A stretch of 64,000 bases of DNA from an uncultured Rhodobacterales bacterium (lineage in GTDB: Bacteria; Pseudomonadota; Alphaproteobacteria; Rhodobacterales; Rhodobacteraceae): positions 102,238 through 166,237 of the forward strand of contig CAZCPY010000001.1 in NCBI GenBank assembly GCA_964499865.1, given 5' to 3'. This document shows positions 1 through 64,000 of this stretch, piece by piece (the first letter of the stretch is position 1; every line of letters begins with the position of its first letter). The translations under genes and the position numbers were made by a program. The notes under the pieces are model-generated. The model worked only from the letters and a program-made list of their open reading frames with translations, had not been told where the DNA came from and searched no databases.

Positions 1-15
1 ACGAGCGAGTGCCTC

Positions 16-648
16 GTGGCACCAACGGATCCTACCAACTTAGCGCTACAGAGGAAACTTCAGATTCAGTTCATAGACGATGTATCTGAGCGCGCCTACC
101 TCTCGGCACTTAAGAATCCGGATATAGCAGAATCTCGTCGAAATCAATATCGTAGGCGATTAGCTGCAAGACGGAACGAGATTGGACAGGTCTACAAGTC
201 TACGGCGCCGAGTATAGACTTCAATTCGCCGATAGACGCCTCATTGCTTGGAGAAGTACTGTCTCTATCTAATCTCGATATCACCGACTTCCTTGACGGG
301 CTTACACAAGTTGATCCGAATCAGGCCGGAGCTTACGGCACGCCTTCTCCAGAGGATTCATTTGATCTTGATCAAATCGATGCGACAGCTGTGCCTGAGA
401 TAACAACTAACGCGCTAGCAACAGGCGAGAAGCCCGTTTGGTGGGTCAGTGGCATTAATTTTCCATTGACGTTTGTGACTACAACGGCCGTACAACTTCC
501 TAAGCTTCGTATAGCCGCTACAGAATACCAGCGACAACAGCTGATTAAGCTGCTAGGTATACCTTCGGGCGCCGACGAATCGGACTTCCTTAACAAAGAC
601 CAACTGCAGGCACTTAATAATCTCGCGACCAGTCTAGTAAAATTCTAA
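16..648 (+). CDS. hypothetical protein, probably 5'-truncated by the window edge
   Basis: Frame is open from nt 1, with no stop before the GTG at 16. The stop at 646-648 lies 1 nt before the ATG of the next + gene. Confidence 0.5.
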   Translation: MAPTDPTNLALQRKLQIQFIDDVSERAYLSALKNPDIAESRRNQYRRRLAARRNEIGQVYKSTAPSIDFNSPIDASLLGEVLSLSNLDITDFLDGLTQVDPNQAGAYGTPSPEDSFDLDQIDATAVPEITTNALATGEKPVWWVSGINFPLTFVTTTAVQLPKLRIAATEYQRQQLIKLLGIPSGADESDFLNKDQLQALNNLATSLVKF

Positions 649-649
649 T

Positions 650-3600
650 ATGGCAACCATCGGCGGAAAAACAATCATTCTAAACTCTACAGTTGAGACG
701 TTCTTCACAGGAACTAATAAGGTAGTCATGCGCGCCGTGGATGCGTATGATAACGTATATACGGCTAGTATCTCTCCGAATTTATCAAACAGCAGCTCGT
801 ATGTCGTAGAAAAAGCCGGTAGCCAAATGGCTACTGTGAGAACTCACAATGTTCTGTTCGGAACTACGATCACCACTCCGGCCAAGCTTCTAGATCGTTT
901 CTTCGCCGTTCACGCGTTCTGGACATTCATCGCTGGGCGTCCAGTTCTCGAGCTGGCGTTAAATATCCACAACAGTGCAATAGACCCGGCGCAGATAGAT
1001 GAGGTACAGGCTGCGGGCCAGGCAGTGCTAATCAATCGCTCGACTATGGCTGATCTGTACTTCAAGCGCGTCGAGATCGTGCTTGAAGGCACCACGATGA
1101 ATAGAGTCCTAACGATTCCGGAATACCTGGATAATGGGGTTACAAACGTTTTAGGTAATAACGTATGGACTATGTGGCGCGAAGAGCCGGGCGGCACACC
1201 GTATAGGATCGTAGGTACTCAATCTGACCTAACTGCGCCGGTCGGAACTCTCCATTCACTGCACCAAAATGCAGAGCGGCAGCATAGAGCGGTGTTATAT
1301 GTCGTTGGCGGCAATAATTTACAAGAAGCCCAATGTCTAGCGCGCCTAGAGGGTTTTGGAGTCGCGCGCGCCAGCGTAAACGAACAACTAGAGCCGACAT
1401 GGTCCTGGCAAAACCAAAACTGCGCAGGCTACGAAGTTCAACGGCACCTTGTACCATCTCCAGAGTCTGTAGCTAATATAGCATCGACTATCGAAGGCCT
1501 TCAGTATACGACGTTTTTCAATGGATTATCTAACGGTACCCGAATTAATCCGACAGCGGGCGGCCTGTCTGTAGATGATGAATCCACGTTAGGTTATAGG
1601 TTAGGTATATTTCATCCGGTCGGATTCATATACGGAGGTTCAACTGGCGGTAATGGTATCTTTCAGACGTTCGGATCTGAGATAACGGCCTGTAACTCAA
1701 CTAAAGGCATACTGTGGGCCATGATGAGAGACCGCTGTGCGAACGATCGAAGTAGTGACGGCATGTATACATATACTGGCGAGCCGCTATCACTCGAGGC
1801 GTTAGAGAATCCAGGCGCCGTAGCCGACAAATTCAAATTCCTAAACGCCGCTGGCTACGGCCAAGTATGGAATGGCTTCCGCCCGCTGCGTCAGGGTTTG
1901 TTCAACCACTTTGACTGGAACAGCTCTCGCATCGGCGATCTTGACGAACCGTTCGGACACGCATTCGCACTTGCTGGCGCTAGTGGCCAATACCACAGTA
2001 TTCCGTCTGATAAGATTCCATACTATGTGAACGCGCCGGCCCGCTTGCTGAGCTGCGCATCGGTGCCTCCTAACGTGGATCTGGACGTCCCCGCTAATAA
2101 GATAGGCGCGACCGGTGATCCGGACATCAACGATATAACGCCTATTTTGAATGTTTACAGCTCGCAATGGGGTAATAGCTCTGGCGGCGGCGCCAAGATC
2201 AGTACGTACGTCTGGTCACACATTACGCGTAGAGTGTTTAGCTTGCGCCCGCTCGTTTACCTACTAAACGATCCGATGGCCAAGCTTAAGATATTGGCCT
2301 TAGCGCAACAAGAGCGTATATATCTACCTGATAAGGCTGTCAACTACAAGGGCGCGCCGGCGACGACTCGTAACAAAGCCGACAAAGAGTCTACGTTTGT
2401 TAGAGCGTTCAGGATAATGCAAGCTAGCCCAGTGTCTCGCAATAGGGGTTTCGATATTGGGCGAGCAGAGGGCTGGTGGCTGCATCTGGTATCCGAGGGC
2501 TTATATCTATCGCCGCCGAGCTCGCCCGCTAGAGCTGCCCTAAAGGAAGCGCTAGACCGCGCGCTTGAAGTGTGCGCACTGATTCAGATGCCTAACGGAT
2601 TCTTCCAGGGTCGATATAGTCCTCAAATCGGCGGTTATGCTCAAACTACGTATGGGTGCCGCGCCGCTCAGATTATGGAGCACGGCATATTCACGAACGG
2701 CCTGTTAAGTGCTTACAAGGCAGCTTACGCTGGCCAGGAAGCGCCTGGAAATATTGCTGAGACCGCGCGTAACGTAACGAAACTAGCGGCAGAGATGATT
2801 TGGAAGTATGCGTGGGCATTTAAGAACGCAGACAATACTCAGTTTGTCGCTAATGATAACGGAAGCGAGTCCGGCCGCAGACCGATGGGCGGCCCTTTCA
2901 CTAATTTCCCAGTATCACCTTACTACAGGTTACAAGGAAACGCCTTTACAAATCCAGTTACTACTCCTGCTAACAAATACACGTTCACGAGCCAGGTGGA
3001 GATTCCTCCGCCGGCTCTCGAAGGTAATCTGTGGGGCTACGGTATACCCAGGTCTAACACAGCGGCTGTCACTCAGTTCACGCTACCGTTCATTCCGCAA
3101 ATACTGCGACCCTATCAAGATACCGGTAACAGCAATAGAGTAGGCTTGGAAGTTGTATTTTCTGCGCCTGGAGACTTTACTAATTCGAACTTGCCGTTCT
3201 TCTTGCAGCCGAACGTGCAAAACTATACGGGCCTCTCTATAACGAACACGTATACTGGTAACAAGTCTTGGATAAACTTGTTCTCGTCTGTTGTTGCCGG
3301 GCGGCCTATGACGTACGTTAATAATTCGAAAGTGTTTAGCGGCGGGTCGACTACCTTTACCTATAGGTACAGACCCTGGGATGTCACGACGGCGCCCGCG
3401 TATAACGCCTCAACCATGGCTGATCTAGTGTTTGGTTTTGATTTCGACAATACGGCGCAACTGTACGCGACTCCGTTGGCACTATATTCGGGTGTTCCTG
3501 CGTCTGAGTTCTCTGATCCAGAGTCTAGCTGGCCTTATCCGTTGTCTTCCTGGCAGGATCCGTATCCTTTACAGAACAAGCCGTCATTTCCCAAGAACTT

Positions 3601-3931
3601 CTCTGTGGGCTCGCTCGCTAATCTAGCGGCGTGCGGGTATAAAGTCGCACCAAAGAATTTCACGCAAGGTTCGTTCCAGCTAGAGCTTGATAACTTCCAT
3701 ATCATGATAGTTCTGGTAGAGGCTGCGAGAGCTATTCCCACGGCTGATCAACCGGCCTTGTTGCGCGCCATCAGAGCTATGATTCGTAACGACGCGAATA
3801 ACTTCGAAGCTTCACTGGACAGTCTTATTAAGAGCGCCATTTCTAGTGCTGGTGGTAAATACCATATAGCGCAGTTGGCGCCAGCGGCCGCCTGGATTGA
3901 AGCTGCCCCGAACTTATTCGCTGGTCTATGA
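650..3931 (+). CDS. large protein of unknown function (1093 aa), possibly virion-associated or enzymatic
   Basis: Uninterrupted 3.3-kb ORF with an ATG directly after the upstream stop, followed by a hairpin terminator. I cannot name any signature motif. Confidence 0.75.
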   Translation: MATIGGKTIILNSTVETFFTGTNKVVMRAVDAYDNVYTASISPNLSNSSSYVVEKAGSQMATVRTHNVLFGTTITTPAKLLDRFFAVHAFWTFIAGRPVLELALNIHNSAIDPAQIDEVQAAGQAVLINRSTMADLYFKRVEIVLEGTTMNRVLTIPEYLDNGVTNVLGNNVWTMWREEPGGTPYRIVGTQSDLTAPVGTLHSLHQNAERQHRAVLYVVGGNNLQEAQCLARLEGFGVARASVNEQLEPTWSWQNQNCAGYEVQRHLVPSPESVANIASTIEGLQYTTFFNGLSNGTRINPTAGGLSVDDESTLGYRLGIFHPVGFIYGGSTGGNGIFQTFGSEITACNSTKGILWAMMRDRCANDRSSDGMYTYTGEPLSLEALENPGAVADKFKFLNAAGYGQVWNGFRPLRQGLFNHFDWNSSRIGDLDEPFGHAFALAGASGQYHSIPSDKIPYYVNAPARLLSCASVPPNVDLDVPANKIGATGDPDINDITPILNVYSSQWGNSSGGGAKISTYVWSHITRRVFSLRPLVYLLNDPMAKLKILALAQQERIYLPDKAVNYKGAPATTRNKADKESTFVRAFRIMQASPVSRNRGFDIGRAEGWWLHLVSEGLYLSPPSSPARAALKEALDRALEVCALIQMPNGFFQGRYSPQIGGYAQTTYGCRAAQIMEHGIFTNGLLSAYKAAYAGQEAPGNIAETARNVTKLAAEMIWKYAWAFKNADNTQFVANDNGSESGRRPMGGPFTNFPVSPYYRLQGNAFTNPVTTPANKYTFTSQVEIPPPALEGNLWGYGIPRSNTAAVTQFTLPFIPQILRPYQDTGNSNRVGLEVVFSAPGDFTNSNLPFFLQPNVQNYTGLSITNTYTGNKSWINLFSSVVAGRPMTYVNNSKVFSGGSTTFTYRYRPWDVTTAPAYNASTMADLVFGFDFDNTAQLYATPLALYSGVPASEFSDPESSWPYPLSSWQDPYPLQNKPSFPKNFSVGSLANLAACGYKVAPKNFTQGSFQLELDNFHIMIVLVEAARAIPTADQPALLRAIRAMIRNDANNFEASLDSLIKSAISSAGGKYHIAQLAPAAAWIEAAPNLFAGL

Positions 3932-3934
3932 CGT

Positions 3935-3968
3935 AAAAAAAAAAGAGAGCCGCGTTTCGGCGGCTCTC
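3935..3968 (-). terminator. Rho-independent terminator between convergent genes
   Basis: GAGAGCCGC-GTTTCG-GCGGCTCTC forms a 9-bp stem at 3945-3968. It is preceded on the + strand by A10 (3935-3944), which gives a T10 tail on the minus strand after gene 3978..5153. Confidence 0.7.
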
Positions 3969-3977
3969 TCTATTCAT

Positions 3978-5153
3978 TCAAACTGCGTAGTCATCGTACG
4001 GCAGTTTACTCGACGAGCTCGGCACAGCTCTCAGTGTGAAAGGCGCATACGTAGCAAGATACGTGCCGTCGTCTTGCATTTTGAAGTCTCCAGGGCTGAT
4101 GTCGAACGCCATTTGAACGTTGGCCCCGGCCGGAACGATTTTGGTCGTATCGGCGGCGTCAGCGTCATCGTCATCAGCATTTCTACGGTATCGAGTGAAG
4201 TTGGTGACGACGAATCCATGCGTAAGGAGTTCTTCCTTTGTCGTCGACTCCGCCGTGATACCGTATACGTAGACCCCGTTGTAGCGACATTTGCTGGGAT
4301 TTCCTTCGAGGCTATTCGGAGAAATCACCAATCCTCTGACCAGGGAGATCGACGATTCGAACAACAACCCAAATTCCGCGTATTCGCGTTGAATGTTGAG
4401 AACGCTCAGAGCGTCCTTAACAGTGGCGCGCGGGTTGAAGTCGAGCTCGTCGATTAGCGTCATGATTGAGTCGTAACCGGTACCGGTCAGCTCAGCCACG
4501 ATGTCGTCGAATTCCTCCTTCGTGATCGACCGTTTGAGATTGTCGGTCACGATCTGCAGCAGCTCCTTACCAGACAGGCCACCGTACGAGAAATGGTATC
4601 TGGCGCGATCAGGCCGTCCGAAAAACTCGCTTCGGATCTTTTCCTTACTGTTCGCCAGAATGACGTATAGGTTCCCGCCGCCAATAGAGCCGTCAAGGAT
4701 CGACAACAGCGGCACCTGATCGTCTTCGTCGTAGTGCTTCTCGAATTCATCGAAACACACCACCACCGGCGAGGTCAGGTTGTTGAGGAACGTCTGCAAA
4801 GCGCTACCACTGATGGTCGTCGTGATATGCAGGACGGAAATTCCCGCTTTGATCATCCGATCAGCGACGATGTTGGCGGTCATCGTCTTTCCGCTTCCTC
4901 GCAGGCCGGTCAGCAGAACACCCATTTGCTTGTTCGGCCGACGCACATAGGCATCGACGATCCTGTCAGCGATTTGCTGCGCGTTTCCGTACAGTTTTGT
5001 CGGAATCGCAGCCGGGTTGTTGATCGGGCGGAGGCACACGTTCCCGTCACCGTCGATCATGACTTTGTAGTGTCCGACCGGCAGATTCGGATTCAGGCTG
5101 CTGAAGTTGTGGGCGTAGATGTTCCCACCGCTGTTCGAGAAGAGCGCGTTCAT
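3978..5153 (-). CDS. AAA+ family ATPase
   Basis: Walker A GLRGSGKT and Walker B VVVCFDEFEK at typical AAA+ spacing. ATG start. Confidence 0.8.
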   Translation of the reverse strand: MNALFSNSGGNIYAHNFSSLNPNLPVGHYKVMIDGDGNVCLRPINNPAAIPTKLYGNAQQIADRIVDAYVRRPNKQMGVLLTGLRGSGKTMTANIVADRMIKAGISVLHITTTISGSALQTFLNNLTSPVVVCFDEFEKHYDEDDQVPLLSILDGSIGGGNLYVILANSKEKIRSEFFGRPDRARYHFSYGGLSGKELLQIVTDNLKRSITKEEFDDIVAELTGTGYDSIMTLIDELDFNPRATVKDALSVLNIQREYAEFGLLFESSISLVRGLVISPNSLEGNPSKCRYNGVYVYGITAESTTKEELLTHGFVVTNFTRYRRNADDDDADAADTTKIVPAGANVQMAFDISPGDFKMQDDGTYLATYAPFTLRAVPSSSSKLPYDDYAV

Positions 5154-5239
5154 GTTTGGTTCGGGGACGGAGGTAGAGAACTGTGTCTCAGTCTGAATTT
5201 AGGTTTTGTAGTACGTTGCGCATGGCGGCCCGCTGCAGG

Positions 5240-5614
5240 TCAGGGCCTTGGCGTCTTGGTCATCAGAAGCTGGATTTCTTTTCCATCCGACAGTATGGTG
5301 CAGCTGAACCCGACGAAATCTGGGAACCAGAGCACTCCTACCTCTATGGTCGGTATTGCTTCGTCATATTCAGGCAACTCGTAAAGACAGATACGAGGAG
5401 GTCTGTCCGCAGCGAGTGAGTCGCCATCTCTGTGGACGTAATCTATCATTGCGCAGAGCCTGTGGTGTTTCGAGCTAGCCACCTCTAAGGTGAACAGGGC
5501 GATGTGCTCTGTACAGTGCTCCGCGTGCGCGTACACCGTTGGTTTGACGTGTTGTGTATCACCCTCCACTCTGATGAGCCGGTATGTTAGCCCTTTTATT
5601 GTTTTTGTTTCCAT
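5240..5614 (-). CDS. hypothetical protein
   Basis: 124-aa ORF with ATG start, co-oriented in the minus-strand block. Shares an FPDF(V/T)G(F/W) patch with the 5956..6441 product. Confidence 0.55.
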   Translation of the reverse strand: METKTIKGLTYRLIRVEGDTQHVKPTVYAHAEHCTEHIALFTLEVASSKHHRLCAMIDYVHRDGDSLAADRPPRICLYELPEYDEAIPTIEVGVLWFPDFVGFSCTILSDGKEIQLLMTKTPRP

Positions 5615-5619
5615 TTTTG

Positions 5620-5901
5620 CTAGGTTTTCAGACTCTGTATGGCGGGCCTGTCGTTTAGTCGACAGAACTCCAGGTATTCGAATTCCGGCTCGCCGAGTTC
5701 ATACAGATTACCGTATGCATTCAAGGCGAACCGAGTATCGATACCGACGCGGATGATTGGTCCGGTATACAGAACGTGCGCCTCCTTTCCAGCCGCATAC
5801 GCGTGGCCACAGAGGAGAATATCTCCCCTGTTACTCGCGTCTTCGATCGGAACGTACTCGCCGTCCTCACTAACCAGACTCCAGTTTTCCATCAGTTTCA
5901 T
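5620..5901 (-). CDS. hypothetical protein
   Basis: The ORF track starts at the GTG at 5925, inside the promoter-like motif. I prefer the first ATG (MKLMENW) at 5901. Confidence 0.5.
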   Translation of the reverse strand: MKLMENWSLVSEDGEYVPIEDASNRGDILLCGHAYAAGKEAHVLYTGPIIRVGIDTRFALNAYGNLYELGEPEFEYLEFCRLNDRPAIQSLKT

Positions 5902-5923
5902 GTGACTTAAAGTGGCACCATTC

Positions 5924-5936
5924 ACTTATGCCACAA
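5924..5936 (-). promoter_or_regulatory. promoter-like motif TTGTGGCATAAGT (minus strand)
   Basis: One of about 12 same-orientation copies of this motif upstream of minus-strand genes. An A7 tract lies about 10 nt upstream. Confidence 0.4.
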
Positions 5937-5955
5937 CTGCGCGAGGTTTTTTTCG

Positions 5956-6441
5956 TTACAGGGAGCTCAGCGGCACAGTAAACGTAACCGGAGCGAATCG
6001 ACGAACTAAGGCCAGTTGAACTGGCGGCCAAGGCTTCTTGCGTGAGCGTCCACGGGCCGGTGCGAATGAGTGGTCTGTCGCGCTGTGTCTACCAGCACTG
6101 ACACGCCAACCCGTAAAATCCGGGAAAGAGATAGTGACCTCGTTCGACGGTTCCCTCCCATCTTCGGAGTAAAACCAATTTTCGAAGGTGGCCATGGCGC
6201 GCTGACGTTCGATCGGGAGATGGTTGTCTGCGTTCATGTGAGTACTATCCAGATTCAGGGTGTAGCCGTGTTCGGAGAGATCTTCTAGGTGAAGATACAC
6301 GAGGTTGTCTGTGATGTGCTCCGGAAGAGCAACTGCGTAAGAACTGATGATGTTCTCATGCCCATGTACTTCGAAAAGTACATACTTTCGCGATCCGATT
6401 GTGATTTCTCTCATGGTGTGGCGTAACTCAGACAGGATCAA
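5956..6441 (-). CDS. hypothetical protein
   Basis: 161-aa ORF. Alternative start MREITIG at 6412 would remove the 14-nt overlap with the upstream gene. Confidence 0.55.
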   Translation of the reverse strand: MILSELRHTMREITIGSRKYVLFEVHGHENIISSYAVALPEHITDNLVYLHLEDLSEHGYTLNLDSTHMNADNHLPIERQRAMATFENWFYSEDGREPSNEVTISFPDFTGWRVSAGRHSATDHSFAPARGRSRKKPWPPVQLALVRRFAPVTFTVPLSSL

Positions 6442-6757
6442 GAAGGCGGTCGCATTCTTTAATCGCGTTGTCGAGCAGTTCGAGGATGTCTTCTTGAGTG
6501 ACGCCAGGTTTATCGTTGTACCGCGCGAGGCCGTCTGAATTGCCAGCAGGCATCACGTTTCGGAGAGCTTGCGCGGCTGCGCCTACTTTGGCCACAGAAA
6601 AGTCCGTATCATCCATTTGCTCACACAGAGCCCACACAAGGCAGACAGATCCAGCATCGTTTTTTGCTTTGCCTTTACTCCAGTCGTTCGGATTCTGCAG
6701 CCTTTCCCGCGTTTTTTGTAATACGCTTAGTGCGAGTGCAGCAGTTGACACGCTCAT
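6428..6757 (-). CDS. hypothetical protein (start trimmed)
   Basis: The ATG at 6757 (MSVSTAAL) forms an ATGA overlap with the upstream stop at 6754. Contains a W-x-K-G...G-x-x-C-L-x-x-A patch seen in small phage proteins. Confidence 0.55.
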   Translation of the reverse strand: MSVSTAALALSVLQKTRERLQNPNDWSKGKAKNDAGSVCLVWALCEQMDDTDFSVAKVGAAAQALRNVMPAGNSDGLARYNDKPGVTQEDILELLDNAIKECDRLLDPV

Positions 6758-7314
6758 GGCGGTCCGGTTATCGTTGGGTTGAACCACGCCGGTTGTTCTC
6801 TGATCGTCCATTTTGCGAAAGAGTGTTTGTAGCGGTTGTAGTAGTTTCGGTACGCAGTTACAACGGACGGATCCTTACAATCGTCCGGCATAGCCTGCAC
6901 GAATGGTACATAATTAGGGGTTAACGGAATATTTTCCGGCGTATACCACAAGAATTGTCGCAGCTCCTGACACTTGTGAAGCTTACCGTATCGAAATGTG
7001 TACTCTTCTAGCAGGTGACGGAACAACGTAAACGTCCACTCATACGTGAATGTATTTTGCCTGACCCACACACTGCACGGGTGGTTTATGTGACTCACCT
7101 TGTACAAGGCGTTGTTCCGCTCAGGCATCCTAAGCTGGTACGGTCGCACTATGGTCCCGCCGGCGCCGTCATCAACTTCTACGGGCCGCCCGTCGAGCAC
7201 TCGATGCGCTGTAGATAGCAGCTGCGCCGTTTCAAGTACCATCTTTACGACGTGCTTGTCACAATGCATCTTGGCCGCCTCTATGGGGTCATAGGCCAAT
7301 ACAAAGATGTTCAT
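6754..7314 (-). CDS. conserved phage/giant-virus protein (N-terminus MNIFVLAYDPIEAAKMHCDKHVVKM)
   Basis: The internal ATG at 7314 forms an ATGA overlap with the upstream stop at 7311. I recall this N-terminal pattern from a widespread viral family sometimes annotated as pyrimidine-dimer glycosylase-like. Function not verified. Confidence 0.6.
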   Translation of the reverse strand: MNIFVLAYDPIEAAKMHCDKHVVKMVLETAQLLSTAHRVLDGRPVEVDDGAGGTIVRPYQLRMPERNNALYKVSHINHPCSVWVRQNTFTYEWTFTLFRHLLEEYTFRYGKLHKCQELRQFLWYTPENIPLTPNYVPFVQAMPDDCKDPSVVTAYRNYYNRYKHSFAKWTIREQPAWFNPTITGPP

Positions 7315-8006
7315 TCGTCGCGCAGCTCGTGCCTTAGGTTTGTGTCTTCTACCATGTATAGGCCGTCCGTAACAGTAACTACGAACGGGCCTCGAAGCCT
7401 GGGATGATACATATCCTGGCACGCGGCGTTAATTCGCATCGGCGATTGGCCGCTGTCTGTGACGACTCCGCCAGATGCTCCTCGTGACTCATGTATATGT
7501 CCGCAGACGTGAAGCCGAAAGTTCACGTCTTTCAGCCTCTCTGCCAAGTACGGGCAGCCCACACGAGGTGATGCGATATCCACGACATCATGCACGCCAA
7601 ATGCAGGACAGTGCGTTACAACGATGTCCACCGTATCTGGTATCTGGTCCCAGTATTGCTTGATTTCTGGTCCGTGAACATTGAAGGCCCAGCCGTGAAA
7701 GTACGGTTGAAATGAAGACCCAAAAATTTTCAATCCGGCCACATCCGCCAATCCTTGAATCAAGATGTGCGTATTCCTGAATAATCTATGCGCCTGGTCC
7801 GGTTTTCTTTGAAATAACCAGTCGTGATTACCTGGAATAAACACTTTGTGCTCGAACTCTTGCTTATTCCACCACTGAGCAAATTGGTTGGTCTGATCTT
7901 CTGTGCCGTAAGGAGTCGCGTCTCCTGCATGAATTAGCACATCTCCGGAAAGGTCACCTAATTGTTTGTGGTAGCCATGAGTGTCGCTGATTAGCACTAT
8001 CTTCAT
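7311..8006 (-). CDS. calcineurin-like metallophosphoesterase
   Basis: Motifs ISDTHG, GDATPYG, GNHD, VVTHCP and GHIHE in canonical order. Confidence 0.8.
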   Translation of the reverse strand: MKIVLISDTHGYHKQLGDLSGDVLIHAGDATPYGTEDQTNQFAQWWNKQEFEHKVFIPGNHDWLFQRKPDQAHRLFRNTHILIQGLADVAGLKIFGSSFQPYFHGWAFNVHGPEIKQYWDQIPDTVDIVVTHCPAFGVHDVVDIASPRVGCPYLAERLKDVNFRLHVCGHIHESRGASGGVVTDSGQSPMRINAACQDMYHPRLRGPFVVTVTDGLYMVEDTNLRHELRDE

Positions 8007-8027
8007 ATATGTAAAGTAGATGAAAGC

Positions 8028-8061
8028 ACCATAAGGCGCACCTTATAGTGCGCCTTATGGT
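8028..8061 (-). terminator. strong hairpin (14-bp stem, 6-nt loop), candidate terminator
   Basis: ACCATAAGGCGCAC-CTTATA-GTGCGCCTTATGGT lies between the stop at 8068 and the start at 8006. The downstream T-tract is only modest. Confidence 0.5.
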
Positions 8062-8067
8062 TACCGA

Positions 8068-8574
8068 TCAGTTCAGACCACTCTCGGTACGGCCGACCGT
8101 ATCCCAGCTGAAGGTCTCAGTATGCCCGCCAGTCTGTTGTGTGGCGTGAGCCATGGGCGCGGCCCGAACCTGCGAGGGATCCAGGTCATTCAGGCGCTTC
8201 AGTTCGTTCTGAACGCTACGCAGGGTGTCCTGTACCTGCGCCAGCTCGGAGGCGAACTGGGTACGCCGACGGTTCAACCGCTCTTGCACATTGCTAGCGC
8301 GCTCGCGGCCCTCCGCTTCGGTTTCGAAATGCGCGAATGTGGCCGTAAAGCCATCGAGCTGTGTCATGACAGCATTACGCTCTTTCATGACGTTTCCAAT
8401 CGACTTGGCGTAGTACAACAGGTTAGACGGTAGAACGACCGTTGACATTCTAACGCCGGGGCGCGGGTCAAGATTACGTTCGTTGATCTCCGTCGTCACA
8501 ATGTCGTTTTGGTTGATGAAACCCGCCGGAGCAAATTGGAAGCTTGTTTGGTTCTGCATAATAGTTGAATTCAA
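8068..8574 (-). CDS. hypothetical protein (coiled-coil C-terminal half)
   Basis: 168-aa ORF with ATG start, flanked by hairpins on both sides. Confidence 0.6.
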   Translation of the reverse strand: MNSTIMQNQTSFQFAPAGFINQNDIVTTEINERNLDPRPGVRMSTVVLPSNLLYYAKSIGNVMKERNAVMTQLDGFTATFAHFETEAEGRERASNVQERLNRRRTQFASELAQVQDTLRSVQNELKRLNDLDPSQVRAAPMAHATQQTGGHTETFSWDTVGRTESGLN

Positions 8575-8655
8575 TTGTGTTTGTTGAGACTACCGGAATA
8601 AAGAAATCTATTCCAGGTAGAGTTGTTTCTATCATCTTGTAAAGATAGAAGAAGT

Positions 8656-8688
8656 AAGGGCTACCCGGCATTGCGTCGGGTAGCCCTT
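8656..8688 (-). terminator. hairpin terminator candidate
   Basis: AAGGGCTACCCG-GCATTGCGT-CGGGTAGCCCTT forms a 12-bp stem directly after the stop at 8695. T-rich sequence follows on the minus strand. Confidence 0.5.
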
Positions 8689-8694
8689 GGTTTG

Positions 8695-9174
8695 TCAGAG
8701 GCGTTCTTCTTTGGGGGTACCCCAGTAGAAGATCCACCTGAGCGGGCGACTCAGTGCCCGCCAGTAGCGTCGAAGAACCGCCTTGAACGACGGCACGCTC
8801 TTCTTGCCGTTAGCGGCTTTTCGCTCCGCGGCGGTGGCCAGGTAAATGACTGCCAGCCGCTCATCGAATGAGACTCCGAAGTCTTTTGGCAGTACCCGCC
8901 AGCCGGTCAACAAGTTACCACCGTGCGGGCTGTCGAGAAGGTAGCAGTCCTCGTTGTCGTACCAGGCCAGCGTGCGCCCTGTCTCTTCGGACGCCCACTG
9001 AGCGGCGTCACGGACATTTCGGAAGAAGCGGGTCTTTTCACCCACCTCGACCTTGACGTCGAGTGCCCTTGCGAATCCCAGGATCGTCCTGGCATCCTCT
9101 GTCTTGCTGCCGAACTCTGTGATCTTGTCCAAACCACGTTCGGCCAGCCGGATCCAGTCTGTCTTTCCAGCCAT
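8695..9174 (-). CDS. hypothetical protein
   Basis: 159-aa ORF with ATG start and an AGGAG-like sequence upstream (gagattagag on the minus strand). Confidence 0.6.
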   Translation of the reverse strand: MAGKTDWIRLAERGLDKITEFGSKTEDARTILGFARALDVKVEVGEKTRFFRNVRDAAQWASEETGRTLAWYDNEDCYLLDSPHGGNLLTGWRVLPKDFGVSFDERLAVIYLATAAERKAANGKKSVPSFKAVLRRYWRALSRPLRWIFYWGTPKEERL

Positions 9175-9242
9175 CTCTAATCTCCTGTAGAGTTGTAGTA
9201 AGTCCAGTTACTACTCTGTGACCAGTAAAGCACCAGTCATAT

Positions 9243-9254
9243 ACTTATGCCACA
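9243..9254 (-). promoter_or_regulatory. promoter-like motif TGTGGCATAAGT
   Basis: Minus strand reads CGAAAAAAGGGCTAAAATGTGGCATAAGTAT, about 70 nt upstream of the start at 9174. Confidence 0.4.
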
Positions 9255-9278
9255 TTTTAGCCCTTTTTTCGCCGCGTA

Positions 9279-9401
9279 TCAGCAGAGTAAAGAGCAGAAT
9301 AGCCAAATCAGGAACTTACCGATCATGAATAACCAGATAAGTGTGAGAATGACTATCACTGACGTGGCTATACGATCGTATGTTCTGGGTTCTAAATTCA
9401 A
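9279..9401 (-). CDS. possible 40-aa hydrophobic micro-protein
   Basis: TTG start just after the ThyX-like stop. Product is MNLEPRTYDRIATSVIVILTLIWLFMIGKFLIWLFCSLLC, with one transmembrane-like stretch. Not in the ORF track because it is under 60 aa. Confidence 0.3.
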   Translation of the reverse strand: MNLEPRTYDRIATSVIVILTLIWLFMIGKFLIWLFCSLLC

Positions 9402-9405
9402 GAGG

Positions 9406-10179
9406 TTATTGGGGAAGTCCGATAAGTTCGGAGACTATGGGATCGATCAGTCGTTGAACCAGTTCCGCGTACGCCCTAATTTCGTACTGCGCGTCCGGCT
9501 TAAGTCGTTGATGAAGGAAATGAAGCGCGCCTTGCAACGATACGGTCCAGTAAGCTTCGCTGTAGAGATTCTGCGGCAGCATGATGCGCGCGATCTCTTT
9601 TGCGATGCCAGCTTTAAGTCGGTCGTGGTACGCCGTCACCGCGTTTCGACACTCGATAAGCATACTTGCCCGCGCAGCCTCATGGTCAAAATCTTCTGGA
9701 AGCGCTGACGACGCCTGCTTATTTCCGTGCCCGCTATTCGTGCGCATTTTGTTCGGAACATAGAATTCAGGTTCCTTGAATTCGACGTAGCGACCAGATA
9801 TTTCATTCCAACTGCAGCCTTTGTCGGTGTCATACATGTGTTCAACGACGTCGACGTGCACAGGTACAGTTTGATCTGCTATCTCGAGCGTCATCCAAGT
9901 CGAGCCTACTTGGTACTTCATCCACTGCCTGAAAACAAACAGGGGCGCCTTAATGTGGAAGGTCACATACGAGTGTCTGAACGGAGAGGTGTGCCCAGCG
10001 TCCCACAAGAACGAAAGAAGCTTTTTGTCTTTTTCGTCCAGTTCCTCTTTGCGTTTGTTATATGAGATACGCGCTGCGTTGACGGTTTTCAACAGGGCGT
10101 TCTCTTGCATAGAATCAATCAAAGCGACGAAGCCTATGCCGTCTTCAGTCGTTAGTCTTTTCAGTTCGTTAGTCCCCAT
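9406..10179 (-). CDS. ThyX-like (flavin-dependent thymidylate synthase family) protein, divergent
   Basis: GHTSPFRHSYVTFHIKAPLFVFRQW, SWNEISGRY and DAQYEIR match blocks of ThyX as I remember it. The RHR signature position reads KYQ and is followed by an insertion of about 30 aa. Confidence 0.7.
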   Translation of the reverse strand: MGTNELKRLTTEDGIGFVALIDSMQENALLKTVNAARISYNKRKEELDEKDKKLLSFLWDAGHTSPFRHSYVTFHIKAPLFVFRQWMKYQVGSTWMTLEIADQTVPVHVDVVEHMYDTDKGCSWNEISGRYVEFKEPEFYVPNKMRTNSGHGNKQASSALPEDFDHEAARASMLIECRNAVTAYHDRLKAGIAKEIARIMLPQNLYSEAYWTVSLQGALHFLHQRLKPDAQYEIRAYAELVQRLIDPIVSELIGLPQ

Positions 10180-10544
10180 ATTCTTATAAAATTTGGTTCC
10201 GTTTTTCCGATGTCGCGACAGAGTTGCTTGTAACGAGCCGCGTCGTGTACGAGCGCTTCGTTGTAATAGTTAAATAGTGCAGCCATTAGTCCTGAATAGG
10301 CATCTTTCGAGAAGGGACCAGGGTAGTTCTTAATACATTCGTAGAGTTCCTTTCTATTGGAAGCGCCCGTAACGTATTGCAGGAAATCGAAGTCCTCTTT
10401 TTTGAGTAGACCCACTTTCTCGTCGCTCGTCCCTACAGTTCTATACGCCGATAAGGCCTTTATCAGCCCGCGCGATTTATCCACTCCGGCCACTATCGCT
10501 CGGCACAGAATCACGACCTTCTGGTAGTACCAGTGTTGTTTCAT
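10161..10544 (-). CDS. hypothetical protein
   Basis: 127-aa ORF with ATG start. It overlaps the 3' end of the upstream gene by 68 nt, so the true start is uncertain. Confidence 0.5.
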   Translation of the reverse strand: MKQHWYYQKVVILCRAIVAGVDKSRGLIKALSAYRTVGTSDEKVGLLKKEDFDFLQYVTGASNRKELYECIKNYPGPFSKDAYSGLMAALFNYYNEALVHDAARYKQLCRDIGKTEPNFIRIWGLTN

Positions 10545-10974
10545 AGCCCAGTCCGAATTCTTTAAGCAGCCTACTCTTCACGAGTAGATTAGGAATCTGA
10601 GTGTTAGAATTTCTGAGTATAGACCAGCCAAGTTCTTGCAGCACGTGTGTTACTGCACCGCTGCGACAGAGTCCTTGGCTGCAGTGTGTGTACATGTTGC
10701 TATCGAAGTTGGTACGAATCACTTCTGCCATTTTTTCGGCATCCAGTTTAGTGAAACTACCGTCTAGAGCCTCATCATTAAGGTCGAAGAACCTGAATCG
10801 ATAGATGTTCTTAAACACACTGCGCGCCACTTCGGACGGGATGACTTCAGGACTGTCCGGGTCGCAGATAGAGATTAAGATCCCTTTCGGAATATCCATA
10901 AGGGCACGAGTCTGCCCTTGTTTCTGATCCTCGACCACTCCCCTCGGGAAGTTTGCAGTCCATTTGGGGTTCAT
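10477..10974 (-). CDS. Cys-based (PTP/dual-specificity-like) phosphatase
   Basis: Signature HCSQGLCRSG fits HCxxGxxRS (C-X5-R) in the C-terminal half of a 165-aa protein. Confidence 0.7.
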   Translation of the reverse strand: MNPKWTANFPRGVVEDQKQGQTRALMDIPKGILISICDPDSPEVIPSEVARSVFKNIYRFRFFDLNDEALDGSFTKLDAEKMAEVIRTNFDSNMYTHCSQGLCRSGAVTHVLQELGWSILRNSNTQIPNLLVKSRLLKEFGLGYETTLVLPEGRDSVPSDSGRSG

Positions 10975-11024
10975 GTTTTGACCAATTTGTTACGCAGTGA
11001 GCTGATCCGCTACTCGTCGCCTTG

Positions 11025-12212
11025 TTATCGGGATTTAAACGCGGTTTCATTTTCAAAAGGAGGAAGTGTTGTTTTATTTCTCCTATCGAATTCTGCCACA
11101 GAACGACGCATTTTTGCTATGGTGGGTACACGTTCATCAGTAAGCCATACAAGATGTTCGCTATGCATGCCGTGATCTTTATGCATAAAGAACATCCGTT
11201 GACACGGATAACCAGCCGCCGCCAGTTGCGCCTGCGCGTACGTGTTACCTGATTCTGTTGTACCGTTGATGAACCACTGGTGATAGTTTTGCACGCCTGA
11301 CGCACTCTGATGGAAGTGGCCAATGTGCATGTAATCGAACGGCTCTGGGATAGAGTCTATGTAGCCGTGTAGCTTCCTAGATACGCCATAGAACGGGATA
11401 CCTGCGAAACCGCCCCGAATCGTGTCACCGTGCAGTAAGAAGTTACCCCACTCCCAGACGTAATCTATAGCGTAGAAGTTTTCCGAGATACGGAAGTTCA
11501 GCCTGGCGCGCTCCTGCGGAGTTAGCGAAGACTCTAACATCAGCTTAGTTACGTGGTACGATACGTTATCCCAGTTCGTCTCCGGGCTCGCGCCGCTGTA
11601 CTTAGACCCGCTTCTTCCGTGGTTACCTGGTACAGTTACTACCGTTACTTTAGGTACGATGGCCAACATTTTGGCGATCAGCGTAGACATGATCTTCGGA
11701 GCCGCTTCAACAGCCTGTTTGAAGAGACTCATTTCAATTTCGTGCGGTTGATGCGGAAAGATAGTTTCCCCCTCAACCATATCGCCGATAATATAGATTC
11801 TCAGATCGTTGATAACGAACCCGGCACGCTGCACCTTAATTAACTGTGTCGCCTTGTCGGCGAACAGTTCCGTTATCCGCTTATGTGCTACAGCAGCGTT
11901 ATACGTAGCTGTGGCTTTACCGATTTGCGCGTCTGACAAGACGAGTACGGCCACTAGCTCGTCTAGTTTGCGTTTGTCCGTCGTTGGGGCGGCCGATATT
12001 TTCATCGGCGCGTGCCCGTCCCACACTTCTCGCACTCGGTCTAGAATTAACTCCGTAGATACCTGCTGGCCTATCAGCGCCTTTGATAGTCTGGAGTTTT
12101 CTTTTTCCAGGAACGCCATTCGAGCCACGAGATTTCCGGTAGGGGGAAGATCTACGTCGGCGAAGTTGGTTTGAATGAATTTCTCTGCTTGCGTTTGTTT
12201 CTTTTTCGTCAT
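11025..12212 (-). CDS. metallophosphoesterase, SbcD/Mre11-like nuclease candidate
   Basis: Ordered motifs IIGDMVEGE, VPGNHG, LLHGD and IGHFH. 395 aa, ATG start. Confidence 0.7.
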   Translation of the reverse strand: MTKKKQTQAEKFIQTNFADVDLPPTGNLVARMAFLEKENSRLSKALIGQQVSTELILDRVREVWDGHAPMKISAAPTTDKRKLDELVAVLVLSDAQIGKATATYNAAVAHKRITELFADKATQLIKVQRAGFVINDLRIYIIGDMVEGETIFPHQPHEIEMSLFKQAVEAAPKIMSTLIAKMLAIVPKVTVVTVPGNHGRSGSKYSGASPETNWDNVSYHVTKLMLESSLTPQERARLNFRISENFYAIDYVWEWGNFLLHGDTIRGGFAGIPFYGVSRKLHGYIDSIPEPFDYMHIGHFHQSASGVQNYHQWFINGTTESGNTYAQAQLAAAGYPCQRMFFMHKDHGMHSEHLVWLTDERVPTIAKMRRSVAEFDRRNKTTLPPFENETAFKSR

Positions 12213-12474
12213 GATTTAAACAGACATTTATATGTCTAGACAGCGAGCCTATTGGCGCGGTAAAACCGAGCTGGCTCCGTAATCTGCGGTAGAGGTCTGG
12301 AATAGATATCTCGGTTCCTTGAGTATCAAAATGCCGCGCCTCTAACCGACGCTTGGCGTATTCTCGTATCACTTCCTGTATATCTTGTGTTTGATTACAA
12401 GTTTGGCAGGTAGAAATCTGAGTCACCTTAAGCGATTTATGCGTATTAGTCATCTGCGGTCTTGTTAATAACAT
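11917..12474 (-). CDS. hypothetical small protein; only the 5' 262 nt (12213-12474) look protein-like
   Basis: The ORF runs 296 nt into the next gene in another frame, and that overlapped part is Arg-rich and junk-like. The N-terminal part (…IPDLYRRLRSQLGFTAPIGSLSRHI) looks like a helix-turn-helix. Confidence 0.35.
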   Translation of the reverse strand: MLLTRPQMTNTHKSLKVTQISTCQTCNQTQDIQEVIREYAKRRLEARHFDTQGTEISIPDLYRRLRSQLGFTAPIGSLSRHINVCLNHDEKETNASREIHSNQLRRRRSSPYRKSRGSNGVPGKRKLQTIKGADRPAGIYGVNSRPSARSVGRARADENIGRPNDGQTQTRRASGRTRLVRRANR

Positions 12475-12516
12475 ACACTAACTACGGAGCTAACGCTCCT
12501 ACCGAAAGGATTCAGT

Positions 12517-12717
12517 ATGTCAGAATCTTGGATTAACTACATCGATATGATGAAAGACACGAAAGCCGTAACCACTACGGTCGGCTTTATTGGAGAAATT
12601 CCTTATATATTCGTGCGCGCGGGCGCAGGTAATAAGGAAATTCAAGATGTGCACTTGTTCCAAGAGTGGGGTAATCCTTCGGACTATGAGCACGAGAGAC
12701 TATCTACAGATACTTGA
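12517..12717 (+). CDS. hypothetical protein (lone + strand ORF)
   Basis: 66-aa ORF with ATG preceded by AAAGGA. It is the only + ORF that fits the 12475-12703 gap. Confidence 0.4.
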   Translation: MSESWINYIDMMKDTKAVTTTVGFIGEIPYIFVRAGAGNKEIQDVHLFQEWGNPSDYEHERLSTDT

Positions 12718-13141
12718 GGGTTGATGGGTCGTGGAAGTTGTCAAACACCATATATGCGGCGTAGCATTTAGCTACCGCTATCCCCCACAATTTGTCGTGG
12801 CGTTGTAACGCTTCGATTCGTTCTCGCGCTCTTTTACTCTTCCTAGATAACCTATCCTGCTCTAGAAATACCAAAGCGTGCGCCCACTCATGCAGTAGGC
12901 ACTCCTTAAGCATTTCCGGATCTTGATCGTAGCATATCTCGATTAGAAAACATCTCCCTGGTAACCCATAACTTCGTTTGGGTATCCAGCTACACCGCGC
13001 AAGGGCGTCTTTCGGCATCCTCTGTGGCGGTAAAAGACGGACGTATGTTTTTCTCGGTGGCGGGACATGCTCTTGAAGGAACTTTTGTAGGTCCTTAACG
13101 GTTTTGTAATGACCGTCTCGAACATGTCGCCGAAGACTCAT
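12704..13141 (-). CDS. SprT-like / HExxH zinc metallopeptidase-like protein
   Basis: LLHEWAHAL (HExxH) sits in a 145-aa protein. ATGA-type overlap with the upstream gene. Confidence 0.6.
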   Translation of the reverse strand: MSLRRHVRDGHYKTVKDLQKFLQEHVPPPRKTYVRLLPPQRMPKDALARCSWIPKRSYGLPGRCFLIEICYDQDPEMLKECLLHEWAHALVFLEQDRLSRKSKRARERIEALQRHDKLWGIAVAKCYAAYMVFDNFHDPSTLKYL

Positions 13142-13566
13142 TTGAAGTGTTCGGTAACGGCGATTAAGATTTGTTGGAGTGAACTGTTTTCCGGCCGGCC
13201 CGCTAGGAAATCTAGCAGCTCGGTGCGACTGATCAATCGATCGTCGCTCTCAGAAACAGTAGCAAGGATTTGATCTTCTAGAACGAACGCCATTTCGTTC
13301 TTAGATTCTCTTTCGATGCGTTGCGGCAGCGGATGCCCAGGAGAGTTAGGTCCAACTAGGACTACTTGCCCAGGTTTGAGCGTGGGCTGTATGAGGTTTC
13401 CTTCGTAATCGTACCGGCCAGGCCCTACAGACACAACACGCGCCATGTACGCGTCATTATCTTCCCTCGCACTAGGTAACAAGATACCTCTAGCGGTCTT
13501 GTCCTGTTTAGGGAATTTCTCAATCAGAATGCGGTCAGAAGCCGCTTGAATCTTTATGCTAGTCAT
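13138..13566 (-). CDS. GroES-like co-chaperonin with C-terminal extension
   Basis: DRILIEKF…TARGILLPSA…ARVVSVGPGR…LKPGQVVLV…DQILATV aligns by eye with E. coli GroES. About 40 extra C-terminal residues. Confidence 0.75.
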   Translation of the reverse strand: MTSIKIQAASDRILIEKFPKQDKTARGILLPSAREDNDAYMARVVSVGPGRYDYEGNLIQPTLKPGQVVLVGPNSPGHPLPQRIERESKNEMAFVLEDQILATVSESDDRLISRTELLDFLAGRPENSSLQQILIAVTEHFK

Positions 13567-14029
13567 AAGCTATTTTCCTTTCTTTATGGGACACCACATC
13601 ACTCACGACAACCCCGTAGTTCAAGGTCTGGCGAGGATATTTTTCTTCGTCTTATCTAAGGCGGAAACAGGAAAAATACTCGAATGGGTCGGAAAGAATG
13701 TGATGATCAGTTGCGGCCCACAGTCGTATTGGTGGTGGCGCCCCGGCCAGGCTCGTGTAGAGATTTTAGCTATCTCCAGATCTTTGCCTGATGGAAGTCT
13801 AAACGACTTCGGTGGGCTGCCGCCAGACATCTCTAGTGGTAGGAGTGACTTATACCACAGCGCCCGCCAGTTGTCAATAGACTGGAACATAGCAGCCAAG
13901 GCTATAGGCCTAGATTATTTCGATCTGTACTCCTCAGCGACACACGAGGAGGTCGTCGAGGCCATTCGCCTGGCCGCTATGTCTCATAATCAGGACTTAA
14001 TTAAGTCCGTCAGGTCAGCCGCCTTGTAG
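13556..14029 (+). CDS. uncertain + strand ORF; likelier start near 13707
   Basis: The only long ORF filling the 13567-13989 gap. The C-terminal part looks protein-like, and a + oriented GTCATAAGC motif lies at 13562. A competing minus ORF exists at 13621..13899. Confidence 0.3.
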   Translation: MLVISYFPFFMGHHITHDNPVVQGLARIFFFVLSKAETGKILEWVGKNVMISCGPQSYWWWRPGQARVEILAISRSLPDGSLNDFGGLPPDISSGRSDLYHSARQLSIDWNIAAKAIGLDYFDLYSSATHEEVVEAIRLAAMSHNQDLIKSVRSAAL

Positions 14030-14502
14030 TCTGGCCCTTTGATAGTCTTGCCAGCCGCATTCTTGACCGGTTTTCCGTCAACGAGCTTACTAAACTGCGA
14101 GTCCATGACTCGTTGGAAGGCTGTTTCAGCATCCCATCCGTGAAGGGCGGCGGCTCCTTTCACGGTAACCTCCACATCCGCTATCTCTCTGAGCGTGTTT
14201 ACTGCGTCGCCGCTAAGGTAGCTGATCAGGAACTCTGTGAACTCCTCGAGCGCCAGGCTCGCCTGTAGCTGCATCGCGTCAGGCACGTCCCACTCCGGTT
14301 GTTGCAACAGTTCACACACAGTAGTTTTTACTTGCCCAAGTATGACGTTAACTACTTCATGTAACATTACAGCTTTACCGGTTCTCGGTGCATCTACTTG
14401 TCCAATCATCGGTGTGAAAAGAAACGGGCCCGCAAACGGCTCTGTTCCAACAGGTTGCTGGAATGCTCGTTTCATGTCTTCTATTCTTTGTTGATTATTC
14501 AT
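13990..14502 (-). CDS. MazG-like nucleotide pyrophosphohydrolase
   Basis: LALEEFTEFL…REIADVEV (EExxE…D metal motif) and the C-terminal SKL…GKTIKGPDYKAADL pattern are typical of phage MazG/HisE-like proteins. Confidence 0.6.
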   Translation of the reverse strand: MNNQQRIEDMKRAFQQPVGTEPFAGPFLFTPMIGQVDAPRTGKAVMLHEVVNVILGQVKTTVCELLQQPEWDVPDAMQLQASLALEEFTEFLISYLSGDAVNTLREIADVEVTVKGAAALHGWDAETAFQRVMDSQFSKLVDGKPVKNAAGKTIKGPDYKAADLTDLIKS

Positions 14503-14642
14503 TTTGTGTGTGTGTGGTTTGTATGCCTCAATACGGCCTCATCTCGTCGCGTATTTGATCATCCATTAGGGGTGTTGGTATGTGCTTTCAGTATTTGCGT
14601 AAAATTATCGACATCAATATGAGGTAAATACCTCATCATTGT

Positions 14643-14652
14643 TCTTATGCCG
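14643..14652 (-). promoter_or_regulatory. promoter-like motif variant (CGGCATAAGA)
   Basis: Minus strand reads TACGGCATAAGAACAATG, between the end of array 1 and the MazG-like gene. Confidence 0.3.
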
Positions 14653-14713
14653 TAATTAGGTGTGGTTTTTGTAGTAAAGTACCCAGCCTTGTTAATACAG
14701 GACTGGATACTTT

Positions 14714-14896
14714 TCAATGTTGCTCTGAGAGACCGTTCCCAAGACTACACCCTCCTCCGAATCCATATGTCATCCTGTGCCAGGTTCCAGTCCCGTGACC
14801 ATTTCCACGCCAATTTCTATGTCCACTCCCGTAGCCATTCCCGTCCACGGCTCCGTACGCAGGCCGGGTTCCATATCCATAATCGTTAGTCTTCAA
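14714..14896 (-). CDS. Gly/Tyr-rich small protein, array 1 member 10 (60 aa)
   Basis: TTG start overlaps the upstream TGA (TTGA), with AGAGGAA 7 nt upstream. Product is MKTNDYGYGT…GGGCSLGNGLSEQH. Confidence 0.6.
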   Translation of the reverse strand: MKTNDYGYGTRPAYGAVDGNGYGSGHRNWRGNGHGTGTWHRMTYGFGGGCSLGNGLSEQH

Positions 14897-15093
14897 TGTT
14901 TTATTCCTCTGCCAATTCCGTTTCCTTTGTAACCGCCATACCCGTCCCCGCACCAATCTTCGCCCATAGAACGTATACGCCCCCCACATCCATCCCCGAA
15001 CCCACGCTCATACCAACCACCAAACCAATGCCCGTTCCCGTACCCGTCTCCAACTCCATACTCGTCGCCAGTTCCGAAATTATTAATCTTCAA
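14893..15093 (-). CDS. Gly/Tyr-rich small protein, array 1 member 9 (66 aa)
   Basis: TTGA overlap with GGAGGAG upstream. Product is MKINNFGTGDEYGVGDGYGNGHWFGGWY…YKGNGIGRGIKH, 23 of 66 residues Gly by my count. Confidence 0.65.
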   Translation of the reverse strand: MKINNFGTGDEYGVGDGYGNGHWFGGWYERGFGDGCGGRIRSMGEDWCGDGYGGYKGNGIGRGIKH

Positions 15094-15206
15094 TGTCTTA
15101 CTCCTCCTTTTCCTCTTCCAGTCCAGTAGTGAGGTCCGCACCCATATCCGTACCCGTAACCATCTCCAAACCCATACCCAAACAAACTCCAATGTCCATT
15201 CCCGTA
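15032..15206. repeat. 175-nt segment identical to 38491-38665
   Basis: Base-by-base comparison of the two stretches shows no mismatch. It spans the 3' half of member 8, the junction and the 5' part of member 9. Confidence 0.9.
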
Positions 15207-15287
15207 CCCGCGCCCACCCCCGTACACAACCATATATCTATTTCCGTTTGTAAACCAGCCACCACTTCCGGTGTCACGAATATTCAA
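15090..15287 (-). CDS. Gly/Tyr-rich small protein, array 1 member 8 (65 aa)
   Basis: TTGA overlap. Product is MNIRDTGSGGWF…GNGHWSLFGYGFGDGYGYGYGCGPHYWTGRGKGGVRH. The 3' half is identical to the array 3 copy. Confidence 0.65.
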   Translation of the reverse strand: MNIRDTGSGGWFTNGNRYMVVYGGGRGYGNGHWSLFGYGFGDGYGYGYGCGPHYWTGRGKGGVRH

Positions 15288-15487
15288 TGTTTCACTCCTT
15301 TTCCATTTCCCTTGTAATTCTCGTTTCCGCGCCCGTATCCGCCTCCACACCCAGACCAACCCCCATACCCACACCCATTTCCGTTCATATACCCGTGTCC
15401 GTCCCCCCGCGTTGATCCATATACGTGCCCGTTCCAGCACCCAGTCTTAAGCCACTCTGCACTTTCTTCCTTATTATTAATAATCAA
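15284..15487 (-). CDS. Gly/Tyr-rich small protein, array 1 member 7 (67 aa)
   Basis: TTGA overlap with AAAGGAG upstream. Product is MIINNKEESAEWLKTGCWNGHVYG…YKGNGKGVKH. Confidence 0.6.
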   Translation of the reverse strand: MIINNKEESAEWLKTGCWNGHVYGSTRGDGHGYMNGNGCGYGGWSGCGGGYGRGNENYKGNGKGVKH

Positions 15488-15654
15488 TGTTTCTCTCCTT
15501 TTCCGTTTCCAGTCCAGGTGCAAGGCCAACGCCCATACCCTGCTCCATTCCCATCCCGTCTATCGATCCCGCACCCACGCCCGTACACACGCCCGTATCC
15601 ACGCCCAGTTCCTATTATAAGTCCGGTTCCATATCCATAATCGTTAGTCTTCAA
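15484..15654 (-). CDS. Gly/Tyr-rich small protein, array 1 member 6 (56 aa)
   Basis: TTGA overlap. Product is MKTNDYGYGTGLIIGTGRGYG…TWTGNGKGEKH. Confidence 0.6.
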   Translation of the reverse strand: MKTNDYGYGTGLIIGTGRGYGRVYGRGCGIDRRDGNGAGYGRWPCTWTGNGKGEKH

Positions 15655-15833
15655 TGTTTTATTCCTCTGCCAATTCCGTAGTAACCTTCGGGACCGTTTC
15701 CAGATCCGTTTCCATTTCCGCACCCATACTTGTCTCCATCCCCGCGCTCGTACAAACCACCAAACCAATCCCCATTCCCGAACCCACGTCCATATCCACA
15801 CCAGTTTCCACTTCCGTTGTTATTGATCTTCAA
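15651..15833 (-). CDS. Gly/Tyr-rich small protein, array 1 member 5 (60 aa)
   Basis: TTGA overlap. Product is MKINNNGSGNWCGYGRGFGNGDWFGG…YYGIGRGIKH. Confidence 0.6.
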   Translation of the reverse strand: MKINNNGSGNWCGYGRGFGNGDWFGGLYERGDGDKYGCGNGNGSGNGPEGYYGIGRGIKH

Positions 15834-16000
15834 TGTTTTCTTCCTCTGCCTCTTCCGTAGAAAGTTCCGGTGCCGGCCCCGTATCCAATCCCGTGCCCGT
15901 ATCCAAACAAACTCCAATGTCCAGAACCGCATCCGTCTCCAATCTTGACCCATTCCCAGTCCGTAAATCTGGCGCCACTTCCATTGTCATTAATCTTCAA
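15830..16000 (-). CDS. Gly/Tyr-rich small protein, array 1 member 4 (56 aa)
   Basis: TTGA overlap. Product is MKINDNGSGARFTDWEW…GTGTFYGRGRGRKH, with the same C-terminal tail as array 2 member C. Confidence 0.6.
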   Translation of the reverse strand: MKINDNGSGARFTDWEWVKIGDGCGSGHWSLFGYGHGIGYGAGTGTFYGRGRGRKH

Positions 16001-16191
16001 TGTTTTCTTCCTTTTCCATTTCCATTCCAGTTGTATTGCCCGTGCCCAAAACCACCCCCGTGCCCATTCCAGAATCCATATCCTTTCCCGCCACAGCCAC
16101 CAGACCCGTATCCTCTCCCGGATAAATTTCCGACCCCATGCCAGAGTCCACATGCACTCCGGTTTCCAGTTCCGTAGTCATGAATATTCAA
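15997..16191 (-). CDS. Gly/Tyr-rich small protein, array 1 member 3 (64 aa)
   Basis: TTGA overlap. Product is MNIHDYGTGNRSACGLWHG…QYNWNGNGKGRKH. Confidence 0.6.
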   Translation of the reverse strand: MNIHDYGTGNRSACGLWHGVGNLSGRGYGSGGCGGKGYGFWNGHGGGFGHGQYNWNGNGKGRKH

Positions 16192-16388
16192 TGTTTTCTT
16201 CCTCTACCGTTTCCGATTTCGCTATGATTTATATACCCATGCCTACGCCCATTTCCATATACGTATTTATCTCCAAAGTGGTGTCCATATCCAGTTCCAT
16301 TCCCATACTTATACCATTTCCCATTTCCAAACCCATTTCCGTAGCCATTCTTAGCACCGTCGCCACTTCCGTATTTGTTAATTTTCAT
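16188..16388 (-). CDS. Gly/Tyr-rich small protein, array 1 member 2 (66 aa)
   Basis: ATG start in an ATGA overlap with member 1, preceded by AAGGGAAGGAAACA. Product is MKINKYGSGDGAKNGYGNGFGNGKWY…IGNGRGRKH. Confidence 0.65.
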   Translation of the reverse strand: MKINKYGSGDGAKNGYGNGFGNGKWYKYGNGTGYGHHFGDKYVYGNGRRHGYINHSEIGNGRGRKH

Positions 16389-16540
16389 TGTTTCCTTCCC
16401 TTTCCATTCCCGTCGTGCGAGCCTGACCCGAGCCCATATGCTCGACTTTTAGATCGATTATTTTTACAGGCGCGCCGCTTACGACCGCCTCCATATCCTT
16501 GGCCTGTTCGAGAAAACTTGGTGTCGTAGTTTATTTTCAT
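16385..16540 (-). CDS. basic Gly-rich small protein, array 1 member 1 (51 aa)
   Basis: Not in the ORF track because it is under 60 aa. ATG at 16540. Product is MKINYDTKFSRTGQGYGGGRKRRACKNNRSKSRAYGLGSGSHDGNGKGRKQ, which shares the family N- and C-terminal ends. Shine-Dalgarno signal is weak. Confidence 0.45.
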   Translation of the reverse strand: MKINYDTKFSRTGQGYGGGRKRRACKNNRSKSRAYGLGSGSHDGNGKGRKQ

Positions 16541-16572
16541 CCGAGTGTTTTGTAATGAATAAAGAATAGAGT

Positions 16573-16599
16573 AGCGCTCCCGATTTTACTCGGGAGCGC
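16573..16599 (-). terminator. hairpin between gene 16605..16928 and array 1
   Basis: AGCGCTCCCG-ATTTTACT-CGGGAGCGC forms a 9-10-bp stem 6 nt after the stop. The U-tract is weak, so it may only attenuate. Confidence 0.45.
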
Positions 16600-16604
16600 G
16601 AATC

Positions 16605-16928
16605 TCACAGCCGCTTTGCCGCGCGCACAACAAGGCACATAGCCTTGAGGCGCCGGCGGCGCGCCTTCGCAGACGGTACAGATTGGAACCCGTACCCGCT
16701 GCGAAGCTGCAGATGCAGCGGCCGCACATACTGCATCAAAGTCGCCCGGTTCTTCACCGTGCGATTCTCCAATGCAACCATGACCGCCTCGAGGATGGTC
16801 ATGGCGTACAGCCGCTGGTGCGGCTTGGTACGTCTGCTGACTTTCGCAGCCCTGCTAAGAGCTGCGACGACCCACGCCGGATCAAGCGGCGCGGTCTTCA
16901 AGCGCTCGAGCGCTTCTGTGTATAGCAT
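16605..16928 (-). CDS. hypothetical protein
   Basis: 107-aa ORF with ATG start. First gene downstream of the promoter-like motif at 17103. Confidence 0.55.
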   Translation of the reverse strand: MLYTEALERLKTAPLDPAWVVAALSRAAKVSRRTKPHQRLYAMTILEAVMVALENRTVKNRATLMQYVRPLHLQLRSGYGFQSVPSAKARRRRLKAMCLVVRAAKRL

Positions 16929-17102
16929 TAGACCTCCAGGGTCTATTAGCGTGTACTGACAGGAGTTCGCCTGTCTCGTTTGCGGAACCGGTTCCGCTTA
17001 GTTAGCCGAAGATGCGTCGACTCACAGTCTTCGGAGCAAGCAATACCCGCTTTCGAGCAGTCGAACTCGATAGCAGGTTTAGCGACAGGTTTCTGTCACA
17101 TA

Positions 17103-17116
17103 ACTTATGCCACAAA
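17103..17116 (-). promoter_or_regulatory. promoter-like motif TTTGTGGCATAAGT
   Basis: Minus strand reads GGAAAATACCGGGTGATTTGTGGCATAAGTTATG within a 255-nt intergenic region. Confidence 0.4.
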
Positions 17117-17183
17117 TCACCCGGTATTTTCCTATCACGGATCGTCGATTTGGGGCTAGCTCGTTCCCACATAGTTACGGCTG

Positions 17184-17456
17184 CTATTCCGAAGCGAACA
17201 AGATGTCGGCGGGGCGCGCCCATTCAACGTCTGCGCGCATAGTCCATATCGTGAGTCTGCCTATTTCGTAGATCCGTATTGCGGAGATTTTTAATAGGTA
17301 TCGAGAATACTTTCTCGGCATGATTGCTGGTGATTTCCACTTATCAGTAGATGAATTAAACCAGCGCTTATCGTCTTGCTCAGCTTCATACAGTACTTTA
17401 ATACCGTCTTTTCCGTTCTTGTCAGTCCAGTTTACAGGCAAGAATGCTTCACGCAC
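17184..17456 (-). CDS. hypothetical protein
   Basis: 90-aa ORF whose GTG start directly abuts the upstream stop (TAGGTG). Confidence 0.45.
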   Translation of the reverse strand: MREAFLPVNWTDKNGKDGIKVLYEAEQDDKRWFNSSTDKWKSPAIMPRKYSRYLLKISAIRIYEIGRLTIWTMRADVEWARPADILFASE

Positions 17457-17960
17457 CTACAAGTAAGAACCGACTTGCCTGAACGGTGTAACTACTTGTT
17501 CGAGTGGCTTTTGTTTAGGCTCTAGCAGTAATTCGTTCACCAGTTCAATATCTTTTGGCGTGAATACTCTACGTTTCGAGCCGTCAGAGTTGCTGGTTAC
17601 TTTAGACCAGTCCACTACTTTAGATTTATTGACGTGTTTGCCGTTTTTCAAGAAGCCAATGTCGACATCGTCTAGTGTCAAGGGTTTAGCTGACACACGC
17701 TGTGCACGACGAGCCGCCTCGTTCACGCGAACTTGGTCAAGGCTGAACGCGCGCTCAACACTTAGTAACCCCGGCAAATCGACCATCTCCGTGGCGTCAC
17801 CCGCGCATGCGTTTTGAATAGCAGCCCATGCGTCCGCAAGCTCAGATGATGATTTTATCTGAGACATAGCCGGCTTAGCTTCAGTTACATACCAATCTGT
17901 GATATCTTTGGTCGCTTTGTAATAGGCGTCAGCCAGTACCTTGAGTTTTTTAAGATCCAT
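17457..17960 (-). CDS. hypothetical protein
   Basis: 167-aa ORF with ATG start in the co-oriented block. Confidence 0.6.
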   Translation of the reverse strand: MDLKKLKVLADAYYKATKDITDWYVTEAKPAMSQIKSSSELADAWAAIQNACAGDATEMVDLPGLLSVERAFSLDQVRVNEAARRAQRVSAKPLTLDDVDIGFLKNGKHVNKSKVVDWSKVTSNSDGSKRRVFTPKDIELVNELLLEPKQKPLEQVVTPFRQVGSYL

Positions 17961-17998
17961 GTACAGTTGTGCTTAGTCAGATGATTTGCGCGTCGGCG

Positions 17999-18301
17999 TC
18001 ATGTAGCCGTGTAAGCTTCGTCATTCAAGGCTGTCTCGAACCGTATTGCGTTTCGTTTAGGTTCGTATCCATAATTGACGAGTACGTAATTCTGTATGGC
18101 AAGTTCTTCCGTCGCCCGCGCTACAAGCCCGAGTTTGTTCATTTCTGAGTGAAAATACTCCCAATACTCTTTAAGAATATCTTGCTCAGACATTAGACAT
18201 ATCTGTGCGGAGCCAGGCGTCTGATCGAAAGTTGGGATTATGTAGTACCGAGTACTATCTAGAGCTGAAGTCGTCAAACGCGGTTCCTCGCTGGTTCTCA
18301 C
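17999..18301 (-). CDS. hypothetical protein (start uncertain; ATG at 18193 possible)
   Basis: The longest ORF overlaps the upstream gene by 47 nt. The conservative start MSEQDILKEYW gives 64 aa. Confidence 0.45.
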   Translation of the reverse strand: MRTSEEPRLTTSALDSTRYYIIPTFDQTPGSAQICLMSEQDILKEYWEYFHSEMNKLGLVARATEELAIQNYVLVNYGYEPKRNAIRFETALNDEAYTAT

Positions 18302-18455
18302 GGAATACGTTTATGTTGTCATCGTAACGTGTTCCGTAGTGAAGGATAAGCAATGTTTTGATCTTGTCTGCTGTGAGAGGCCGGGTTGTATAAACGTGTG
18401 TTAAATCGCGGCCGTTTTTTGTGATAATGTATCGACGGTAATCAACAAACGCCAT
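18255..18455 (-). CDS. hypothetical protein
   Basis: 66-aa ORF with ATG start and a 14-nt overlap with the upstream gene. Confidence 0.45.
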   Translation of the reverse strand: MAFVDYRRYIITKNGRDLTHVYTTRPLTADKIKTLLILHYGTRYDDNINVFRENQRGTAFDDFSSR

Positions 18456-18867
18456 ACTGGTCTCCTGTTCTGTAAAGAATATCGCCTCCGCTACTAAAGC
18501 CCTGAATTATAGGGAAGTACGTATCGAACTCTTTCTGTCCGAAAGCTACGTACGGCGCGATATTGCTTCCGTCGCGCCCTCTTACATACATATTCTCATG
18601 CCTGGCCAGGTACTCCTTATAGAACTGCTCATCGAGCTGGCCTACCGGTTTACTATTTGCGTCGTAGGTTCTTATTTTGGTGAACACGCCCGTTGAGTCA
18701 ATATTACGAGCAATCGCAAATGCTGGAATAATGATGTTGTGTACAGCGATTAGTTGTTGCTTAGTACTTGATTCGGAGAGTTTCAAGTAGGCGATCATTT
18801 CGTAATATGCGTGCGTGAAGTCGTTATCACCGAATATATAGAAATCGAATTCTCTATTTAGATTCAT
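18442..18867 (-). CDS. hypothetical protein
   Basis: 141-aa ORF with ATG start downstream of the hairpin at 18888-18916. Confidence 0.6.
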   Translation of the reverse strand: MNLNREFDFYIFGDNDFTHAYYEMIAYLKLSESSTKQQLIAVHNIIIPAFAIARNIDSTGVFTKIRTYDANSKPVGQLDEQFYKEYLARHENMYVRGRDGSNIAPYVAFGQKEFDTYFPIIQGFSSGGDILYRTGDQYGVC

Positions 18868-18887
18868 GTTATGTAAACGTAATGAAT

Positions 18888-18916
18888 AGACCTGCCCGGC
18901 TCTACCGGGCAGGTCT
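18888..18916 (-). terminator. 12-bp-stem hairpin, terminator candidate
   Basis: AGACCTGCCCGG-CTCTA-CCGGGCAGGTCT lies 6 nt after the stop at 18922. Confidence 0.5.
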
Positions 18917-18921
18917 TTGAG

Positions 18922-19542
18922 TCATTGCAATTTCAATCGCGTCACGTCAGAGGCGCTGAGAGTTGTCAATTTCTCAACGACTCTTTCCGGGCGGCCCGAA
19001 CCGTCGTGAAGGTAGGCGACGCTTCTGACGCTCACGGTGTGCCGAGCCACTCGATACCACTTACCGTCGATACGTTTGTATTCGACGCCATTGTGAATCA
19101 CGGACTTGTCAACAGCTTCCGAGTGTCGTTTCCGCCATTCGATTTTTTCACGCCTGCTTTCTCGCTGGCGATTCCGAAGGACTCCGAACTCGTCAACATA
19201 CAACCCGTAAGTAGCATACTTGAGGTGGTGCGCGCTATGGGACACGCTGTTTTTGATGTGCCCCATAATGTGCTCTTGACCCCAACTCGTCGCGAGATTT
19301 TTTGCGTCGCCAAGCACGCTATCCCACGGACGGCCGATCTGCGTTTTGAGCCAGCGCATCAAAGGCTGCAAATGGTCTCGGAAGTATTTGCTCTTCGATC
19401 CCACTTTCATTCCAAGACGGCCGGTCAGATCTTCTTCGCGTTTTTCGCTTCGAGGTTTCCGCTTGTAGTACATACGGCCGGTACCTTTGAAGTGGCCGGC
19501 CTGCACGATCAACTTGTTGTAGTTTTTACGGCCGTATCTCAT
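18922..19542 (-). CDS. hypothetical, very basic protein
   Basis: 206-aa ORF with ATG start, rich in Arg, Lys and His. Confidence 0.6.
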   Translation of the reverse strand: MRYGRKNYNKLIVQAGHFKGTGRMYYKRKPRSEKREEDLTGRLGMKVGSKSKYFRDHLQPLMRWLKTQIGRPWDSVLGDAKNLATSWGQEHIMGHIKNSVSHSAHHLKYATYGLYVDEFGVLRNRQRESRREKIEWRKRHSEAVDKSVIHNGVEYKRIDGKWYRVARHTVSVRSVAYLHDGSGRPERVVEKLTTLSASDVTRLKLQ

Positions 19543-19552
19543 GAATCTAGGG

Positions 19553-19912
19553 CTAGCTAGAGAGGGAGTGCAGGATTTGACTCAGTTTGTTTTCAACACT
19601 GTGTCCGAGCGCTTTTGCCTCTAATCCGTACCGCTGAATGCTGCGCTGGGCGCTAGCGAGCTCGGATTGAATTCTCGTTATGTCAGCTTGTGCTGTGGTG
19701 GAGGCGCGTTGTAACGTCCGTACAGCCTCCTGCAATTTACTCTTCAACTCAGCGATCAACTCGATCGCTTCGGCGTGTTGATTTAGTAGCCGACATAGTT
19801 CGGCGCCGCTCAGAAGACCGTCGACACCGTATGCGATATGGATTCCGTCCTTGGTTTTGACGAAAGTCCCTTCAGGTTGAAACGGCCCGTGGTCTTTTGT
19901 GAATGTGTCCAT
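19553..19912 (-). CDS. hypothetical coiled-coil protein
   Basis: 119-aa ORF with ATG start and a heptad-like Leu/Ala/Glu/Gln-rich C-terminal half. Confidence 0.55.
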   Translation of the reverse strand: MDTFTKDHGPFQPEGTFVKTKDGIHIAYGVDGLLSGAELCRLLNQHAEAIELIAELKSKLQEAVRTLQRASTTAQADITRIQSELASAQRSIQRYGLEAKALGHSVENKLSQILHSLSS

Positions 19913-19921
19913 GTCCGCCGG

Positions 19922-20251
19922 TTATTGCGAGGGGTGGATGGCTTTGATGAGCTCTGAGTGTTGGTGGAACTGTTTATCTAGATTTTCTAAGTGGTCCACG
20001 CACCAGTTTTTGATTTCCCAGTCCTTATCTTCGATTTCCTTACGCAATACATTCAGCTGCGATTCGTAGTACGAAGCGACGCTGTCCGTGTAGTTTTCGG
20101 TCCGCTCGATCATGATGATCATGACGACCATAGATACGGTGAAGGCGCCGAGTGAATAGGCGTAAGGACGAACACCGTCCGGGTCTTTCCAAACGATCAG
20201 AGCGGGGATGAAGCCGGCGAGGAATGCGCCAATCAGAAGTGCAGTAAGCAT
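19922..20251 (-). CDS. membrane protein (two hydrophobic segments)
   Basis: MLTALLIGAFLAGFIPALIV and LGAFTVSMVVMIIMI look like transmembrane stretches. ATG start. Confidence 0.6.
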   Translation of the reverse strand: MLTALLIGAFLAGFIPALIVWKDPDGVRPYAYSLGAFTVSMVVMIIMIERTENYTDSVASYYESQLNVLRKEIEDKDWEIKNWCVDHLENLDKQFHQHSELIKAIHPSQ

Positions 20252-20285
20252 GTTGTTTGTGTGGTGTATAACTTTGATGGGATGG

Positions 20286-20315
20286 TACCCACCCGACCTA
20301 GCGGTCGGGTGGGTA
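20286..20315 (-). terminator. 13-bp-stem hairpin
   Basis: TACCCACCCGACC-TAGC-GGTCGGGTGGGTA lies directly after the stop at 20321. There is no U-tract, so terminator function is uncertain. Confidence 0.4.
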
Positions 20316-20320
20316 ATCTT

Positions 20321-20800
20321 CTACAGGTGAACTACGGTCAGCCCGGCATGGCGAAGTCGCCTTGCGACTTCTTTTGACTGCTGTTCAACCTCTCCCCCCT
20401 CCTTAAATAGCAGGATGCCGACTGTCTGGAGTTCGGACTGCTCGAGGAGCTGATCGAGGAGATCTTCGACCGACTCGTAGCGGGTCGATGTGGACCGCAG
20501 GGTGATTCCTACCTTCTCCCCGATGACCACTAGATCCAGCTTCGGATCTCGTGGGCGCTTCAGGAACTCGCTCAGTGTCGGCTGCGCCGCCGCCTGCTCC
20601 GCCGCGAGTTTGGCGGCCGCATTCTTCGCGGCCACCTCAGCCCAGGTCAGCTTCGTCTGGGCTTCGAGAAGACACGCCCTGTGGTGCGCCTCGTTCTCGA
20701 CGGTCTCCGCGCCTATCCAGAGCGCGTACGAGGCCGCGATGAGCGACATCGTGGCGCCGAGCTTCAGGACGATCGAGACGAACTGTTGGAACTTCTGCAT
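20321..20800 (-). CDS. membrane-anchored protein (faint ExbD/TolR-like C-terminal pattern)
   Basis: Start trimmed to the ATG at 20800 (MQKFQQF), preceded by TAGGAGGTACC. The upstream 66 nt of the track ORF is the conserved leader. One N-terminal transmembrane segment. Confidence 0.6.
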   Translation of the reverse strand: MQKFQQFVSIVLKLGATMSLIAASYALWIGAETVENEAHHRACLLEAQTKLTWAEVAAKNAAAKLAAEQAAAQPTLSEFLKRPRDPKLDLVVIGEKVGITLRSTSTRYESVEDLLDQLLEQSELQTVGILLFKEGGEVEQQSKEVARRLRHAGLTVVHL

Positions 20801-20900
20801 GGTACCTCCTAGTACTTGCAGTTCTGTCGCAATCCTTGCGACGAGGGAGTAAGTAGAATTACCCACTCATTTACTTATGCCACAAATGGGGGTATTTTTT
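20801..20900 (-). promoter_or_regulatory. conserved promoter plus structured 5' leader, copy 1
   Basis: A 100-nt block matches 44110-44209 at 92 of 100 positions. It holds an A-tract, TTTGTGGCATAAGT, two hairpins and the Shine-Dalgarno sequence TAGGAGG. Confidence 0.55.
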
Positions 20901-20903
20901 ACT

Positions 20904-20936
20904 AAAAAAAGACAGACCCACCGAAGTGAGCCTGTC
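20904..20936 (-). terminator. Rho-independent terminator
   Basis: Minus strand reads GACAGGCTCAC-TTCG-GTGGGTCTGTC followed by T7, downstream of the stop at 20960. Confidence 0.65.
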
Positions 20937-20959
20937 TTTTCAGCATCAAAACGCGGTGA

Positions 20960-21580
20960 TCACGTTTCGACGTCGACCGGTGTGGTTGGTTTCAGGTTCA
21001 TAACCCACCGTCTAGCACTGGCGGCTTTGTTGTGACTGGCTGGTACAAGGTGTACATACTTCCGTTTGGTAGACGGGCACGTCACCCGCAGCAGCCGTAC
21101 TTGGAGGTTCTGGTCTCTCGACGCGTACAGCGCGCCGTCGGGCCCGTCCTCGTCGCCGTCCAGCAATTTACCAAGCACTACCTGCCACGCATCGAAAGCA
21201 TCCAACATGCGGGCCCGTAGCATTGAATCGTCGATCTTGATGATATCAAGACCGATGTCTTTACGAAGCTGGTCGGCTTCGTCGCTGTGTTGGTCCATTT
21301 CCGCGTACCTGGCGTAGTGCTGCCAGATGAGGCGCGCGGTGAGTGCGTCAGCGACCATTCCGCCAACGCTGGCACTGTGACCAGCATTTGACGAGACGAC
21401 CACTATTCCGTTTCCCAAGTTTTGGGCGGTCACCCACTCTCCCTGAACAGCCAGGTTAGGAAGTGCGTATCCACCAGGGATCTCTACGCGTTCCGGACCC
21501 CATCCGCGAAGAGGGACATTGTTATTGAACGCCTTCGCAGCGTACGGACCGACTTCGTATGCGTGAACCGGTTTTAGCAT
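20960..21580 (-). CDS. hypothetical protein
   Basis: 206-aa ORF with ATG start, abutting the upstream gene with a 1-nt gap. Confidence 0.6.
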   Translation of the reverse strand: MLKPVHAYEVGPYAAKAFNNNVPLRGWGPERVEIPGGYALPNLAVQGEWVTAQNLGNGIVVVSSNAGHSASVGGMVADALTARLIWQHYARYAEMDQHSDEADQLRKDIGLDIIKIDDSMLRARMLDAFDAWQVVLGKLLDGDEDGPDGALYASRDQNLQVRLLRVTCPSTKRKYVHLVPASHNKAASARRWVMNLKPTTPVDVET

Positions 21581-21581
21581 A

Positions 21582-21986
21582 TTAGATCAGTTTTTCCTTC
21601 TTCGCCAACGCTTCAAGCGCCTTGATGGAAGGCTCTTGTCCGAGTGTGGAGTCTTCCATCACCGGAAGAGTGATCGCGGCGACGCTCATGTGGTGGAGAG
21701 TCGCAGCAGGCGTGTGGTAGTTCGGTTTCGCGGTCCTGGATACGCAAAGCTCCGCCAGACCTTGAGTGGTACCCCACTCCGCGACGCCAGGTCCGACCAC
21801 GATGAGCATGTCGCCGACGCGCCAAGTGAGCCCGGCCCGCGTCCAAGAGCCAGTTGTATGCGTCGCACAGATACCAAGGTAGACGCTATTGGGGCCCTTA
21901 ATACTCGCGTAGGCCCACGGGCCCACGATTTCCGCGAAGGTTCTGCTGTCGGTGGTCGAGGTAGGATCTTTCTTTGCTGTCTTCAT
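21582..21986 (-). CDS. hypothetical protein
   Basis: 134-aa ORF with ATG start. Confidence 0.55.
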   Translation of the reverse strand: MKTAKKDPTSTTDSRTFAEIVGPWAYASIKGPNSVYLGICATHTTGSWTRAGLTWRVGDMLIVVGPGVAEWGTTQGLAELCVSRTAKPNYHTPAATLHHMSVAAITLPVMEDSTLGQEPSIKALEALAKKEKLI

Positions 21987-22003
21987 TGTGGGGTCTGTGG
22001 TTA

Positions 22004-22432
22004 TCAGTCTTTGACTTCTCGAACGACTCCGGCCAGGTCCAACTCTTGTAGACCACTTACGTACACAGCGCTGTTTGCCGGGATGATCAGCGCTTTGTGC
22101 CGAGCGTGGGGCGCGTCAGTATGCACGATGCATACGGATTCGTGCCCGACTGTCAGCTTGAGAAGGACTTTCTCCAGCTGGCAGTTCTTCGGCACCGACG
22201 GGTTGCTGGTCACCGTGAAGCGACCAAGAGCGACGTGGTCACCGTGCGCGCCGGTAGCAACAGAGTATGCAGCATCCGGCAGCTCGTCGGTGATTTCTTT
22301 GGGATCCAGAGGCAGGACGTGGATCATGAGATCACCCTGCCTCGCAATTTGTCCGATTGCTACCTCCGCGCCGCCAAAGGCGGGGTCGTTTCGGATTGCC
22401 GTGGCGATTTGATGGCGTTGTTGTGTTTGCAT
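22004..22432 (-). CDS. hypothetical protein
   Basis: 142-aa ORF with ATG start. First gene downstream of array 2. Confidence 0.55.
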   Translation of the reverse strand: MQTQQRHQIATAIRNDPAFGGAEVAIGQIARQGDLMIHVLPLDPKEITDELPDAAYSVATGAHGDHVALGRFTVTSNPSVPKNCQLEKVLLKLTVGHESVCIVHTDAPHARHKALIIPANSAVYVSGLQELDLAGVVREVKD

Positions 22433-22661
22433 GTTTTTAGAAAAGACTGTGCTAGTTACTGTGCACAGGGTGTTGCGGTTCGCTACTGTGATTTACCGGT
22501 GTGCCTTGCTTTTTAAGCAGTTTATCCGACTCTGACTTGAGGTCAAACATTCTTTGGTTATGTAACCGCTTGCATACCCAAGAACATTCCTACCCCTGTA
22601 CGTATGTTGTTCTGTTCTAAGGCACTGGTCATCGTGTCGGTATACACGACGTCACCTGTGT

Positions 22662-22712
22662 CTAGTTTCGTGCGCGGTCCGACGGCCGCGAGCCTATGGC
22701 ACGAATCTTCAA
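22662..22712 (-). pseudogene. 16-codon remnant of a further array 2 member
   Basis: The usual TTGA junction follows member E, but the frame reads MKIRAIGSRPSDRARN and then stops. Confidence 0.3.
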
Positions 22713-22885
22713 TGTGTATCTGCTTTTCCATTTCCATTCAAATTCGGACTCCAACGCCCATATCCATGTCCGACCCCATTCCCATCCCGTCTCTCGACCC
22801 CGCACCCACGCCTACGCCAACTCCCGTACCCTTGTCCTTTTCCAGATCCACGCCAAACGCCACTTCCGTAGTCATTAATCTTCAA
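22709..22885 (-). CDS. Gly/Tyr-rich small protein, array 2 member E (58 aa)
   Basis: TTGA overlap with AAAGGAG upstream. Product is MKINDYGSGVWRGSGKGQGYG…NLNGNGKADTH. Confidence 0.6.
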   Translation of the reverse strand: MKINDYGSGVWRGSGKGQGYGSWRRRGCGVERRDGNGVGHGYGRWSPNLNGNGKADTH

Positions 22886-23070
22886 TGTTTTACTCCTTTT
22901 CCGTTTCCATTCCTGTTGTGATCCCCATGCCCATACCCGTCTCCATACTTGTCCCCATCCCCATAGCCACTCCCGGAACCGAACCCACTGCGTCTCCCAT
23001 ACCAATTCCCGATTCCGTATCCGCGACCATATTCACACCAATCGCCAGTTCCGTAGTCGTCGATCTTCAA
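22882..23070 (-). CDS. Gly/Tyr-rich small protein, array 2 member D (62 aa)
   Basis: TTGA overlap. Product is MKIDDYGTGDWCEYGRGYGIGNWYG…HNRNGNGKGVKH. Confidence 0.65.
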   Translation of the reverse strand: MKIDDYGTGDWCEYGRGYGIGNWYGRRSGFGSGSGYGDGDKYGDGYGHGDHNRNGNGKGVKH

Positions 23071-23261
23071 TGTTTTCTTCCTCTGCCTCTTCCGTAGAAA
23101 GTTCCGGTGCCGACCCCATGTCCGTCTCCATTTTCAGATTCGGATCCGTTTCCCCAACCGTCCCCATTCCAACTCCCGCCTGCGCGCCCATCTCCGTACC
23201 CATATCCATAACCGTACCCATTTGCGAATCTGTTTCCATTTCCGAAATCGTTAATCTTCAA
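23067..23261 (-). CDS. Gly/Tyr-rich small protein, array 2 member C (64 aa)
   Basis: TTGA overlap. Product is MKINDFGNGNRFANGYGYGYGYGDG…GTGTFYGRGRGRKH. Confidence 0.65.
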   Translation of the reverse strand: MKINDFGNGNRFANGYGYGYGYGDGRAGGSWNGDGWGNGSESENGDGHGVGTGTFYGRGRGRKH

Positions 23262-23452
23262 TGTTTTCTTCCGCAGTCAAGTCGGTTACTGAATTCTCCC
23301 CCTTTTCCTCTTCCGTTCCCATTCGGGTAGGCAGACCCGAATCCATAGCCATTTCCATCCCGATGCCCAGCCCAACTACCAGACCCACATCCGTGCCCAT
23401 TTCCATACAAATATCCGGACGTACATCCATATCCACAGTTCTTAATATTCAA
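23258..23452 (-). CDS. Gly/Tyr-rich small protein, array 2 member B (64 aa)
   Basis: TTGA overlap. Product is MNIKNCGYGCTSGYLYGNGHGCGSGSW…FSNRLDCGRKH. Confidence 0.6.
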   Translation of the reverse strand: MNIKNCGYGCTSGYLYGNGHGCGSGSWAGHRDGNGYGFGSAYPNGNGRGKGGEFSNRLDCGRKH

Positions 23453-23598
23453 TGTTTTCCTCCTATGCCTCCTTCTCTCCAGGTGCCAGGTCCACCATAC
23501 CCATACCCGCACCAACCACCATACCAATGCCCGTTCTCGTTTCTATACCAATATACAGGGTCGCGCAGTTCGCCGTATCCGCGATTGTTAATCTTCAA
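23449..23598 (-). CDS. Gly/Tyr-rich small protein, array 2 member A (49 aa)
   Basis: TTG at 23598 is preceded by GGAAAAGGAGGAAAACA. Product is MKINNRGYGELRDPVYWYRNENGHWYGGWCGYGYGGPGTWREGGIGGKH. Confidence 0.6.
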   Translation of the reverse strand: MKINNRGYGELRDPVYWYRNENGHWYGGWCGYGYGGPGTWREGGIGGKH

Positions 23599-23688
23599 TG
23601 TTTTCCTCCTTTTCCGTTCACACCAAACGACGTGTTCCTTTCTAAAGTAAATTAAACTGAACAAAGTCCGTAATATACGGCTCACATA

Positions 23689-23700
23689 TCTTATGACATA
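23689..23700 (-). promoter_or_regulatory. promoter-like motif variant (TATGTCATAAGA) upstream of array 2
   Basis: Minus strand reads GAGAATAATACAGAGATATATGTCATAAGATATGTGAG, about 90 nt upstream of the first array 2 start. Confidence 0.35.
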
Positions 23701-23757
23701 TATCTCTGTATTATTCTCAATACAATATGAGTACGTTCTGTTGCACCGACCATACCA

Positions 23758-23767
23758 ATCATAAGTT
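23758..23767 (+). promoter_or_regulatory. + oriented ATCATAAGTT motif in the divergent intergenic region
   Basis: Same CATAAGT core in + orientation, about 30 nt upstream of the + gene at 23796. Confidence 0.3.
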
Positions 23768-23795
23768 AGTAGGCCACATTAAATAGGTAGCTAAG

Positions 23796-24173
23796 TTGGA
23801 GACGTTTATTAAACAGGCTAAGCGATGTTGGAAGGGTTACAAGCCGGTACCCGGTAAGAAAGCGTATGCTGAAGGTTCTTGCGCGCCAATAGAGAAGAAA
23901 GCCGCCAAGGAGAAGACGCAAGCCGAGCTCATAAAGCTTATGTTGCGAGTTAAGCATAGACGCGAGGCAGCGGCCGCTAAACCTAGAGCTAAACCAGGTG
24001 TGATAAAGAAGGCGTCCGACGCGCTAGGATTAGGGCGCGCCATAGGTGCAAGTACTGTTGTTGGAGGTTATAATCAGAATATGCGCGGCTCAGACCGCGC
24101 CCGTCTTTTAAGCGAGCGCGCCAAGAAGTCTCCGTACTTTCAGAGACTATACGCTAAGCTCGACAACCCGTGA
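23796..24173 (+). CDS. hypothetical basic protein
   Basis: TTG start is supported by the N-terminus METFIKQAK, which parallels MNTFIKQAR of gene 27436. First gene of the + module. Confidence 0.55.
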   Translation: METFIKQAKRCWKGYKPVPGKKAYAEGSCAPIEKKAAKEKTQAELIKLMLRVKHRREAAAAKPRAKPGVIKKASDALGLGRAIGASTVVGGYNQNMRGSDRARLLSERAKKSPYFQRLYAKLDNP

Positions 24174-24182
24174 TTCAATACT

Positions 24183-24548
24183 ATGGATAACATCGAAAAA
24201 GGCCTACGCCAAGCCTTTCAAAAGCAGGCGACCACACAAGTTCCCTCCCTAGAACAACACTTTCTATCTCTCGTAGAGAATGAAGGTCAAGTTAAGCAGG
24301 CCGCTGGTCCTCAAATCGGACCTCTTATTCGACGCGCTAAAGCGCAGCCCGCTCGTATGGACGCTGATGTTGCACCTAGATCAGGAATCCTAGATAAGGT
24401 CAGAGGAGCTGCTGGGCACGCTGTCGAATATGCTCAACAAAATCCTGAGATTGTCGGCGGCGGGGCCGCCGCTGCATTAGGTCTCGGCGCTGGCGCGCTT
24501 ATGCTGCGCGCCCGTGCTCGGCGTCGGCGCCAAGCCCAACAAGGCTGA
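24183..24548 (+). CDS. membrane-anchored protein (paralog 1 of 3)
   Basis: The C-terminal 60 aa are identical to those of the next gene (Ala/Gly transmembrane segment plus RARARRRRQAQQG tail). Confidence 0.6.
   Translation: MDNIEKGLRQAFQKQATTQVPSLEQHFLSLVENEGQVKQAAGPQIGPLIRRAKAQPARMDADVAPRSGILDKVRGAAGHAVEYAQQNPEIVGGGAAAALGLGAGALMLRARARRRRQAQQG
24364..24544. repeat. 181-nt perfect direct repeat, copy 1
   Basis: Identical base for base to 25119-25299. Encodes the shared C-terminal anchor. Confidence 0.9.
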
Positions 24549-24556
24549 GGTAGTTA

Positions 24557-25303
24557 GTGCTCACTATGCGTACAGGATTCGCGAAGGCCGCGGGAATGAC
24601 TGGACCTGGAGGCGCGGCGGCTGAGTCGGGTGTTGCCGGCGTCACAGGCCTGGCGTCGGCAGCTCGCCGTGTATTAAGAACGCCTGAGTGGTCCCATTCT
24701 CCTCCTCCCCCTGGTTATGGTTACAAGGCCTGGCTCAGTCAAAACGACACTCACGACCATAACTTCCGTTCGGACATGGAAGCGTACGATTGGCTTACGC
24801 AAAGCCCGCTAAATTTGAGAAACCAGGCAGAAACAGCGGCTAGAATGCGAGAAAGAGTAAAACAGCATGTGGAACAGGCGCCCACGCCCGACAGAACGTC
24901 CGCAGCAACTTTAAAAACACCTGAAGTGACAGGTCGAGGTCTTGATGCCGCGCCTAGAGGCCTATCGGATCACATCCATTCTGGGCATCCGTACTTTCAC
25001 CCGAGGGCATCAACCGCTAGTCAAGCATTAACTAGGCGCAACACCAGCGATGTGGTGCTTAGGCCCAAGACTCCGACTAGCGACATACACGTGGACGTCC
25101 TTCCCCGGAACCCGGCATCTGATGTTGCACCTAGATCAGGAATCCTAGATAAGGTCAGAGGAGCTGCTGGGCACGCTGTCGAATATGCTCAACAAAATCC
25201 TGAGATTGTCGGCGGCGGGGCCGCCGCTGCATTAGGTCTCGGCGCTGGCGCGCTTATGCTGCGCGCCCGTGCTCGGCGTCGGCGCCAAGCCCAACAAGGT
25301 TGA
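24557..25303 (+). CDS. membrane-anchored protein (paralog 2 of 3)
   Basis: GTG at 24557 lies 5 nt after GAGGTAG, and the ATG at 24566 is an alternative. Shares AGVTG…A-x-RR-x-L and TLKTPE-x-TG motifs with paralog 3. Confidence 0.6.
   Translation: MLTMRTGFAKAAGMTGPGGAAAESGVAGVTGLASAARRVLRTPEWSHSPPPPGYGYKAWLSQNDTHDHNFRSDMEAYDWLTQSPLNLRNQAETAARMRERVKQHVEQAPTPDRTSAATLKTPEVTGRGLDAAPRGLSDHIHSGHPYFHPRASTASQALTRRNTSDVVLRPKTPTSDIHVDVLPRNPASDVAPRSGILDKVRGAAGHAVEYAQQNPEIVGGGAAAALGLGAGALMLRARARRRRQAQQG
25119..25299. repeat. 181-nt perfect direct repeat, copy 2
   Basis: Identical to 24364-24544. Confidence 0.9.
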
Positions 25304-25310
25304 TACACTT

Positions 25311-26087
25311 ATGTCGTCTAATTTTACGCGTCTAACTAAAGCAGCTAATGCACGTAACGCGGCGGTGGCTGGGCTAGGTGTTGCCGGCGTCACAGGCGTG
25401 GCGCTGGCATCTCGTCGTGCATTAGATAGGCACATCTACGGCTCTAGATTGAACCATAGTCCTCATAGTCCCGCACCGACTTTAAAAACGCCTGAAGCGA
25501 CCGGTGTAGACGTCATTCCCCGGAACCCGGCGTCTAGTGCGGCATTGCGGCATCATTGGGCGCAGGCGACTGGTCGTAGCGGCGCTGCACCGCCTAAATC
25601 AGGGATCCAAGGTGAATCAACGCCTGAAGCGACCGGTCGTATCGTCGATGCCACGCCTACAAGCACACCTGCTCCTAGCGTCTTTGACCACATCTCTTCT
25701 GTTGCTAAAGCGAATACTGAAAGGGCAGCTACGGGAGTCGCCAAAGCGAAAGCGCGAGTTGCTGAAGCACTTAGTGAACATAATGGTGTGGGTAGCCTCA
25801 AGGGCATTATGGATAGGTATCGAGCCGCGCCGTACGGAACCAAGCATCTGTCCCAGCCTCAAGGAAAAGGCGTGGATCTCGCGGACGCTATGAAGCCTAC
25901 GCCAGATGCAGAAAAACTTCTTAGCTCGCTACACAACAAAGGCTTGTTTGGTCACATCTCTCCTGAGCATGCAGTAGGTTACGGCGCAGCCGCCGCTGGC
26001 GCGGCCGGTTTAGCATACTACGCTAAGAAACGCTGGGATAAGTTCCAGAAAAATAGACAACTTCAAAAGCAATACGGTCTACGTTAA
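25311..26087 (+). CDS. membrane-anchored protein (paralog 3 of 3)
   Basis: Start trimmed to the ATG at 25311 (MSSNFTRL), just after the upstream stop. C-terminal Ala/Gly hydrophobic segment. Confidence 0.6.
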   Translation: MSSNFTRLTKAANARNAAVAGLGVAGVTGVALASRRALDRHIYGSRLNHSPHSPAPTLKTPEATGVDVIPRNPASSAALRHHWAQATGRSGAAPPKSGIQGESTPEATGRIVDATPTSTPAPSVFDHISSVAKANTERAATGVAKAKARVAEALSEHNGVGSLKGIMDRYRAAPYGTKHLSQPQGKGVDLADAMKPTPDAEKLLSSLHNKGLFGHISPEHAVGYGAAAAGAAGLAYYAKKRWDKFQKNRQLQKQYGLR

Positions 26088-27439
26088 TGACTACACAAAA
26101 TTCCCAGCGCATCATCAAGATCGCCGTGCAAATGCATGAGCAGTCGAAGCAAGCCAGCATCCATGATATGGCGGCCGGATTAGGTGACGCGCTTATTAGC
26201 GCCGGTCAAGCCGCGGCTAGTGTCGCGCCGTACCTACCGGCCGCTGCTACGATAGGTGGGGGAATATACGCGGCTAACTCAATTAAGAACTTCGCAAAAG
26301 ATCATGTTCGGAATACGCGTAAAGCACACTTACTGGATTCGATGAAGACAATAGGTGAGCACGCAGCGGGTAAGCACAATAAATCTGTGAACATGGACGA
26401 GATACGCCGTAGACACCCAGAGCTGGCAGCCGCTATTTCACAGCATACTAAGGCCGCTGCCTATCAGGATCATGATGGCGGGTCTGGTACGATAGCTCCG
26501 ATAATCGGCACAGCCGCCGGCGCGGCCGTGGGTGCCTCTTTAGGCGCCTTTGCGGGTTCCAAATTACATGAGAAGATGATGGAAAAAGCGTCGCCCGCCT
26601 TCCGTCAACACGTGCTAGAAAGTAATTTGAGACAGATTCGCGCCGATAGACTTGCCAGCGGTCGCAAAGAGTTGGGCAGGCGGATGGTTCAGAAAGCGCA
26701 AGGCGCGTCTCCCGTAAATCCGTATCCCACGGTAGGTAGTATTCTTCGAGACAAGGCTAGCGGAATTAACCTGGTGCCCAGAGGTGTGCGAAAATTTGTC
26801 GGCCGTGCCGGTAAAGGTGTCAGTAACGTGGTCGGTAGCGTCGCAGGCGACCCGGCTATCGATGCAGTGCAGGCTTTTGTCGGTAACTCTAAGTACAGAG
26901 GTATGATGCAAGCTCGAGACACAGAGGGAAAACTAAAGCCGAAGAAAAATGATCCGACGAGCGCTGCTATAAGTCCGGAGCGTATAGAGTTCTTTAGACG
27001 TAATAATAGTACAGCCCAATATGGCGCGCGTGATTATATGATGCCTCGATCTCTATTAGATCCGAAAGGCTTCGGCGCGATAGATGATTTCATGCGGGTT
27101 AAGACCAGGTTCGGCGCAGGCGCCGGTCTTCTTGGTCGGGCGTTCGGCCGCGGCGCGCCTAAAGGTCCGGAATCAATAAGCGCTGATAAGATGGTCAGTC
27201 ACGCACTTAAGTCAAAACGTCATTCTTTCTCTAAGGCTATGACGCAAACGCCGAAAGAGTTTGCCGCCTCTCCTTTAGCGCAAGCCGCGAATCGTAGAGC
27301 CCTAATTAAAGGCAGATCACTTGGCGCTATAGGATTGGGTATAGCTGGAGGCTTTGCAGGTTCGCTAGTATCTAGACGTAAAGCTCCGCAACCTATCGTT
27401 GTGCAGAATCAGCAGGCGCCAGCTCCTTTGTACAGATGA
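26087..27439 (+). CDS. Ala/Gly-rich protein with several hydrophobic segments (internal or ejection protein candidate)
   Basis: 450-aa ORF with a TAATG overlap upstream and an ATGA overlap downstream. Confidence 0.6.
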   Translation: MTTQNSQRIIKIAVQMHEQSKQASIHDMAAGLGDALISAGQAAASVAPYLPAAATIGGGIYAANSIKNFAKDHVRNTRKAHLLDSMKTIGEHAAGKHNKSVNMDEIRRRHPELAAAISQHTKAAAYQDHDGGSGTIAPIIGTAAGAAVGASLGAFAGSKLHEKMMEKASPAFRQHVLESNLRQIRADRLASGRKELGRRMVQKAQGASPVNPYPTVGSILRDKASGINLVPRGVRKFVGRAGKGVSNVVGSVAGDPAIDAVQAFVGNSKYRGMMQARDTEGKLKPKKNDPTSAAISPERIEFFRRNNSTAQYGARDYMMPRSLLDPKGFGAIDDFMRVKTRFGAGAGLLGRAFGRGAPKGPESISADKMVSHALKSKRHSFSKAMTQTPKEFAASPLAQAANRRALIKGRSLGAIGLGIAGGFAGSLVSRRKAPQPIVVQNQQAPAPLYR

Positions 27440-27747
27440 ACACGTTTATAAAACAAGCTAGACTCATTAAGTCGGCTCTTGAATATCGAGGAATCACGTT
27501 TCCAGGATATAACAAACCTATAAAATCTAATCGCGCCGGTAAGAAGATGATGGTTTTAGCTAAAGACGGCGATACAGTCAAATTGATCCATTTCGGTCAC
27601 ACCGGATACAAGCACAATTACTCTGATAAAGCAAAGAAGAGCTATCTTGCCAGATCAGCAGGAATTAAAGATAAGAGTGGCAAACCGACAGCATCGAATA
27701 AACTATCAGCAAACTACTGGGCCAGAAAAGTTTTGTGGCCTAAATAA
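27436..27747 (+). CDS. small basic conserved protein
   Basis: 103 aa with N-terminus MNTFIKQAR. Followed by a strong terminator. Confidence 0.6.
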   Translation: MNTFIKQARLIKSALEYRGITFPGYNKPIKSNRAGKKMMVLAKDGDTVKLIHFGHTGYKHNYSDKAKKSYLARSAGIKDKSGKPTASNKLSANYWARKVLWPK

Positions 27748-27788
27748 CGATTAGACCCCTCCTGATGACGCTACCTTAGGACAGGTCG

Positions 27789-27824
27789 GAGAGCGCAGGC
27801 GTGAAAAGTCTGCGCTCTCTTTTT
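27789..27824 (+). terminator. Rho-independent terminator
   Basis: GAGAGCGCAG-(11-nt loop)-CTGCGCTCTC followed by TTTTT. Confidence 0.7.
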
Positions 27825-27835
27825 ACAATCATACC

Positions 27836-28246
27836 ATGGCCGATTATTCCATCCAATCTGTCGCTCCTGACGGTCTGTTTACGTTCAGTGGCGGTCTAGA
27901 CCCAGCAAAGGTCTATGGAATGGAGGCGCTCGTTCAGCAGGTACTGATCGAGCTTTTGTCTGACCAAAGTACACGTTTGCGGCGAGGCGCCGGTCTATCA
28001 TCGGCGATACTGTTTGCGGACGTAACGAATACGGTGGGCGCCCGGCTCACGATAGTACGCGCCGTTGACATTGCCAGATCCCACATTTTAGACGCGCAGC
28101 GTTTAGTCAGACTTCCGGATACAGAAAAGCTTAGAGACCTTACTCTTGTTTCGGCAGTACAGGATGGCAGCTTGTGGCGGATAGCCCTTCGAATAACCAA
28201 TGTTGCCGGCGAGACTAGAAATCTTTCACAGGTGTTAGGATCATGA
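27836..28246 (+). CDS. baseplate gp25/W-like protein (tentative)
   Basis: 136 aa. The EALVQQVLIELLSDQ…G-x-G…ILF pattern loosely resembles the GPW/gp25 family, and it sits upstream of the J-like gene. Confidence 0.4.
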   Translation: MADYSIQSVAPDGLFTFSGGLDPAKVYGMEALVQQVLIELLSDQSTRLRRGAGLSSAILFADVTNTVGARLTIVRAVDIARSHILDAQRLVRLPDTEKLRDLTLVSAVQDGSLWRIALRITNVAGETRNLSQVLGS

Positions 28247-28953
28247 CGACCGTCCCTGGGTATGCGCAAGGCTCCGTCGCTAAGGCTTTTAGATTAGATG
28301 TACCTACCATTACATCGAATTCCCAGAGAGTGCCGCGACAGGCCGGCGCAGTTGTGAAGCAGTTTGGGCCAGCATCACAGACATTTGCGCCGCAGAAAAT
28401 GGTACGAGTGGCTCCTGTCAAACCTCCGGCACAAGGTACCGTCGCTCCCCGACCCCAACTTAATAAACTACTTATGAAGAAAACAGCTATGAATCCCGCG
28501 TTTTATGTCGGCTCGCTTATGAATATTGACAAGGTAGGTGTGGCGACCTACAGTAACGACTTAGAGAAGAGTGCGTTCGTACCGCTCGTAGCACCTGCCG
28601 CCAAGGGCTTAGTCGGGTTCGGTGCGAAAGCGCTGGGTGGGCTAATGTCCAAGAGGACGCTCGGGTTCGGCGCGGCACACGTAGCGGCATCGTCATTCAG
28701 TAGATTAGGTAAGACTCCAACACCCCAAGCACCGACGCAGACTCCTGGTAAGATCGCACTGAGCTCTTATAAAGAACGTTATTCCAAAGAATTAAAGAAG
28801 CGGGCAGCCATTGTCGGCGGCCTTGTAGGGTTCGCTGCCCGGAACCCGATCAAGTCTATGGTCGCTGTGGGCACGGCGCGCCGAGTCGGTAATACCGTAC
28901 GCACCGGCAGTCCTAACGGTCGACCCGGAACTGGTAATCTTCAATTGTCTTGA
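28243..28953 (+). CDS. hypothetical virion-module protein
   Basis: 236-aa ORF with ATGA overlap to the upstream gene. Confidence 0.55.
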   Translation: MTTVPGYAQGSVAKAFRLDVPTITSNSQRVPRQAGAVVKQFGPASQTFAPQKMVRVAPVKPPAQGTVAPRPQLNKLLMKKTAMNPAFYVGSLMNIDKVGVATYSNDLEKSAFVPLVAPAAKGLVGFGAKALGGLMSKRTLGFGAAHVAASSFSRLGKTPTPQAPTQTPGKIALSSYKERYSKELKKRAAIVGGLVGFAARNPIKSMVAVGTARRVGNTVRTGSPNGRPGTGNLQLS

Positions 28954-29737
28954 CGACAAGCGCAAGCGCGCCTTTGTTACCGGGCGGTAGGGCAAACGAA
29001 ATCTCTTGACGGTATACGGTGGCGGGATCCGGAGCCCCGTTTACGACAGTCATCTCCTCTAGAATTCCTCTAAGGCCGCCAGGTACTTCGTGTACCGTCA
29101 GCGTTAACATTTTGTGACCCGGAGCCGGAGTGGGCGGTTTGGGTGCCGCGTGCCTACTGAACGGAATTACAGGTCCTTCGTACGCAGGCGTATACTGAGG
29201 AGTCGGCTCGGGTTCTATTTCTGCGTCCTCATTATATTCAGGCCCTGTCAGAACTTCCGGTGTTTCAGGTTCCGCCTCTATGGACTCGACGTTCAGACCT
29301 TCATTATCTGAGATGTTTTCGGTTACCCATCTATAGAGCACAGCAATCCCTAGTCTATAACCACGTTGCCATGCGTCCATGGTCTTGCGTTTTAGGTTTG
29401 GAAGTTCGTTCTCTAGCTCTTGTACGAATTCTTCATCCTCCGACAACCAACTATCTGTGGATTCGATATAGTCCAAGTCCGGCGCGTCTGTCGAGGCAAA
29501 TGGCACCTCTATAAATCGGCGCATACTGGAGTAGCCGTTGTTGAGCCCTAGAAACAGGCCCATTATTTCATCAGGCGTGCTTTCTTTCTCGACGCCACGA
29601 CCGATCCCGAACAGAGTCGGAAAGTCGTCCTCTATCTTTCTCAGTGCAACCTTATCCGGGTCAACTCTCGCCGGCGAGGCTATATTATTAGACGCGGTCT
29701 GGAGAGCTTTTAAGTATACATTACGTGTGTTTGACAT
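28913..29737 (-). CDS. hypothetical acidic protein (opposite strand inside the virion module)
   Basis: 274-aa ORF with ATG start. Its 3' end overlaps 28243..28953 convergently by 41 nt. Confidence 0.5.
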   Translation of the reverse strand: MSNTRNVYLKALQTASNNIASPARVDPDKVALRKIEDDFPTLFGIGRGVEKESTPDEIMGLFLGLNNGYSSMRRFIEVPFASTDAPDLDYIESTDSWLSEDEEFVQELENELPNLKRKTMDAWQRGYRLGIAVLYRWVTENISDNEGLNVESIEAEPETPEVLTGPEYNEDAEIEPEPTPQYTPAYEGPVIPFSRHAAPKPPTPAPGHKMLTLTVHEVPGGLRGILEEMTVVNGAPDPATVYRQEISFALPPGNKGALALVVKTIEDYQFRVDR

Positions 29738-29774
29738 GTTGGTACAATACTGGGGACTCTAGAATTTCCCTTTT

Positions 29775-31760
29775 ATGACAAGTGTCGAGGATCCGAACCG
29801 GTTCAGTCTTCCCGTAGAGACTGCTATCGTTGAATTACTGCAGGCTAAGTTTCCGGGAATTAATGTATCCAGAGGATCTGCGATATACGACATTCTAGTA
29901 CTCCCGATGTCTTTGATGTTCCAAACATTCAGAGATTATTCAAAAGTTATTGCTAGAAATCAGTCGTTGGCTAACTACGCTACGATGCTTCCCGAAGAGC
30001 TGGACCGCCTAGCCGCCAATTACGGCGTATTTCGTAATAGCGGAACTAAAGCTCGAGGGACGCAACGAATCACATTCAAAGAACCGAAGACCGTGGTCGT
30101 ACCAACAACAGCTGTCTTCAGTACTGACGACGGTCTTCGGTTTGTTCCGGTATCCTCGACTACGTTTAGAGAGACGGTCGTAGCCGGTAACTTTATAACC
30201 TCCACTGGTGAGTATTACGTCGACGTTTCGGTAGAAGCTGAGCAGGTCGGTTCCGCGTATAGCGTACAAGCTGGCGCGGTACGTTCTGTGTCTGGTGTGT
30301 CTGGAGCACTACGAACTTTTAATGTTACCGATATGACCGTGGCTCAAGACGCCGAAGGTAATAGCCAGCTTTACGCCAGAATCCGGTCCAGTATATCCAA
30401 TCGCGACCTAGTAAAGAGCACAGGTATAATTGGAGCCATACGCGACGCCTTCCCATCAGTGACGCAGGTTCGTGTGGTCGGAGCTGGTGACCCGGCCATG
30501 ACTAGAGATACGGTAACTGTCAGCTTATCTCAGCACAGATTGTTCGAACAGTCTTTTTGCCAGAAGGTAAACCTGCCGCTAAATAGCTCTGGTCAGGTTC
30601 AATGGGAAGACTCCTCTGGTGCCGCCGTTCAAGGTCCGTTAGGTGGGTTTGTTGGCGCTATCTATGATCTGCTTTCTCTCGACTATAACGCTATTCCTGT
30701 TCAGGTCGACGGTATAAACACTGAGCTAGTGTCAGCGCAGCAGAACTTTAAAGTCAGGTTGCTTAATCCTGAAGATCCCGATGCTTTTGAAGAGTACACA
30801 GTTACTAGGGTGGAAGAGGTTCCTGTGATAGCGGGTGGTCCGCTAGTTAAAATCCTTAGATTAGATCGCCCGTTCTCTGATACAACACTCGTAGATGTCG
30901 AACAAGACATAGCGGTGAATCCGTACACCGTGTTCGGGTTTTTCTCGTCTAACACGTTCCATGTCGGCGGTAAAGTCGATGTGTACGTCGCTTCATCAAA
31001 TATTGATCAACGGGAAGTGATAGTCACGTCTTTGCCGGCCTTGTCCGAGACACAACCGAACGCATCTGAAGTTCCGATTACGGCCAGTTTTGTCGACGTT
31101 ATTGGTGAGGAGCTGTTTGAAAGGAATATAGGCTTTACAACACCGGTTCTAAGTATTGATAAGGTTGAGGAAGTCGATCCGATCGACGCCAATGTCGTAT
31201 TGAAGACACTCGTGCCTGGAACGGACTATTCTTTTATCAGAGCATCTGCAAGAAGTAGATTTACAGAAGCTGAATTCGACGTATTGTCTATTAGAGGGAC
31301 CAAAGTAGACTTTATCACACAGGTCGAAGAGCCGGCTTTTGTCGGTTCGAGAATAAAGATTACGTACTCTACGAGTCCGGACATACTCGCTATTCAGCAG
31401 TTCTTATCGGACGACGTGCGGCGCGACATAACTAAGGATTTGAAGGTCATGACGTTTGATACCGTCAGACTGAGTGTTGAATTAAACTACAAAGGCTCGA
31501 TCTCAGAAGAAGATGTAGCCGCGATTATTACTGAATACATTAAGCTTAAACAAGATAACACGGTCACTGTACAAGAGCTCATCTCTGCGTTGCAAAGATT
31601 TGATGTTGTCGACGTACTGCTACCTGTCACGTTAAGAGCCAAAGCGCTGAATCCGGACGGCACGTTTACGGCTAAAGAGAGTACAGATCGTCTGACTCTA
31701 AGCTCAGCGCAGATTTTTGTTGCTGATAGCGAACAGGTGATTACAAAGGTTGAGCAATGA
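29775..31760 (+). CDS. baseplate J-like protein
   Basis: N-terminal pattern RGSAIYDIL…LDRLAANYGVFRNSGTKARGTQRITF…VVVPTTAVF is typical of the baseplate J (P2 gpJ/T4 gp6-like) family. Confidence 0.6.
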   Translation: MTSVEDPNRFSLPVETAIVELLQAKFPGINVSRGSAIYDILVLPMSLMFQTFRDYSKVIARNQSLANYATMLPEELDRLAANYGVFRNSGTKARGTQRITFKEPKTVVVPTTAVFSTDDGLRFVPVSSTTFRETVVAGNFITSTGEYYVDVSVEAEQVGSAYSVQAGAVRSVSGVSGALRTFNVTDMTVAQDAEGNSQLYARIRSSISNRDLVKSTGIIGAIRDAFPSVTQVRVVGAGDPAMTRDTVTVSLSQHRLFEQSFCQKVNLPLNSSGQVQWEDSSGAAVQGPLGGFVGAIYDLLSLDYNAIPVQVDGINTELVSAQQNFKVRLLNPEDPDAFEEYTVTRVEEVPVIAGGPLVKILRLDRPFSDTTLVDVEQDIAVNPYTVFGFFSSNTFHVGGKVDVYVASSNIDQREVIVTSLPALSETQPNASEVPITASFVDVIGEELFERNIGFTTPVLSIDKVEEVDPIDANVVLKTLVPGTDYSFIRASARSRFTEAEFDVLSIRGTKVDFITQVEEPAFVGSRIKITYSTSPDILAIQQFLSDDVRRDITKDLKVMTFDTVRLSVELNYKGSISEEDVAAIITEYIKLKQDNTVTVQELISALQRFDVVDVLLPVTLRAKALNPDGTFTAKESTDRLTLSSAQIFVADSEQVITKVEQ

Positions 31761-34700
31761 CTGATATTAATTACGACGCGGATAGCATCTTTCAATATCT
31801 GCCGTCATTTTGGCGAGAGCACTATAAAAGCAGGGACCAGCTAGAGGCCGTGTATGAGGCCGCACTCCGTGCGTTGGATGTCGACTTCGCTGTATTGGCA
31901 CAAACGGACGATTCTAAAGACGGCGCGTCCTTAACCAGCACAACTCGTTATCCGGTCGTCTACCAGGATCTACCGAAGTGGGTATCGAACCTAACGAATC
32001 ACCAACATGCTAGATTTGATCTCCCGTGGCCGGCTCCCGTAGCCGGTACGCATAATCTATACTTACCAGCAGTATTCGTACCTGAAGGGGCTTCGCAAGT
32101 ATTTTGCTTAAATGGAGTATCTGTCCCCACATCATTGTTCCAGTCTCGCGTAGCAACGTGGTATACTGGAGGTCAATTCGTCATAGGTACTATATTATCG
32201 TGTCGTCAAACGACGCTAAATAAGTACGTTTCCGGTGACTTTCCTACGACACAGGCTTCTGAATATTCGTTGATAACGGATGTTGATGATATTACAACAT
32301 TTACGTGCGTCGTCGACTCTTTCCGAAACATATCTTTGTTCGACGGGGACGGTACGAAGACGGACTTCGCCGCGTCGCAGGCAACCATTGACACCATCGA
32401 TTCAGAAGTTTATATAGATTCAGTAGATGTTCTGCCGCAGCTCACAGTAACGTATCAAGGAGCGATGGCGCGCCTGACACCGAAAACACCTATAGGTAAG
32501 AATAATAGGTTAGAGTTACGTTTTTCTAATGGGGAGATTAAGACCGTCTCTTCCGGTCCTGGAAATAAACCAATCGACGTACCTATTCAGGTTGGAGCTA
32601 CGCTACAGTCGGCGCGTATTCAAGTCAATTTTCGAATCAAACCGGATGACATCGTCGTACGCAGTGAATCTATTGTTCTAAAACAACCTCTGTTCGACGG
32701 AGCGGTTATTCGCGTATCGGATCCGTCTGGTACTCAGGTAGTATCCGTATATAACGGTAATACGTCTATTCGTTTACCGTCTAAGATCGACCCTACCGCC
32801 GCCAGAGTCTTCTTGTATAACATCGACCTAACTGTCGATCCTCTGACAGATTCCAGCCTGTCGTTCTCTCGGGCGCCAGCTACTGGTGTTCGCATTCAAC
32901 TCCGAGAGGCCGCTTACGCAGATCATACGCATAAGAAATTGTCCGTAACGGTAGCGGCGGCAGTTTCAGTTGTCTCCTTACCTGACGCGCCGACTGGGTT
33001 GGTAGAGGTATATCTCAATGGTCGACTCCTAGCGCCGTCTGACTATACGATTAGTAATCAAACGATCTTAAAGGCATCAGGGACTTTCGCGGTAAATGAC
33101 AAGTTGATTATCTTCTATCAGGATTTCGAGAATCCTGTTAGACATTTTCACTCTTACGCCAGTTATAACCGCGCCCCCGGCGCGCCGGATCAATCGACAT
33201 TTGAGCTCGATAAAGCGGCCACTTCCGGTATGGCCGAGAAGGTGTATCTAAACGGACTACTAGCGAGTAACTACGCGATAGTTAATGAGACGTTCGTTAG
33301 ATTCGATGAAGAAATTTCGGCGGAGGATGGCGCCATCGTCCAGGCTCGCATACCGACTAGGTCTTTCGCGTACAGTCACGACATCCCGATAAGGACTCAT
33401 GCGGCGTATAACTATTCAGGACAGCTCGTGTCGGCGACAACGCTGCAGGACAAATTAGCTGATCCGTCGCTAACTTTAGACTCGACACAATTTCAGCTTG
33501 ATGTTGTGCCTGGCGTCAGCACTACGCTATCTACCGACTTCTTACGCAACTACTTCTGGTTTGTTGATGCCCGCGTAGATGAGAAGATTCCAGAGAAGGT
33601 CTGGGGCCAAGATATCGGTCTTATTCAAGTAACATCCCCAGAGTATGCACGATTAGTGGCTGCTATAAGGTATTCTCTGTTCCAACCGTCAACAACAGAG
33701 AACTTAGAGAACTACGGCTCAATCTTATTAGGATCTAACTTTACGACGGAGGAGGCCGTCTCGGCCGGGATCTCGGGGTCTGTAAACGGCCAGCAACTGA
33801 ATTTGGTTCCTGTGAACGCCCCGCAAACGACTACATCGATTGAGCTACTTCCGGGCGTGCCGACACGGATTAAAGAGGCCCCGCAGAAGTTGCCAAGATT
33901 CTGGGCGGTAAACAAGTTAGTCGATGTCAAGGATGGCGCCGATCTTAAAGAGGTCAAATGGCTGGCACATTTTGCAGCCGACCTAAGCGGTGATTACGGA
34001 TTTGCTAAGAGACTCGACGTAACGGAGCCGCTTGTTATCGACGGCTATGCGACGTCGTTTGATAATGAAACTGGCGTATTAACCGACTTGATAACAGACT
34101 TTCAAGCAAACGAGGTCCGTCCCGGCGACCTAATTTGTTTTAATACGTTGTTTGTGACGAGTGAAACGTCAGAGTCGGTCGGCTATCTATTTGACGGTAA
34201 AGGCTTTTCTTTGGTGAGCTCACTTGAGTATCTGGCGCCGTCGCCTGGATTCTCTAATGGCCGGATTCGAGTTAGATTGCCAATAGCCGGGCTGTTGACG
34301 AACACATTTGTTTCCGTAGGCGGTGCTGACGGGTCTCAATGGCAATTAAGCATAGATGGCTCCGGAACTGTAACGACATCGCTAATCGACGCATCTCCGC
34401 CGACACCGGGCACGCCCATTCTTGTGGCTGGTGATGGTGGCACGTTATGGTCAATTGTCGTAGATCCAACTGACGGTGCGTTAGTGTCCACCGCGGTCAG
34501 TCCGGCATCGGTGCCTGATATATTCATGTACGGTGACGGCGCCAGGTGGAAGCTATTCGTTGACCTATCTGGCGCGCTAACACCACAGGCCTCGCCAACA
34601 CCCGTACTAGTGTCCGGTACAGACGGAAATATATGGAGTATTACGACTAATTCGGCTGGACTACTAATACCGGTTTTAGTCGGCGCGGGGTCAGCTGCGA

Positions 34701-37081
34701 CAGTATATGCGAAAGGATCTAACGGTGGTCTTTGGATGGTTGTCTACAACCCCATAGATGGTCTAGTCGGTACTCTTGTGACGCCTACTCCGGCAACTCC
34801 TCCGCCAGATCTTGTGGTTTATGGGGCTAACGGTACAGTGTGGAAGATTGTGTTCAGTGATGTAGCTCCAGTAGGAACACTTTCAACTGTCGAGACGTCG
34901 CTCGCGTCCTTGTTGGGCGCGGATCGTTTCGCGCCGGGTAAATTCTTCATGGTGTCTGGATCGGATAGCTGGAGTGTTCCGTTGGCAGAGGCTGCCTACC
35001 AGGTGTCTGCAAGTTATGAGACGAATTCTGAGTTCATAATTGAAGCTCCTTGGATAAAAGAGAATGCTCCGTCTCCGAGTACGCTTACGGCGAGCGGCCT
35101 ATCCGTGTCTGGCGTAAGCGTAGTGATTACGCTCGGGTCGCCATTGATCGAAAGTGCTGCTAAATACACATTAGTAAAGGATGTCCTCGATAAACACCGC
35201 TTAGTCATAGATTTTGAGTTTGCGTCTGATGAGCTGTATACGACGGGAACTGCTTACGGTCAGGGCGGGTACGGTAAGAACACGTATGGCGGCGGTGTAG
35301 TAAAAAACACGATAAGTTCGTATAAGTTATTCTCTAGGCGCACGCGGACCATGGACGCCTATCTATACCTAGACGAAGCGCTACCTGAAGGTGTCGCGTG
35401 GTCGAAAGGAGAGACTATAGAACTCCTAAATTCTCAATTTGCTGAAATACTTCGCCACAATGTGTTTGCGGTTGAGTATGATTGGCGCGCGCCTCGAACA
35501 CTCGAGACTCTTGAGTATTTGGGCACTTTAGTTGATAGGCTTAAATCAGCTGAAACTAGAGCGATCATTTACACAGAGGCCTATAAAGACTCGGACAGTT
35601 TGATCGATAACGTCAGCAGCAAAATACAACGAGATGATGCGGTAGATCCGAGTTTTTCCGCCGGCCCGGTTGTTGACGCGTTCACGGTTGGAGAGAGCTT
35701 CGTCGACGGGGATAATATTGATGCGGCATTTTCTGTGTTTACAGCGAACCCGTACCAGTACACGCTCGGACCGGCCATAGAGACGATGGCTGCGAAGACC
35801 GTTGTGCCGATGGTTTATGGCGGGTTGTACCTTGTCGGGCCGGTTTCGGCTATCGGCGGCCCGTCCCTGTGGTTTAGAACATTCACAAATACTAAAGGTC
35901 TGGAGAACGAAGTGCTGCGCTTGGTAGGTTCTCAAGCAGATCATTCTTGGGTTTTAGATAGCGGCACGGCGACTAGAATATCTCCGGCTATACGCTTGAT
36001 CGATCGTTCACTTCGTATAGACTCGGTAGGTGTGCCGAATCGAACTTTCCAGACTCCCCAGACACTAACATATACACAAGGGGACCCGCTATCCGTTAAT
36101 TTCTGGTACAGACCCTCGGTGAGTACTCGAACAGTTGGTTCGGACCTTAGTTTGTTAACCTGGGGCCCGTTCAATATCGGTGTTAGAGTAGAATCCGATG
36201 GCTCACTTCGTCTTTATGCAAAGACGACTAATGCTACGGACGGCAGAGCTGATTCCACGTCGAGTTGGGCGGCCGGCTATCAGTTATCAGTGGATGATGC
36301 GCTAGTGGCCGATCCGACCCCGCCCGCAGAAGGTGATCCGGTCGTACCGGAGCCCACCGCACCGACTGAAGTGTTAGATGGCAGACTCATTCTAGGCATA
36401 TGGCATAACATTACTGTCACATACAGCGTCGTCGCCGGAAAAGGTAAGATCCGCCTATACATAAACGGAATCCTTACAGGAGAGAATAGCACCCCGGGAC
36501 CGGCTATAGATTCGCTTCTAGTGACGCTAGCTCAAAGTATTCATATCAACTCCAACGGCGTAGATAATCACGCACAGGGTGATTTCCAGCAGATCATGCT
36601 GTTCGTAGATCACTTATTGAGTACCGATAAAATCGAGGAGTTTGCGGAGAGCAACTTGGTACAAGCCGTTGGTGTCAAATTTGACGGTACAGTATTAGCG
36701 CCGGAAGGGGCTACGTCTGTTCTTCAGTTCTTCGACGATGAGCTTGAAATAACTGACTACAGTGGTAACGGGTTCGTAGCTAAAAAAGAAGGACCGGCCG
36801 CTTCTTCTGATTGGCGAGTGTCCGACGGTGCGATCGCCGACAAGAGAAAGAGAGTCGGCGATCTTCACTCAATCAAACCGGCCGGTTTGATTTTCTACAA
36901 CGGAGCCGTATTAAGTCAAGGCCAGGTACTAGCAGCCAGTTTTGATGAGTCGGTAGGATCCGCCTCGTTTACTCCGCCCGCGTTTTGGTACACTTACAGC
37001 TCAGGAGGCTGGCAGCGCGTACTGCCGAGCCTCCCGAGTGTTGGTGCGTCAATAGAAGTTGACGACTCTACCGTGCTTTAA
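31757..37081 (+). CDS. tail fibre / baseplate-distal protein (1774 aa) with LamG/ConA-like domain
   Basis: ATGA overlap with the J-like gene. Six internal repeats. Near 36080-36620, LSVNFWYRP…GIWHNITVTY…IRLYINGILTG looks like a laminin-G/concanavalin jelly-roll. Confidence 0.75.
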   Translation: MTDINYDADSIFQYLPSFWREHYKSRDQLEAVYEAALRALDVDFAVLAQTDDSKDGASLTSTTRYPVVYQDLPKWVSNLTNHQHARFDLPWPAPVAGTHNLYLPAVFVPEGASQVFCLNGVSVPTSLFQSRVATWYTGGQFVIGTILSCRQTTLNKYVSGDFPTTQASEYSLITDVDDITTFTCVVDSFRNISLFDGDGTKTDFAASQATIDTIDSEVYIDSVDVLPQLTVTYQGAMARLTPKTPIGKNNRLELRFSNGEIKTVSSGPGNKPIDVPIQVGATLQSARIQVNFRIKPDDIVVRSESIVLKQPLFDGAVIRVSDPSGTQVVSVYNGNTSIRLPSKIDPTAARVFLYNIDLTVDPLTDSSLSFSRAPATGVRIQLREAAYADHTHKKLSVTVAAAVSVVSLPDAPTGLVEVYLNGRLLAPSDYTISNQTILKASGTFAVNDKLIIFYQDFENPVRHFHSYASYNRAPGAPDQSTFELDKAATSGMAEKVYLNGLLASNYAIVNETFVRFDEEISAEDGAIVQARIPTRSFAYSHDIPIRTHAAYNYSGQLVSATTLQDKLADPSLTLDSTQFQLDVVPGVSTTLSTDFLRNYFWFVDARVDEKIPEKVWGQDIGLIQVTSPEYARLVAAIRYSLFQPSTTENLENYGSILLGSNFTTEEAVSAGISGSVNGQQLNLVPVNAPQTTTSIELLPGVPTRIKEAPQKLPRFWAVNKLVDVKDGADLKEVKWLAHFAADLSGDYGFAKRLDVTEPLVIDGYATSFDNETGVLTDLITDFQANEVRPGDLICFNTLFVTSETSESVGYLFDGKGFSLVSSLEYLAPSPGFSNGRIRVRLPIAGLLTNTFVSVGGADGSQWQLSIDGSGTVTTSLIDASPPTPGTPILVAGDGGTLWSIVVDPTDGALVSTAVSPASVPDIFMYGDGARWKLFVDLSGALTPQASPTPVLVSGTDGNIWSITTNSAGLLIPVLVGAGSAATVYAKGSNGGLWMVVYNPIDGLVGTLVTPTPATPPPDLVVYGANGTVWKIVFSDVAPVGTLSTVETSLASLLGADRFAPGKFFMVSGSDSWSVPLAEAAYQVSASYETNSEFIIEAPWIKENAPSPSTLTASGLSVSGVSVVITLGSPLIESAAKYTLVKDVLDKHRLVIDFEFASDELYTTGTAYGQGGYGKNTYGGGVVKNTISSYKLFSRRTRTMDAYLYLDEALPEGVAWSKGETIELLNSQFAEILRHNVFAVEYDWRAPRTLETLEYLGTLVDRLKSAETRAIIYTEAYKDSDSLIDNVSSKIQRDDAVDPSFSAGPVVDAFTVGESFVDGDNIDAAFSVFTANPYQYTLGPAIETMAAKTVVPMVYGGLYLVGPVSAIGGPSLWFRTFTNTKGLENEVLRLVGSQADHSWVLDSGTATRISPAIRLIDRSLRIDSVGVPNRTFQTPQTLTYTQGDPLSVNFWYRPSVSTRTVGSDLSLLTWGPFNIGVRVESDGSLRLYAKTTNATDGRADSTSSWAAGYQLSVDDALVADPTPPAEGDPVVPEPTAPTEVLDGRLILGIWHNITVTYSVVAGKGKIRLYINGILTGENSTPGPAIDSLLVTLAQSIHINSNGVDNHAQGDFQQIMLFVDHLLSTDKIEEFAESNLVQAVGVKFDGTVLAPEGATSVLQFFDDELEITDYSGNGFVAKKEGPAASSDWRVSDGAIADKRKRVGDLHSIKPAGLIFYNGAVLSQGQVLAASFDESVGSASFTPPAFWYTYSSGGWQRVLPSLPSVGASIEVDDSTVL
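34310..34894 (+). repeat. six tandem ~30-35-aa repeats within the fibre protein
   Basis: Units follow h-h-x-G-x-(D/N)G-x-x-W-x-h-x-h…G-x-L, e.g. ILVAGDGGTLWSIVVDPTDGALV, VLVSGTDGNIWSITTNSAGLLI, LVVYGANGTVWKIVFS. Confidence 0.6.
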
Positions 37082-37593
37082 AGTTGTTGAAGAATGGTCA
37101 CGCTAGTGTCTTCGAAGACAATCAGCACGGGCCCGCACGTAACCATGAGTCGCTTTTCGTTTGCCGGCTGATCCGCCGTAGCGATGAAGACTGTGTCGTC
37201 CTCATTAGTCCGCGCCCCGATACTAAGAGGCGCGAACACAAACGGCTCGTCCTCATAAACAGGCATCTTGGGAATATTCAGTGAGCGATACGCCACGGAA
37301 CTGCTTCTGTCAGAGAAGTGAATATTGATATGTACGTCCAGCTGGCCTGAGACGACGTAACATTCGATCACCAGACTTGTATATTCGTCCGTCACGTCAT
37401 CGCAGGTCATCGGGTAATCGGCGTGTACGCTACTACCCTGCAGTTCGACACGGTCTAGGCGGAAATCGTTGACTTCGCCGTCGTCCGACGGCATGTCATT
37501 AACCAAGTCAAGAATTTGTTTTTTGGTCCACGCAATGTGACCGAGAACGAGGTAGTCTTGTTTGAAAGTCAGTGTTGCTTTTTGTTGTGACAT
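37078..37593 (-). CDS. hypothetical protein
   Basis: 171-aa ORF with ATG start, convergent with the fibre gene (4-nt overlap). Confidence 0.55.
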   Translation of the reverse strand: MSQQKATLTFKQDYLVLGHIAWTKKQILDLVNDMPSDDGEVNDFRLDRVELQGSSVHADYPMTCDDVTDEYTSLVIECYVVSGQLDVHINIHFSDRSSSVAYRSLNIPKMPVYEDEPFVFAPLSIGARTNEDDTVFIATADQPANEKRLMVTCGPVLIVFEDTSVTILQQL

Positions 37594-37600
37594 GGCACGA

Positions 37601-37678
37601 TTATTTTTTTTCGTAGTAGCCTGTGATGCAGCCAGCTAAAGCTATAGCCGCGATGAGTATGAGAAGAGGACCAGGCAT
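37601..37678 (-). CDS. possible 25-aa lipobox micro-protein
   Basis: TGATG overlap with the upstream stop. Product is MPGPLLILIAAIALAGCITGYYEKK, containing L-A-G-C. Confidence 0.3.
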   Translation of the reverse strand: MPGPLLILIAAIALAGCITGYYEKK

Positions 37679-37962
37679 CAATTTCCGGTCTCCTCTGCCA
37701 AGATCGTAATCACAAGACTATCCCACGCTCCATAGGTATTATCTAGAAGCCCGTGTACGTGGTCAGTAATTCTTGCGAGTACGTGCCGAGCTGTTTCATT
37801 ACGCCCGATCGTTCCGAGTTCAGATGGCACTTCTATTGTTTCTTCAATATTAAGCCAATCATCGTCGGTAGACGTGCATGACCTGTCGTTTCCTTGTAGT
37901 GGGGTAGTGCTGTCGATAAACATCGACAGCGGGTCGCAGCTGTAAGAAATCGTTATACGCAT
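37678..37962 (-). CDS. hypothetical protein
   Basis: 94-aa ORF with ATG start, contiguous with the upstream gene. Confidence 0.5.
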   Translation of the reverse strand: MRITISYSCDPLSMFIDSTTPLQGNDRSCTSTDDDWLNIEETIEVPSELGTIGRNETARHVLARITDHVHGLLDNTYGAWDSLVITILAEETGN

Positions 37963-38187
37963 TTACCGAACTCTTGGTGTCGGAACCGACTTTGCGGCCG
38001 GCTTTTCAACGACAACCTTCACAGGGGGTTTTGGGTCAACACTGAGCTTACCGTACCTATCCACTGCATTGACCGCCAACATAACGGCCAGTATGATGAG
38101 TGCCACAAGCTGTAGCCGATTGATACGGCGCAAGCGCCTGAATTTCTGATCTGTCGTGAATAGTAGGTATTCGTTAGAGCTCGACAT
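37963..38187 (-). CDS. single-pass membrane protein
   Basis: 74 aa with the hydrophobic stretch LQLVALIILAVMLAV. Confidence 0.5.
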   Translation of the reverse strand: MSSSNEYLLFTTDQKFRRLRRINRLQLVALIILAVMLAVNAVDRYGKLSVDPKPPVKVVVEKPAAKSVPTPRVR

Positions 38188-38263
38188 TTTGTCCGATGCC
38201 TAGGGCAGTAAAGATGAGTCGAATGATAAATCCGATTAGGAGTCCGCCGATGACGTAGATCAT
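38174..38263 (-). CDS. possible 29-aa hydrophobic micro-protein
   Basis: Product is MIYVIGGLLIGFIIRLIFTALGIGQNVEL. Its 3' end overlaps the next start. Confidence 0.3.
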   Translation of the reverse strand: MIYVIGGLLIGFIIRLIFTALGIGQNVEL

Positions 38264-38354
38264 TTTTTGTAGTTCAGTTGTTTTGAGGTGCAGAGAGTCG
38301 AACCCGACTCAAAGAAAATAGGGCTAAGTCTACTTATTTCGTGTTCTTACATTG

Positions 38355-38364
38355 TCTTATGACC
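38355..38364 (-). promoter_or_regulatory. promoter-like motif variant (GGTCATAAGA)
   Basis: Minus strand reads ACAAAAGGTCATAAGACAATG, downstream of array 3 and upstream of the 38263 micro-ORF block. Confidence 0.3.
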
Positions 38365-38408
38365 TTTTGTTAGGGTTGATTTTCACATAGCAGTTTCGTT
38401 GAGTTGTC

Positions 38409-38552
38409 TTAGTGTTTTATTCCCTTTCGGCGCCAGGTCCCGTCACCGTTACTCAGCTCTCCGTACCCGTTTCCTTCCACAGTCCCATAACCGTTCCCGT
38501 ACCCGTCTCCAACTCCATACTCGTCGCCAGTTCCGAAATTATTAATCTTCAA
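38409..38552 (-). CDS. Gly/Tyr-rich small protein, array 3 member 2 (47 aa)
   Basis: TTGA overlap. Product is MKINNFGTGDEYGVGDGYGNGYGTVEGNGYGELSNGDGTWRRKGIKH. Ends with TAA and has no following junction. Confidence 0.6.
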   Translation of the reverse strand: MKINNFGTGDEYGVGDGYGNGYGTVEGNGYGELSNGDGTWRRKGIKH

Positions 38553-38665
38553 TGTCTTACTCCTCCTTTTCCTCTTCCAGTCCAGTAGTGAGGTCCGCAC
38601 CCATATCCGTACCCGTAACCATCTCCAAACCCATACCCAAACAAACTCCAATGTCCATTCCCGTA
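38491..38665. repeat. 175-nt segment identical to 15032-15206
   Basis: Perfect identity read directly. Same orientation, 23,459 nt apart. Confidence 0.9.
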
Positions 38666-38728
38666 TCCACGACCATATCCGTCCCCACTTATGAATCTGT
38701 TTCCATTTCCGAAGTCGTTAATCTTCAA
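38549..38728 (-). CDS. Gly/Tyr-rich small protein, array 3 member 1 (59 aa), mosaic
   Basis: TTG is preceded by GGAAAAGGAGAAAAACA. The N-terminus MKINDFGNGNRF matches array 2 member C. The C-terminal half GNGHWSLFGYGFGDGYGYGYGCGPHYWTGRGKGGVRH matches array 1 member 8. Confidence 0.65.
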   Translation of the reverse strand: MKINDFGNGNRFISGDGYGRGYGNGHWSLFGYGFGDGYGYGYGCGPHYWTGRGKGGVRH

Positions 38729-38763
38729 TGTTTTTCTCCTTTTCCGTTCCCGTCGTGCCGCGC

Positions 38764-38778
38764 ATTTATGCAACCACA
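38764..38778 (-). promoter_or_regulatory. promoter-like motif variant (TGTGGTTGCATAAAT) upstream of array 3
   Basis: Lies about 35 nt upstream of the first array 3 start. Confidence 0.3.
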
Positions 38779-38916
38779 ATCGTCAGCAGACCAGCCGGCA
38801 GTTTTACTATCGACTGTCGCTATTATTTTGGTTTGTTCAGACTATTTAACTGACGTACTACTTCGGCCCGATCTTTGGGCCGCAAGCACAACAGTAGTCG
38901 ACCCGCCGCTCTAGAC

Positions 38917-39339
38917 TCAACAGTCGTTGATGCAGATTTGGAATCCTTCATCGTAAGGTCCAATAGTTATGAAGGTATGGTGATCTAGCCACACGGTAAC
39001 GTACGGATGTTCGCACGCGTAAATACTCTCTTGATACGGGAACGTGGTAATTGGGTGCTCGCCTCGTAGATGTACGGACACATCGTATGCGTGCGCCACG
39101 TCGACCGTTTTAAACTCATCGAAACTGGTCACGCCATTTACTGTATACACGGTCGTGTTTCGCAGAGTCAACTTCTTATCTAAGTTGCAGTACTCTACGA
39201 TCATGTTGAAGGCGGCTCGTTTTAGGCTTATTTCCAGCCTAACCGTGCCACCGCTCGTTTGCTCCTTATTAATCGAGACGGTGCATAGTGATGAGGACGG
39301 ATTTTTGTACGGCTGCACAGTATAGACAGTGCTGGTCAT
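38917..39339 (-). CDS. hypothetical protein
   Basis: 140-aa ORF with ATG start. Confidence 0.55.
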   Translation of the reverse strand: MTSTVYTVQPYKNPSSSLCTVSINKEQTSGGTVRLEISLKRAAFNMIVEYCNLDKKLTLRNTTVYTVNGVTSFDEFKTVDVAHAYDVSVHLRGEHPITTFPYQESIYACEHPYVTVWLDHHTFITIGPYDEGFQICINDC

Positions 39340-39566
39340 AGTAGTGGTGTTTCTAGCTCTTTCAGGATCTGGAACAGGGGAGTGTTTTTTCTAATTAGCG
39401 TTGCGAGCCGCCATTGTTGCGTCTTAATCGCTCGTTTCCGACGCGCTCTCGGTAGTTTTAAAGCGCGCAGAGTCCTTTGGATTAACGAGTACCGGCTACC
39501 AGTACCGTGTTTGGTCCGGATATCGCTAAGTAGTCTTGATTGAATGGAATTCCTTTCTTGATCCAT
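39336..39566 (-). CDS. uncertain small basic ORF
   Basis: 76-aa ORF that overlaps the 3' end of the methyltransferase gene by 85 nt. It fills the 39340-39481 gap, but the start is unclear. Confidence 0.3.
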   Translation of the reverse strand: MDQERNSIQSRLLSDIRTKHGTGSRYSLIQRTLRALKLPRARRKRAIKTQQWRLATLIRKNTPLFQILKELETPLL

Positions 39567-39979
39567 AAATTGGTTACAGACGCCACAGCGGTGTTCTGCT
39601 TATCTGGACCGCACCAAATGTTACAACATGGAACAATAACAACTGTGCGCTTTGCTGCAGCAGTTGCGATCTCGTAGGAGGCACCGTCTGGATGCATACC
39701 GACGATCAGATCGTACACCTCTGCTTGCGTATGGCAGAAACATGTCTGAATTCTAGGTAGTTCCGCGATGCTTAACTTACGTCGCAGCTGGCGTCTTTGG
39801 GCCTTAGACAAACCAGTCTTTCTCGGGTCAATGACCGTTGGTTGGTAACCTAGTTTTAGTAGTTCGAGGGATAGCTCTCCCTTTCCGCCTGCCACATCGG
39901 CGACTCGCTTGTAATGTTGCGGTGGGAATGTCCCGTGCAGAAATTCTGCGAACTTGGTAGCGCGCGCTTTGTCACCCAT
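39482..39979 (-). CDS. SAM-dependent methyltransferase (class I-like)
   Basis: Motif I-like VADVAGGKGELSLEL, an acidic-loop-like TVIDP, and DLIVGMHPD. Target unknown. Confidence 0.55.
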   Translation of the reverse strand: MGDKARATKFAEFLHGTFPPQHYKRVADVAGGKGELSLELLKLGYQPTVIDPRKTGLSKAQRRQLRRKLSIAELPRIQTCFCHTQAEVYDLIVGMHPDGASYEIATAAAKRTVVIVPCCNIWCGPDKQNTAVASVTNLWIKKGIPFNQDYLAISGPNTVLVAGTR

Positions 39980-40038
39980 GATTTAAAAATGAGAGTCGAA
40001 CACCGTAAGCCCTAGACGGGCCTAAAGGTATTCAACTC

Positions 40039-40050
40039 TCTTATGACACA
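40039..40050 (-). promoter_or_regulatory. promoter-like motif variant (TGTGTCATAAGA)
   Basis: Minus strand reads CGATAAAAGCTAGTCTGGCTGTGTCATAAGAGAG, about 60 nt upstream of the start at 39979. Confidence 0.35.
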
Positions 40051-40116
40051 GCCAGACTAGCTTTTATCGGGTGCCGGAGGCTAACCGACCAATGGGCTGG
40101 ACAACGCGCATCTTGC

Positions 40117-40410
40117 TCATGTCTCCTGGTTTGGTTTTTGTAGGTGGTTGACGACGAGCTGTGCGTAGCCTGCGATGTCGACCCAGTTATCCAAATACTC
40201 TGGATCGCCGTTTAGAATTCGGCTGAACTTGGTAATGATCATGAGCAGAGCTTTGAACTGCGGCGTCTCTACGTTGAGCGCGTCGTCTCCTCTTCTCTCC
40301 GCATAATACAGCAGTAAACGAAGAAACGCTCCGGTGATTTCAGCATTAGCCGCAAACGCACCGTAGCGCTTCCCTCTGTTTTCTAATACTTGTGTAACTT
40401 CCGTGGTCAT
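40117..40410 (-). CDS. conserved small phage protein (R-x-x-YG … K-x-S-R … D-x-A-GYA pattern)
   Basis: Start trimmed to the ATG at 40410 (MTTEVTQ), because the track start lies inside the promoter-like motif. Confidence 0.5.
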   Translation of the reverse strand: MTTEVTQVLENRGKRYGAFAANAEITGAFLRLLLYYAERRGDDALNVETPQFKALLMIITKFSRILNGDPEYLDNWVDIAGYAQLVVNHLQKPNQET

Positions 40411-40418
40411 AGCACATA

Positions 40419-40430
40419 ACTTATGCCACA
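40419..40430 (-). promoter_or_regulatory. promoter-like motif TGTGGCATAAGT
   Basis: Lies only 8 nt upstream of the ATG at 40410, which would imply a very short or absent leader. Confidence 0.35.
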
Positions 40431-40446
40431 CGAATTAGCAGTATTA

Positions 40447-41091
40447 TCAGCGATCTACAAAGAAGACCTGCTTATGGTCTAAAAATATTTGCTTTAGCTG
40501 CGATACCGCCAGATTAATCTGGTTTTTTATGACAGGGGTATTCCAGGTTGCTCCGGGCGGGAATGATATGGACAAGTATATCATTCGCTCAGGTGCAACA
40601 CCGAGGCGTCTAAATGCGACGTGGCCGATGTTATGGGCCATGTATGTCGTTTTTAGGACGCCTTCATCCATAGTCGCCACGTCAATATCGAGCTCCCCTT
40701 CAGAATACAACCGTAATAGCAGGCGCGCATATGCCGCATCCGCCTCTCGATTTTGCCACTCGTCTTTCAAGGATTGGCCGCTTGTGTTCAACTCTTCGTA
40801 TAGAACACTGCTTTTTACTTTACTCGTCGGATTTGGAATTCCGCCGCCGTTAAAAGATGCGAGCACGAGAGAGCGCTGCGCGCCCGATATCTTAGTGATA
40901 CTGGCGAGCGTCTCGTATATGGTGACGATGGACTTAAGACTTTTGCCGTGTTCTTCCACTCCGCGTCTTTTTCGCCAAGCTTCGAATGTCTGTACGACAT
41001 ACTTGACTAAAAATGCGCCGGTAGCCGAGGAAAGAAGAACTACCCACCAGTCCGAGGCTTGGATCACTGAAAGAAGTAATTTTATATACAT
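40447..41091 (-). CDS. hypothetical protein with N-terminal transmembrane segment
   Basis: 214-aa ORF with ATG start. WWVVLLSSATGAFLVKYVV is hydrophobic. Confidence 0.6.
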   Translation of the reverse strand: MYIKLLLSVIQASDWWVVLLSSATGAFLVKYVVQTFEAWRKRRGVEEHGKSLKSIVTIYETLASITKISGAQRSLVLASFNGGGIPNPTSKVKSSVLYEELNTSGQSLKDEWQNREADAAYARLLLRLYSEGELDIDVATMDEGVLKTTYMAHNIGHVAFRRLGVAPERMIYLSISFPPGATWNTPVIKNQINLAVSQLKQIFLDHKQVFFVDR

Positions 41092-41158
41092 AGAGGCTAT
41101 TCAGACTCCATGTCTAGTGTAAAAAAAGAGGTGGGAATAGTCCCACCTCTAAGACTGA

Positions 41159-41875
41159 CTACGTCGCGTGTGTGCTCGTATCAGCGCGTTTTTCGGTGCC
41201 TTGAGCGGCGTTGTTGTTCAACGCTTCTTTCGCAAGGATCTCGGTCCGGTTCAGTATCCGCGCTTCGCGCTCCTCCGTGCTCGAAGGAATAGGTTCCAAG
41301 CACCGGGAGGTGACTAGGCGGAGTAGGCCTGCGGCCGCATTGATTCTCTTCTGACGCAGTTTGAGAACCGTCTCGCTATCGTTCTGACCAAGCAGAGCGA
41401 TCGCGGTCGTTGTAGAATCGATGATATTCCACAGGGCGCCCGCTCGTGCGCAGACCGCCTCCTCGCTCCCCTTTCGCGCGTTCCGTGCCATTTCCGACGC
41501 CGCCCATACGACGGCCTTTTTCAGGGTGGCCGCGGTTTGGTAGCTGGCGGTGAGGAAGCCGATATCTCCACACAGGCCGATCACGGCCCAGGTTTTTTCA
41601 TCGGCGACGAGATTGTCGATGAGACCTTTTGCGTTATCTCTCTGGTACCAATCACGGATATCGTCCAGATCGCTCTCCAGATGTTTTGCGCTTCTTTCGT
41701 TGAGGATTCGATTTACGATCTTTCGGTCGTGCCTATCGCCACGCCGGCGATGTGTGAAACGAACATGTGTGATGTACATTTCCCTGCCGTTGAGCGTCAG
41801 AGGGATGATGATTGCGCCGACGGAAAACGCGTCTCCGAGGTGGCGGGTCTGGATTGTGTAGTTTTTGGGTAGCAT
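41159..41875 (-). CDS. hypothetical protein (start trimmed)
   Basis: The ATG at 41875 (MLPKNYT) forms a TGATG overlap with the upstream ORF stop. Confidence 0.55.
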   Translation of the reverse strand: MLPKNYTIQTRHLGDAFSVGAIIIPLTLNGREMYITHVRFTHRRRGDRHDRKIVNRILNERSAKHLESDLDDIRDWYQRDNAKGLIDNLVADEKTWAVIGLCGDIGFLTASYQTAATLKKAVVWAASEMARNARKGSEEAVCARAGALWNIIDSTTTAIALLGQNDSETVLKLRQKRINAAAGLLRLVTSRCLEPIPSSTEEREARILNRTEILAKEALNNNAAQGTEKRADTSTHAT

Positions 41876-42060
41876 CAGAGTCGTTGCGCGTTCGTTTGTT
41901 GAAGCAGTTGTTGGAAGTCGTTGAGGTGAATCGTGTGAATCACGCTCTCGTCGTACAGTTTGGTGCTGTACGTCACTAATATGCCGGTAGCAGAAGAGAT
42001 AAGCCCATGCACACATATCTCTCCCCCAGGCTGTGAGTATCTATCTCCGATCGCGATCAT
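41875..42060 (-). CDS. hypothetical small protein (61 aa)
   Basis: The ATG at 42060 (MIAIGDRYSQPGG…) is the protein-like part of the track ORF 41875..42348. Confidence 0.4.
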   Translation of the reverse strand: MIAIGDRYSQPGGEICVHGLISSATGILVTYSTKLYDESVIHTIHLNDFQQLLQQTNAQRL

Positions 42061-42104
42061 GGTTGTTGTGACCTTACATCGTTTGTCGGTAATTTGTGGC
42101 GCGG

Positions 42105-42200
42105 TCAGTTCTTGCGTCTTTCGAGGTAGGCCCTCCAAGCGAGGTTCGCAAAAGCGCATAAGAAGACAAAGCAGGTGGCGATGGCTTCGGGTGTGGTCAT
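42105..42200 (-). CDS. possible 31-aa hydrophobic micro-protein
   Basis: ATGA overlap with the upstream stop. Product is MTTPEAIATCFVFLCAFANLAWRAYLERRKN. Confidence 0.3.
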   Translation of the reverse strand: MTTPEAIATCFVFLCAFANLAWRAYLERRKN

Positions 42201-42490
42201 TTGATGGGTTTCTTCGGCAGTTGCTCGGGGTGGTCGTCGGTTTCGATGGGGCGCCAGCCGTAAAAGTAGCTGTCCACGTTTGCATGCGTTCCCCCAGCGC
42301 GCATCCAGGCACCGTGACCTTTGCCTTGGTATAATTCAACGGCATCATCCCACCGGCCTTCGCACAGGTATCCGCTTATGTGGGCAAGCTGAACCACGCG
42401 CCCATCTTTAGGCGCCGTGCTCATCGGCTGCCACGCGGGCTTCGGGCGGGGCTTGGCGAGTTCGCGGCAGAAGAGCGCGGCGCACTGCAA
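42197..42490 (-). CDS. small conserved prophage-type protein (W-x-P-x-S-T-A-P-K-D-G motif)
   Basis: AWQPMSTAPKDGRVVQL resembles the WxPIxTAPKDG N-termini common in proteobacterial phage proteins. The exact start (TTG at 42490?) is uncertain. Confidence 0.5.
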   Translation of the reverse strand: MQCAALFCRELAKPRPKPAWQPMSTAPKDGRVVQLAHISGYLCEGRWDDAVELYQGKGHGAWMRAGGTHANVDSYFYGWRPIETDDHPEQLPKKPIK

Positions 42491-42557
42491 GCGCGCATCG
42501 CCGCGGCGTGGTTGGCCCTCCGCAGTCTTGCGCGGGGGTCGTCGGGGTGCAAGTCAC

Positions 42558-42812
42558 TCACCGCCGCACCTCCTCGCCCTGCGCAGGCTCTTTGGAGCCA
42601 AGGCCAAACGCCGCTTCGAATTCCTCAAGCGCGCCTCCAGAAATTTGCGCATCGAGCCAGTCGATACCGGGTTGCTGCATCGGGGCGATTTCGCAATGGA
42701 ACGCATAGGCTGCGGCTTTGAGGCGCGCAACCTCAGCTTCCAGCGCGCTAACGCGCGCCCGAAGGTCATCATGCTCGAGCGGTAGTGTGGTGTGGGGGTT
42801 GTTGGTAATCAT
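42558..42812 (-). CDS. hypothetical coiled-coil protein
   Basis: 84 aa. ATG with GGAGG 9 nt upstream and an ATGA overlap with the upstream gene. Confidence 0.5.
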   Translation of the reverse strand: MITNNPHTTLPLEHDDLRARVSALEAEVARLKAAAYAFHCEIAPMQQPGIDWLDAQISGGALEEFEAAFGLGSKEPAQGEEVRR

Positions 42813-43213
42813 TGGAGAGCCTCCAGGGCTTTCTTGGCGTCGCTGTAGTTCCAGTCGCTGTCTTCGTAATTCCGCAGCTCCCGGCCGTCGTCGCTGCTAA
42901 GAAGCTCGCGCCAGCCTTCTCGATACGCCTGTTCCACCAGCGCGCGCAGGCGCTCGACCTGCGCCTCCAGCTCGGCGATACGCGCCATAAGCGCAGTAGC
43001 TATCGGCCGGCTCGCCGCTATCCATTTAGCGTCGTCTGTTGTCAGACAGACCATGCTAGATTGGTCGGAAACAACCGGACCGGCGTGCTCTTCGCCAGGC
43101 CCGCAACAAACAAGCACGTGCCCAGGTTCGTCTGGGAAGCTCTCGTCCTTGCAAACCTTCCAGTCGCCTGGTGTAGTTTTACTAAGCAGCGTTTCAATTT
43201 CTGCAGTGTTCAT
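42809..43213 (-). CDS. ead/Ea22-like protein
   Basis: TPGDWKV … DAKWIAASRPIATALMARIAELEAQVERL follows the pattern I associate with Ea22-like prophage proteins. Confidence 0.5.
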   Translation of the reverse strand: MNTAEIETLLSKTTPGDWKVCKDESFPDEPGHVLVCCGPGEEHAGPVVSDQSSMVCLTTDDAKWIAASRPIATALMARIAELEAQVERLRALVEQAYREGWRELLSSDDGRELRNYEDSDWNYSDAKKALEALQ

Positions 43214-43749
43214 GATTTTTTCGTGTGAATTTGTCGAAGTATATGCTCTAGGGCCTCGGCGTTACCTAAAGCGTCTTCGAGTGCGTTATGCGTGTGTGGC
43301 GTCTGCCTTAGTTTTCTAATGCCGGCACGCATGTCTGATTCTGCGCCTTTATACAGGCATGATATACTGCCACAAGACCACCCGAACGGATTGTATCCGA
43401 GGAATTTGTGGAAGTACCAATTCAAGGCGCCGCCGTCAAACTGAGGGTTGTCGGCCCATAGTTTTACAACGTCGTTTTTTACTCTGATTTGGTCGACCCA
43501 CGCAGCAATGCGTTTTATGCCCTCAGCAGCATCGGGAAAGCTTAGTGTTTTTTCTCGACTAAAACCAGAAATTGCGAGCGCTTCGGGCTGCCACTGGTCA
43601 CTAATCGGTCTTAGTTCCACATAAAGCTTTGGCCGGCTTGGTAACAGGGCTACAAAACCAGCGGAAATTATGGAGTACAGGCCAGGAGCCGGCCCGTCCA
43701 TTTCGATATCGGTCACTACGTTGATAATCATGATATAAGAAAAGTTCAC
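43210..43749 (-). CDS. DEDDh-type 3'-5' exonuclease
   Basis: ExoI VVTDIEMDG, ExoII NPQFDGGALN and ExoIII HNALEDAL. The ATG at 43731 is an alternative start. Confidence 0.65.
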   Translation of the reverse strand: MNFSYIMIINVVTDIEMDGPAPGLYSIISAGFVALLPSRPKLYVELRPISDQWQPEALAISGFSREKTLSFPDAAEGIKRIAAWVDQIRVKNDVVKLWADNPQFDGGALNWYFHKFLGYNPFGWSCGSISCLYKGAESDMRAGIRKLRQTPHTHNALEDALGNAEALEHILRQIHTKKS

Positions 43750-43756
43750 GAGTCAA

Positions 43757-43784
43757 CCCCCTCCGCCAAACATGGCGGAGGGGG
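43757..43784 (-). terminator. GC-rich 11-bp-stem hairpin
   Basis: CCCCCTCCGCC-AAACAT-GGCGGAGGGGG lies directly after the stop at 43792. The U-tract is weak. Confidence 0.45.
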
Positions 43785-43791
43785 CTAACGG

Positions 43792-44106
43792 TCAAAGCCG
43801 GACGCGATGTTCGAAGCGTCGCGGCTGGCCGCCTCTCGACGATATCCACAACCCCTGGTCGGAGTTGTAGAAATCGGTGGTCCTGCGCGCCACTGCGCGC
43901 AACCACTGCACCGCCTCAGTGACGACCGTCCACAGATCGGCGTCGCCACGTAAGCTTGCGGTCGCACGCAAGCGGCAAATCAACGTTACCAACCGGCTTT
44001 CAGCCAGTTGGTCTCCGTTCTTTGCCGATGCGAGCAGCTCCTTCAGCTGCTCGATCACGGCCGCCCTGTCAAAAGGGATCAGCGGTGAGTATTCCGGTGC
44101 GAACAT
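43792..44106 (-). CDS. hypothetical protein (start trimmed)
   Basis: The ATG at 44106 (MFAPEYSPL) is preceded by TAGGAGGTACCCGT. The upstream part of the track ORF is the conserved leader. Confidence 0.5.
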   Translation of the reverse strand: MFAPEYSPLIPFDRAAVIEQLKELLASAKNGDQLAESRLVTLICRLRATASLRGDADLWTVVTEAVQWLRAVARRTTDFYNSDQGLWISSRGGQPRRFEHRVRL

Positions 44107-44109
44107 ACG

Positions 44110-44209
44110 GGTACCTCCTAGTACCTGTAGTTCTGTTGCAGTCCTTGCAACGAGGGAGTAGGTAGAATTACCCACTCATTTACTTATGCCATAAATGAGG
44201 GTATTTTTT
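44110..44209 (-). promoter_or_regulatory. conserved promoter plus structured 5' leader, copy 2
   Basis: Matches 20801-20900 at 92 of 100 positions. Core motif here is TTTATGGCATAAGT. Confidence 0.55.
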
Positions 44210-44271
44210 CTTATTGAAAGAGTATCTATCATATGTAAACCTACAATAGCGCAGACCTAGCGTAGATACAT

Positions 44272-47200
44272 ATGGCTTATACATTAAACGGTGAGCGAGT
44301 TCAACTTGTAATCGACGACAATAGCGGCGGAGCTATAACCGAGATTGCTATAGACGGAGTTAATCTTGTAAACTCTGCAAATAAGTTCCGGCAAGTACAG
44401 TTCGGTTTAACGTGGTCTGATAAGACCGGCTCTTTTTTTCTTAGTGAGTCGGGCAATTCTCCCGCTGGCCCGGCTGCACCGCCTACAGCTGAACTTGTAT
44501 CGGCTGTAGTTGAAGGTGATACGTTAATTACGACGACGAAACTAGGCTATCCACTACCGAGTACAACTACCGCACTGGGCTCATTTTCGGTCGCGGAGAC
44601 GACTCTCGAGAAGCGCGTTACGGTTGACTATCTAGGGAATCCTAACATAATTAGACTCGAATCGGTATTTAATCCCGCAGCGAGTACCAAACTTGGAACG
44701 GCTAGGTTATTATTTTCAGCCTCAACTATTGACGCTCTAAATAGATACTTCTACTATGATCCGACAGTTTTGGCGGAGCCGTTTCAAATTTCTGTAGGCT
44801 CTGTGGCGCCGGCTACGTTTTCTACCGCTAACGATGCCGGCATAATCTACTCTAATCAAAACGGGAGTTTAGCGCTCGGTGTGTACTCCAGAGGCGCGAT
44901 ATCGACTAATGTGCCTCGACGCTTCACGCTGTTGGCTCCGGCGGCTTCTCCGGGCGAAGGCGGCACCGGACTATTCGCCGGAACCATGGTCGTCGCCCAA
45001 GAGACTCAGCCAGGCTCTGGGCTATCTGCCGACAAGTTTTGGAATGAGCAGTTTGTCGTGGTCGGCACATACGCTGAAGTCGCATCAGCTTTTAAGCAGA
45101 TTTTTACAGGCATCCCGCTATCAGCGACGGCGCCGGCCGCCGGTCCCGCAGCGTACCTGAGTATCGTCGCATTCCCTTTACAAATTGCTACCGGCACTAC
45201 GTTTAGTGTTGTCGCGCAGGCTCTGGATGAGAACGGCTTAGTAGACGTGTCGTATACGCAGCCGTTTTCTCTCACGAGTTTTGGGCCGGCGGCGCTCTCT
45301 GGACCTAATACGGCTACACCGACGAACGGGACCGCTGTGTTTTCTGGCGTGTCTGCGACCGCTCTCGGTACGTATTTCGCGCAAGTCACATCTGGCTCTC
45401 TCGTGCCAGCGTCCCATACTCTTCAGGTTGTAAATCCGGTACCAGTTTTACTATTCACAGATCCAACGACCTTTACAACTTCGGCTGTACCAGCGACAAT
45501 CGGCCTAGGAGGTCAATCCTTCCTCGCGGGAATGACCGCGCGTATAACTGGTACAGGAATTACCACTCCCATCACTGTTCCGTGCACTGTGCTTACGGCG
45601 ACAACCGCTACATTTGTACCTCCCGCTGAGATGCAGGTTGTCGGCACGTTTACTATCTCTCTACAAAACATCGGGTCAGCCGGCCTGTTCTCAAATACCA
45701 AGACCATTTTGGTATCAGCCGCTCCTGTCAACCCCGTAGCCAATGAGCTGGTAATCGACGTAATAACCACGTCCTTAACCGTACCGGCCTCTGTTACGCT
45801 ATCGATTCTTGCCATAGACTCGACTCAATTCGACGCAGCATCTAAAGTGATTGACGTCGATGTCGACGGAACTATAACGTTAACAGCCCAGACACTTCCT
45901 GCGGGCGCCTCCGTCACTGGCCTAGGTGCGGTACCTATGGTTAATGGCGTAGCGCAAGTTACTCTTACTACAAACTTCGACGGCACGTTTGTATTCCGGG
46001 CTGACGGTACGGCCCTCAGCTTAGGCACAAAAGACACGCCGGAAATACAGATTGTTAATCCTTCGCTGATCACCCTAAATAGCGTATCCCCGGCATCTAT
46101 CCCGGAAGACAGCCCAGCCACGACGATCACGGTGTCTAGCACACAGCCGGGACTTCCTCAAGGGAATACGACTATTCGCGTTAACGGGCTGGCGCTACCG
46201 ACGACGAGCGTTAATTTTAACACAGCGACCGCGGTAATTCCGGAATCGATGCTCAAGAATCCCGGAACTCTAAGTGTCGACGTGGTTAGCACGAATCCGG
46301 TAACGACTTCTAACTCTATAGCACTAACGATCACTGACGTAATTGAGCCGCCGGCAGCACTAGAGTTCACATCAGTACCAAGTTCGGCAGTATTTGCAGG
46401 CTCCCCGTTCCAAGTTCAAGTTCGAGTTTTGGATACGGATGGAAAGGCGGCTGGACAGGTGCAAGACCTAACTATCACGGTCGCACTGCAGACGCCTGGT
46501 TCGGCGCAACTCAGCGGGTACTTTTCGAAGACAGTAAACAGCAATATCGTTGTTTTTGATGATCTATCTATAGATACCGAAGGAACATACGTATTGACGG
46601 CCACAGCTGTTGGATTGACATCTGCTGAGTCGCCAGACATTACGATCTCGATTCCGGCGGCCCAAATAGTGGCAATTAATCCCGCCAGTGTTACACCTGC
46701 TTTTTTCTCTGATGAGGGTTCTCCGGCATTTGGGCTAACTTATTGGGGTGACGTACCCAACCAGCTAGGTATAAATTTCAACTTCTGGAATATCTACGAA
46801 GACTTTTCGTACTGTTTCCGTGGCAACCTGCGGTATGCGACGACTAAGGCAGTTGGGTTCAACGGTGACGGCCTCGGCACGTCTCCCGATCCAGTTCTAG
46901 ATAGTCTGGGTTGGCCTACCGTACTAAATGGTGAGTATGCTACCGTCCGGTTATTTACCGGCATGAGCGTGCCTCAGCTATATCTAGACGGTACGAACCG
47001 CGGGCTACTGAAGGCGTATAGACCTGGCCGGTACTTATACGAAGTCTGGACCAACACCGGGGTCGCTAATCCAGTCGCCTATTTCGCAGGTGACGGAGAC
47101 TGGGAGCAGCTCTCTTCTGGGTCATTGACAGCCCCGGCTGTGTATCGAGTCACAGTGGCTGAGGCCGATAGAACGAATCAGGGCATCGAGATGGTCCTAT

Positions 47201-50200
47201 TCGCTAACGGTGCAGATCTGAAGATGACAAATTTGATCATCTATCACGAGAATGACGCTGCGTATAAGAATCAGATCTACTGGGATCCTGAACTACAAAC
47301 ACAGTTAAAGCACTTCTGTCGTGGTCGAGACATGGAGGTGAAGCACCTTAATGAGCTCAGCGCGCTTATTTCGAATCTATCACAAGATCCGGCCTTGACG
47401 TGGGCTACCTGGGACGGATACGGCCCTCCGCCATCGGTTATCGTCGCACTGTGTAACTTGGCTGATTTGGATTACCATTTCTGCATTCCCGCCGCGGCAG
47501 CTAGGAACGTATCGTACATCGACTACTGGGCTACGTATATTCGAGACAATCTGAATCCGAAGCTTCGGGTTATACCCACAGTTGGTAACGAAATCTGGAA
47601 CGGCCCGGGTAACGTCGAATTCGATACGTTTAAGTCAGCTTACGTATTCCAGAGTATTCACGCGCCGGCCCTCGGATTCTCTTCGGATTTCACAGGACGT
47701 CTTAAAGCTCAAGCACACTGCCAGCGGCTAGTTCACGACCGCTTTGCAGCTATATTTGCTGGTCAGACTCATCGAGTTGTGAATGCTGTTGAAACACAGA
47801 ACGGCGGCAACGGAATGAGCATAATTCTGGACCATCCGTATGGGCCGGATGGTCAAACGCTCGGTCAGCGCGGCGTTGAAATACTTATAGCCGGCTACTT
47901 CCCTACCGGCGTAGATACGATCGCCTGGCATCAGTACAACCCGGCCTGGTCTACTGTGCAAAAGCAGGCGTTCTTCGAAACGGTCATCTCTGCATACACG
48001 CAGGCGTATACAGACGCCATCAACTCTGCGCGGATCATTGCGGACCAGGTTGGGCCGGGTAAAGCGTATCCCAATTGCTCGCTGGGCTCGTACGAGAAGT
48101 TCTTCCAAGAGGGTGCGCCGTCTCTCGCTGCGGTCCCTGATTGGTCGGCTGGTGCGAGCTACTTCCTCGGTGCGCCCGTTTATTGGCAGGCCGTCGGAGC
48201 GTCAAATAAGACTATACACATCTCTAATGTAGCTAATCCGACTGTCGGTACATTTATTCCCTCACAGTGGACTAACACTGGAGCGATCGTATGGGAAGAC
48301 TACACGTCGCAACAAAGAATAAACGCAACTGTCGGTATGGCGACGTTAAAGTCTATCGACACTTATCGAGGACTGATCGAGAGCGCCGTGGCGCAGTGGA
48401 GAGCACTTACCGACAAGTGCCTAACTATATACAAACTATTCTCGCGTCCGGATAGTCGGAGCGGCTTCAGGTCACTTGGCGCGGAACGTAACGAGCCGTA
48501 CACCCAGTCGACCACGTTTACTTATACCGGTCCGTACGCTCCGAATCAGGCAATTTTGAATACGACAATAAGGCCCAACGGTATTATTCCAGATCCGCTC
48601 GGGTCTGGAGGCTCCGGCGGTCAATTTACATTAACGGGTTTAAAGTTCCGTTCTGATACAGTATTGACTGTGGATGGTGTTGTTACGCCCGCTGTGTACG
48701 TCGATCCTGGATTAATGCTGTTTACGCCCCTCCCGGCTCAACAGGCGGTTGGATTACACCAGGTTATCGCTAAGAACCCGGGCGCGCCAGATTCAAATTC
48801 GGTAACGTACGAAGTGTTAAGTGTTGCTCCTAATCCTGAAGCTGATGTCGGTGTGGCTGTGTTATTCCAAGCAATCGAAGCGCCGAATAACCCCACATCA
48901 TTTCACGCCCCGGAAACCTTATATCTCGTTGGGGCCGCCTTCGATTCCGGTTTCGGTACGGATCCGTTATCAGCACCTAGCGGTATAGATGATGATTATA
49001 CGGAGGCGACAGTAACATGGATTCAAAAGCCGGCAGATACCACGCTAACCGATTTCAGTGTCCCTCTAGTCGCAGGTGTTTTGGGTCCGATCGTACTAAA
49101 TACCAAGGCTGACGGAATCTATCAAGCTGAGGTTACCTTTACTGGCGCGGGTGTGCCGGACGTCACAGGCACGACAGGAACCGTGACCGTGACTAACCCA
49201 GTACCGACGATAGACTCGATTGTACCTAATCTGTTTCAGGCGACCTCAAACCCTGTTACGCTTCAAATAACGACCTCTGGATTCTTTCCGCCAACTGGCG
49301 CAAATGTAATCATAAATGAGCAGATCGTCTTGTCTTCTACGACGGTATCGGCGAATAATAAGTCACTATCGGTCGTATTACCGTCGAGCGTTTCATCCGC
49401 GCCGGGGATCAAGAATGTAGTTGTGACGGTCGACAATTCTGTAGGCGGTGCCCCAGCCTCGTCGAACGCACTGTCTTTCGAGGTCACATCGCCTCCGCCA
49501 GGAGTAGAGAATCTTCCTGCCAGCATTGTTGTAGGTCCTACCAGCTACCAGCGGCTGCTCCCGGCCGTCGGCCCCGTTATAACTAGCGCTACTCCTCTAC
49601 GAGACGCGCTGCGTACGATCGGTAAGTATTCTTCAGTTATAACTCCGGATAATACGCAACTGTTCACGCAGCAGGTAAATGGCGAGAATGCGTTCGAGGT
49701 GGTAGAGATTCTAGCCGGCGCGTACGGTAACATCATATTCTCCACAAATAACAATGGCCCTCACGATGTTGCAATAGGCGCACCTTTAAGCGCTTCGGCG
49801 CCGCTACTGATTCGAGCCAGACGAGTTTCGGGTGTTGCTGATAAGGTGGTTATTCGCCCCTCGGACTTTACTGACCCGATTCCGGCCAGTATCTTTATTA
49901 CCGGTAATTCGAACCTAAGCTTCGTTCACTGGTACGACGTTACTGTATTTGGACACCAACTATCATGCTTGGCCACGGATAACAAGCTGTTGACTCCGAC
50001 CGGCGTGTTAGGTAATCCGGCTCAGGCGTTCCGTAGTTGGAAGTGGGTTCGGTGCAATTTCCTTGGTAATTGGGACCCGCGCATCGTAGCGCTCGGCTCT
50101 GACCGGTTTGTGCGCGCACCTTTAATCGGAACATCGCAGGCGCAGTGGAACGCCGCAGGCGTCGAAATCATTGGCGGTGATAAGTCCTCATGGACCACAA

Positions 50201-51783
50201 TACAGGCCTATGATGCCATAAACGCTGCGCCGCCGACGGAAGTATTGTCAGGTTTACCGTTACCTCAAGGTCGGTTTGGTCGCCGATTCTTATCTGGAGA
50301 CGTCACTAATCCGGCACACCCGAATTACAACGGATCGAGTGTCTACATAGGTGCGTACCCCTCGGCCAGCATTCCGAACTTTGCCTATAACCAACTGAGT
50401 CCTTACGCAGTAGACGGTATCAATGTCTATAACATCTGGGACTGGGAGTTCAGTGGCTGTAAATTCTTGAATCATGCTTACGCTGCTGTCCGCATATCGA
50501 ATATCGCAGGCGTCAGTACGAAGTTTGTTGGTTGCCATTTTGAGCAGAACGGTGAGTTCGCGCTACTGTGCTTAAACCGAGCCGGCACAAATCCGTTCAG
50601 TATTGCTAGCGGTGATGTTACCAAAGCACCCGTACTTGGCTCAGATACAGGCGGGCCAGGTGCGGGTGCCTTGGTACTGCAGGGGTGTCAGTTTGTTGAC
50701 AATAGCTTCCAGACGACTAACACGCAAGTCATTATTCGCGGTATTCAAAAAGGCAGCCTTCTTGTCGAAAACTGTCAGTTCCTAGGCGGCTATTTGGATG
50801 CGATGCGGCATTTACCTGCAGCCTGTGGCGGCGGTATCGACGTAGGCGACGATGCACAGTTCGACAGTCAAGGAGTCCTAACGCATTGGTACTCTAACCT
50901 TACAACAACGGCCAATCTACCACTGGTACCTTGGACAGATGTTCTATCGCAATTTGTATCAAATAGCACGTGCACAACTCTTCCAGGGACTGTGAGCGGC
51001 AATATCGTATGCGGCTGGCCATATCTCCCCGGTCCGAATATCACTAATCAGCAGTACGCGGCTGTGGCTAGTGATCCGGGCGTGACTCTACCTGGCGCGG
51101 CTGTATTGGCCGGCCTGCAACAGACTGAGTCTGTGATAATTACTAACTCAGTATTTGCGTTTAATCCTGATGATACAGGACTATCGTGGAACCTGCCCAT
51201 TGCGAATAAGAATCCGGCTGGTGTGGCAGCCGCTAGAGATTCGCTACTGCTCGGGGGCATTCGATTCTTACAAATCGATGGGTCTACTTTCTTACAAAAA
51301 TCGAGCCTGTTTGGCATTCGTATAGACCCGATCTTTGCAGGTAAGCATATTAGTTCCCTGACCAATCAGATTGGCGGCGGAGCTGTTCCAAACAGTATCG
51401 CCGATGAGATGGTATTTGCTTATAGCGGGTCGAAATACGATACCAACGTACTTAAATTAACGCTCAAAGGCGCCGGTCCAGTATCTGGTCCGTTACTGGC
51501 GCTTGCGTCTTTGAAGGTTTACCCGCCGACCAGTACTCCCCTTCCGCCTAATTTCCTGATGCGCGCCTGCGTTCCGCTTCCGGACGCCTACTCAATCGCA
51601 GGTCTCGAAGCGCTCAATCTAGAGATATTCGACTCTAATCAGATTCCGTACCCTGTTCAGTTCAATCCTGTGGCGTACTACCCTAGCGGCAACGTGTCTG
51701 TGGTTGAAGTTTGTTCCGTCGTACTGACTGATGTCGGAGCTAACGGTACGCCGCAGGTATATACGTTAGCGCGGCGCGTCTGA
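44272..51783 (+). CDS. giant multidomain fibre/adhesin-depolymerase candidate (2503 aa)
   Basis: 7.5-kb ORF. Ig/IPT-like repeats (about 45140-46670 and 48600-49500), a GNE-containing segment (VGNEIWNG at 47581-47604) suggestive of a clan-A TIM-barrel glycosidase, and a C-terminal parallel beta-helix-like repeat region (about 49700-51300). Confidence 0.8.
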   Translation: MAYTLNGERVQLVIDDNSGGAITEIAIDGVNLVNSANKFRQVQFGLTWSDKTGSFFLSESGNSPAGPAAPPTAELVSAVVEGDTLITTTKLGYPLPSTTTALGSFSVAETTLEKRVTVDYLGNPNIIRLESVFNPAASTKLGTARLLFSASTIDALNRYFYYDPTVLAEPFQISVGSVAPATFSTANDAGIIYSNQNGSLALGVYSRGAISTNVPRRFTLLAPAASPGEGGTGLFAGTMVVAQETQPGSGLSADKFWNEQFVVVGTYAEVASAFKQIFTGIPLSATAPAAGPAAYLSIVAFPLQIATGTTFSVVAQALDENGLVDVSYTQPFSLTSFGPAALSGPNTATPTNGTAVFSGVSATALGTYFAQVTSGSLVPASHTLQVVNPVPVLLFTDPTTFTTSAVPATIGLGGQSFLAGMTARITGTGITTPITVPCTVLTATTATFVPPAEMQVVGTFTISLQNIGSAGLFSNTKTILVSAAPVNPVANELVIDVITTSLTVPASVTLSILAIDSTQFDAASKVIDVDVDGTITLTAQTLPAGASVTGLGAVPMVNGVAQVTLTTNFDGTFVFRADGTALSLGTKDTPEIQIVNPSLITLNSVSPASIPEDSPATTITVSSTQPGLPQGNTTIRVNGLALPTTSVNFNTATAVIPESMLKNPGTLSVDVVSTNPVTTSNSIALTITDVIEPPAALEFTSVPSSAVFAGSPFQVQVRVLDTDGKAAGQVQDLTITVALQTPGSAQLSGYFSKTVNSNIVVFDDLSIDTEGTYVLTATAVGLTSAESPDITISIPAAQIVAINPASVTPAFFSDEGSPAFGLTYWGDVPNQLGINFNFWNIYEDFSYCFRGNLRYATTKAVGFNGDGLGTSPDPVLDSLGWPTVLNGEYATVRLFTGMSVPQLYLDGTNRGLLKAYRPGRYLYEVWTNTGVANPVAYFAGDGDWEQLSSGSLTAPAVYRVTVAEADRTNQGIEMVLFANGADLKMTNLIIYHENDAAYKNQIYWDPELQTQLKHFCRGRDMEVKHLNELSALISNLSQDPALTWATWDGYGPPPSVIVALCNLADLDYHFCIPAAAARNVSYIDYWATYIRDNLNPKLRVIPTVGNEIWNGPGNVEFDTFKSAYVFQSIHAPALGFSSDFTGRLKAQAHCQRLVHDRFAAIFAGQTHRVVNAVETQNGGNGMSIILDHPYGPDGQTLGQRGVEILIAGYFPTGVDTIAWHQYNPAWSTVQKQAFFETVISAYTQAYTDAINSARIIADQVGPGKAYPNCSLGSYEKFFQEGAPSLAAVPDWSAGASYFLGAPVYWQAVGASNKTIHISNVANPTVGTFIPSQWTNTGAIVWEDYTSQQRINATVGMATLKSIDTYRGLIESAVAQWRALTDKCLTIYKLFSRPDSRSGFRSLGAERNEPYTQSTTFTYTGPYAPNQAILNTTIRPNGIIPDPLGSGGSGGQFTLTGLKFRSDTVLTVDGVVTPAVYVDPGLMLFTPLPAQQAVGLHQVIAKNPGAPDSNSVTYEVLSVAPNPEADVGVAVLFQAIEAPNNPTSFHAPETLYLVGAAFDSGFGTDPLSAPSGIDDDYTEATVTWIQKPADTTLTDFSVPLVAGVLGPIVLNTKADGIYQAEVTFTGAGVPDVTGTTGTVTVTNPVPTIDSIVPNLFQATSNPVTLQITTSGFFPPTGANVIINEQIVLSSTTVSANNKSLSVVLPSSVSSAPGIKNVVVTVDNSVGGAPASSNALSFEVTSPPPGVENLPASIVVGPTSYQRLLPAVGPVITSATPLRDALRTIGKYSSVITPDNTQLFTQQVNGENAFEVVEILAGAYGNIIFSTNNNGPHDVAIGAPLSASAPLLIRARRVSGVADKVVIRPSDFTDPIPASIFITGNSNLSFVHWYDVTVFGHQLSCLATDNKLLTPTGVLGNPAQAFRSWKWVRCNFLGNWDPRIVALGSDRFVRAPLIGTSQAQWNAAGVEIIGGDKSSWTTIQAYDAINAAPPTEVLSGLPLPQGRFGRRFLSGDVTNPAHPNYNGSSVYIGAYPSASIPNFAYNQLSPYAVDGINVYNIWDWEFSGCKFLNHAYAAVRISNIAGVSTKFVGCHFEQNGEFALLCLNRAGTNPFSIASGDVTKAPVLGSDTGGPGAGALVLQGCQFVDNSFQTTNTQVIIRGIQKGSLLVENCQFLGGYLDAMRHLPAACGGGIDVGDDAQFDSQGVLTHWYSNLTTTANLPLVPWTDVLSQFVSNSTCTTLPGTVSGNIVCGWPYLPGPNITNQQYAAVASDPGVTLPGAAVLAGLQQTESVIITNSVFAFNPDDTGLSWNLPIANKNPAGVAAARDSLLLGGIRFLQIDGSTFLQKSSLFGIRIDPIFAGKHISSLTNQIGGGAVPNSIADEMVFAYSGSKYDTNVLKLTLKGAGPVSGPLLALASLKVYPPTSTPLPPNFLMRACVPLPDAYSIAGLEALNLEIFDSNQIPYPVQFNPVAYYPSGNVSVVEVCSVVLTDVGANGTPQVYTLARRV

Positions 51784-51803
51784 CATACACTATAAGCACA
51801 CAT

Positions 51804-53144
51804 ATGAAAAAGGTGACATTTGCTAAAGGCGTTCGACCGACAGTCGGAGACATGAACGCTATAGGAACTACGACTGAAGAGGCGTTAGATCAGCTTATTC
51901 GGGCGCTACTGTCAACCGAGACTGGAAGCGTGCTGTTCGACGCCGCGCCTCCTACGGTATCGGTCCTGAATGATGTGCTTACCGTAACAGTTCCCTCGCA
52001 ATGGTTCGTTATTGCCGGCGCGGTACAGAAAACGCAGGAAGTTGTTGCGCAGTTTAACGCTGGCGCTAACAACCTACGCATCGATGTGTACTTAGTTGCT
52101 GGTAAAACAGGCCAGAACGAGACGAGAGACTTTAACTCTGTTGATCCGACTACCGGCTATCTAATTCAGCAGACGCTTACTACCCAGGTTCGACAAAATG
52201 ATGCGCCGAGAGTCGAATTCGTTACAGGTACGGATATCCTGCTGGCACCCACACCACCTGTACTATCTTCTACGGATGTAGGACGTGTACGACTGGCCAT
52301 AATTAGGTACGTTAACCTATCTAACTCGTTTACGATCGACTTAAACACAACAGAACGTTACGTACTTCCTCCAGGAGCGGTAGCGGGCCTGACAGCGCAC
52401 GCACTCTCTCACTTACCCGGCGGCTCAGACGCTATACAAGTTGCGACTGTCTCAGGAAACACCAGCACAGCTGGTCTGATGCCTGCTGATTCTTTAGTTA
52501 AGGTCCAGGCAGCTATTCAAGACGTAGCTGTGGCCGGCGGTAGTGAGTTCATTACGGTATCGACATCAGTTGCTAGAGAGGTCGAAGTAGGTGTGCGTAT
52601 CGCAGATTCACTCACTATTGAGGATATAGGTGGTCAGCAACACCTGGCTGCTGCCTTTCTACCTCCGAGCCAGGCCGCCGGTTTCTCCTCCTCCGTGGCC
52701 AGAGCTGACCATACGCACACGTCATTTGATTCCGGGTTCTTAGTTCAAGTAACAGAACTTGATGTAACCGGTAATTTAGGTACTATTCTACCCATCAGCT
52801 TTTTGTCGCAAACACAGGGTCAAAAGACCTTGGTACCGAAGCGCATTTTGTCCGTTGATTGTTTCTGGGAGCCCGCGAATCAAACTAATACGAACAGTCC
52901 CAAAGGAGTCCACACTGGATGGACCGCTATTAACACTTCAGGTACGAACGCTACGGTAGGCGCTAGGGCGTTGATAACTGGCCCGTCTACATTTGAGATA
53001 GAGATTGGCGAGCTAGGAGTGACGTTCTTGTCAGCTGCAACGAAGAATAAGGTAGCGTCTCCCGAGTGGACATCACCCGCATATAACCAAGGTTCCTATC
53101 CAACTAGCGGAAAACTAAGGATCGTGGCCGTTGCGCAAACGTAA
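51804..53144 (+). CDS. tail fibre-like protein
   Basis: 446 aa. Patches HLPGGSDAI and ARADHTH are common in phage fibre proteins. In the fibre operon. Confidence 0.55.
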   Translation: MKKVTFAKGVRPTVGDMNAIGTTTEEALDQLIRALLSTETGSVLFDAAPPTVSVLNDVLTVTVPSQWFVIAGAVQKTQEVVAQFNAGANNLRIDVYLVAGKTGQNETRDFNSVDPTTGYLIQQTLTTQVRQNDAPRVEFVTGTDILLAPTPPVLSSTDVGRVRLAIIRYVNLSNSFTIDLNTTERYVLPPGAVAGLTAHALSHLPGGSDAIQVATVSGNTSTAGLMPADSLVKVQAAIQDVAVAGGSEFITVSTSVAREVEVGVRIADSLTIEDIGGQQHLAAAFLPPSQAAGFSSSVARADHTHTSFDSGFLVQVTELDVTGNLGTILPISFLSQTQGQKTLVPKRILSVDCFWEPANQTNTNSPKGVHTGWTAINTSGTNATVGARALITGPSTFEIEIGELGVTFLSAATKNKVASPEWTSPAYNQGSYPTSGKLRIVAVAQT

Positions 53145-53146
53145 TC

Positions 53147-53665
53147 ATGCACAAAAAAGAGTCAATGGTTGGTCAGCTAAAGGGCAAAGTCGAGCTGACT
53201 ATTTCAACAGAACAAAACGTGGTCTATACGATGCGAAGCAAAAATCTCGTCGTAGATTCCGCGCAAGAAGTAATTGCCGGCCTCTTACGCCGCGATTTTG
53301 CGAATTTTATACCACAATATGTAACGATTGGCGACGGCGGCGATCTTGAACAAGACGCGAAGGTTGACTCTGGCGCGCGCGTAGCCCCCGCATCTACAGA
53401 TACGGTCGTTCGTAGCGTAGTAGCTAAGATTCCGATCGTACAGGTCATAGCGAACGAGGACGGCTCGTGGACATATGTAGCCATCGCGGGAAAAAATGAG
53501 GCCGTGACGCCGGCGATCAACGAGCTCGGCCTAGAATCGGCGAACGGAACATTGATATCACATTTCGTGACGGAAGCTACACAAAACGGGAGGGCTCGTA
53601 AATACCCGAAATCTTCGGCTGAGCACTTAGTAATTCGCTGGACACTTTCTTTTTCGCTTCTATGA
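53147..53665 (+). CDS. hypothetical structural-module protein
   Basis: 172-aa ORF with a 2-nt gap upstream and an ATGA overlap downstream. Confidence 0.6.
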   Translation: MHKKESMVGQLKGKVELTISTEQNVVYTMRSKNLVVDSAQEVIAGLLRRDFANFIPQYVTIGDGGDLEQDAKVDSGARVAPASTDTVVRSVVAKIPIVQVIANEDGSWTYVAIAGKNEAVTPAINELGLESANGTLISHFVTEATQNGRARKYPKSSAEHLVIRWTLSFSLL

Positions 53666-55968
53666 CACAGCTTATATACACGCGCTTTCACGCGCAAGAT
53701 ACTGCGGTTAACCAAAACAAACAACTTGAATACGTTGTCAAGCCGGGTATATACGCTGGCTTTAGAGTTAAGCCTAACGTCGCGCTGCCGTATCACCTAG
53801 ACATCACAGTTGGAGCAGATGACAGCAGTGTGCTGGTCACGTCAGAGGGTGTTAAAGTTGAAGAGACGGAATCGATAATAGGCGCAGTGAAGTTGGCGCA
53901 GCCGGACCCGACTTTAACACGCATAGATGCGATCGTCGCGGAATACGCATACGTACCTAACGCTAATATTCAACAGACATACAAAGCGATTCGCGGCCAG
54001 AACCAACCTGACACCGACTCGGCTCCGACTAAACCCGAGCCTGAAAGTGATTTTCAAGTAGTGCTGGCGTACGTTACCGTTCGGCCATCAAGTAGCGGAA
54101 TTCAAAACATTGACATTACTGATATCGAGCATGTTCCATTGGCGCCGTGGTCCGATGCGGCGCTCAAACCGATCATAGAGCCGAATGACCCCAGACGGGT
54201 ATATGTATACCCCGGCAGATTCATAAGCGTCGATAGGACTAGCCCGGTCGAATTTGGCGGCGGCTACTCACCGATTATTGACCCAGTACTATATCAGACC
54301 AACGAAGTACGATACATTCAGCTCGGTCTGACAGATGATGGGTTGGTGTCGATAATAGGGCAGGCATCATCGGAGGACCTACTTCCGGCGCTGACGACCG
54401 ACGTACTTCCTGTGGCGATAGCGCGCGTGCGCAAGTCGTTCGGCCAGGTTGTCGTAGAAACTTTAAAAGACATACGCTTTGCATATTCTCGCGAGCATTC
54501 TCGCCCCAATGAGCTTCTCTTCTACGCGGACGCTCTGTCTGGATCGGTTTTCAAAGATCTCCGCGTAGAGACTTTTTCGGATGCCTCTGCTGTCGATCTA
54601 GACTCGGTTAAGCTGGTCGGCGGAAGTCAGGCATTCTTGACAGCATCTGTGGATACCGCCGATACGTCGCTAACAATATCTTGGACAGGCCCGACGAAAA
54701 TTCCATCAGAAGACGTCACTATCTCTACCGCGGACGTATTGGCCGGCGGCCTAGCGACTAAGGTTGCACACTTCATGGTGCTGGCAGATACGTCTTTTAG
54801 CGGCCTTAGATTCCAGTATTCGGTTAGCGCGGCGACAGCAGGGTATACTGCAGAGAGTTTCCGTCCGAATGAGATAGTCCGTATTCCTGGCGGCCAAGGC
54901 ACAAAGCTGTTCATCAAGTTCATTATTCCGCGCTCAGCCTTTTCTGCTACTAAAGTAGCGAAACTGTTTAGCTACGGGTTGTTATATGGATTGGATGCCA
55001 CCGTACTGAACGCTAACACGCTTTCTGACCTCGGCATTTCGTCGCTTAAGAGTAATCTTCAAAATCTCATTCCGAACGGGCAGTTTTATTACTGGTCGCG
55101 CCCATCCGTAGAAGGTTCGGTGCCTGATTTATCATCCCCGCAGGAACTTATCTTCCCCTTCTCGCAATCTACAGACGATATCAATGCCGGAGATTCGTGG
55201 CAGGTTACTAAGTGGGGCGGGCCGGCCAAATCCAATCAGATCTCCAGAGTGTGGTACTCAATCGCCGGTCAGCCGTCTAAGACCGCGCTGAAGTTTACAG
55301 CCTCGTCTTCTATGTCTGGACCGACGTATGTCGAGTATCGATACCCACTTCCGGCAGAGCTGGTGGGGCGTACATTGACATTCTCTTTCGACTATAGATC
55401 AGGTGTATCAGAAGCTGTCGGTATTGGTATAGTCGTATATAGATTTAACGGTCTGACACTAGAAGTTCTATCTCGTACGGACCGGGTAGCACTAACAGCA
55501 CAAGGGACTCTTGTAGTTCAGACTGACGGTAACATTTCCACTGAGGCCGCGCAGATAGGCTTCTATATTATGTTCCTGAATACGGGTGCGGAGACGACGA
55601 CTTATGTCACAGACGCGCGAGCCGCTATAGGCGATTTCAACGACTTGCCATACACCCCGGCCCCGAACGCATCGGCTATCCTACCTGCATATGCTGAATC
55701 AGGTAGAAGCTTTTTGTCTTGTTATGCATCAGAAGGCACCGTCGTCGGGGTCGCGTCACAGTTCGCTGGCCGAAAGCTGGCGATTGGGTCAGTAGAGGCG
55801 CGTATACAGAAGTTAGGTACAGCCAATAGGTCGGTCGGGCTGTCAGACATTACACTCGAGGCGACATCAACTAGCGTCGTGGCCGCCAGCTCAGCAATCG
55901 CTGCTGGCCCGGTACTATTGGACGTAGATTGGGAAGTCTTTGTTCGATATGAAGGATCTCCGACGTGA
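53662..55968 (+). CDS. tail fibre / receptor-binding candidate (768 aa)
   Basis: Long ORF in the fibre operon. The C-terminal third looks like a beta-sandwich by composition only. Confidence 0.6.
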   Translation: MTQLIYTRFHAQDTAVNQNKQLEYVVKPGIYAGFRVKPNVALPYHLDITVGADDSSVLVTSEGVKVEETESIIGAVKLAQPDPTLTRIDAIVAEYAYVPNANIQQTYKAIRGQNQPDTDSAPTKPEPESDFQVVLAYVTVRPSSSGIQNIDITDIEHVPLAPWSDAALKPIIEPNDPRRVYVYPGRFISVDRTSPVEFGGGYSPIIDPVLYQTNEVRYIQLGLTDDGLVSIIGQASSEDLLPALTTDVLPVAIARVRKSFGQVVVETLKDIRFAYSREHSRPNELLFYADALSGSVFKDLRVETFSDASAVDLDSVKLVGGSQAFLTASVDTADTSLTISWTGPTKIPSEDVTISTADVLAGGLATKVAHFMVLADTSFSGLRFQYSVSAATAGYTAESFRPNEIVRIPGGQGTKLFIKFIIPRSAFSATKVAKLFSYGLLYGLDATVLNANTLSDLGISSLKSNLQNLIPNGQFYYWSRPSVEGSVPDLSSPQELIFPFSQSTDDINAGDSWQVTKWGGPAKSNQISRVWYSIAGQPSKTALKFTASSSMSGPTYVEYRYPLPAELVGRTLTFSFDYRSGVSEAVGIGIVVYRFNGLTLEVLSRTDRVALTAQGTLVVQTDGNISTEAAQIGFYIMFLNTGAETTTYVTDARAAIGDFNDLPYTPAPNASAILPAYAESGRSFLSCYASEGTVVGVASQFAGRKLAIGSVEARIQKLGTANRSVGLSDITLEATSTSVVAASSAIAAGPVLLDVDWEVFVRYEGSPT

Positions 55969-55980
55969 TAAAATACAAGT

Positions 55981-56541
55981 ATGCCGAAAATCGTATCTCA
56001 GCGCAGCGGATCGACTCCCCTGCCTAATTTTTACTCTAAGATTACCACCGCGGGAGACGCCAGTCGATTCATCGGCTCGGAAACTGGCCGGCGCGAGATT
56101 CATGTCGTTGCATCAGATGCTAATGGTGACGCCTTAGTCGATCTTGACTTAGAATACTTAGTAGGTCAAAAACAGCTAAACGTCTTCAGACTTATTCAGG
56201 CAGGTGCGGCATCTTTCTGGTCTAAGTTGTTGGATGAAGAAACAGTCATTTCGTCTCCGGCGTCTGTATCGAACGCGCTTCCGTATTTCGAAGAATTGAG
56301 CTCAAGCACGGTAAGACTCAGAAATCTGCCAGCATCTTCGACTACTGAGTTTCTGTTTGAGATTCCGCACACAGCCATTCCAGCAGAATTGCGCGAGCGC
56401 GTTACGATTCAACCGCAAGGTGGCGGAACGAGTATAGAGCTACTAGGTAACGGCGACGGTATTCGCCTACGCAGCGCGACTGGCCTACAGTTCGTTATTA
56501 CTGTAGATGATGACGGGCACTTGACTTCCACACCGCAATGA
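55981..56541 (+). CDS. hypothetical structural-module protein
   Basis: 186-aa ORF with ATGA overlap to the downstream helicase gene. Confidence 0.55.
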   Translation: MPKIVSQRSGSTPLPNFYSKITTAGDASRFIGSETGRREIHVVASDANGDALVDLDLEYLVGQKQLNVFRLIQAGAASFWSKLLDEETVISSPASVSNALPYFEELSSSTVRLRNLPASSTTEFLFEIPHTAIPAELRERVTIQPQGGGTSIELLGNGDGIRLRSATGLQFVITVDDDGHLTSTPQ

Positions 56542-58013
56542 AGCACTTTGTGACCCGCGCCAAGTTGTTTAAACAGGCGCAAGCTGTTTCGGCGCTACCG
56601 CATCAACAGCGGGTCATAGACCGTATATCAAACCAGCGCCCTGGTGATAAGGGCTTGCTTGTTGTACACGGACTCGGCTCTGGAAAGACGCTCACGTCGT
56701 TATTGGCCGGAAAGGCGTTGAACCGGCCGACTCACGTGTTGGCACCAGCCGCTACTGCCACGCATTTCGTGGGCGAGGGCGGTAGAATACCTGGCATGCC
56801 AAAAGTCACGGCTGAGTCGCACGAGCGTGCTATGAAAAGGAATACAGACGCTCGCGGAGTGATGCGGGACTTAAGCACATCATCCGAGCACGCTGACAAG
56901 CTGCTCGTTTATGACGAAGCACATCGAATGGTGGGTCCGTCACACAACTCTAAAAAACAAGAGCTTTTGAAACTGCCCGCAGCCAAGAAACTGTTGTTGA
57001 CGGCTACGCCGATGCGAAACAGTCCGGCAGATATAGCCCCTCTAATCAACGCTGTTCGTCCTGGCGCGTTACCAACAGATCCGGCGTCTTTTTCGAAGCA
57101 GTATGTGCGTAATAAAAAAGTGAAGCCCGGCTTACTTGGGTGGTTGAAAGGTGTTCGCCCTGGCGAGATACCGGAGATTCATAATGCTGAGAAATTCAGA
57201 TCTAAGATCCAGGGCGTCGTCGACTACCACGCCACAGATAAAGAGCACTTCCCGTCTGCGACATATGAAGACGTGAAGGTAGATTTATCTCCGAGGCAAT
57301 CACAAATTCTTCGGTCGATCACTAGTAAAAACCCGATTCTTCAGTACAAACTTCACCACAATTTACCTCCTGATAAAAAAGAAGTCCGTAACATGATGGC
57401 CTTCTATCAGGTACCGAGAATCGTATCGAATAGCGCCAAGGGCTACTCTATTCATGCCACGGACGATGATAGCGCAAAGCTTAATGCCGCAGCGAATCGA
57501 CTTGTTGAGAAGTCTAAGACGACGCCTAATTTCAAGGCTGTAGCGTATTCAAACTACCTGGACGGCGGCGTCAGAGAGTATAGCTCAAAGTTGCAAAAGC
57601 ACAACATACCGCACACGGTCTATCACGGAGGCTTATCTAAGCGGCAACGTGATCAGGCGAAGAGAGACTATAACGAAGGTAAAATAAAAGCACTGCTCAT
57701 TAGTGGCGCAGGCGCCGAGGGTCTGGACCTTAAAGGTACCAAATTAATGCAAGTTCTCGAGCCGCACTGGAACTCGGCTAGAACGGACCAGGTTATTGGT
57801 CGGGCTATTCGGTACAAGAGTCACGCCGCACTACCTCCCGAGGAACGTAAGGTCCATGTAGAGAGATACTACGGCGTGGCTTCGAGACCGACAATGTTTG
57901 GTCTACGCAAAAAGAAGTACAGTGTGGATGAGTACATTCATAACGTAGCCCAGAGAAAGACCAACTTGATCAAGCAGTTCGAAGACCAGATTCGTTCTGC
58001 CTCCGGCTCGTGA
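56538..58013 (+). CDS. SF2 (SNF2/DEAH-like) helicase
   Basis: Motif I GLGSGKT, II DEAH, III LTATP, V GAGAEGLDL and VI QVIGRAIRY. Confidence 0.8.
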   Translation: MKHFVTRAKLFKQAQAVSALPHQQRVIDRISNQRPGDKGLLVVHGLGSGKTLTSLLAGKALNRPTHVLAPAATATHFVGEGGRIPGMPKVTAESHERAMKRNTDARGVMRDLSTSSEHADKLLVYDEAHRMVGPSHNSKKQELLKLPAAKKLLLTATPMRNSPADIAPLINAVRPGALPTDPASFSKQYVRNKKVKPGLLGWLKGVRPGEIPEIHNAEKFRSKIQGVVDYHATDKEHFPSATYEDVKVDLSPRQSQILRSITSKNPILQYKLHHNLPPDKKEVRNMMAFYQVPRIVSNSAKGYSIHATDDDSAKLNAAANRLVEKSKTTPNFKAVAYSNYLDGGVREYSSKLQKHNIPHTVYHGGLSKRQRDQAKRDYNEGKIKALLISGAGAEGLDLKGTKLMQVLEPHWNSARTDQVIGRAIRYKSHAALPPEERKVHVERYYGVASRPTMFGLRKKKYSVDEYIHNVAQRKTNLIKQFEDQIRSASGS

Positions 58014-58025
58014 TCGCCGTAGACT

Positions 58026-58937
58026 CTAGGTAGGAAGTCTCAGTACCCGCGCGAAGGAATCATACCAAGCTTCGTTTTCCGCGGTTTGCACGAACCCTGC
58101 TGCGTTCTTATGACCTCCTCCGCCAAATCGTTTGGCTATCTGGCTGACGTCTAGTCCGCCGTCTTTAGCGGACCGTAGCGACCATAGGCGCTGACCTTTA
58201 TTATCGAAGTACGTCATAGCAAACGCGTAATTCACGCATAGGCGCGCGCCTACGTCAGAGGCGAACATACCTCCGGGAACATTCGCCACTGGGACTCTAT
58301 AGACTTCCTTTTGATTCTGATCTACCACAATGACGTGGTCTGAAGAGTCCACAAATAGTTGCACAAGACTGTCGTGATACCGAGTCATGTGACCGCCGAT
58401 AGCTTTCAATGCCTCCAGGTCAGTTGCGTGCATCCATTCCGACCACTTAGCGAACGTCTTGTCTTCGTTGGATAGTGCTAGATGAATTTCTTTGGTTCCT
58501 GGCAGTTGGTAGCGCCACAGGTCACGGTCTTCTATATGCGCCAGCAGTTTAGGCATTGTATCGAAGCCGTCATTCAGCGCCGCCCAGGCTAGAGCCGCGC
58601 CCGAGTGCTGAACATCGTACATAAACGGCACTCCCGAAGCTGTAATCTCCGGAAGTGCCGTCACGTGATGATCGATGACTCGCACGCTTTTGGCTTTTTC
58701 CGCCATGCTGCGGAGTACGTCAGCGCGATAACTGAAGTCGACGATCAGTACGTGCTTTCCGGTCACATCCGGCGGCGGCTGGCCGTAGTGACCCTCGAAA
58801 AACTCTGTGGTGTCGAGGGCGCCGATCCGTCGCGCAGTGTCGTAGACACTCCACGCTGCTCCGTAGCCGTCTATGCAGTTACCGTGGTATATGCACAGGG
58901 TCGGACCCTCTTTCAAATCTTGCACTATATTTTTCAT
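58026..58937 (-). CDS. DHH/DHHA1 family phosphoesterase
   Basis: HGNCIDGYGAA, VIDHHV (DHH) and C-terminal GGGGHKNAAGF (DHHA1 GGGH). Confidence 0.8.
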   Translation of the reverse strand: MKNIVQDLKEGPTLCIYHGNCIDGYGAAWSVYDTARRIGALDTTEFFEGHYGQPPPDVTGKHVLIVDFSYRADVLRSMAEKAKSVRVIDHHVTALPEITASGVPFMYDVQHSGAALAWAALNDGFDTMPKLLAHIEDRDLWRYQLPGTKEIHLALSNEDKTFAKWSEWMHATDLEALKAIGGHMTRYHDSLVQLFVDSSDHVIVVDQNQKEVYRVPVANVPGGMFASDVGARLCVNYAFAMTYFDNKGQRLWSLRSAKDGGLDVSQIAKRFGGGGHKNAAGFVQTAENEAWYDSFARVLRLPT

Positions 58938-59146
58938 CTATGTAGAATTCGGTTGTGGTCTGTGATTCTGATTGGCGATGTTTGCAGGTGTTCTTTGACT
59001 TCTTCGATCTTGGTCGGATCTACGTGTGTGCAGCTGTGTGCGGCGAGTAAACCGCCGCACACAGCTAGTAGTGCTGGTGAGAGCACCCACACGATGGTTA
59101 CGTACCGAGACAGAGAATCCGATTTTTCAATGTCGATCGGTCTCAT
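58934..59146 (-). CDS. small membrane protein
   Basis: 70 aa with the transmembrane stretch VTIVWVLSPALLAVCGGLLAA. ATGA overlaps at both ends. Confidence 0.5.
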   Translation of the reverse strand: MRPIDIEKSDSLSRYVTIVWVLSPALLAVCGGLLAAHSCTHVDPTKIEEVKEHLQTSPIRITDHNRILHR

Positions 59147-59907
59147 ACTCCAGCCCTAAGCCGCTGGTTGTTTAATCCTTTAGCTAGGCTGAGAGCGATC
59201 TCGGCTTCGACGTCGTACGCTACTCGGAACATCGAGATCGTCTCTGCTTCCGTATCTATCACGGTACCAACCGCGCGCGCGTCCTTATCTCGCGGCTGGC
59301 CCACGCTCCCGACGTTAACTAAGACACGAAAAAGTGCGGACACGTCGCACTTGAACTCTCCCTTGCTGTAGAGCTCTTTTATGTCGAAGTGAACGATGCG
59401 GTCAGCCCAGACGTCTTCCGGAATGATCGCACGCATGGTGCAGATTTCAGGCAGGTGTGTGTGCCCAATTACACACATTTGCGCCTTCCCGGCATCCATG
59501 CATAACTCCCGACTAAAGTCGTCCAAGACGTAGTTGAAGCTCTCCGGGCGCACCAGCTCTCCGTGGCATAGGTGAATATGCTCTGTGACGATCTCGTGCG
59601 GTCGCGTGCTGAGCCAGCGTTTTTCTTCGGCGCTCAGAGCCGTTCTCGTGAACATGATACCTTCGAATGCGTGACGGCTGAAATCATGAAGAATCTTATC
59701 CGACATGACCGCAGCGTCATGGTTCCCTTTGACGACTTCAGCGTTGATCTCGCGCACAAACGCGATCGTCTCAGACGGGCGCGGTCCGTATCCAACTATG
59801 TCGCCTACGCTTAAAAACTTTTCCGCGCCACGTTTGATCAGTTCAGCGTGCACTGCGCGGAGCGCCGTTAGGTTTGCGTGTATGTCGCCAAAGATACCGT
59901 ACTTCAT
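59143..59907 (-). CDS. calcineurin-like metallophosphoesterase
   Basis: GDIHAN, GDIVGYGP, GNHD and GHTH in order. Confidence 0.8.
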   Translation of the reverse strand: MKYGIFGDIHANLTALRAVHAELIKRGAEKFLSVGDIVGYGPRPSETIAFVREINAEVVKGNHDAAVMSDKILHDFSRHAFEGIMFTRTALSAEEKRWLSTRPHEIVTEHIHLCHGELVRPESFNYVLDDFSRELCMDAGKAQMCVIGHTHLPEICTMRAIIPEDVWADRIVHFDIKELYSKGEFKCDVSALFRVLVNVGSVGQPRDKDARAVGTVIDTEAETISMFRVAYDVEAEIALSLAKGLNNQRLRAGV

Positions 59908-60278
59908 GTGACATCCTTTAGGTCCAGTGCTTTTAGTTTTTCCAGGAACAGATTATCAGCAAGTTCCTGATCGTGCTCTTTCATAAACTGCGCGTACGTG
60001 TTAAACGGGCGAGTCAGTGGTAAGAGCAGTTCGAGCCAGAAAAAGTTGAGAACGAATTGCCTGGCGTTATTGTGGGAACTTTGCAGTTCTTTTGCTTCTT
60101 TTTCGCTGGTTCCTGAAGGAATCTTCGGCGCGCCGAGCGCGAAAAAGTGGTTGATTTGCTTAGTGAGCAGCTCCCAAGGACCGTCGATCCGCTTGTCGTA
60201 ACTGCGCGGATGTTCGGCGATAAAACAAAGAATCGCGCTATCTACGCAGGCGCGCTGTAATGTAGTTAGTTCAGGCAT
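59904..60278 (-). CDS. hypothetical protein (start trimmed)
   Basis: I prefer the ATG at 60278 (MPELTTLQ), because the longer track ORF would run through the terminator at 60311-60352. Confidence 0.5.
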   Translation of the reverse strand: MPELTTLQRACVDSAILCFIAEHPRSYDKRIDGPWELLTKQINHFFALGAPKIPSGTSEKEAKELQSSHNNARQFVLNFFWLELLLPLTRPFNTYAQFMKEHDQELADNLFLEKLKALDLKDVT

Positions 60279-60310
60279 GACTAGCCTCAGTTCAGGGATG
60301 CATGACTGGT

Positions 60311-60352
60311 AAAAAATAGGTCCGCCAAGCCCTTCCCGCAAAGCGGACCTAT
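60311..60352 (-). terminator. Rho-independent terminator
   Basis: Minus strand reads ATAGGTCCGC…GCGGACCTAT (10-bp stem) followed by T6. Confidence 0.6.
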
Positions 60353-60355
60353 TTC

Positions 60356-60433
60356 TCAGAAGCTCATTGCGATCAGGGTCGCGGCGAGAATCGCCGCGGC
60401 TCCCAGATCGTCGAGCAGTTGACGCCAGTTCAT
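60356..60433 (-). CDS. possible 25-aa hydrophobic micro-protein
   Basis: Product is MNWRQLLDDLGAAAILAATLIAMSF, preceded by CAGGAGAG and followed by the terminator. Confidence 0.35.
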   Translation of the reverse strand: MNWRQLLDDLGAAAILAATLIAMSF

Positions 60434-60531
60434 GACTCTCCTGTCAAGTTTGGTGGCGCGAAAGCGGTCGCGCACCGGAGAAAGAATCGGGGTCAGCTTC
60501 GGCTGACTCCTGATTAGGTTCTTTCAATCAT

Positions 60532-60948
60532 TTACTTATGCCACAAATGCAGGCATGTTTTGTCAGATTTTAATAATCTGTACCAGTACACCCAACCAGC
60601 GAGGCGCACGGCTAACCATATGGTGTACCTTTGCCACATAGGGACGCCTAATTCTCGCATTATCTTTCTGAAAACTCCATCCGCCTCCCGCCGAGTAATC
60701 CTTCTCATCCCGCCACTTACTAAAGGTTTAGCATAGTAACAGTAATCATGCACCACCGCAGCCTTGTTGTACTTGCCTAGCTTAGGCAATAACCAGTTCG
60801 CCCAACCAGGAATTGAAGCGAAATCCATAATAAATCCGGCAGGTACAATAAATGTATCTGTATTCCCTTCGTAAATAAGAGCTTCGAGTAGCTCGAATTC
60901 CTCGCCACCTTCTACTTCTTTTATTTTTAACTCGGTACGGAACGGCAT
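60532..60948 (-). CDS. DUF1353-like protein (start trimmed)
   Basis: FIVPAGFIMDFASIPGW…AAVVHDYCY matches the DUF1353 pattern. The ATG at 60948 (MPFRTEL) is preferred. Confidence 0.55.
   Translation of the reverse strand: MPFRTELKIKEVEGGEEFELLEALIYEGNTDTFIVPAGFIMDFASIPGWANWLLPKLGKYNKAAVVHDYCYYAKPLVSGGMRRITRREADGVFRKIMRELGVPMWQRYTIWLAVRLAGWVYWYRLLKSDKTCLHLWHK
60534..60547 (-). promoter_or_regulatory. promoter-like motif TTTGTGGCATAAGT
   Basis: It overlaps the last codons and stop of the DUF1353-like gene (…HLWHK*). A structured leader of about 100 nt follows. Confidence 0.4.
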
Positions 60949-61003
60949 AAGCGTGTAAAAGCTGTGTAAGTTATTGTACCGCTTAGAATCGTGCCGCCTC
61001 AAT

Positions 61004-61540
61004 ATGTTTTCTCTTAAACCGCTAGCGGACGCTGCTAGAAAGCAGTTAGAAAAGAACAAGGTTCAACCCTCGACAGATCCGGTCATGCAGCCGGTCCAGT
61101 CTTCTGCCATAAAGCAGATGGGATACAACCCACACCACAAACTGCTACACCTAGAATTTACTGGAGGCGGGAAATACGCCTTTAAGGGTGTCGGGCCTAG
61201 AACGTTCTATAACTTCACAAAAGCCGAGTCCAAAGGCGCCCATTTCCGACAATACATCATGGATCGGTATGATAGTGAGCGTCTAGACAAAGTTCACCTG
61301 AACGATGTAATCGCTGCAAGTCGACCGCACATCAAAGGTTCTCTATTCAAAGACAGCCGCGCCAAGAAAACCATACTACAGGTCACTAAAAAGAAGTCGC
61401 TCACCGAACTGGATCAGAAGGATCTCCGCATGGCCTTGCGGCACTTTAAAAATCTATCTAAGCCCGTAGCCAAGACTCCAGATTCAATCCAGTCAGTTTT
61501 TCTATCGCCGAATAGCGCGGCGCAGCGAAGCGCCAAATAA
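61004..61540 (+). CDS. KTSC domain-like protein
   Basis: SSAIKQMGYNPHHKLLHLEFTGGGKYAFKGVGPRTFYNFTKAESKGAHF resembles the KTSC domain. The ATG at 61004 is preferred. The 3' end overlaps the convergent gene by 83 nt. Confidence 0.5.
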   Translation: MFSLKPLADAARKQLEKNKVQPSTDPVMQPVQSSAIKQMGYNPHHKLLHLEFTGGGKYAFKGVGPRTFYNFTKAESKGAHFRQYIMDRYDSERLDKVHLNDVIAASRPHIKGSLFKDSRAKKTILQVTKKKSLTELDQKDLRMALRHFKNLSKPVAKTPDSIQSVFLSPNSAAQRSAK

Positions 61541-62216
61541 GTTTTCGACTGTGATCGTCAAAAACCGAGTCTAGTGGTTGGTAGTACCGCTCGTCGTGCC
61601 GTTCTGGGAACATCAATTCAGGGCCGCCCAAAAAGTATTGAATCCTGGCCATTTCTACGACAGTATTCTGGACGTAATCTTCCCACTTTACGAACAATAC
61701 GCGGTCGGAATCATTAACAATGGTTAAGATATGTTCGATGAACGTGTCGTACTGACATTGATGTAGTCGGTTGTGAACATCGTGCCACGGATATATTGCG
61801 TTTCGTCTCCAACGCACTTCTTGCTCTAAAATGTCCTTTATCGGCGGCTGACGTTTAGGTCCGTCTAGGTACTGATGCGTCAGTCTCGCAATAGGTTCTC
61901 GTATAACCAGGACGTATTTGGCTTTGTGAATGTATCTCTCTATTAATTGAACTGCCCACGGCCAATAGAAATAACTTTCTGACGCATCTATTGCAGGTTC
62001 TTTCTTTAATTTTCGGAACAACTTCATATACGACGCCGGCGCGATCGTAGTATGCTTTTTGTACAGCCCCGATGGAATAATTATTCCTGGGCACTTCAAA
62101 CTAAAAAAATCGAGGCCGCGCGGCCTCGGCACCTGGAAATCTCCGGTGCGCGCCAGTTCTAGCGCTATCTCTGTAGTACCACTATAGTCAGGACCGAGAA
62201 TGAATCCGAATTTCAT
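61458..62216 (-). CDS. sulfotransferase-like protein
   Basis: N-terminal FILGPDYSGTT (5'-PSB-like P-loop) and VIREPIARLTHQY (3'-PB-like R-x-P-x-x-R) at the appropriate spacing. Confidence 0.5.
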   Translation of the reverse strand: MKFGFILGPDYSGTTEIALELARTGDFQVPRPRGLDFFSLKCPGIIIPSGLYKKHTTIAPASYMKLFRKLKKEPAIDASESYFYWPWAVQLIERYIHKAKYVLVIREPIARLTHQYLDGPKRQPPIKDILEQEVRWRRNAIYPWHDVHNRLHQCQYDTFIEHILTIVNDSDRVLFVKWEDYVQNTVVEMARIQYFLGGPELMFPERHDERYYQPLDSVFDDHSRKLIWRFAAPRYSAIEKLTGLNLESWLRA

Positions 62217-62257
62217 GGACTCATTTTATTCTCGGCCCTGATTTTAACGCAGTGGCG

Positions 62258-62521
62258 TTAGGCTTTGTTACTGTAATGTGCAAGGAGTCTTCCAAGATCC
62301 TGCGCTACAGGCTCTTGACGGAACTCCGGACGCTGCTGAAACCACTCATACGTCCGCTCGAGCAATCTTTCTAGATCGAACTTGATACGCTCGTCTCCTA
62401 AAGTGTCTGGTGTAGATTGACCAGCCTCTAGCTTTTGCAGTCCTTTTTTGGTGACCGCTAAGATATTGCGGAAGTCCGTCGGTTCCCAATCGCCGTTACC
62501 GAATGTCGTAATTAACTTCAT
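62258..62521 (-). CDS. hypothetical protein (start trimmed)
   Basis: The ATG at 62521 (MKLITTFG) shares 1 nt with the upstream stop (TAATG). Confidence 0.5.
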   Translation of the reverse strand: MKLITTFGNGDWEPTDFRNILAVTKKGLQKLEAGQSTPDTLGDERIKFDLERLLERTYEWFQQRPEFRQEPVAQDLGRLLAHYSNKA

Positions 62522-63444
62522 TAGATGATCGATGCGGCCCACGCGGCCTGAGCTTCCCACGCCTCTTCTGTAGTGAAATCCACAGGATGCTTATCCCACC
62601 AGAATTGAGTGAAGTTAGCGGCGCGGCCTCCAATTGTTGATAGTGTTTTATGTAACTGATTTGCGTTCCAACTGTCGTGATTGTGCTCTACGACGTCAGT
62701 AGGATAAGGCGGACCGAGGGGTTTCACGTTGAAATCCACGGTCATTTCGCCTGCGGCTAAGAATACAGGCACCTGACTGGCTCGGGCCTGGTTGGTCGTT
62801 ATCCAGGTGATCGGTGATCTAGCTATTTGATCTTGAGAGGACAATGCGGCTAAGGTGTTTCCGGGGCCGTAGTGCTGCCCTAGAGAGCCGCTTACATTTT
62901 GTTGCATTGACGGTAAATATACCGCAGCTACTGCGGACAGACACAAGAACTTTGGAGCAGGACAGTTCGCGTCTGGGTGCCAAGCATAATACATCAGATT
63001 CTGACCACCCGCTGAGCGTCCCGCAGCGCCAATTCGTTCTTTATCTATACCAAGCTTAAAAGCGTTTCTTTGTAGATATCTAGCGAGCACCACGGCGTCA
63101 TTTTCCGGTCCGGGAAACTTACCTATAGCGCCGGGCAAATAGCCAAACTGGGCATCGATAAACGCTATGCCGCGCTTTAAGAACGCCATTCCCAGCGGAC
63201 CAGGTTCGCTAAGTTTAGTGGTTTTACCCCAGCCACCCCCAGTCATAAAAATTACTGCCGGTGTTCCCGGACCTCCCAGCTTCTTTATGGGCTGGAACAT
63301 CCGGAATGTTTGGTGGTCATGCAGCGAACCATATGTATGATCCTGCGCGGTGTAGCTAAATTTCGGTGTTTGCATAGATATTGATTGACGCAACGCGAAT
63401 ATAGCCAATATTTGACTTAATAGGTGGCGTCGTGTTGATGACAT
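62521..63444 (-). CDS. alpha/beta-hydrolase (esterase-like) with N-terminal signal-like sequence
   Basis: MTGGGWG (oxyanion-hole-like) and GRSAGG (G-x-S-x-G). The N-terminus MSSTRRHLLSQILAIFAL has an RR-containing signal-like segment. Confidence 0.55.
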   Translation of the reverse strand: MSSTRRHLLSQILAIFALRQSISMQTPKFSYTAQDHTYGSLHDHQTFRMFQPIKKLGGPGTPAVIFMTGGGWGKTTKLSEPGPLGMAFLKRGIAFIDAQFGYLPGAIGKFPGPENDAVVLARYLQRNAFKLGIDKERIGAAGRSAGGQNLMYYAWHPDANCPAPKFLCLSAVAAVYLPSMQQNVSGSLGQHYGPGNTLAALSSQDQIARSPITWITTNQARASQVPVFLAAGEMTVDFNVKPLGPPYPTDVVEHNHDSWNANQLHKTLSTIGGRAANFTQFWWDKHPVDFTTEEAWEAQAAWAASII

Positions 63445-63447
63445 TAG

Positions 63448-63990
63448 TTACCAGGATATGATTACAGTGTACTCGTCTGTTCCGTACTCTTTAATGAACA
63501 GCTTGGCAATATCCTGCACCCAGGGTTGTGATTCTGCAGCATCAACGACATCTAACCAACTGAAAGAGCGTAGAACGCCATTATGGGCGTCAAAGAAATC
63601 TGACATGAAATGCCAGAAACAGCGGTATGGAATTTCTTGCGCCTTGCCGTCCGGATCATTTTCATATGCGTGCCGCAGATCGTTCCAGAACTTGATCCCA
63701 TCTGGCGACTCTAAAAATAATCTGCCGGCTTTATTGAACCGGTATCCCCTAACAGGATTTTTTTCCATCTCGATTATTTGTGGGTAGCGTGCACGCTCCC
63801 ACTCCGTTTGATGGCGCGCATTGAACGCGAAGACGGTTTCATATCCGTTAGCTTCTAGGCGCGCCCTTTCGTCATCAGTGATATATTGGTCTGTGTTGAT
63901 TTTGTATTTCTCTTCGAGCAGCCGCACCATTTCTCTATAGTCGTATATTTCATCCGTCTTTTGGCTGCTTAGTTTTTCTTTGAGGCTCAT
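63448..63990 (-). CDS. hypothetical protein
   Basis: 180-aa ORF with ATG start, 3 nt upstream of the next gene. Confidence 0.55.
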   Translation of the reverse strand: MSLKEKLSSQKTDEIYDYREMVRLLEEKYKINTDQYITDDERARLEANGYETVFAFNARHQTEWERARYPQIIEMEKNPVRGYRFNKAGRLFLESPDGIKFWNDLRHAYENDPDGKAQEIPYRCFWHFMSDFFDAHNGVLRSFSWLDVVDAAESQPWVQDIAKLFIKEYGTDEYTVIISW

Positions 63991-64000
63991 GTGTGCGTGT

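Follow-up and report, generated by a model that had tools for sequence, protein, structure and literature searches.

What is made from array 2, a run of small minus-strand ORFs that overlap end to start, and does selection act on its peptides or on its nucleic acid? The array lies in the window, the whole 64,000-nt stretch of DNA that was analyzed. It consists of five minus-strand ORFs (23598-22709; 49, 64, 64, 62, and 58 aa), with a 16-codon stub behind the last. Array 2 is very likely transcribed from the minus strand as one unit in which each of the five mini-genes has its own stop, a reading made without transcript or ribosome-profiling data. Its features are listed here in the direction of transcription; L075 belongs to a diverged lineage described below.

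23690..23698, minus strand: promoter-like TGTCATAAG, TGn plus CATAAG, extended -10-like; 3-mismatch variant of TGTGGCATAAGT
23668..23680, minus strand: small leader hairpin CCGTATATTACGG; L075 keeps the hairpin with a loop change only
23599..23620, minus strand: leader copy of the junction block, Shine-Dalgarno (SD) motif AGGAGG (23610-23605); remnant C-terminus ..NGKGGKH and stop, no ORF upstream
23449..23598, minus strand: member 1, 49 aa; TTG start; TGA stop overlaps the next start
23258..23452, minus strand: member 2, 64 aa
23067..23261, minus strand: member 3, 64 aa; final ~56 nt plus junction 98% identical to array 1 15880-15825
22882..23070, minus strand: member 4, 62 aa; near-identical strains differ by N>K and one synonymous change
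22709..22885, minus strand: member 5, 58 aa; C-terminus ..GNGKADTH, SD motif lost
22662..22712, minus strand: terminal junction copy and 16-codon stub MKIRAIGSRPSDRARN, stop TAG; past MKI unlike any member

All of the array 2 junctions (6/6) read CATTGA, in which a TTG start overlaps a TGA stop. The leader carries the junction block ACGGAAAAGGAGGAAAACA-TTG in the absence of a full upstream ORF, and its incoming frame (...CSV, stop, FTLERNTSFGVNGKGGKH, stop) is closed by TAA. An earlier note, made from the sequence alone, had proposed five ORFs with these coordinates, lengths, and TTGA junctions, and all of this held exactly. Its observation that the junction sequence is present in the leader without an upstream peptide also held, while its claim that the preceding leader frame is closed by TAG failed. 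The note had further described a decayed sixth member. This held only in part: the stub is real, but its likeness to members ends with the first three codons of the junction. The array 2 of the diverged lineage likewise ends in a junction and an unrelated 12-codon stub. The stub is better read as the terminal junction copy of the array, an array of n cores having n+1 junctions. For the stretch from the stub to the next gene, the presence of a conserved small ORF or RNA was considered and rejected, as indels between the lineages break the frame and predicted hairpins are not common to both. On the other side of the array, a divergent intergenic region of ~200 bp, which contains the promoter-like element, separates it from a plus-strand gene starting at 23796.

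The window contains two further arrays of the same kind.

14714..16540, minus strand: array 1, ten members; the first has an ATG start, the second an ATGA overlap, the others TTGA
14676..14713, minus strand: stable, terminator-like hairpin directly 3′ of array 1 (z = -4.9; z = -7.1 in L076)
38409..38728, minus strand: array 3, two members; remnant member C-terminus before them, decayed junction CACTAA at the end

With 10, 5, and 2 window members in arrays 1, 2, and 3, respectively, these ORFs very likely form a lineage-specific family of about 17 to 21 members. They are carried by a large, previously unseen phage. The hairpin 3′ of array 1 is kept in the diverged lineage with altered stem bases.

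The members show clear sequence signs of coding and translation, and we consider it likely that they are translated; no transcript, ribosome-profiling, or proteomic data are available. Over 997 codons the coding frame contains no stop, compared with ~59 expected when bases were shuffled within codon positions (shuffle minimum, 40), and the two alternative frames contain 17 and 46 stops. Across members, the third codon position has maximal entropy. Indels between strains are multiples of 3 (6 nt and 12 nt). The ORFs are intact in the members of both lineages, with 88 Tyr, 37 Trp, and 23 Cys codons standing one mutation from a stop. The earlier proposal of a family of small minus-strand cistrons therefore held, supported by the stop-free frame, the codon-position entropy, and the diverged lineage. 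Glycine codons are atypical: GGA and GGG make up 80% of them in members versus 33% in the ordinary genes of the phage, and other codon families do not show this shift. Such usage is atypical of high expression and hints at an additional constraint at the nucleic-acid or tRNA level. It is also possible that the TTG starts signal low expression, given that the other genes of this phage begin with ATG and are SD poor.

Other readings of the same DNA were tried and rejected. The ATG-started frame often picked by gene callers (METDSQMG...) is interrupted by one stop in each unit, lacks an SD, and shows high entropy at its second position. Pro-rich plus-strand ORFs, such as 23261-23650, mirror the low-complexity sequence and show no start or stop regularity. 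Recoding of UGA (code 4 or 25) is not supported, as TGA ends more ordinary genes than any other stop (36/64) and code 11 leaves the long ORFs uninterrupted. Against -1 frameshifting into a polyprotein, no canonical slippery heptamer is present at the junctions, and the stops are kept in both lineages. A CRISPR-like repeat-spacer array was also rejected, since the "spacers" have one common coding frame and composition.

The ~50-nt junction very likely has three roles: it holds the SD within the last 4 to 5 codons of the upstream member, provides the stop/start overlap, and serves as a tract of homology between arrays. The junction 13-mer AAACATTGAAGAT (≤2 mismatches) occurs 18 times in the window versus 1.6 expected (0/100 shuffles), and 17 of the 18 matches fall in three clusters on the minus strand. 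An SD core precedes 15/17 members but only 7/47 ordinary genes (p = 1e-7), and TTG starts are found in 15/17 members compared with at most 5/64 ordinary ORFs. Arrays 1 and 2 each end in a junction with a decayed SD and no full member after it. No conserved RNA pairing was detected (0 consensus pairs in the 16 junctions compared), nor any Rfam match at E ≤ 1. In the N-terminal motif, conservation lies in the protein, and codons differ synonymously (for example, ATT/ATC, GAT/GAC, and GGC/GGT). The suggestion in the earlier note that the block is conserved at the nucleic-acid level, as a ribosome binding site or recombination module, is thus borne out by the SD enrichment and by identical DNA that straddles junctions.

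Stop/start overlaps of 4 nt (ATGA type) are common in phage and bacterial operons, and the arrays resemble such translationally coupled cistrons in their NTGA overlap and in the SD placed inside the end of the upstream ORF. Internal junctions all read CATTGA or CAATGA. Ordinary genes of the same phage also use ATGA overlaps (31757/31760, 53662/53665, and 56538/56541). The arrays differ from the usual coupled cistrons in that TTG serves as the start in 15 of 17 members, up to nine overlaps follow one another between paralogues, and the junction doubles as a recombination homology tract; coupling itself is inferred. The overlap is TTGA in the phage of the window and ATGA in its sister lineage: members start with TTG in arrays 1, 2, and 3 of the window and with ATG in the diverged arrays 1 and 2.

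A CATAAG promoter-like motif had been proposed upstream of array 2. CATAAG is present at 23695-23690 with TGT before it, and the proposal held in the sense that the site weakly matches a motif that recurs in the window, TGTGGCATAAGT; its promoter activity is inferred. TGTGGCATAAGT has six exact copies in the window, all on the minus strand.

17103..17114, minus strand: exact TGTGGCATAAGT, upstream of the transcription unit with array 1 at its end
5924, 9243, 20873, 40419, and 60534, minus strand: remaining exact TGTGGCATAAGT copies, found by motif search

Compared over 12 positions, the array 2 site TATGTCATAAGA has three mismatches. The orthologous L075 site, which reads TGTGGCATAAGA and lies within a leader that is ~88% conserved, has one. 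CATAAG alone was rejected as an enriched motif, since TCATAAGA (≤1 mismatch) gave 41 matches versus 46 expected; only the longer TGTGGCATAAGT is enriched.

Comparison of related phage genomes, which the earlier note had proposed as a check on copy number, revealed variation in both copy number and content. Array 1 has 10 members in the window versus 13 in relatives (12 by pattern search plus one more), and array 3 has 2 versus 3 in near-identical strains; the flanks of the relatives that differ in copy number are 99.5 to 100% identical. SNP density is ~3.5-fold higher in arrays (8/2290 nt) than in flanks (7/6940 nt; p = 0.016). Substitutions between strains are few, and most change an amino acid. 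Arrays 1 and 3 share a 175-nt block that is 100% identical, and blocks of 55 to 56 nt shared by different arrays straddle junctions. Members are mosaics exchanged between arrays. The arrays also contain internal hexamer and 12-mer repeats. Because the arrays are repetitive, differences between strains may in part be assembly artefacts, especially for L012, a 1.2-kb contig.

Conservation of reading frames in a related genome, the absence of which the note had named as refuting its proposal, was found in the diverged lineage. Flanks in L075 are ~79 to 82% identical to the window, and a neighboring protein is 78% identical. At the array 2 locus L075 keeps the ORF architecture, with four ORFs of 52 to 66 aa and a stub joined by ATGA. 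These ORFs have the same composition and N-terminus as the window members, while blastn detected no similarity between L075 and the window array cores. L076 covers the array 1 end of the diverged lineage. Arrays 1 and 2 are thus retained there; the array 3 region is not covered. The divergent comparison rests on this single lineage.

The members encode (Gly-X)n peptides of 47 to 67 aa with X drawn mostly from Tyr, Asn, Arg, Lys, Asp, His, Ser, and Trp, preceded by a short conserved N-terminus of ~9 residues (M-K/N-I-N-D-Y/F-G-x-G). Their composition is 31.5% G, 8.9% N, 8.8% Y, 7.2% R, and 3.7% W. Glycine recurs at i and i+2 198 times versus 92 expected (z = +16), a pattern shared by L075, and adjacent GG is depleted (26 versus 93 expected). 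AlphaFold2 modeling gave a pLDDT of 38. The peptides are predicted to be disordered, although low AlphaFold2 confidence is no proof of disorder.

No relatives of the peptides were found in Pfam, NCBIfam, PHROG, or PDB, and the searches revealed no homologues beyond this lineage. NCBIfam gave no relevant match at E ≤ 1, Pfam only sub-threshold low-complexity matches, and a PDB profile search only linker-like chance matches. Against 50,697 phage records, megablast with 8 kb matched none, and tblastn with one member gave only a chance match. A 17-member profile retrieved two matches from a 5.8-billion-protein index, both array 3 ORFs of a near-identical strain, and only the window's own member from 1.84 billion cluster representatives. 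Junction DNA patterns yielded nothing or single chance matches in IMG/VR, GTDB genomes, and JGI metagenomes, and a neighboring 142-aa protein had no match in IMG/VR or JGI metagenomes. A literature search returned nothing relevant on comparable phage arrays of glycine-rich mini-genes.

Known glycine-rich proteins offer likenesses but no family in which to place the peptides. Sulfur globule proteins SgpA-C (PF17228) are likewise bacterial, small, Gly/Tyr-rich, low-complexity, and structural, and carry export signals; membership in PF17228 was not met (1/17 members, E = 0.77, 11.1 bits versus a gathering threshold of 26.7 bits). A collagen-like (G-X-Y)n pattern is excluded by depletion of G-G pairs at lag 3 (28 versus 90 expected) with enrichment at lag 2, and RTX GGxGxD nonapeptide repeats are not met, GG being depleted and Pfam giving no match. 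T-even gp38 adhesins alternate glycine-rich motifs (a polyglycine-II sandwich) with hypervariable segments, and the arrays resemble them as phage-encoded conserved Gly-rich sequence with hypervariable stretches exchanged by recombination. However, gp38 is a single protein of ~260 aa at the tail-fiber tip, whereas the arrays consist of separate ORFs of 50 to 65 aa in which glycine recurs at period 2 and GG is depleted. A polyglycine-II or gp38-type domain was not supported, as PDB profile matches were by chance only and a pLDDT of 38 is too low for a fold search.

In eukaryotes, high-glycine-tyrosine keratin-associated proteins, mussel foot protein 3, and nematode NLP/CNC peptides are Gly/Tyr-rich families that work through composition, in matrix, adhesion, coacervation, or antimicrobial action. 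By analogy, the phage peptides resemble them in being 5 to 7 kDa, rich in Gly, Tyr, Asn, Arg, and Trp, and encoded in tandem by multigene families with many variants. The eukaryotic proteins come from another domain of life, carry signal peptides for secretion, and have no homology to the phage peptides, which lack a signal peptide and are encoded in an early/middle gene region. Prion-like or FUS-type domains share predicted disorder and evenly spaced aromatic residues and arginine in a Gly/Asn/Ser background; the phage products differ as free-standing mini-proteins with a strict dipeptide period, and any phase behavior is inferred.

From these properties we infer a function, in a proposal that could as well prove wrong as right: the peptides would be "sticky" mini-proteins that act through their composition, are translationally coupled, and are made at an early stage of infection. 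A promoter of the TGn-CATAAG class would fire ~85 nt upstream of array 2, and AGGAGG would help ribosomes begin at the first TTG. Ribosomes would stop at each UGA and reinitiate on the overlapping UUG, and this serial termination-reinitiation would yield five peptides in comparable amounts. The peptides may then act in bulk, through composition and pattern and not through a unique fold, which is the weakest step of the proposal. Alternating glycine would place all side chains on one face of an extended chain, and evenly spaced aromatic residues and arginine may lead to self-association (as a condensate or silk-like sheet), nucleic-acid binding, or both, in early/middle infection. Rapid turnover of the arrays would follow from weak constraint on exact sequence combined with slippage and recombination in low-complexity DNA. 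Function is argued here from composition and pattern only. A bolder reading, which we raise merely as a possibility, is that ~20 (Gly-X)n mini-proteins, shuffled by recombination and made by serial termination-reinitiation, co-assemble into a silk-like sheet or an aromatic/arginine condensate that reorganizes the infected cell, for example as a replication scaffold or compartment or as a nucleic-acid coat. If true, the eukaryotic Gly/Tyr-rich matrix and adhesive families would have a viral counterpart among prokaryotes, and phages a host-takeover factor of a new class.

Four rival explanations were weighed against this proposal. The peptides could be a library of precursors for modified or exported (RiPP- or bacteriocin-like) peptides, with one or both ends as recognition sequences, the core as the product, and maturation by an enzyme of the host or from another part of the phage genome. 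Tandem small genes with conserved ends and hypervariable cores fit this idea, as they do prochlorosin and Nif11/NHLP-type arrays, which likewise comprise many small tandem paralogues with conserved termini. The peptides are also rich in aromatic residues, Asn, Asp, and Cys, typical cross-linking substrates in triceptide- or darobactin-type chemistry, and genes for a sulfotransferase-domain protein (61458-62216) and an alpha/beta-hydrolase are present in the window. We nevertheless regard it as unlikely. Pfam and PHROG scans found no radical-SAM, YcaO, lanthionine synthetase, ATP-grasp, P450, peptidase, or ABC-exporter domain among ~64 window ORFs, a negative limited to the 64-kb window, with ~123 kb of the ~189-kb genome outside it. 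No NCBIfam or Pfam precursor family matched even at E ≤ 1. In contrast to RiPP arrays, members have neither a long leader nor a cleavage motif: the conserved N-terminus spans only ~9 residues, without a double-glycine leader, and C-terminal conservation is largely explained by the SD motif. The strict period-2 glycine over the whole core, a regular low-complexity (GX)n, is unlike known RiPP cores. Equally doubtful is a role as recombination-diversified sticky binders or decoys, each member with its own host or defense protein as target, turned over in an arms race. Their composition is like that of antibody binding loops (Tyr, Trp, Gly, Ser, Asn, Asp, Arg), array content is fully replaced between lineages whose flanks are ~79 to 82% identical, members are mosaics, SNP density is ~3.5-fold that of the flanks, and most of the few substitutions between strains change an amino acid. 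However, rapid change in low-complexity DNA needs no selection for diversity, the substitutions are far too few to support a dN/dS test, no target is known, and binding loops do not need strict (GX)n regularity.

Selection could instead act at the nucleic-acid or translation level, with the peptides as by-products of a purine-rich, C-poor RNA, of G-rich nontemplate DNA acting as a recombination or R-loop hotspot, or of a sink for ribosomes or GGA/GGG-reading tRNA-Gly. In its favor are the Gly-specific GGA/GGG shift (80% versus 33%), the strong strand skew of the arrays (GC skew down to -0.34), G3 tracts that are 4-fold denser in arrays, with all three canonical G-quadruplex motifs of the window in array 1, and junctions conserved at the DNA level. 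This explanation is very unlikely: the absence of stops over 997 codons is confined to one frame, the N-terminal motif is conserved as protein despite synonymous differences, the start/stop architecture outlasts complete turnover of the cores, array 2 has no canonical G-quadruplex motif, and neither an Rfam match nor conserved pairing was found. The family might also be nearly neutral and self-expanding, translated but dispensable and kept by duplication, slippage, and gene conversion. Internal hexamer and 12-mer repeats, copy number that varies among near-identical strains, and restriction of the family to one rare lineage would be expected in that case. All ORFs are intact in both lineages despite many near-stop codons, however, and the diverged lineage retains its loci (arrays 1 and 2) while the SD motif, overlap architecture, and period-2 pattern are all maintained, which makes neutrality improbable.

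If the peptides are made, they constitute a class of phage gene product without a catalogued relative: dozens of alternating-glycine mini-proteins, expressed through cistrons that overlap in series, from three reshuffled loci. They would add a composition-driven, possibly material- or condensate-forming, takeover strategy to the phage repertoire. The arrays would also provide a natural model of repeated termination-reinitiation on near-cognate UUG starts and a compact case of concerted evolution across distant arrays. Gene callers gave most member ORFs the wrong frame or start, an annotation blind spot that leaves such families nearly invisible in protein databases.

Small minus-strand genes with the same promoter motif surround the arrays; ThyX, an exonuclease, MazG, and Cpn10 are among them. 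The genes neighboring the arrays also lie on the minus strand.

Array 2, the feature under study, is real and non-random. It is one of three minus-strand tandem sets of glycine-rich mini-genes (members), in which variable cores lie between copies of a conserved junction where the stop of one member overlaps the start of the next. A junction 13-mer (≤2 mismatches) occurred 18 times in the window versus 1.6 expected, and its matches grouped into three minus-strand clusters, the three arrays. The features are as follows.

23598 down to 22709, minus strand: array 2, five ORFs of 49, 64, 64, 62 and 58 aa
22712-22662, minus strand: sixth junction of array 2 and a 16-codon frame (the stub)
16540-14714, minus strand: array 1, ten members, the first starting with ATG and the second with an ATGA overlap
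38728-38409, minus strand: array 3, two members

Each array 2 ORF starts with a TTG that overlaps the stop before it by two bases, its TG also opening that TGA (CAT-TGA versus TTG-AAG). An earlier note had claimed five array 2 cistrons, and their sizes and positions held exactly on ORF listing and on re-reading of the minus strand over 22400-24000. Its claim of a truncated sixth member held only in part: the junction and stub are present but represent the terminal junction copy, each array being n cores flanked by n+1 junction copies. Its observation that the leader carries the junction block without an upstream ORF was confirmed; the incoming leader frame opens only past a TAA and reads ..NGKGGKH*. 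The overall interpretation given there was essentially right.

The reading frame chosen in that note contained 0 stops in 997 codons, versus ~59 (minimum, 40) after base shuffling within codon positions; for array 2 alone, ~18 stops are expected in 292 codons. The other two frames contained 17 and 46 stops. Base entropy was minimal at codon positions 1 and 2 and maximal at position 3. The array ORFs are thus very likely coding in this frame, and the data strongly support minus-strand mini-genes whose open frame is under selection, in the absence of expression data. The frequent choice of gene callers (ATG..., METDSQMG...) lies in the +1 frame, which is closed once per unit and lacks a ribosome-binding site, and was rejected.

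Alignment of 16 junctions revealed a ~50-nt conserved block, GGAAAnGGnAnAGGAGnAAAACA-TTG-AAGATTAAYGAYTWCGGAAnTGG, with no consensus RNA pairing across them. A Shine-Dalgarno (SD) core was found 5 to 20 nt upstream of the start in 15/17 members versus 7/47 ordinary ATG genes (p = 1e-7). The Gly codon that forms the SD is GGA at every internal junction, and the SD is decayed in the final member of array 1 and in that of array 2 (GGAAAAGCAGATACA and GGTCTCTCAGAGCAA), neither of which is followed by a full member. The N-terminal motif is kept as protein, with synonymous differences (ATT/ATC, GAT/GAC, GGC/GGT). Together, these patterns suggest that C-terminal conservation reflects mainly the ribosome-binding site and N-terminal conservation mainly the peptide. 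DNA blocks that straddle junctions are also shared: one of 175 nt, common to arrays 1 and 3, is 100% identical, and others of 55 to 56 nt, repeated inside array 1 or shared by arrays 1 and 2, are 98 to 100% identical. The SD counts and shared blocks bear out the suggestion in the earlier note that the block is conserved at the nucleic acid level, as a ribosome-binding site or recombination module. There is strong support for a junction that unites ribosome-binding site, stop/start overlap and recombination homology.

The 142-aa protein encoded just downstream of array 2 had one homologue, 78% identical, in 5.8 billion proteins. The contig encoding it, L075, is ~79 to 82% identical to the window on both flanks of array 2, and blastn detected no similarity in the stretch that those flanks enclose. 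The L075 locus nevertheless contains four ORFs of 52 to 66 aa and a 12-codon stub. These ORFs have the composition of the window members, and their N termini keep the motif (MNIKDYGTG, MKLYGHGRG, MNISARGNG and MTINAFGDD). The -1 stop/start overlap is kept as CAATGA (..Q stop, ATG start), and CAATGA also precedes the last array 1 member on L076, a second contig of the same sample. Since ORFs, motif and overlap persist without core similarity, the array architecture outlasts complete core turnover. Relatives lacking reading-frame conservation would have refuted the original reading; L075 and L076 show the opposite, in a comparison that rests on one diverged lineage only.

Turnover was also evident among near-identical contigs, whose flanks are 99.5 to 100% identical to the window. 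Copy-number variation, a check proposed in the earlier note, was seen for array 1 (10 members in the window versus 13 in relatives, 12 by pattern search plus one more) and array 3 (two versus three). In array 3 of the window, the second member arose as an in-frame fusion through a 173-nt deletion, and the first has a 12-nt indel in a tract that was converted. Array 2 kept the same five members across six contigs, with two amino acid changes and one synonymous change. SNP density was ~3.5 times higher inside arrays than outside (p = 0.016, small numbers). TTG is the start codon of 15/17 window members, and ATG that of all 5 seen in the diverged lineage (four in L075, one in L076); this difference indicates concerted evolution across loci 7 to 15 kb apart. 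There is strong support for cores that turn over fast while the frame around them is conserved, with the qualification that every sequence compared comes from metagenomic assembly of repetitive DNA. The 1.2-kb contig L012 (Logan ERR3494954) matches the window at 100% identity from 22913 down and has other members upstream of member 5. Its positions 1-264 hold two members absent from the window and from L001/L003 (..FGDGVKDWNKIGSGYGFGLGSKKHEGNGKGVKH and MKIHAYGIGDWYGAGDGRGYADGDGSGKGHGSGRGGKYGFGQYNWNGNGKGVKH), joined to array 2 member 5; this reflects either a genuine swap of cassettes at a junction or a chimera that arose when the repeat was assembled.

Members consist of G (31.5%), N (8.9%), Y (8.8%), R (7.2%), K (5.5%), D (4.7%), H (4.4%), S (4.2%) and W (3.7%), with Ala, Leu, Val, Pro, Gln and Met almost missing. 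Most members have a net charge between 0 and +8, and no hydrophobic N-terminal stretch was found. The alternation of glycine is strict: pairs of G two residues apart (i and i+2) occurred 198 times versus 92 expected (z = +16), GG occurred 26 times versus 93 expected, and lag 3 was depleted. The same spacing recurs in the diverged lineage. AlphaFold2 on the 17-member alignment gave a pLDDT of 38. Members matched nothing in Pfam, NCBIfam, PHROG families or PDB sequences; two large protein libraries held no match outside this phage lineage, and pattern and neighbour searches returned nothing from IMG/VR, JGI metagenomes or GTDB genomes. Core Gly codons are GGA/GGG in 80% of cases versus 33% in ordinary genes, with the remaining codon families unshifted; tRNA partitioning, unstructured purine-rich mRNA or a slippage origin are possible reasons. 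G3 tracts are ~4 times denser in arrays than in the window overall, and its only three canonical G-quadruplex motifs (16065-16039, 15376-15350 and 15221-15201, minus strand) are all in array 1.

CATAAG by itself was not enriched. The 12-mer TGTGGCATAAGT, however, has six exact copies, all on the minus strand, and 16 matches with ≤2 mismatches versus 3.9 expected. The sites are listed below.

5924-5935, 9243-9254, 17103-17114, 20873-20884, 40419-40430 and 60534-60545, minus strand: exact copies of TGTGGCATAAGT, each with an A-run upstream
23690-23698, minus strand: TGT+CATAAG of the array 2 promoter-like site TATGTCATAAGA, a 3-mismatch variant of TGTGGCATAAGT

The CATAAG motif claimed upstream of array 2 is present, as a weak variant of a recurrent element; its L075 orthologue is TGTGGCATAAGA, in a ~88% conserved leader. 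The 12-mer may represent a class of promoters (TGn + CATAAG) that is specific to this phage and serves minus-strand small-gene regions, promoter activity being inferred from sequence. A stable hairpin (z = -4.9) closes array 1; the diverged lineage has it with changed stem bases (z = -7.1), and a further CATAAG site follows it. These putative promoters and the hairpin are consistent with minus-strand transcription.

Other elements were observed. A ~100-nt repeat (~92% identical; 20801-20900 and about 44100-44193, minus strand), upstream of two different genes, starts with the promoter-like motif (..TGGCATAAGTAAATGAGTGGGTAATTCTAC..). A strong G+C-rich hairpin (16574-16600, minus strand; z = -5.5) between a 107-aa gene (16605-16928) and the first array 1 member might be an attenuator, partial terminator or processing site. 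The ~230-nt non-coding stretch from the array 2 stub to the next gene (window 22433-22665, minus strand; L075 6212-6457) folds unusually well in L075 (z = -5.5) and weakly in the window (z = -2.0), with no hairpin predicted in common.

We propose that one promoter would drive an array, and that ribosomes would initiate de novo only at its first SD-TTG, with serial termination-reinitiation at every UUGA. This is the expression logic of ordinary translational coupling, here inferred, which the arrays would use serially and with UUG starts. With least support, the peptides may be expressed alongside early or middle genes and act collectively through composition and one-face-glycine geometry, by self-association (condensate or silk-like sheet) and/or nucleic acid binding.

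Other explanations remain possible. Multi-precursor RiPP loci have a similar layout, with conserved ends and a hypervariable core, and members could be RiPP-like or bacteriocin-like precursors; however, the arrays fail the tested defining features, with no maturase, leader or family match found in 64 kb, although about 123 kb of the genome is unseen. Members might instead form a diversified binder or decoy repertoire, function at the nucleic acid or tRNA level, or belong to a near-neutral, self-expanding family. The closest proteins in composition are eukaryotic Gly/Tyr-rich keratin-associated proteins, mussel foot protein 3 and nematode NLP/CNC peptides; bacterial sulfur globule proteins are likewise near. 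These are analogies without homology, and against PF17228 (sulfur globule), the sole relevant HMM, members scored far under threshold. The searchable literature yielded no account of a phage system like this one. The family fits no known family or system and is likely of a new kind, with a function that is inferred rather than proven.

The window is part of a large tailed phage, as inferred from sequence alone. It encodes a baseplate-J/wedge protein, SNF2-type helicase, exonuclease, AAA ATPase, ThyX, MazG and Cpn10, and two of its ORFs reach 1774 and 2503 aa. A 189,225-bp ENA contig represents a near-identical strain; no near relative was found among 50,697 phage records, and the best protein matches (~25 to 36% identical) were to Salmonella phage Arash, Pseudanabaena phage PA-SR01 and Bacillus phage G. 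Ordinary genes end most often in TGA, and the standard genetic code therefore holds. Just 7/47 ordinary genes have an SD motif and many are linked by ATGA overlaps, the arrays being the exception; the host may initiate translation largely without SD.

No Pfam family is recorded in contig tables for the 2503-aa ORF (44272-51783, plus strand), and the ORFs next to it, 446 and 768 aa long, matched neither Pfam nor PHROG. The phage also encodes a sulfotransferase-domain protein (61458-62216) and a BD-FAE/alpha-beta-hydrolase protein (62521-63444), both on the minus strand; a link to Tyr-rich peptides is conceivable but purely speculative. Adjacent ORFs at 24183-24548 and 24557-25303 (plus strand) have a common ~60-aa C-terminal module (..DVAPRSGILDKVRGAAGHAVEYAQQNPEIVGGGAAAALGLGAGALMLRARARRRRQAQQG), glycine-zipper-like and then Arg-rich, and the next ORF (25269-26087) has a similar end.

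Follow-up and report, generated by a model that had tools for sequence, protein, structure and literature searches.

The high-glycine-tyrosine KAPs and the glycine-rich wall proteins (GRPs) of plants are thought to function through their composition, as matrix or cross-linking material. The phage mini-gene family considered here resembles both groups: like the KAPs (PF11759, KRTAP) and the plant (Gly-X)n wall proteins, which are of about 50-90 aa, it has small products made of Gly/Tyr G-X repeats, encoded by tandem multigene families that vary in copy number. However, KAPs are Cys-rich, plant GRPs are secreted and both are eukaryotic structural proteins, unlike the phage family, in which X is as often Asn, Arg or Asp as Tyr. 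The likeness is one of composition and not of homology. PF11759 was not matched at E <= 1 by the seven family members scanned, which gave only sub-threshold, low-complexity matches to TrAA12, and no peptide of the window (the whole 64,000-nucleotide stretch of DNA that was analysed) reaches a reportable PF11759 score.

Two further systems are close in other respects. In the gp38 adhesin of T-even phages, short Gly-coding DNA motifs lying between variable segments are recombination sites that shuffle the variable parts. The phage arrays likewise recombine at short Gly-coding DNA, but gp38 is a single folded adhesin at the tip of the tail fibre, whereas the family consists of separate mini-genes; no link was detected between these and the neighbouring 1774-aa fibre-like protein, and no GY-rich patches were flagged in the window outside the arrays. 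As to gene arrangement, a four-base overlap with a purine-rich motif upstream is the classic termination-reinitiation arrangement. The arrays share both features with translationally coupled genes of the ATGA/TGATG type, from which they differ in using TTG in 15 of 16 starts, in repeating the arrangement up to ten times in series and in lying in an SD-poor genome.

Array 3 and the mini-gene family

The family occupies three loci, all on the minus strand, and its mini-genes are 47-67 codons long. Array 1 (16388-14714) has nine chained members, the first starting with ATG and the rest with TTG, and the same A-TTG-A junction that links them leads into an unrelated 52-aa ORF (14717-14559). Array 2 (23598-22662) has five chained members and a truncated stub of 16 codons (22712-22662, minus strand). 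Array 3, located 14.8 kb and about 22-24 kb from the other two, consists of member 1 (38728-38549, minus strand; TTG start, TGA stop, 59 aa, MKINDFGNGNRFISGDGYGRGYGNGHWSLFGYGFGDGYGYGYGCGPHYWTGRGKGGVRH) and member 2 (38552-38409, minus strand; TTG start, TAA stop, 47 aa, MKINNFGTGDEYGVGDGYGNGYGTVEGNGYGELSNGDGTWRRKGIKH).

The preliminary description of this locus had reported two members of 59 and 47 aa with a TTGA junction, placed between unrelated genes, the second ending in TAA with no further junction, and a family spread over three loci on one strand. All of this is borne out. The junction is the A-TTG-A overlap at 38553-38549 (minus strand), in which the TGA of member 1 overlaps the TTG of member 2 and the next frame is -1. 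The neighbours encode unrelated hypothetical proteins of 140 aa upstream and of 29 and 74 aa downstream. Member 2 is followed only by the decayed AAACACTAA, its end AAA CAC TAA being a decayed form of the junction AAA CAT TGA. Small accessory genes surround the arrays.

Array 3 is a two-gene satellite of a phage-specific multigene family of 16 mini-genes. To judge from the sequence, its membership of this family is beyond chance by a wide margin, given the 85% protein identity between its member 1 and array-1 member 7 and an exact block of 175 nt. Both members carry the family head M-K-I-N-(D/N)-x-G-x-G (as MKINDFGNG and MKINNFGTG) and the family tail ..G-x-G-x-K-H (as GGVRH and KGIKH), and the full junction, composed of AAACA, GGAA(A/G)(A/G)GGA(G) and A-TTG-A, stands in front of member 1 as well as between the two members. 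Across the three arrays every internal junction is A-TTG-A, and the lengths of all 16 units obey (length - 4) = 2 mod 3, which the geometry of the junction demands. There are 16 intact members in the window and 19 in a sister strain; paralogues share only about 40-57% protein identity, with constant composition.

No homologue of the family was found in Pfam, PHROGs, NCBIfam, PADLOC or the PDB, nor in 50,697 phage records searched by blastn and tblastn. Searches of about 15 billion proteins returned only this phage's own peptides, and so did searches of 5.8 billion and 1.84 billion proteins with single sequences and with profiles. A profile search of the PDB retrieved only synthetic GS linkers and similar low-complexity stretches. 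In the NCBIfam scan of seven members no family was matched at E <= 1, the GrrA-type target peptides with Gly-rich repeats included, and none of the bacteriocin models of Pfam and NCBIfam matched the family peptides. When IMG/VR, JGI metagenomes and GTDB genomes were scanned for the junction pattern and the matches checked by a GY-ORF scan, the matches listed contained single chance matches only. A search with the baseplate protein of the phage gave no relatives in IMG/VR or GTDB genomes. In our literature search such phage peptides were nowhere described. The mini-genes thus form a family without detectable relatives which, if the peptides are made, would be a new protein family.

Recombination within and between the arrays

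The preliminary description had favoured a spread of the family by duplication or ectopic recombination over a single expansion, and the structure of array 3, which is a mosaic of the other two arrays, agrees with this. Its leader, homologous to that of array 1, is supplied by the relic of a family member's 3' end (38725 to 38760, minus strand), namely the last 11 codons (RHDGNGKGEKH*) without a preceding start codon. Over its first ~50 nt member 1 is almost identical to array-2 member 3; 68 of the 86 positions compared agree, and 21 nt form an exact core. What follows, through the junction and up to nucleotide 62 of member 2, is a copy of the member 7/8 junction of array 1: the 175-nt block at 38491-38665 (minus strand), which takes in most of member 1 as well as the junction and the beginning of member 2, is identical to 15032-15206 and marks a gene-conversion or duplication tract. 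Arrays 1 and 2 share a block of 51 nt.

The preliminary description had called for a comparison with relatives at each locus, and the sister strain indeed differs in member number at two of the three. It has three members in array 3 and 11 in array 1, with the same five in array 2, while its flanks show about 99.9% identity, with 6 substitutions over about 9.4 kb around array 3. Relative to this strain, member 2 of array 3 is a fusion of the sister's member 2 (first 62 nt) with its member 3 (last 86 nt), the fusion point showing a 4-nt junction identity (ACGG), and the sister's member 1 carries a different gene-conversion patch. The differences inside the arrays amount to a 173-nt indel, a 328-nt indel, indels of 12 and 6 nt and a patch of 11 mismatches. 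The deletion junctions show identities of only 4 and 14 nt, and exchanges and deletions fall at Gly-Tyr-coding micro-homologies of the GGGTACGG type. Between these near-identical strains no other DNA varies nearly as much as the arrays.

An origin of array 3 by ectopic recombination is supported by these sequence comparisons. Homologous recombination or gene conversion between stretches of Gly-Tyr-coding DNA at loci 15-24 kb apart made array 3, and the same process keeps it similar to arrays 1 and 2; unequal or micro-homology recombination also adds and removes whole members.

That array 3 might instead have arisen during assembly, as array-1 sequence that was misplaced or collapsed, was named in the preliminary description as the finding that would overturn it. 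Short-read contigs routinely break at the array, the 175-nt exact repeat is longer than common k-mer sizes, and the two-member form is found only in the 189,901-bp source record. In one contig of 6.8 kb (L048), moreover, array 3 runs straight into the tail of array 1, so that short-read assemblers do mis-thread here. Against this, contigs from two samples fully span the locus with unique flanks on both sides, assembling the three-member form in full, and partial contigs come from others; the member 1 sequence specific to the window recurs in three further sequencing runs, and both variants of member 1 are confirmed by independent contigs. Moreover, the differences from the sister strain lie at identities of 4-14 nt, and since the junction identities of 4 and 14 nt are too short for k-mer collapse by de Bruijn assemblers, an artefact is most improbable.

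Reading frame and start signals

The Gly/Tyr frame contains no internal stop in 963 codons, whereas the other sense frames have 32 and 42, the antisense frames have 3, 28 and 23, and shuffled sequence would be expected to have 58. G content at the three codon positions of the family is 43/47/21%, and the first member of array 1 has ATG exactly where the other members have TTG. Judged by these features, the family members are real coding genes. The preservation of frame by indels is weak as evidence of selection, because in-register recombination keeps reading frames automatically.

Other ways of reading the DNA were considered and rejected. The plus-strand ATG ORF present in each unit (MFSSS...NLQCFLPFPFP) lies in a frame that has stops and no start signals, and it opposes the surrounding operon; it is open simply through being complementary to a frame with few Leu and Ser codons. 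The upstream-extended W/R/V-rich ORFs proposed by gene callers were rejected as frame artefacts of G-rich DNA; where the genes truly start is shown by the ATG of array-1 member 1. A polyprotein made by frameshifting was set aside, as ACATTGA has no slippery site.

A further alternative is that the nucleic acid rather than the peptide is under selection, either as a GGA-dense, G-rich and C-poor tract serving as a protein sponge or a recombination or R-loop hotspot, or as a selfish repeat with incidental ORFs. The coding strand of the arrays has 37% G and 13% C, with about 70-80 GGA per kb as compared with about 17 per kb strand-wide. The arrays are recombination hotspots, and G-rich sequence generally disfavours stop codons. 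Glycine codon choice is opposite to that of other genes (GGA and GGG make up 81% of Gly codons in the family and 31% elsewhere), which could reflect a constraint at the nucleic-acid level. However, just one of the six frames is fully open, the others having 23-42 stops or, in the codon-aligned antisense frame, 3; the strict dipeptide periodicity is a pattern at the level of protein; and all units, even the three that open an array and whose purine motif is non-coding, are still headed by a start codon, an A-rich spacer and a purine motif. No Rfam match, structured RNA, tRNA or unusual RNA folding was found. Only three canonical G4 motifs are present, all of them in array 1, and a G-quadruplex hotspot was rejected on this ground. 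We therefore consider selection on the nucleic acid to be quite unlikely.

With respect to expression, the purine-rich, Shine-Dalgarno-like motif GGAAAAGGAG (38745-38736, minus strand) noted earlier as the leader of array 3 is present 7 nt before the TTG of member 1, yet it is odd as a leader in a genome most of whose other genes have no Shine-Dalgarno sites. Its predicted duplex with the anti-SD has an energy of -8.7 kcal/mol. The corresponding predicted pairing is -5.6 to -11.6 kcal/mol in 15 of the 16 members and is weakest, at -3.5 kcal/mol, in array-2 member 3. For 61 other genes, whose upstream regions are G-poor, the median duplex is -2.1 kcal/mol and 13% are at or below -6. TTG starts are rare in other genes, as opposed to 15 of the 16 in the family. 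Since the start signals of the family are alien to the genome, efficient expression in the host is not assured.

Successive ORFs overlap at stop and start as in an SD-led, translationally coupled operon. Considering the A-TTG-A overlap together with the A-rich spacer and the GGAAAAGGAG-type motif before the starts, a single minus-strand transcript would yield a succession of peptides, each with its own termination and re-initiation. Such serial TTG re-initiation, with SD-type signals unlike the remaining genome, would, more speculatively, hint at a dedicated or conditional mode of translation. A shared promoter did not emerge, no sigma-70-like site being above chance. The CATAAA-type motif mentioned in the preliminary description does exist upstream of array 3, as TTGCATAAATGC (38773-38762, minus strand), but fails as a signal: the window contains 4 copies with up to two mismatches, where 4.7 would be expected, and none lies upstream of arrays 1 and 2, so that the motif is not a recurrent signal.

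Possible modes of action

The peptides are strictly alternating (Gly-X)n sequences, X being mainly Tyr, Asn, Arg or Asp, with a conserved MKIN(D/N)xGxG head, a ...GNGKGxKH tail and a hypervariable middle. They contain 32% Gly, 9% Tyr and 9% Asn, are mostly cationic (pI mostly 8-10) and hydrophilic (GRAVY -0.7 to -1.4), and have no hydrophobic stretch, signal peptide or double-glycine leader. G-x-G is strongly over-represented (z = +14.9), whereas GG (z = -10.5) and GxxG (z = -9.6) are avoided; Gly comes directly after an aromatic residue in 88 cases as compared with 48 expected (z = +7.3), and adjacent aromatic pairs are slightly depleted (z = -1.8). Ca-binding RTX-like and polyglycine-II folds were dismissed, the period being 2 here and not 9 or 3. 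The AlphaFold mean pLDDT of 36 predicts disorder and no fold.

Disorder with regularly spaced aromatic and Arg residues in a Gly/polar background is the pattern expected of stickers and spacers. In this respect the peptides recall the prion-like domains of hnRNPA1 and FUS, with their kinked GYNGFG-type segments: the composition (Gly, Asn, Tyr, Phe, Arg, Asp) is similar, aromatics are flanked by Gly, and the RG/RGG-like tails (GRGRGRKH) and predicted disorder add to the resemblance. Prion-like domains, however, exceed 100 residues and lie within large RNA-binding proteins, whereas the phage peptides are free-standing and of 47-67 aa, and a strict period-2 glycine is atypical for such domains.

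From composition, periodicity, disorder prediction and evolutionary pattern, it is possible, although we would not call it probable, that the peptides act in bulk, through their composition and not their sequence, by self-associating or coating. Many gene copies would yield many interchangeable peptides with Tyr/Arg/Trp 'stickers' and Gly 'spacers', which would self-associate or coat a polymeric target, for example nucleic acid or an envelope polymer, in the manner of high-glycine-tyrosine matrix proteins or prion-like low-complexity domains. Bulk action would explain why composition and periodicity are conserved without sequence, why the copy number is high and why recombination among members is tolerated. 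Against it, 47-67 aa is short for multivalent assembly, and a processing enzyme might be what recognises the conserved head and tail.

The latter point leads to the alternative of a RiPP-type precursor library, in which a modifying enzyme, encoded elsewhere in the ~190-kb phage genome or by the host, would recognise the conserved head and/or tail. The hypervariable middle would serve as the combinatorial core, a layout known from multi-precursor systems with several scattered loci. Loci of the prochlorosin type also have paralogous small ORFs with conserved ends and a hypervariable middle, at several loci. The phage peptides are predicted to be disordered and are rich in residues of known cross-links, and candidate enzymes would be a radical-SAM or P450 cross-linker (Tyr/Trp/His), a splicease (X-Tyr-Gly) or the sulfotransferase-like protein encoded in the window at 61458-62216 (Sulfotransfer_1, E = 5.8e-6). 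On the other hand, the family differs from such loci in its low-complexity core and in having no long leader, since the conserved N-terminal part comprises only about 9 residues where a leader typically has about 20 aa or more. No maturase was found in the 64 kb and about 10 kb on each side, the genes called there giving no Pfam match for radical SAM, YcaO, LanM, P450, peptidase or transporter, and no NCBIfam precursor model was matched. The tail may also owe its conservation to the next gene's start signals. A precursor library thus appears unlikely.

A similarly low probability attaches to the idea that the members are diversified specific effectors, each variant with a different host or competitor target. 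They might act as anti-defence decoys, bring about superinfection exclusion or, once set free by lysis, work like glycine-rich cationic antimicrobial peptides, and recombination would create new specificities in an arms race. Extreme diversification and fast turnover of copy number between strains with about 99.9% identical flanks would fit this idea, as would the location of the arrays among small accessory genes and a cationic, Gly/aromatic-rich composition similar to that of eukaryotic glycine-rich antimicrobial peptides. Yet the peptides lack a signal peptide, a double-glycine leader and any hydrophobic segment (GRAVY -0.7 or lower), PADLOC, Pfam and NCBIfam gave no match, and the variable region is a low-complexity (Gly-X)n with no defined binding motif; free exchange of patches among members would, furthermore, scramble specificities. 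Taken as a whole, the explanation that we favour, with slightly more confidence than doubt, is that of a recombination-made array of chained coding mini-genes whose peptides may act in bulk.

A comparable family exists elsewhere. Other phage-like contigs (L205, L206 and L208) encode (Gly-Tyr)n mini-proteins of 60-70 aa, with at least four tandem overlapping copies on one contig, among small early-type genes, and the members vary between related contigs. These mini-proteins differ from the window family in their head (..LKIYQGNWVDV..), their acidic tail (..NNGLETxDD), their ATG/GTG starts without an A-TTG-A junction, and in flanking a PcfJ-like gene of 230 aa. The LKIYQGNWVDV-type head is absent from the window family, and tblastn did not find a PcfJ-like gene in the window. 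On PF11759 they score 20-23 bits, the cut-off being 21.1. As the hhalign match between the two families is confined to the low-complexity core, homology is not demonstrated. The existence of a second, unrelated multi-copy family suggests, by analogy, that peptides of such composition are useful to phages. It is tempting to speculate, although we think it rather unlikely, that phages may have evolved more than once a class of effectors not recognised before, namely collective (Gly-Tyr/X)n mini-proteins that are multi-copy, shuffled by recombination and driven by material properties; these would act by forming gels or condensates or by coating nucleic acid or envelope polymers.

The arrays have practical consequences as well, since such loci fragment and mis-join short-read assemblies and are mis-framed by gene callers, which is probably why families of this kind, the PcfJ-linked one included, are almost invisible in protein databases. 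The SD-like signals of the family, set against an SD-poor genome, offer a lead on the choice of start sites during infection. Within about 3 kb of arrays, at least five structural events separate strains whose DNA elsewhere differs by roughly 0.06%, which makes the arrays a clean natural example of recombination outrunning point mutation within a virus genome. If the peptides are made, the family would also reveal an unusual phage design, in which about 16-19 interchangeable low-complexity mini-proteins are used instead of one folded protein.

Anatomy and mosaic origin of array 3

Array 3 consists of two members on the minus strand, a TTG-to-TGA ORF of 59 codons (38728-38549; MKINDFGNGNRFISGDGYGRGYGNGHWSLFGYGFGDGYGYGYGCGPHYWTGRGKGGVRH) and a TTG-to-TAA ORF of 47 codons (38552-38409; MKINNFGTGDEYGVGDGYGNGYGTVEGNGYGELSNGDGTWRRKGIKH), coupled by an A-TTG-A junction in which the TGA of member 1 overlaps the TTG of member 2. 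These coordinates confirm the preliminary description, which had reported members of 59 and 47 aa with a TTGA junction and a terminal TAA, and had placed the three loci of the family on one strand: array 1 (16388-14714; nine members, the first starting with ATG) and array 2 (23598-22662; five members and a 16-codon stub) also lie on the minus strand. The stub, MKIRAIGSRPSDRARN* (22662-22712, minus strand), closes array 2 in the sister strain as well; it retains the junction and a member's first three residues, and exemplifies a truncated member. At the end of array 1, A-TTG-A couples the last member to an unrelated 52-aa ORF (14559-14717, minus strand; MKSIQSCINKAGYFTTKTTPNYG...), directly upstream of a MazG/PRA-PH-like 170-aa gene, so that the junction design is not confined to family members. 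Taken together, the arrays have the anatomy of an operon built on serial stop/start overlaps.

The decamer GGAAAAGGAG, previously described as a leader, is indeed placed 7 nt ahead of the member 1 TTG, and its seven copies in the window all fall on the minus strand within the three arrays. The 'leader' is, however, reinterpreted here as the relic 3′ end of a member: the 36 nt preceding member 1 read RHDGNGKGEKH*, a member tail without a start codon, a diverged copy of which also precedes array 1. The CATAAA-type motif upstream of array 3 exists (TTGCATAAATGC, 38773-38762, minus strand) but was discarded, as it is absent from arrays 1 and 2 and its four matches in the window, at up to two mismatches, do not exceed chance (4.7 expected). 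On the 3′ side of array 3, a tRNA T-arm-like hairpin (GAGTCGGGTTCGACTC, 38291-38306, minus strand) gave no ARAGORN or Rfam match and folds no better than shuffled sequences.

The first ~50 nt of member 1 nearly match array 2 member 3 (68 of 86 compared positions are identical overall), and a 175-nt block bounded by codon 21 in both members (38491-38665) is identical to 15032-15206 in array 1. Relic, array 2-like start and array 1 block together make array 3 a patchwork of the other two arrays, a structure expected from ectopic recombination or gene conversion but not from one local expansion. The earlier proposal of spread by ectopic recombination or duplication is thus supported and extended, array 3 being a mosaic of arrays 1 and 2.

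Instability of the arrays between strains

The comparison of relatives suggested for the three loci covered a 189,901-bp record, a 189,225-bp sister contig and many fragments from three run series; copy number differs in arrays 3 and 1, not in array 2. The sister flanks are ~99.9% identical; the roughly 9.4 kb flanking array 3 contain 6 substitutions. The sister array 3 has three members (55, 48 and 57 aa), and member 2 of the window is a fusion of sister members 2 and 3 with a 4-nt identity at the joint. Likewise, the sister array 1 has eleven members, sister members 7 and 9 being fused across 14 nt into member 7 of the window. A 42-nt patch in array 3 member 1 resembles array 1 member 5 in the sister and array 1 member 7 in the window, array 1 member 2 carries a 6-nt indel, and array 2 differs by point changes only. 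The ~3 kb of array sequence thus differ by five or more structural events, whereas tens of kilobases show only a few substitutions. The strains also vary structurally at a second site that is unrelated to the arrays: a 264-nt segment (25698-25961) is missing from the sister strain, where the gene encodes 184 aa as against 272 aa in the window. A 185-nt direct repeat (24364-24548 and 25119-25303; 99% identical, 755 nt apart) sits within the plus-strand structural-gene block.

The possibility that the loci are assembly artefacts had also been raised. Short-read contigs frequently terminate within array 3, and one metagenome contig (L048; ENA ERZ1066114 NODE_449, 6843 bp) fuses the array 3 start to the final two array 1 members and the genes that follow them, omitting about 23 kb, baseplate and fibre genes included. 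This contig is probably a mis-join through a ~145-nt shared block; less probably, it is a rare real recombinant. Mis-joins thus do arise, but three findings speak against a general artefact: the three-member locus with its unique flanks is fully spanned in contigs of two samples, and partially in others; the window-specific member 1 sequence is matched over 136 of 136 available bases in contigs of three further runs; and the window and the sister differ at identities much shorter than any assembler k-mer. The two-member form is known from the window's own record alone. The last 124 nt of another contig (L058; ENA ERZ1066115 NODE_10164) carry a third variant of member 1, with a window-type upstream gene, a sister-type patch and two extra substitutions (Asn to Tyr, Gly to Val), which could be a recombinant haplotype or a low-coverage (5x) error.

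Coding status and start signals

Not one of the 963 Gly/Tyr-frame codons in the 16 members is an internal stop, whereas shuffled sequence contains 58 on average; the other frames contain 32 and 42 stops (sense) and 3, 28 and 23 (antisense). G makes up 43%, 47% and 21% of codon positions 1, 2 and 3, and all unit lengths fit the arithmetic set by the 4-base overlap. A rival reading, in which the arrays function as nucleic acid, is disfavoured by there being only one open frame and by the periodicity seen in the protein. Plus-strand ATG ORFs cover each unit in ORF lists because one antisense frame is nearly open, the complementary frame scarcely using TTA, CTA or TCA; they were rejected as genes, since they lack start signals and are oriented opposite to the neighbouring genes on the minus strand. 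On sister contigs, public gene calls disagree, with wrong frames and starts extended upstream, which is one reason for the near absence of the family from protein databases.

The purine-rich motif of 15 of the 16 members is predicted to pair with the anti-Shine-Dalgarno (SD) sequence at -5.6 to -11.6 kcal/mol, the exception being array 2 member 3 (-3.5 kcal/mol). By comparison, the median is -2.1 kcal/mol for 61 other genes, whose upstream regions are G-poor and A-rich and of which only 13% reach -6 kcal/mol or below; examples lacking an SD lie upstream of 650, 29775, 44272 and 51804 (plus strand) and 12212, 14502, 22432 and 39339 (minus strand). That most window genes are SD-less suggests an SD-independent host, for example a Bacteroidota-like bacterium, and the mini-genes are a conspicuous exception to this SD-poor genome. 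GGA and GGG account for 81% of array glycine codons versus 31% in nine large genes; both this codon choice and the purine motif are alien to the remaining genome. Since the motif is retained before the first member of each array, inside untranslated relic sequence, the putative SD is probably more than a by-product of G-K-G codons.

Nature of the peptides, analogues and possible function

The members contain 32% Gly, 9% Tyr, 9% Asn and 7% Arg, with Lys, Asp, His, Trp and Ser at about 4-5% each. G-x-G is in large excess (191 observed versus 91 expected, z = +14.9), whereas GG and GxxG fall short of expectation (z about -10), so that the peptides are alternating (Gly-X)n chains, with X in the order Tyr > Asn > Arg > Asp > Ser. 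They are hydrophilic (GRAVY -0.7 to -1.4) and mostly basic (pI 8-10), with 7-17 aromatic or His residues per member. AlphaFold on the 16-member alignment gave a mean pLDDT of 36, and a PDB profile search matched nothing but engineered GS linkers and comparable low-complexity segments. Conservation is confined to ~9 residues at the N-terminus and ~8 at the C-terminus; between them lies a hypervariable stretch with indels, and paralogues are 40-57% identical.

When collections of 5.8 and 1.84 billion proteins were searched with profiles, only the phage's own peptides were retrieved; matches below significance (E = 0.06-10) were other small (Gly-Tyr)n proteins on phage-like contigs. One such family (L205:1-1430, L206:8-1162 and L208:5914-6868 on metagenome contigs; head ..LKIYQGNWVDV.., tail ..NNGLETxDD) likewise forms tandem overlapping copies. 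On L205, at least four lie around a PcfJ-like 230-aa gene, on L206 this gene is followed by a different member, and on L208 one copy precedes a 44%-identical PcfJ-like gene; several copies were mis-framed by gene callers as 'MAMAMAM' proteins. Unlike this family, that of the window has no PcfJ-like neighbour, none being found in the window, and profile-profile alignment joined the two through the low-complexity core only. We treat the LKIYQGNWVDV family, on these sequence comparisons, as an independent analogue rather than a homologue. Other small GY-repeat proteins (L207:6001-6144, and P0017, P0022 and P0026; ..PVGYGSGYG..GYGYGT.SPNR.RR) possibly form a third group, one being encoded between AAA_25 primase/helicase-like and SSAP/Sak genes of a phage replication/recombination module.

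The window derives from a ~190-kb tailed phage, for which 50,697 deposited phage genomes, IMG/VR and GTDB genomes yielded no close relative. It encodes a Baseplate_J / PHROG 6 wedge protein, structural proteins of 1774 and 2503 aa, an SNF2 helicase, an exonuclease, ThyX, a GroES-like Cpn10 and a MazG-like protein; searches for tRNA and Rfam families in the window found none. Two genes upstream of array 3, a SAM-methyltransferase-like protein of 165 aa (39482-39979, minus strand) weakly matches mad2 of a methylation-associated defence system (PADLOC, E = 1e-6).

A mode of action based on material properties is ascribed to high-glycine-tyrosine matrix proteins and to prion-like low-complexity domains. 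By analogy, the peptides may act in bulk, by self-association or as a polymer coating. This fits best with conserved composition and period-2 Gly despite hypervariable sequence, free patch exchange, many copies, predicted disorder and the interspersion of Tyr, Arg and Trp with Gly; taken alone, the proposed function is tentative and could well prove wrong. Diversified specific effectors are a rival reading. Another rival, a library of RiPP precursors, would account for conserved ends around a variable core and is favoured by a sulfotransferase-domain protein encoded at 61458-62216 (minus strand; 252 aa, PF00685, E = 5.8e-6), near an esterase-like (BD-FAE) gene; this protein could in principle sulfate tyrosines, a sugar or small-molecule substrate being more likely. 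Yet the inspected region holds no maturase, the leader is very short and no family model matched. The family is a true orphan of unusual architecture; by type, it belongs with the families of small low-complexity proteins that are lineage-specific and recombine, a class known in outline, with a mechanism that is not demonstrably new.
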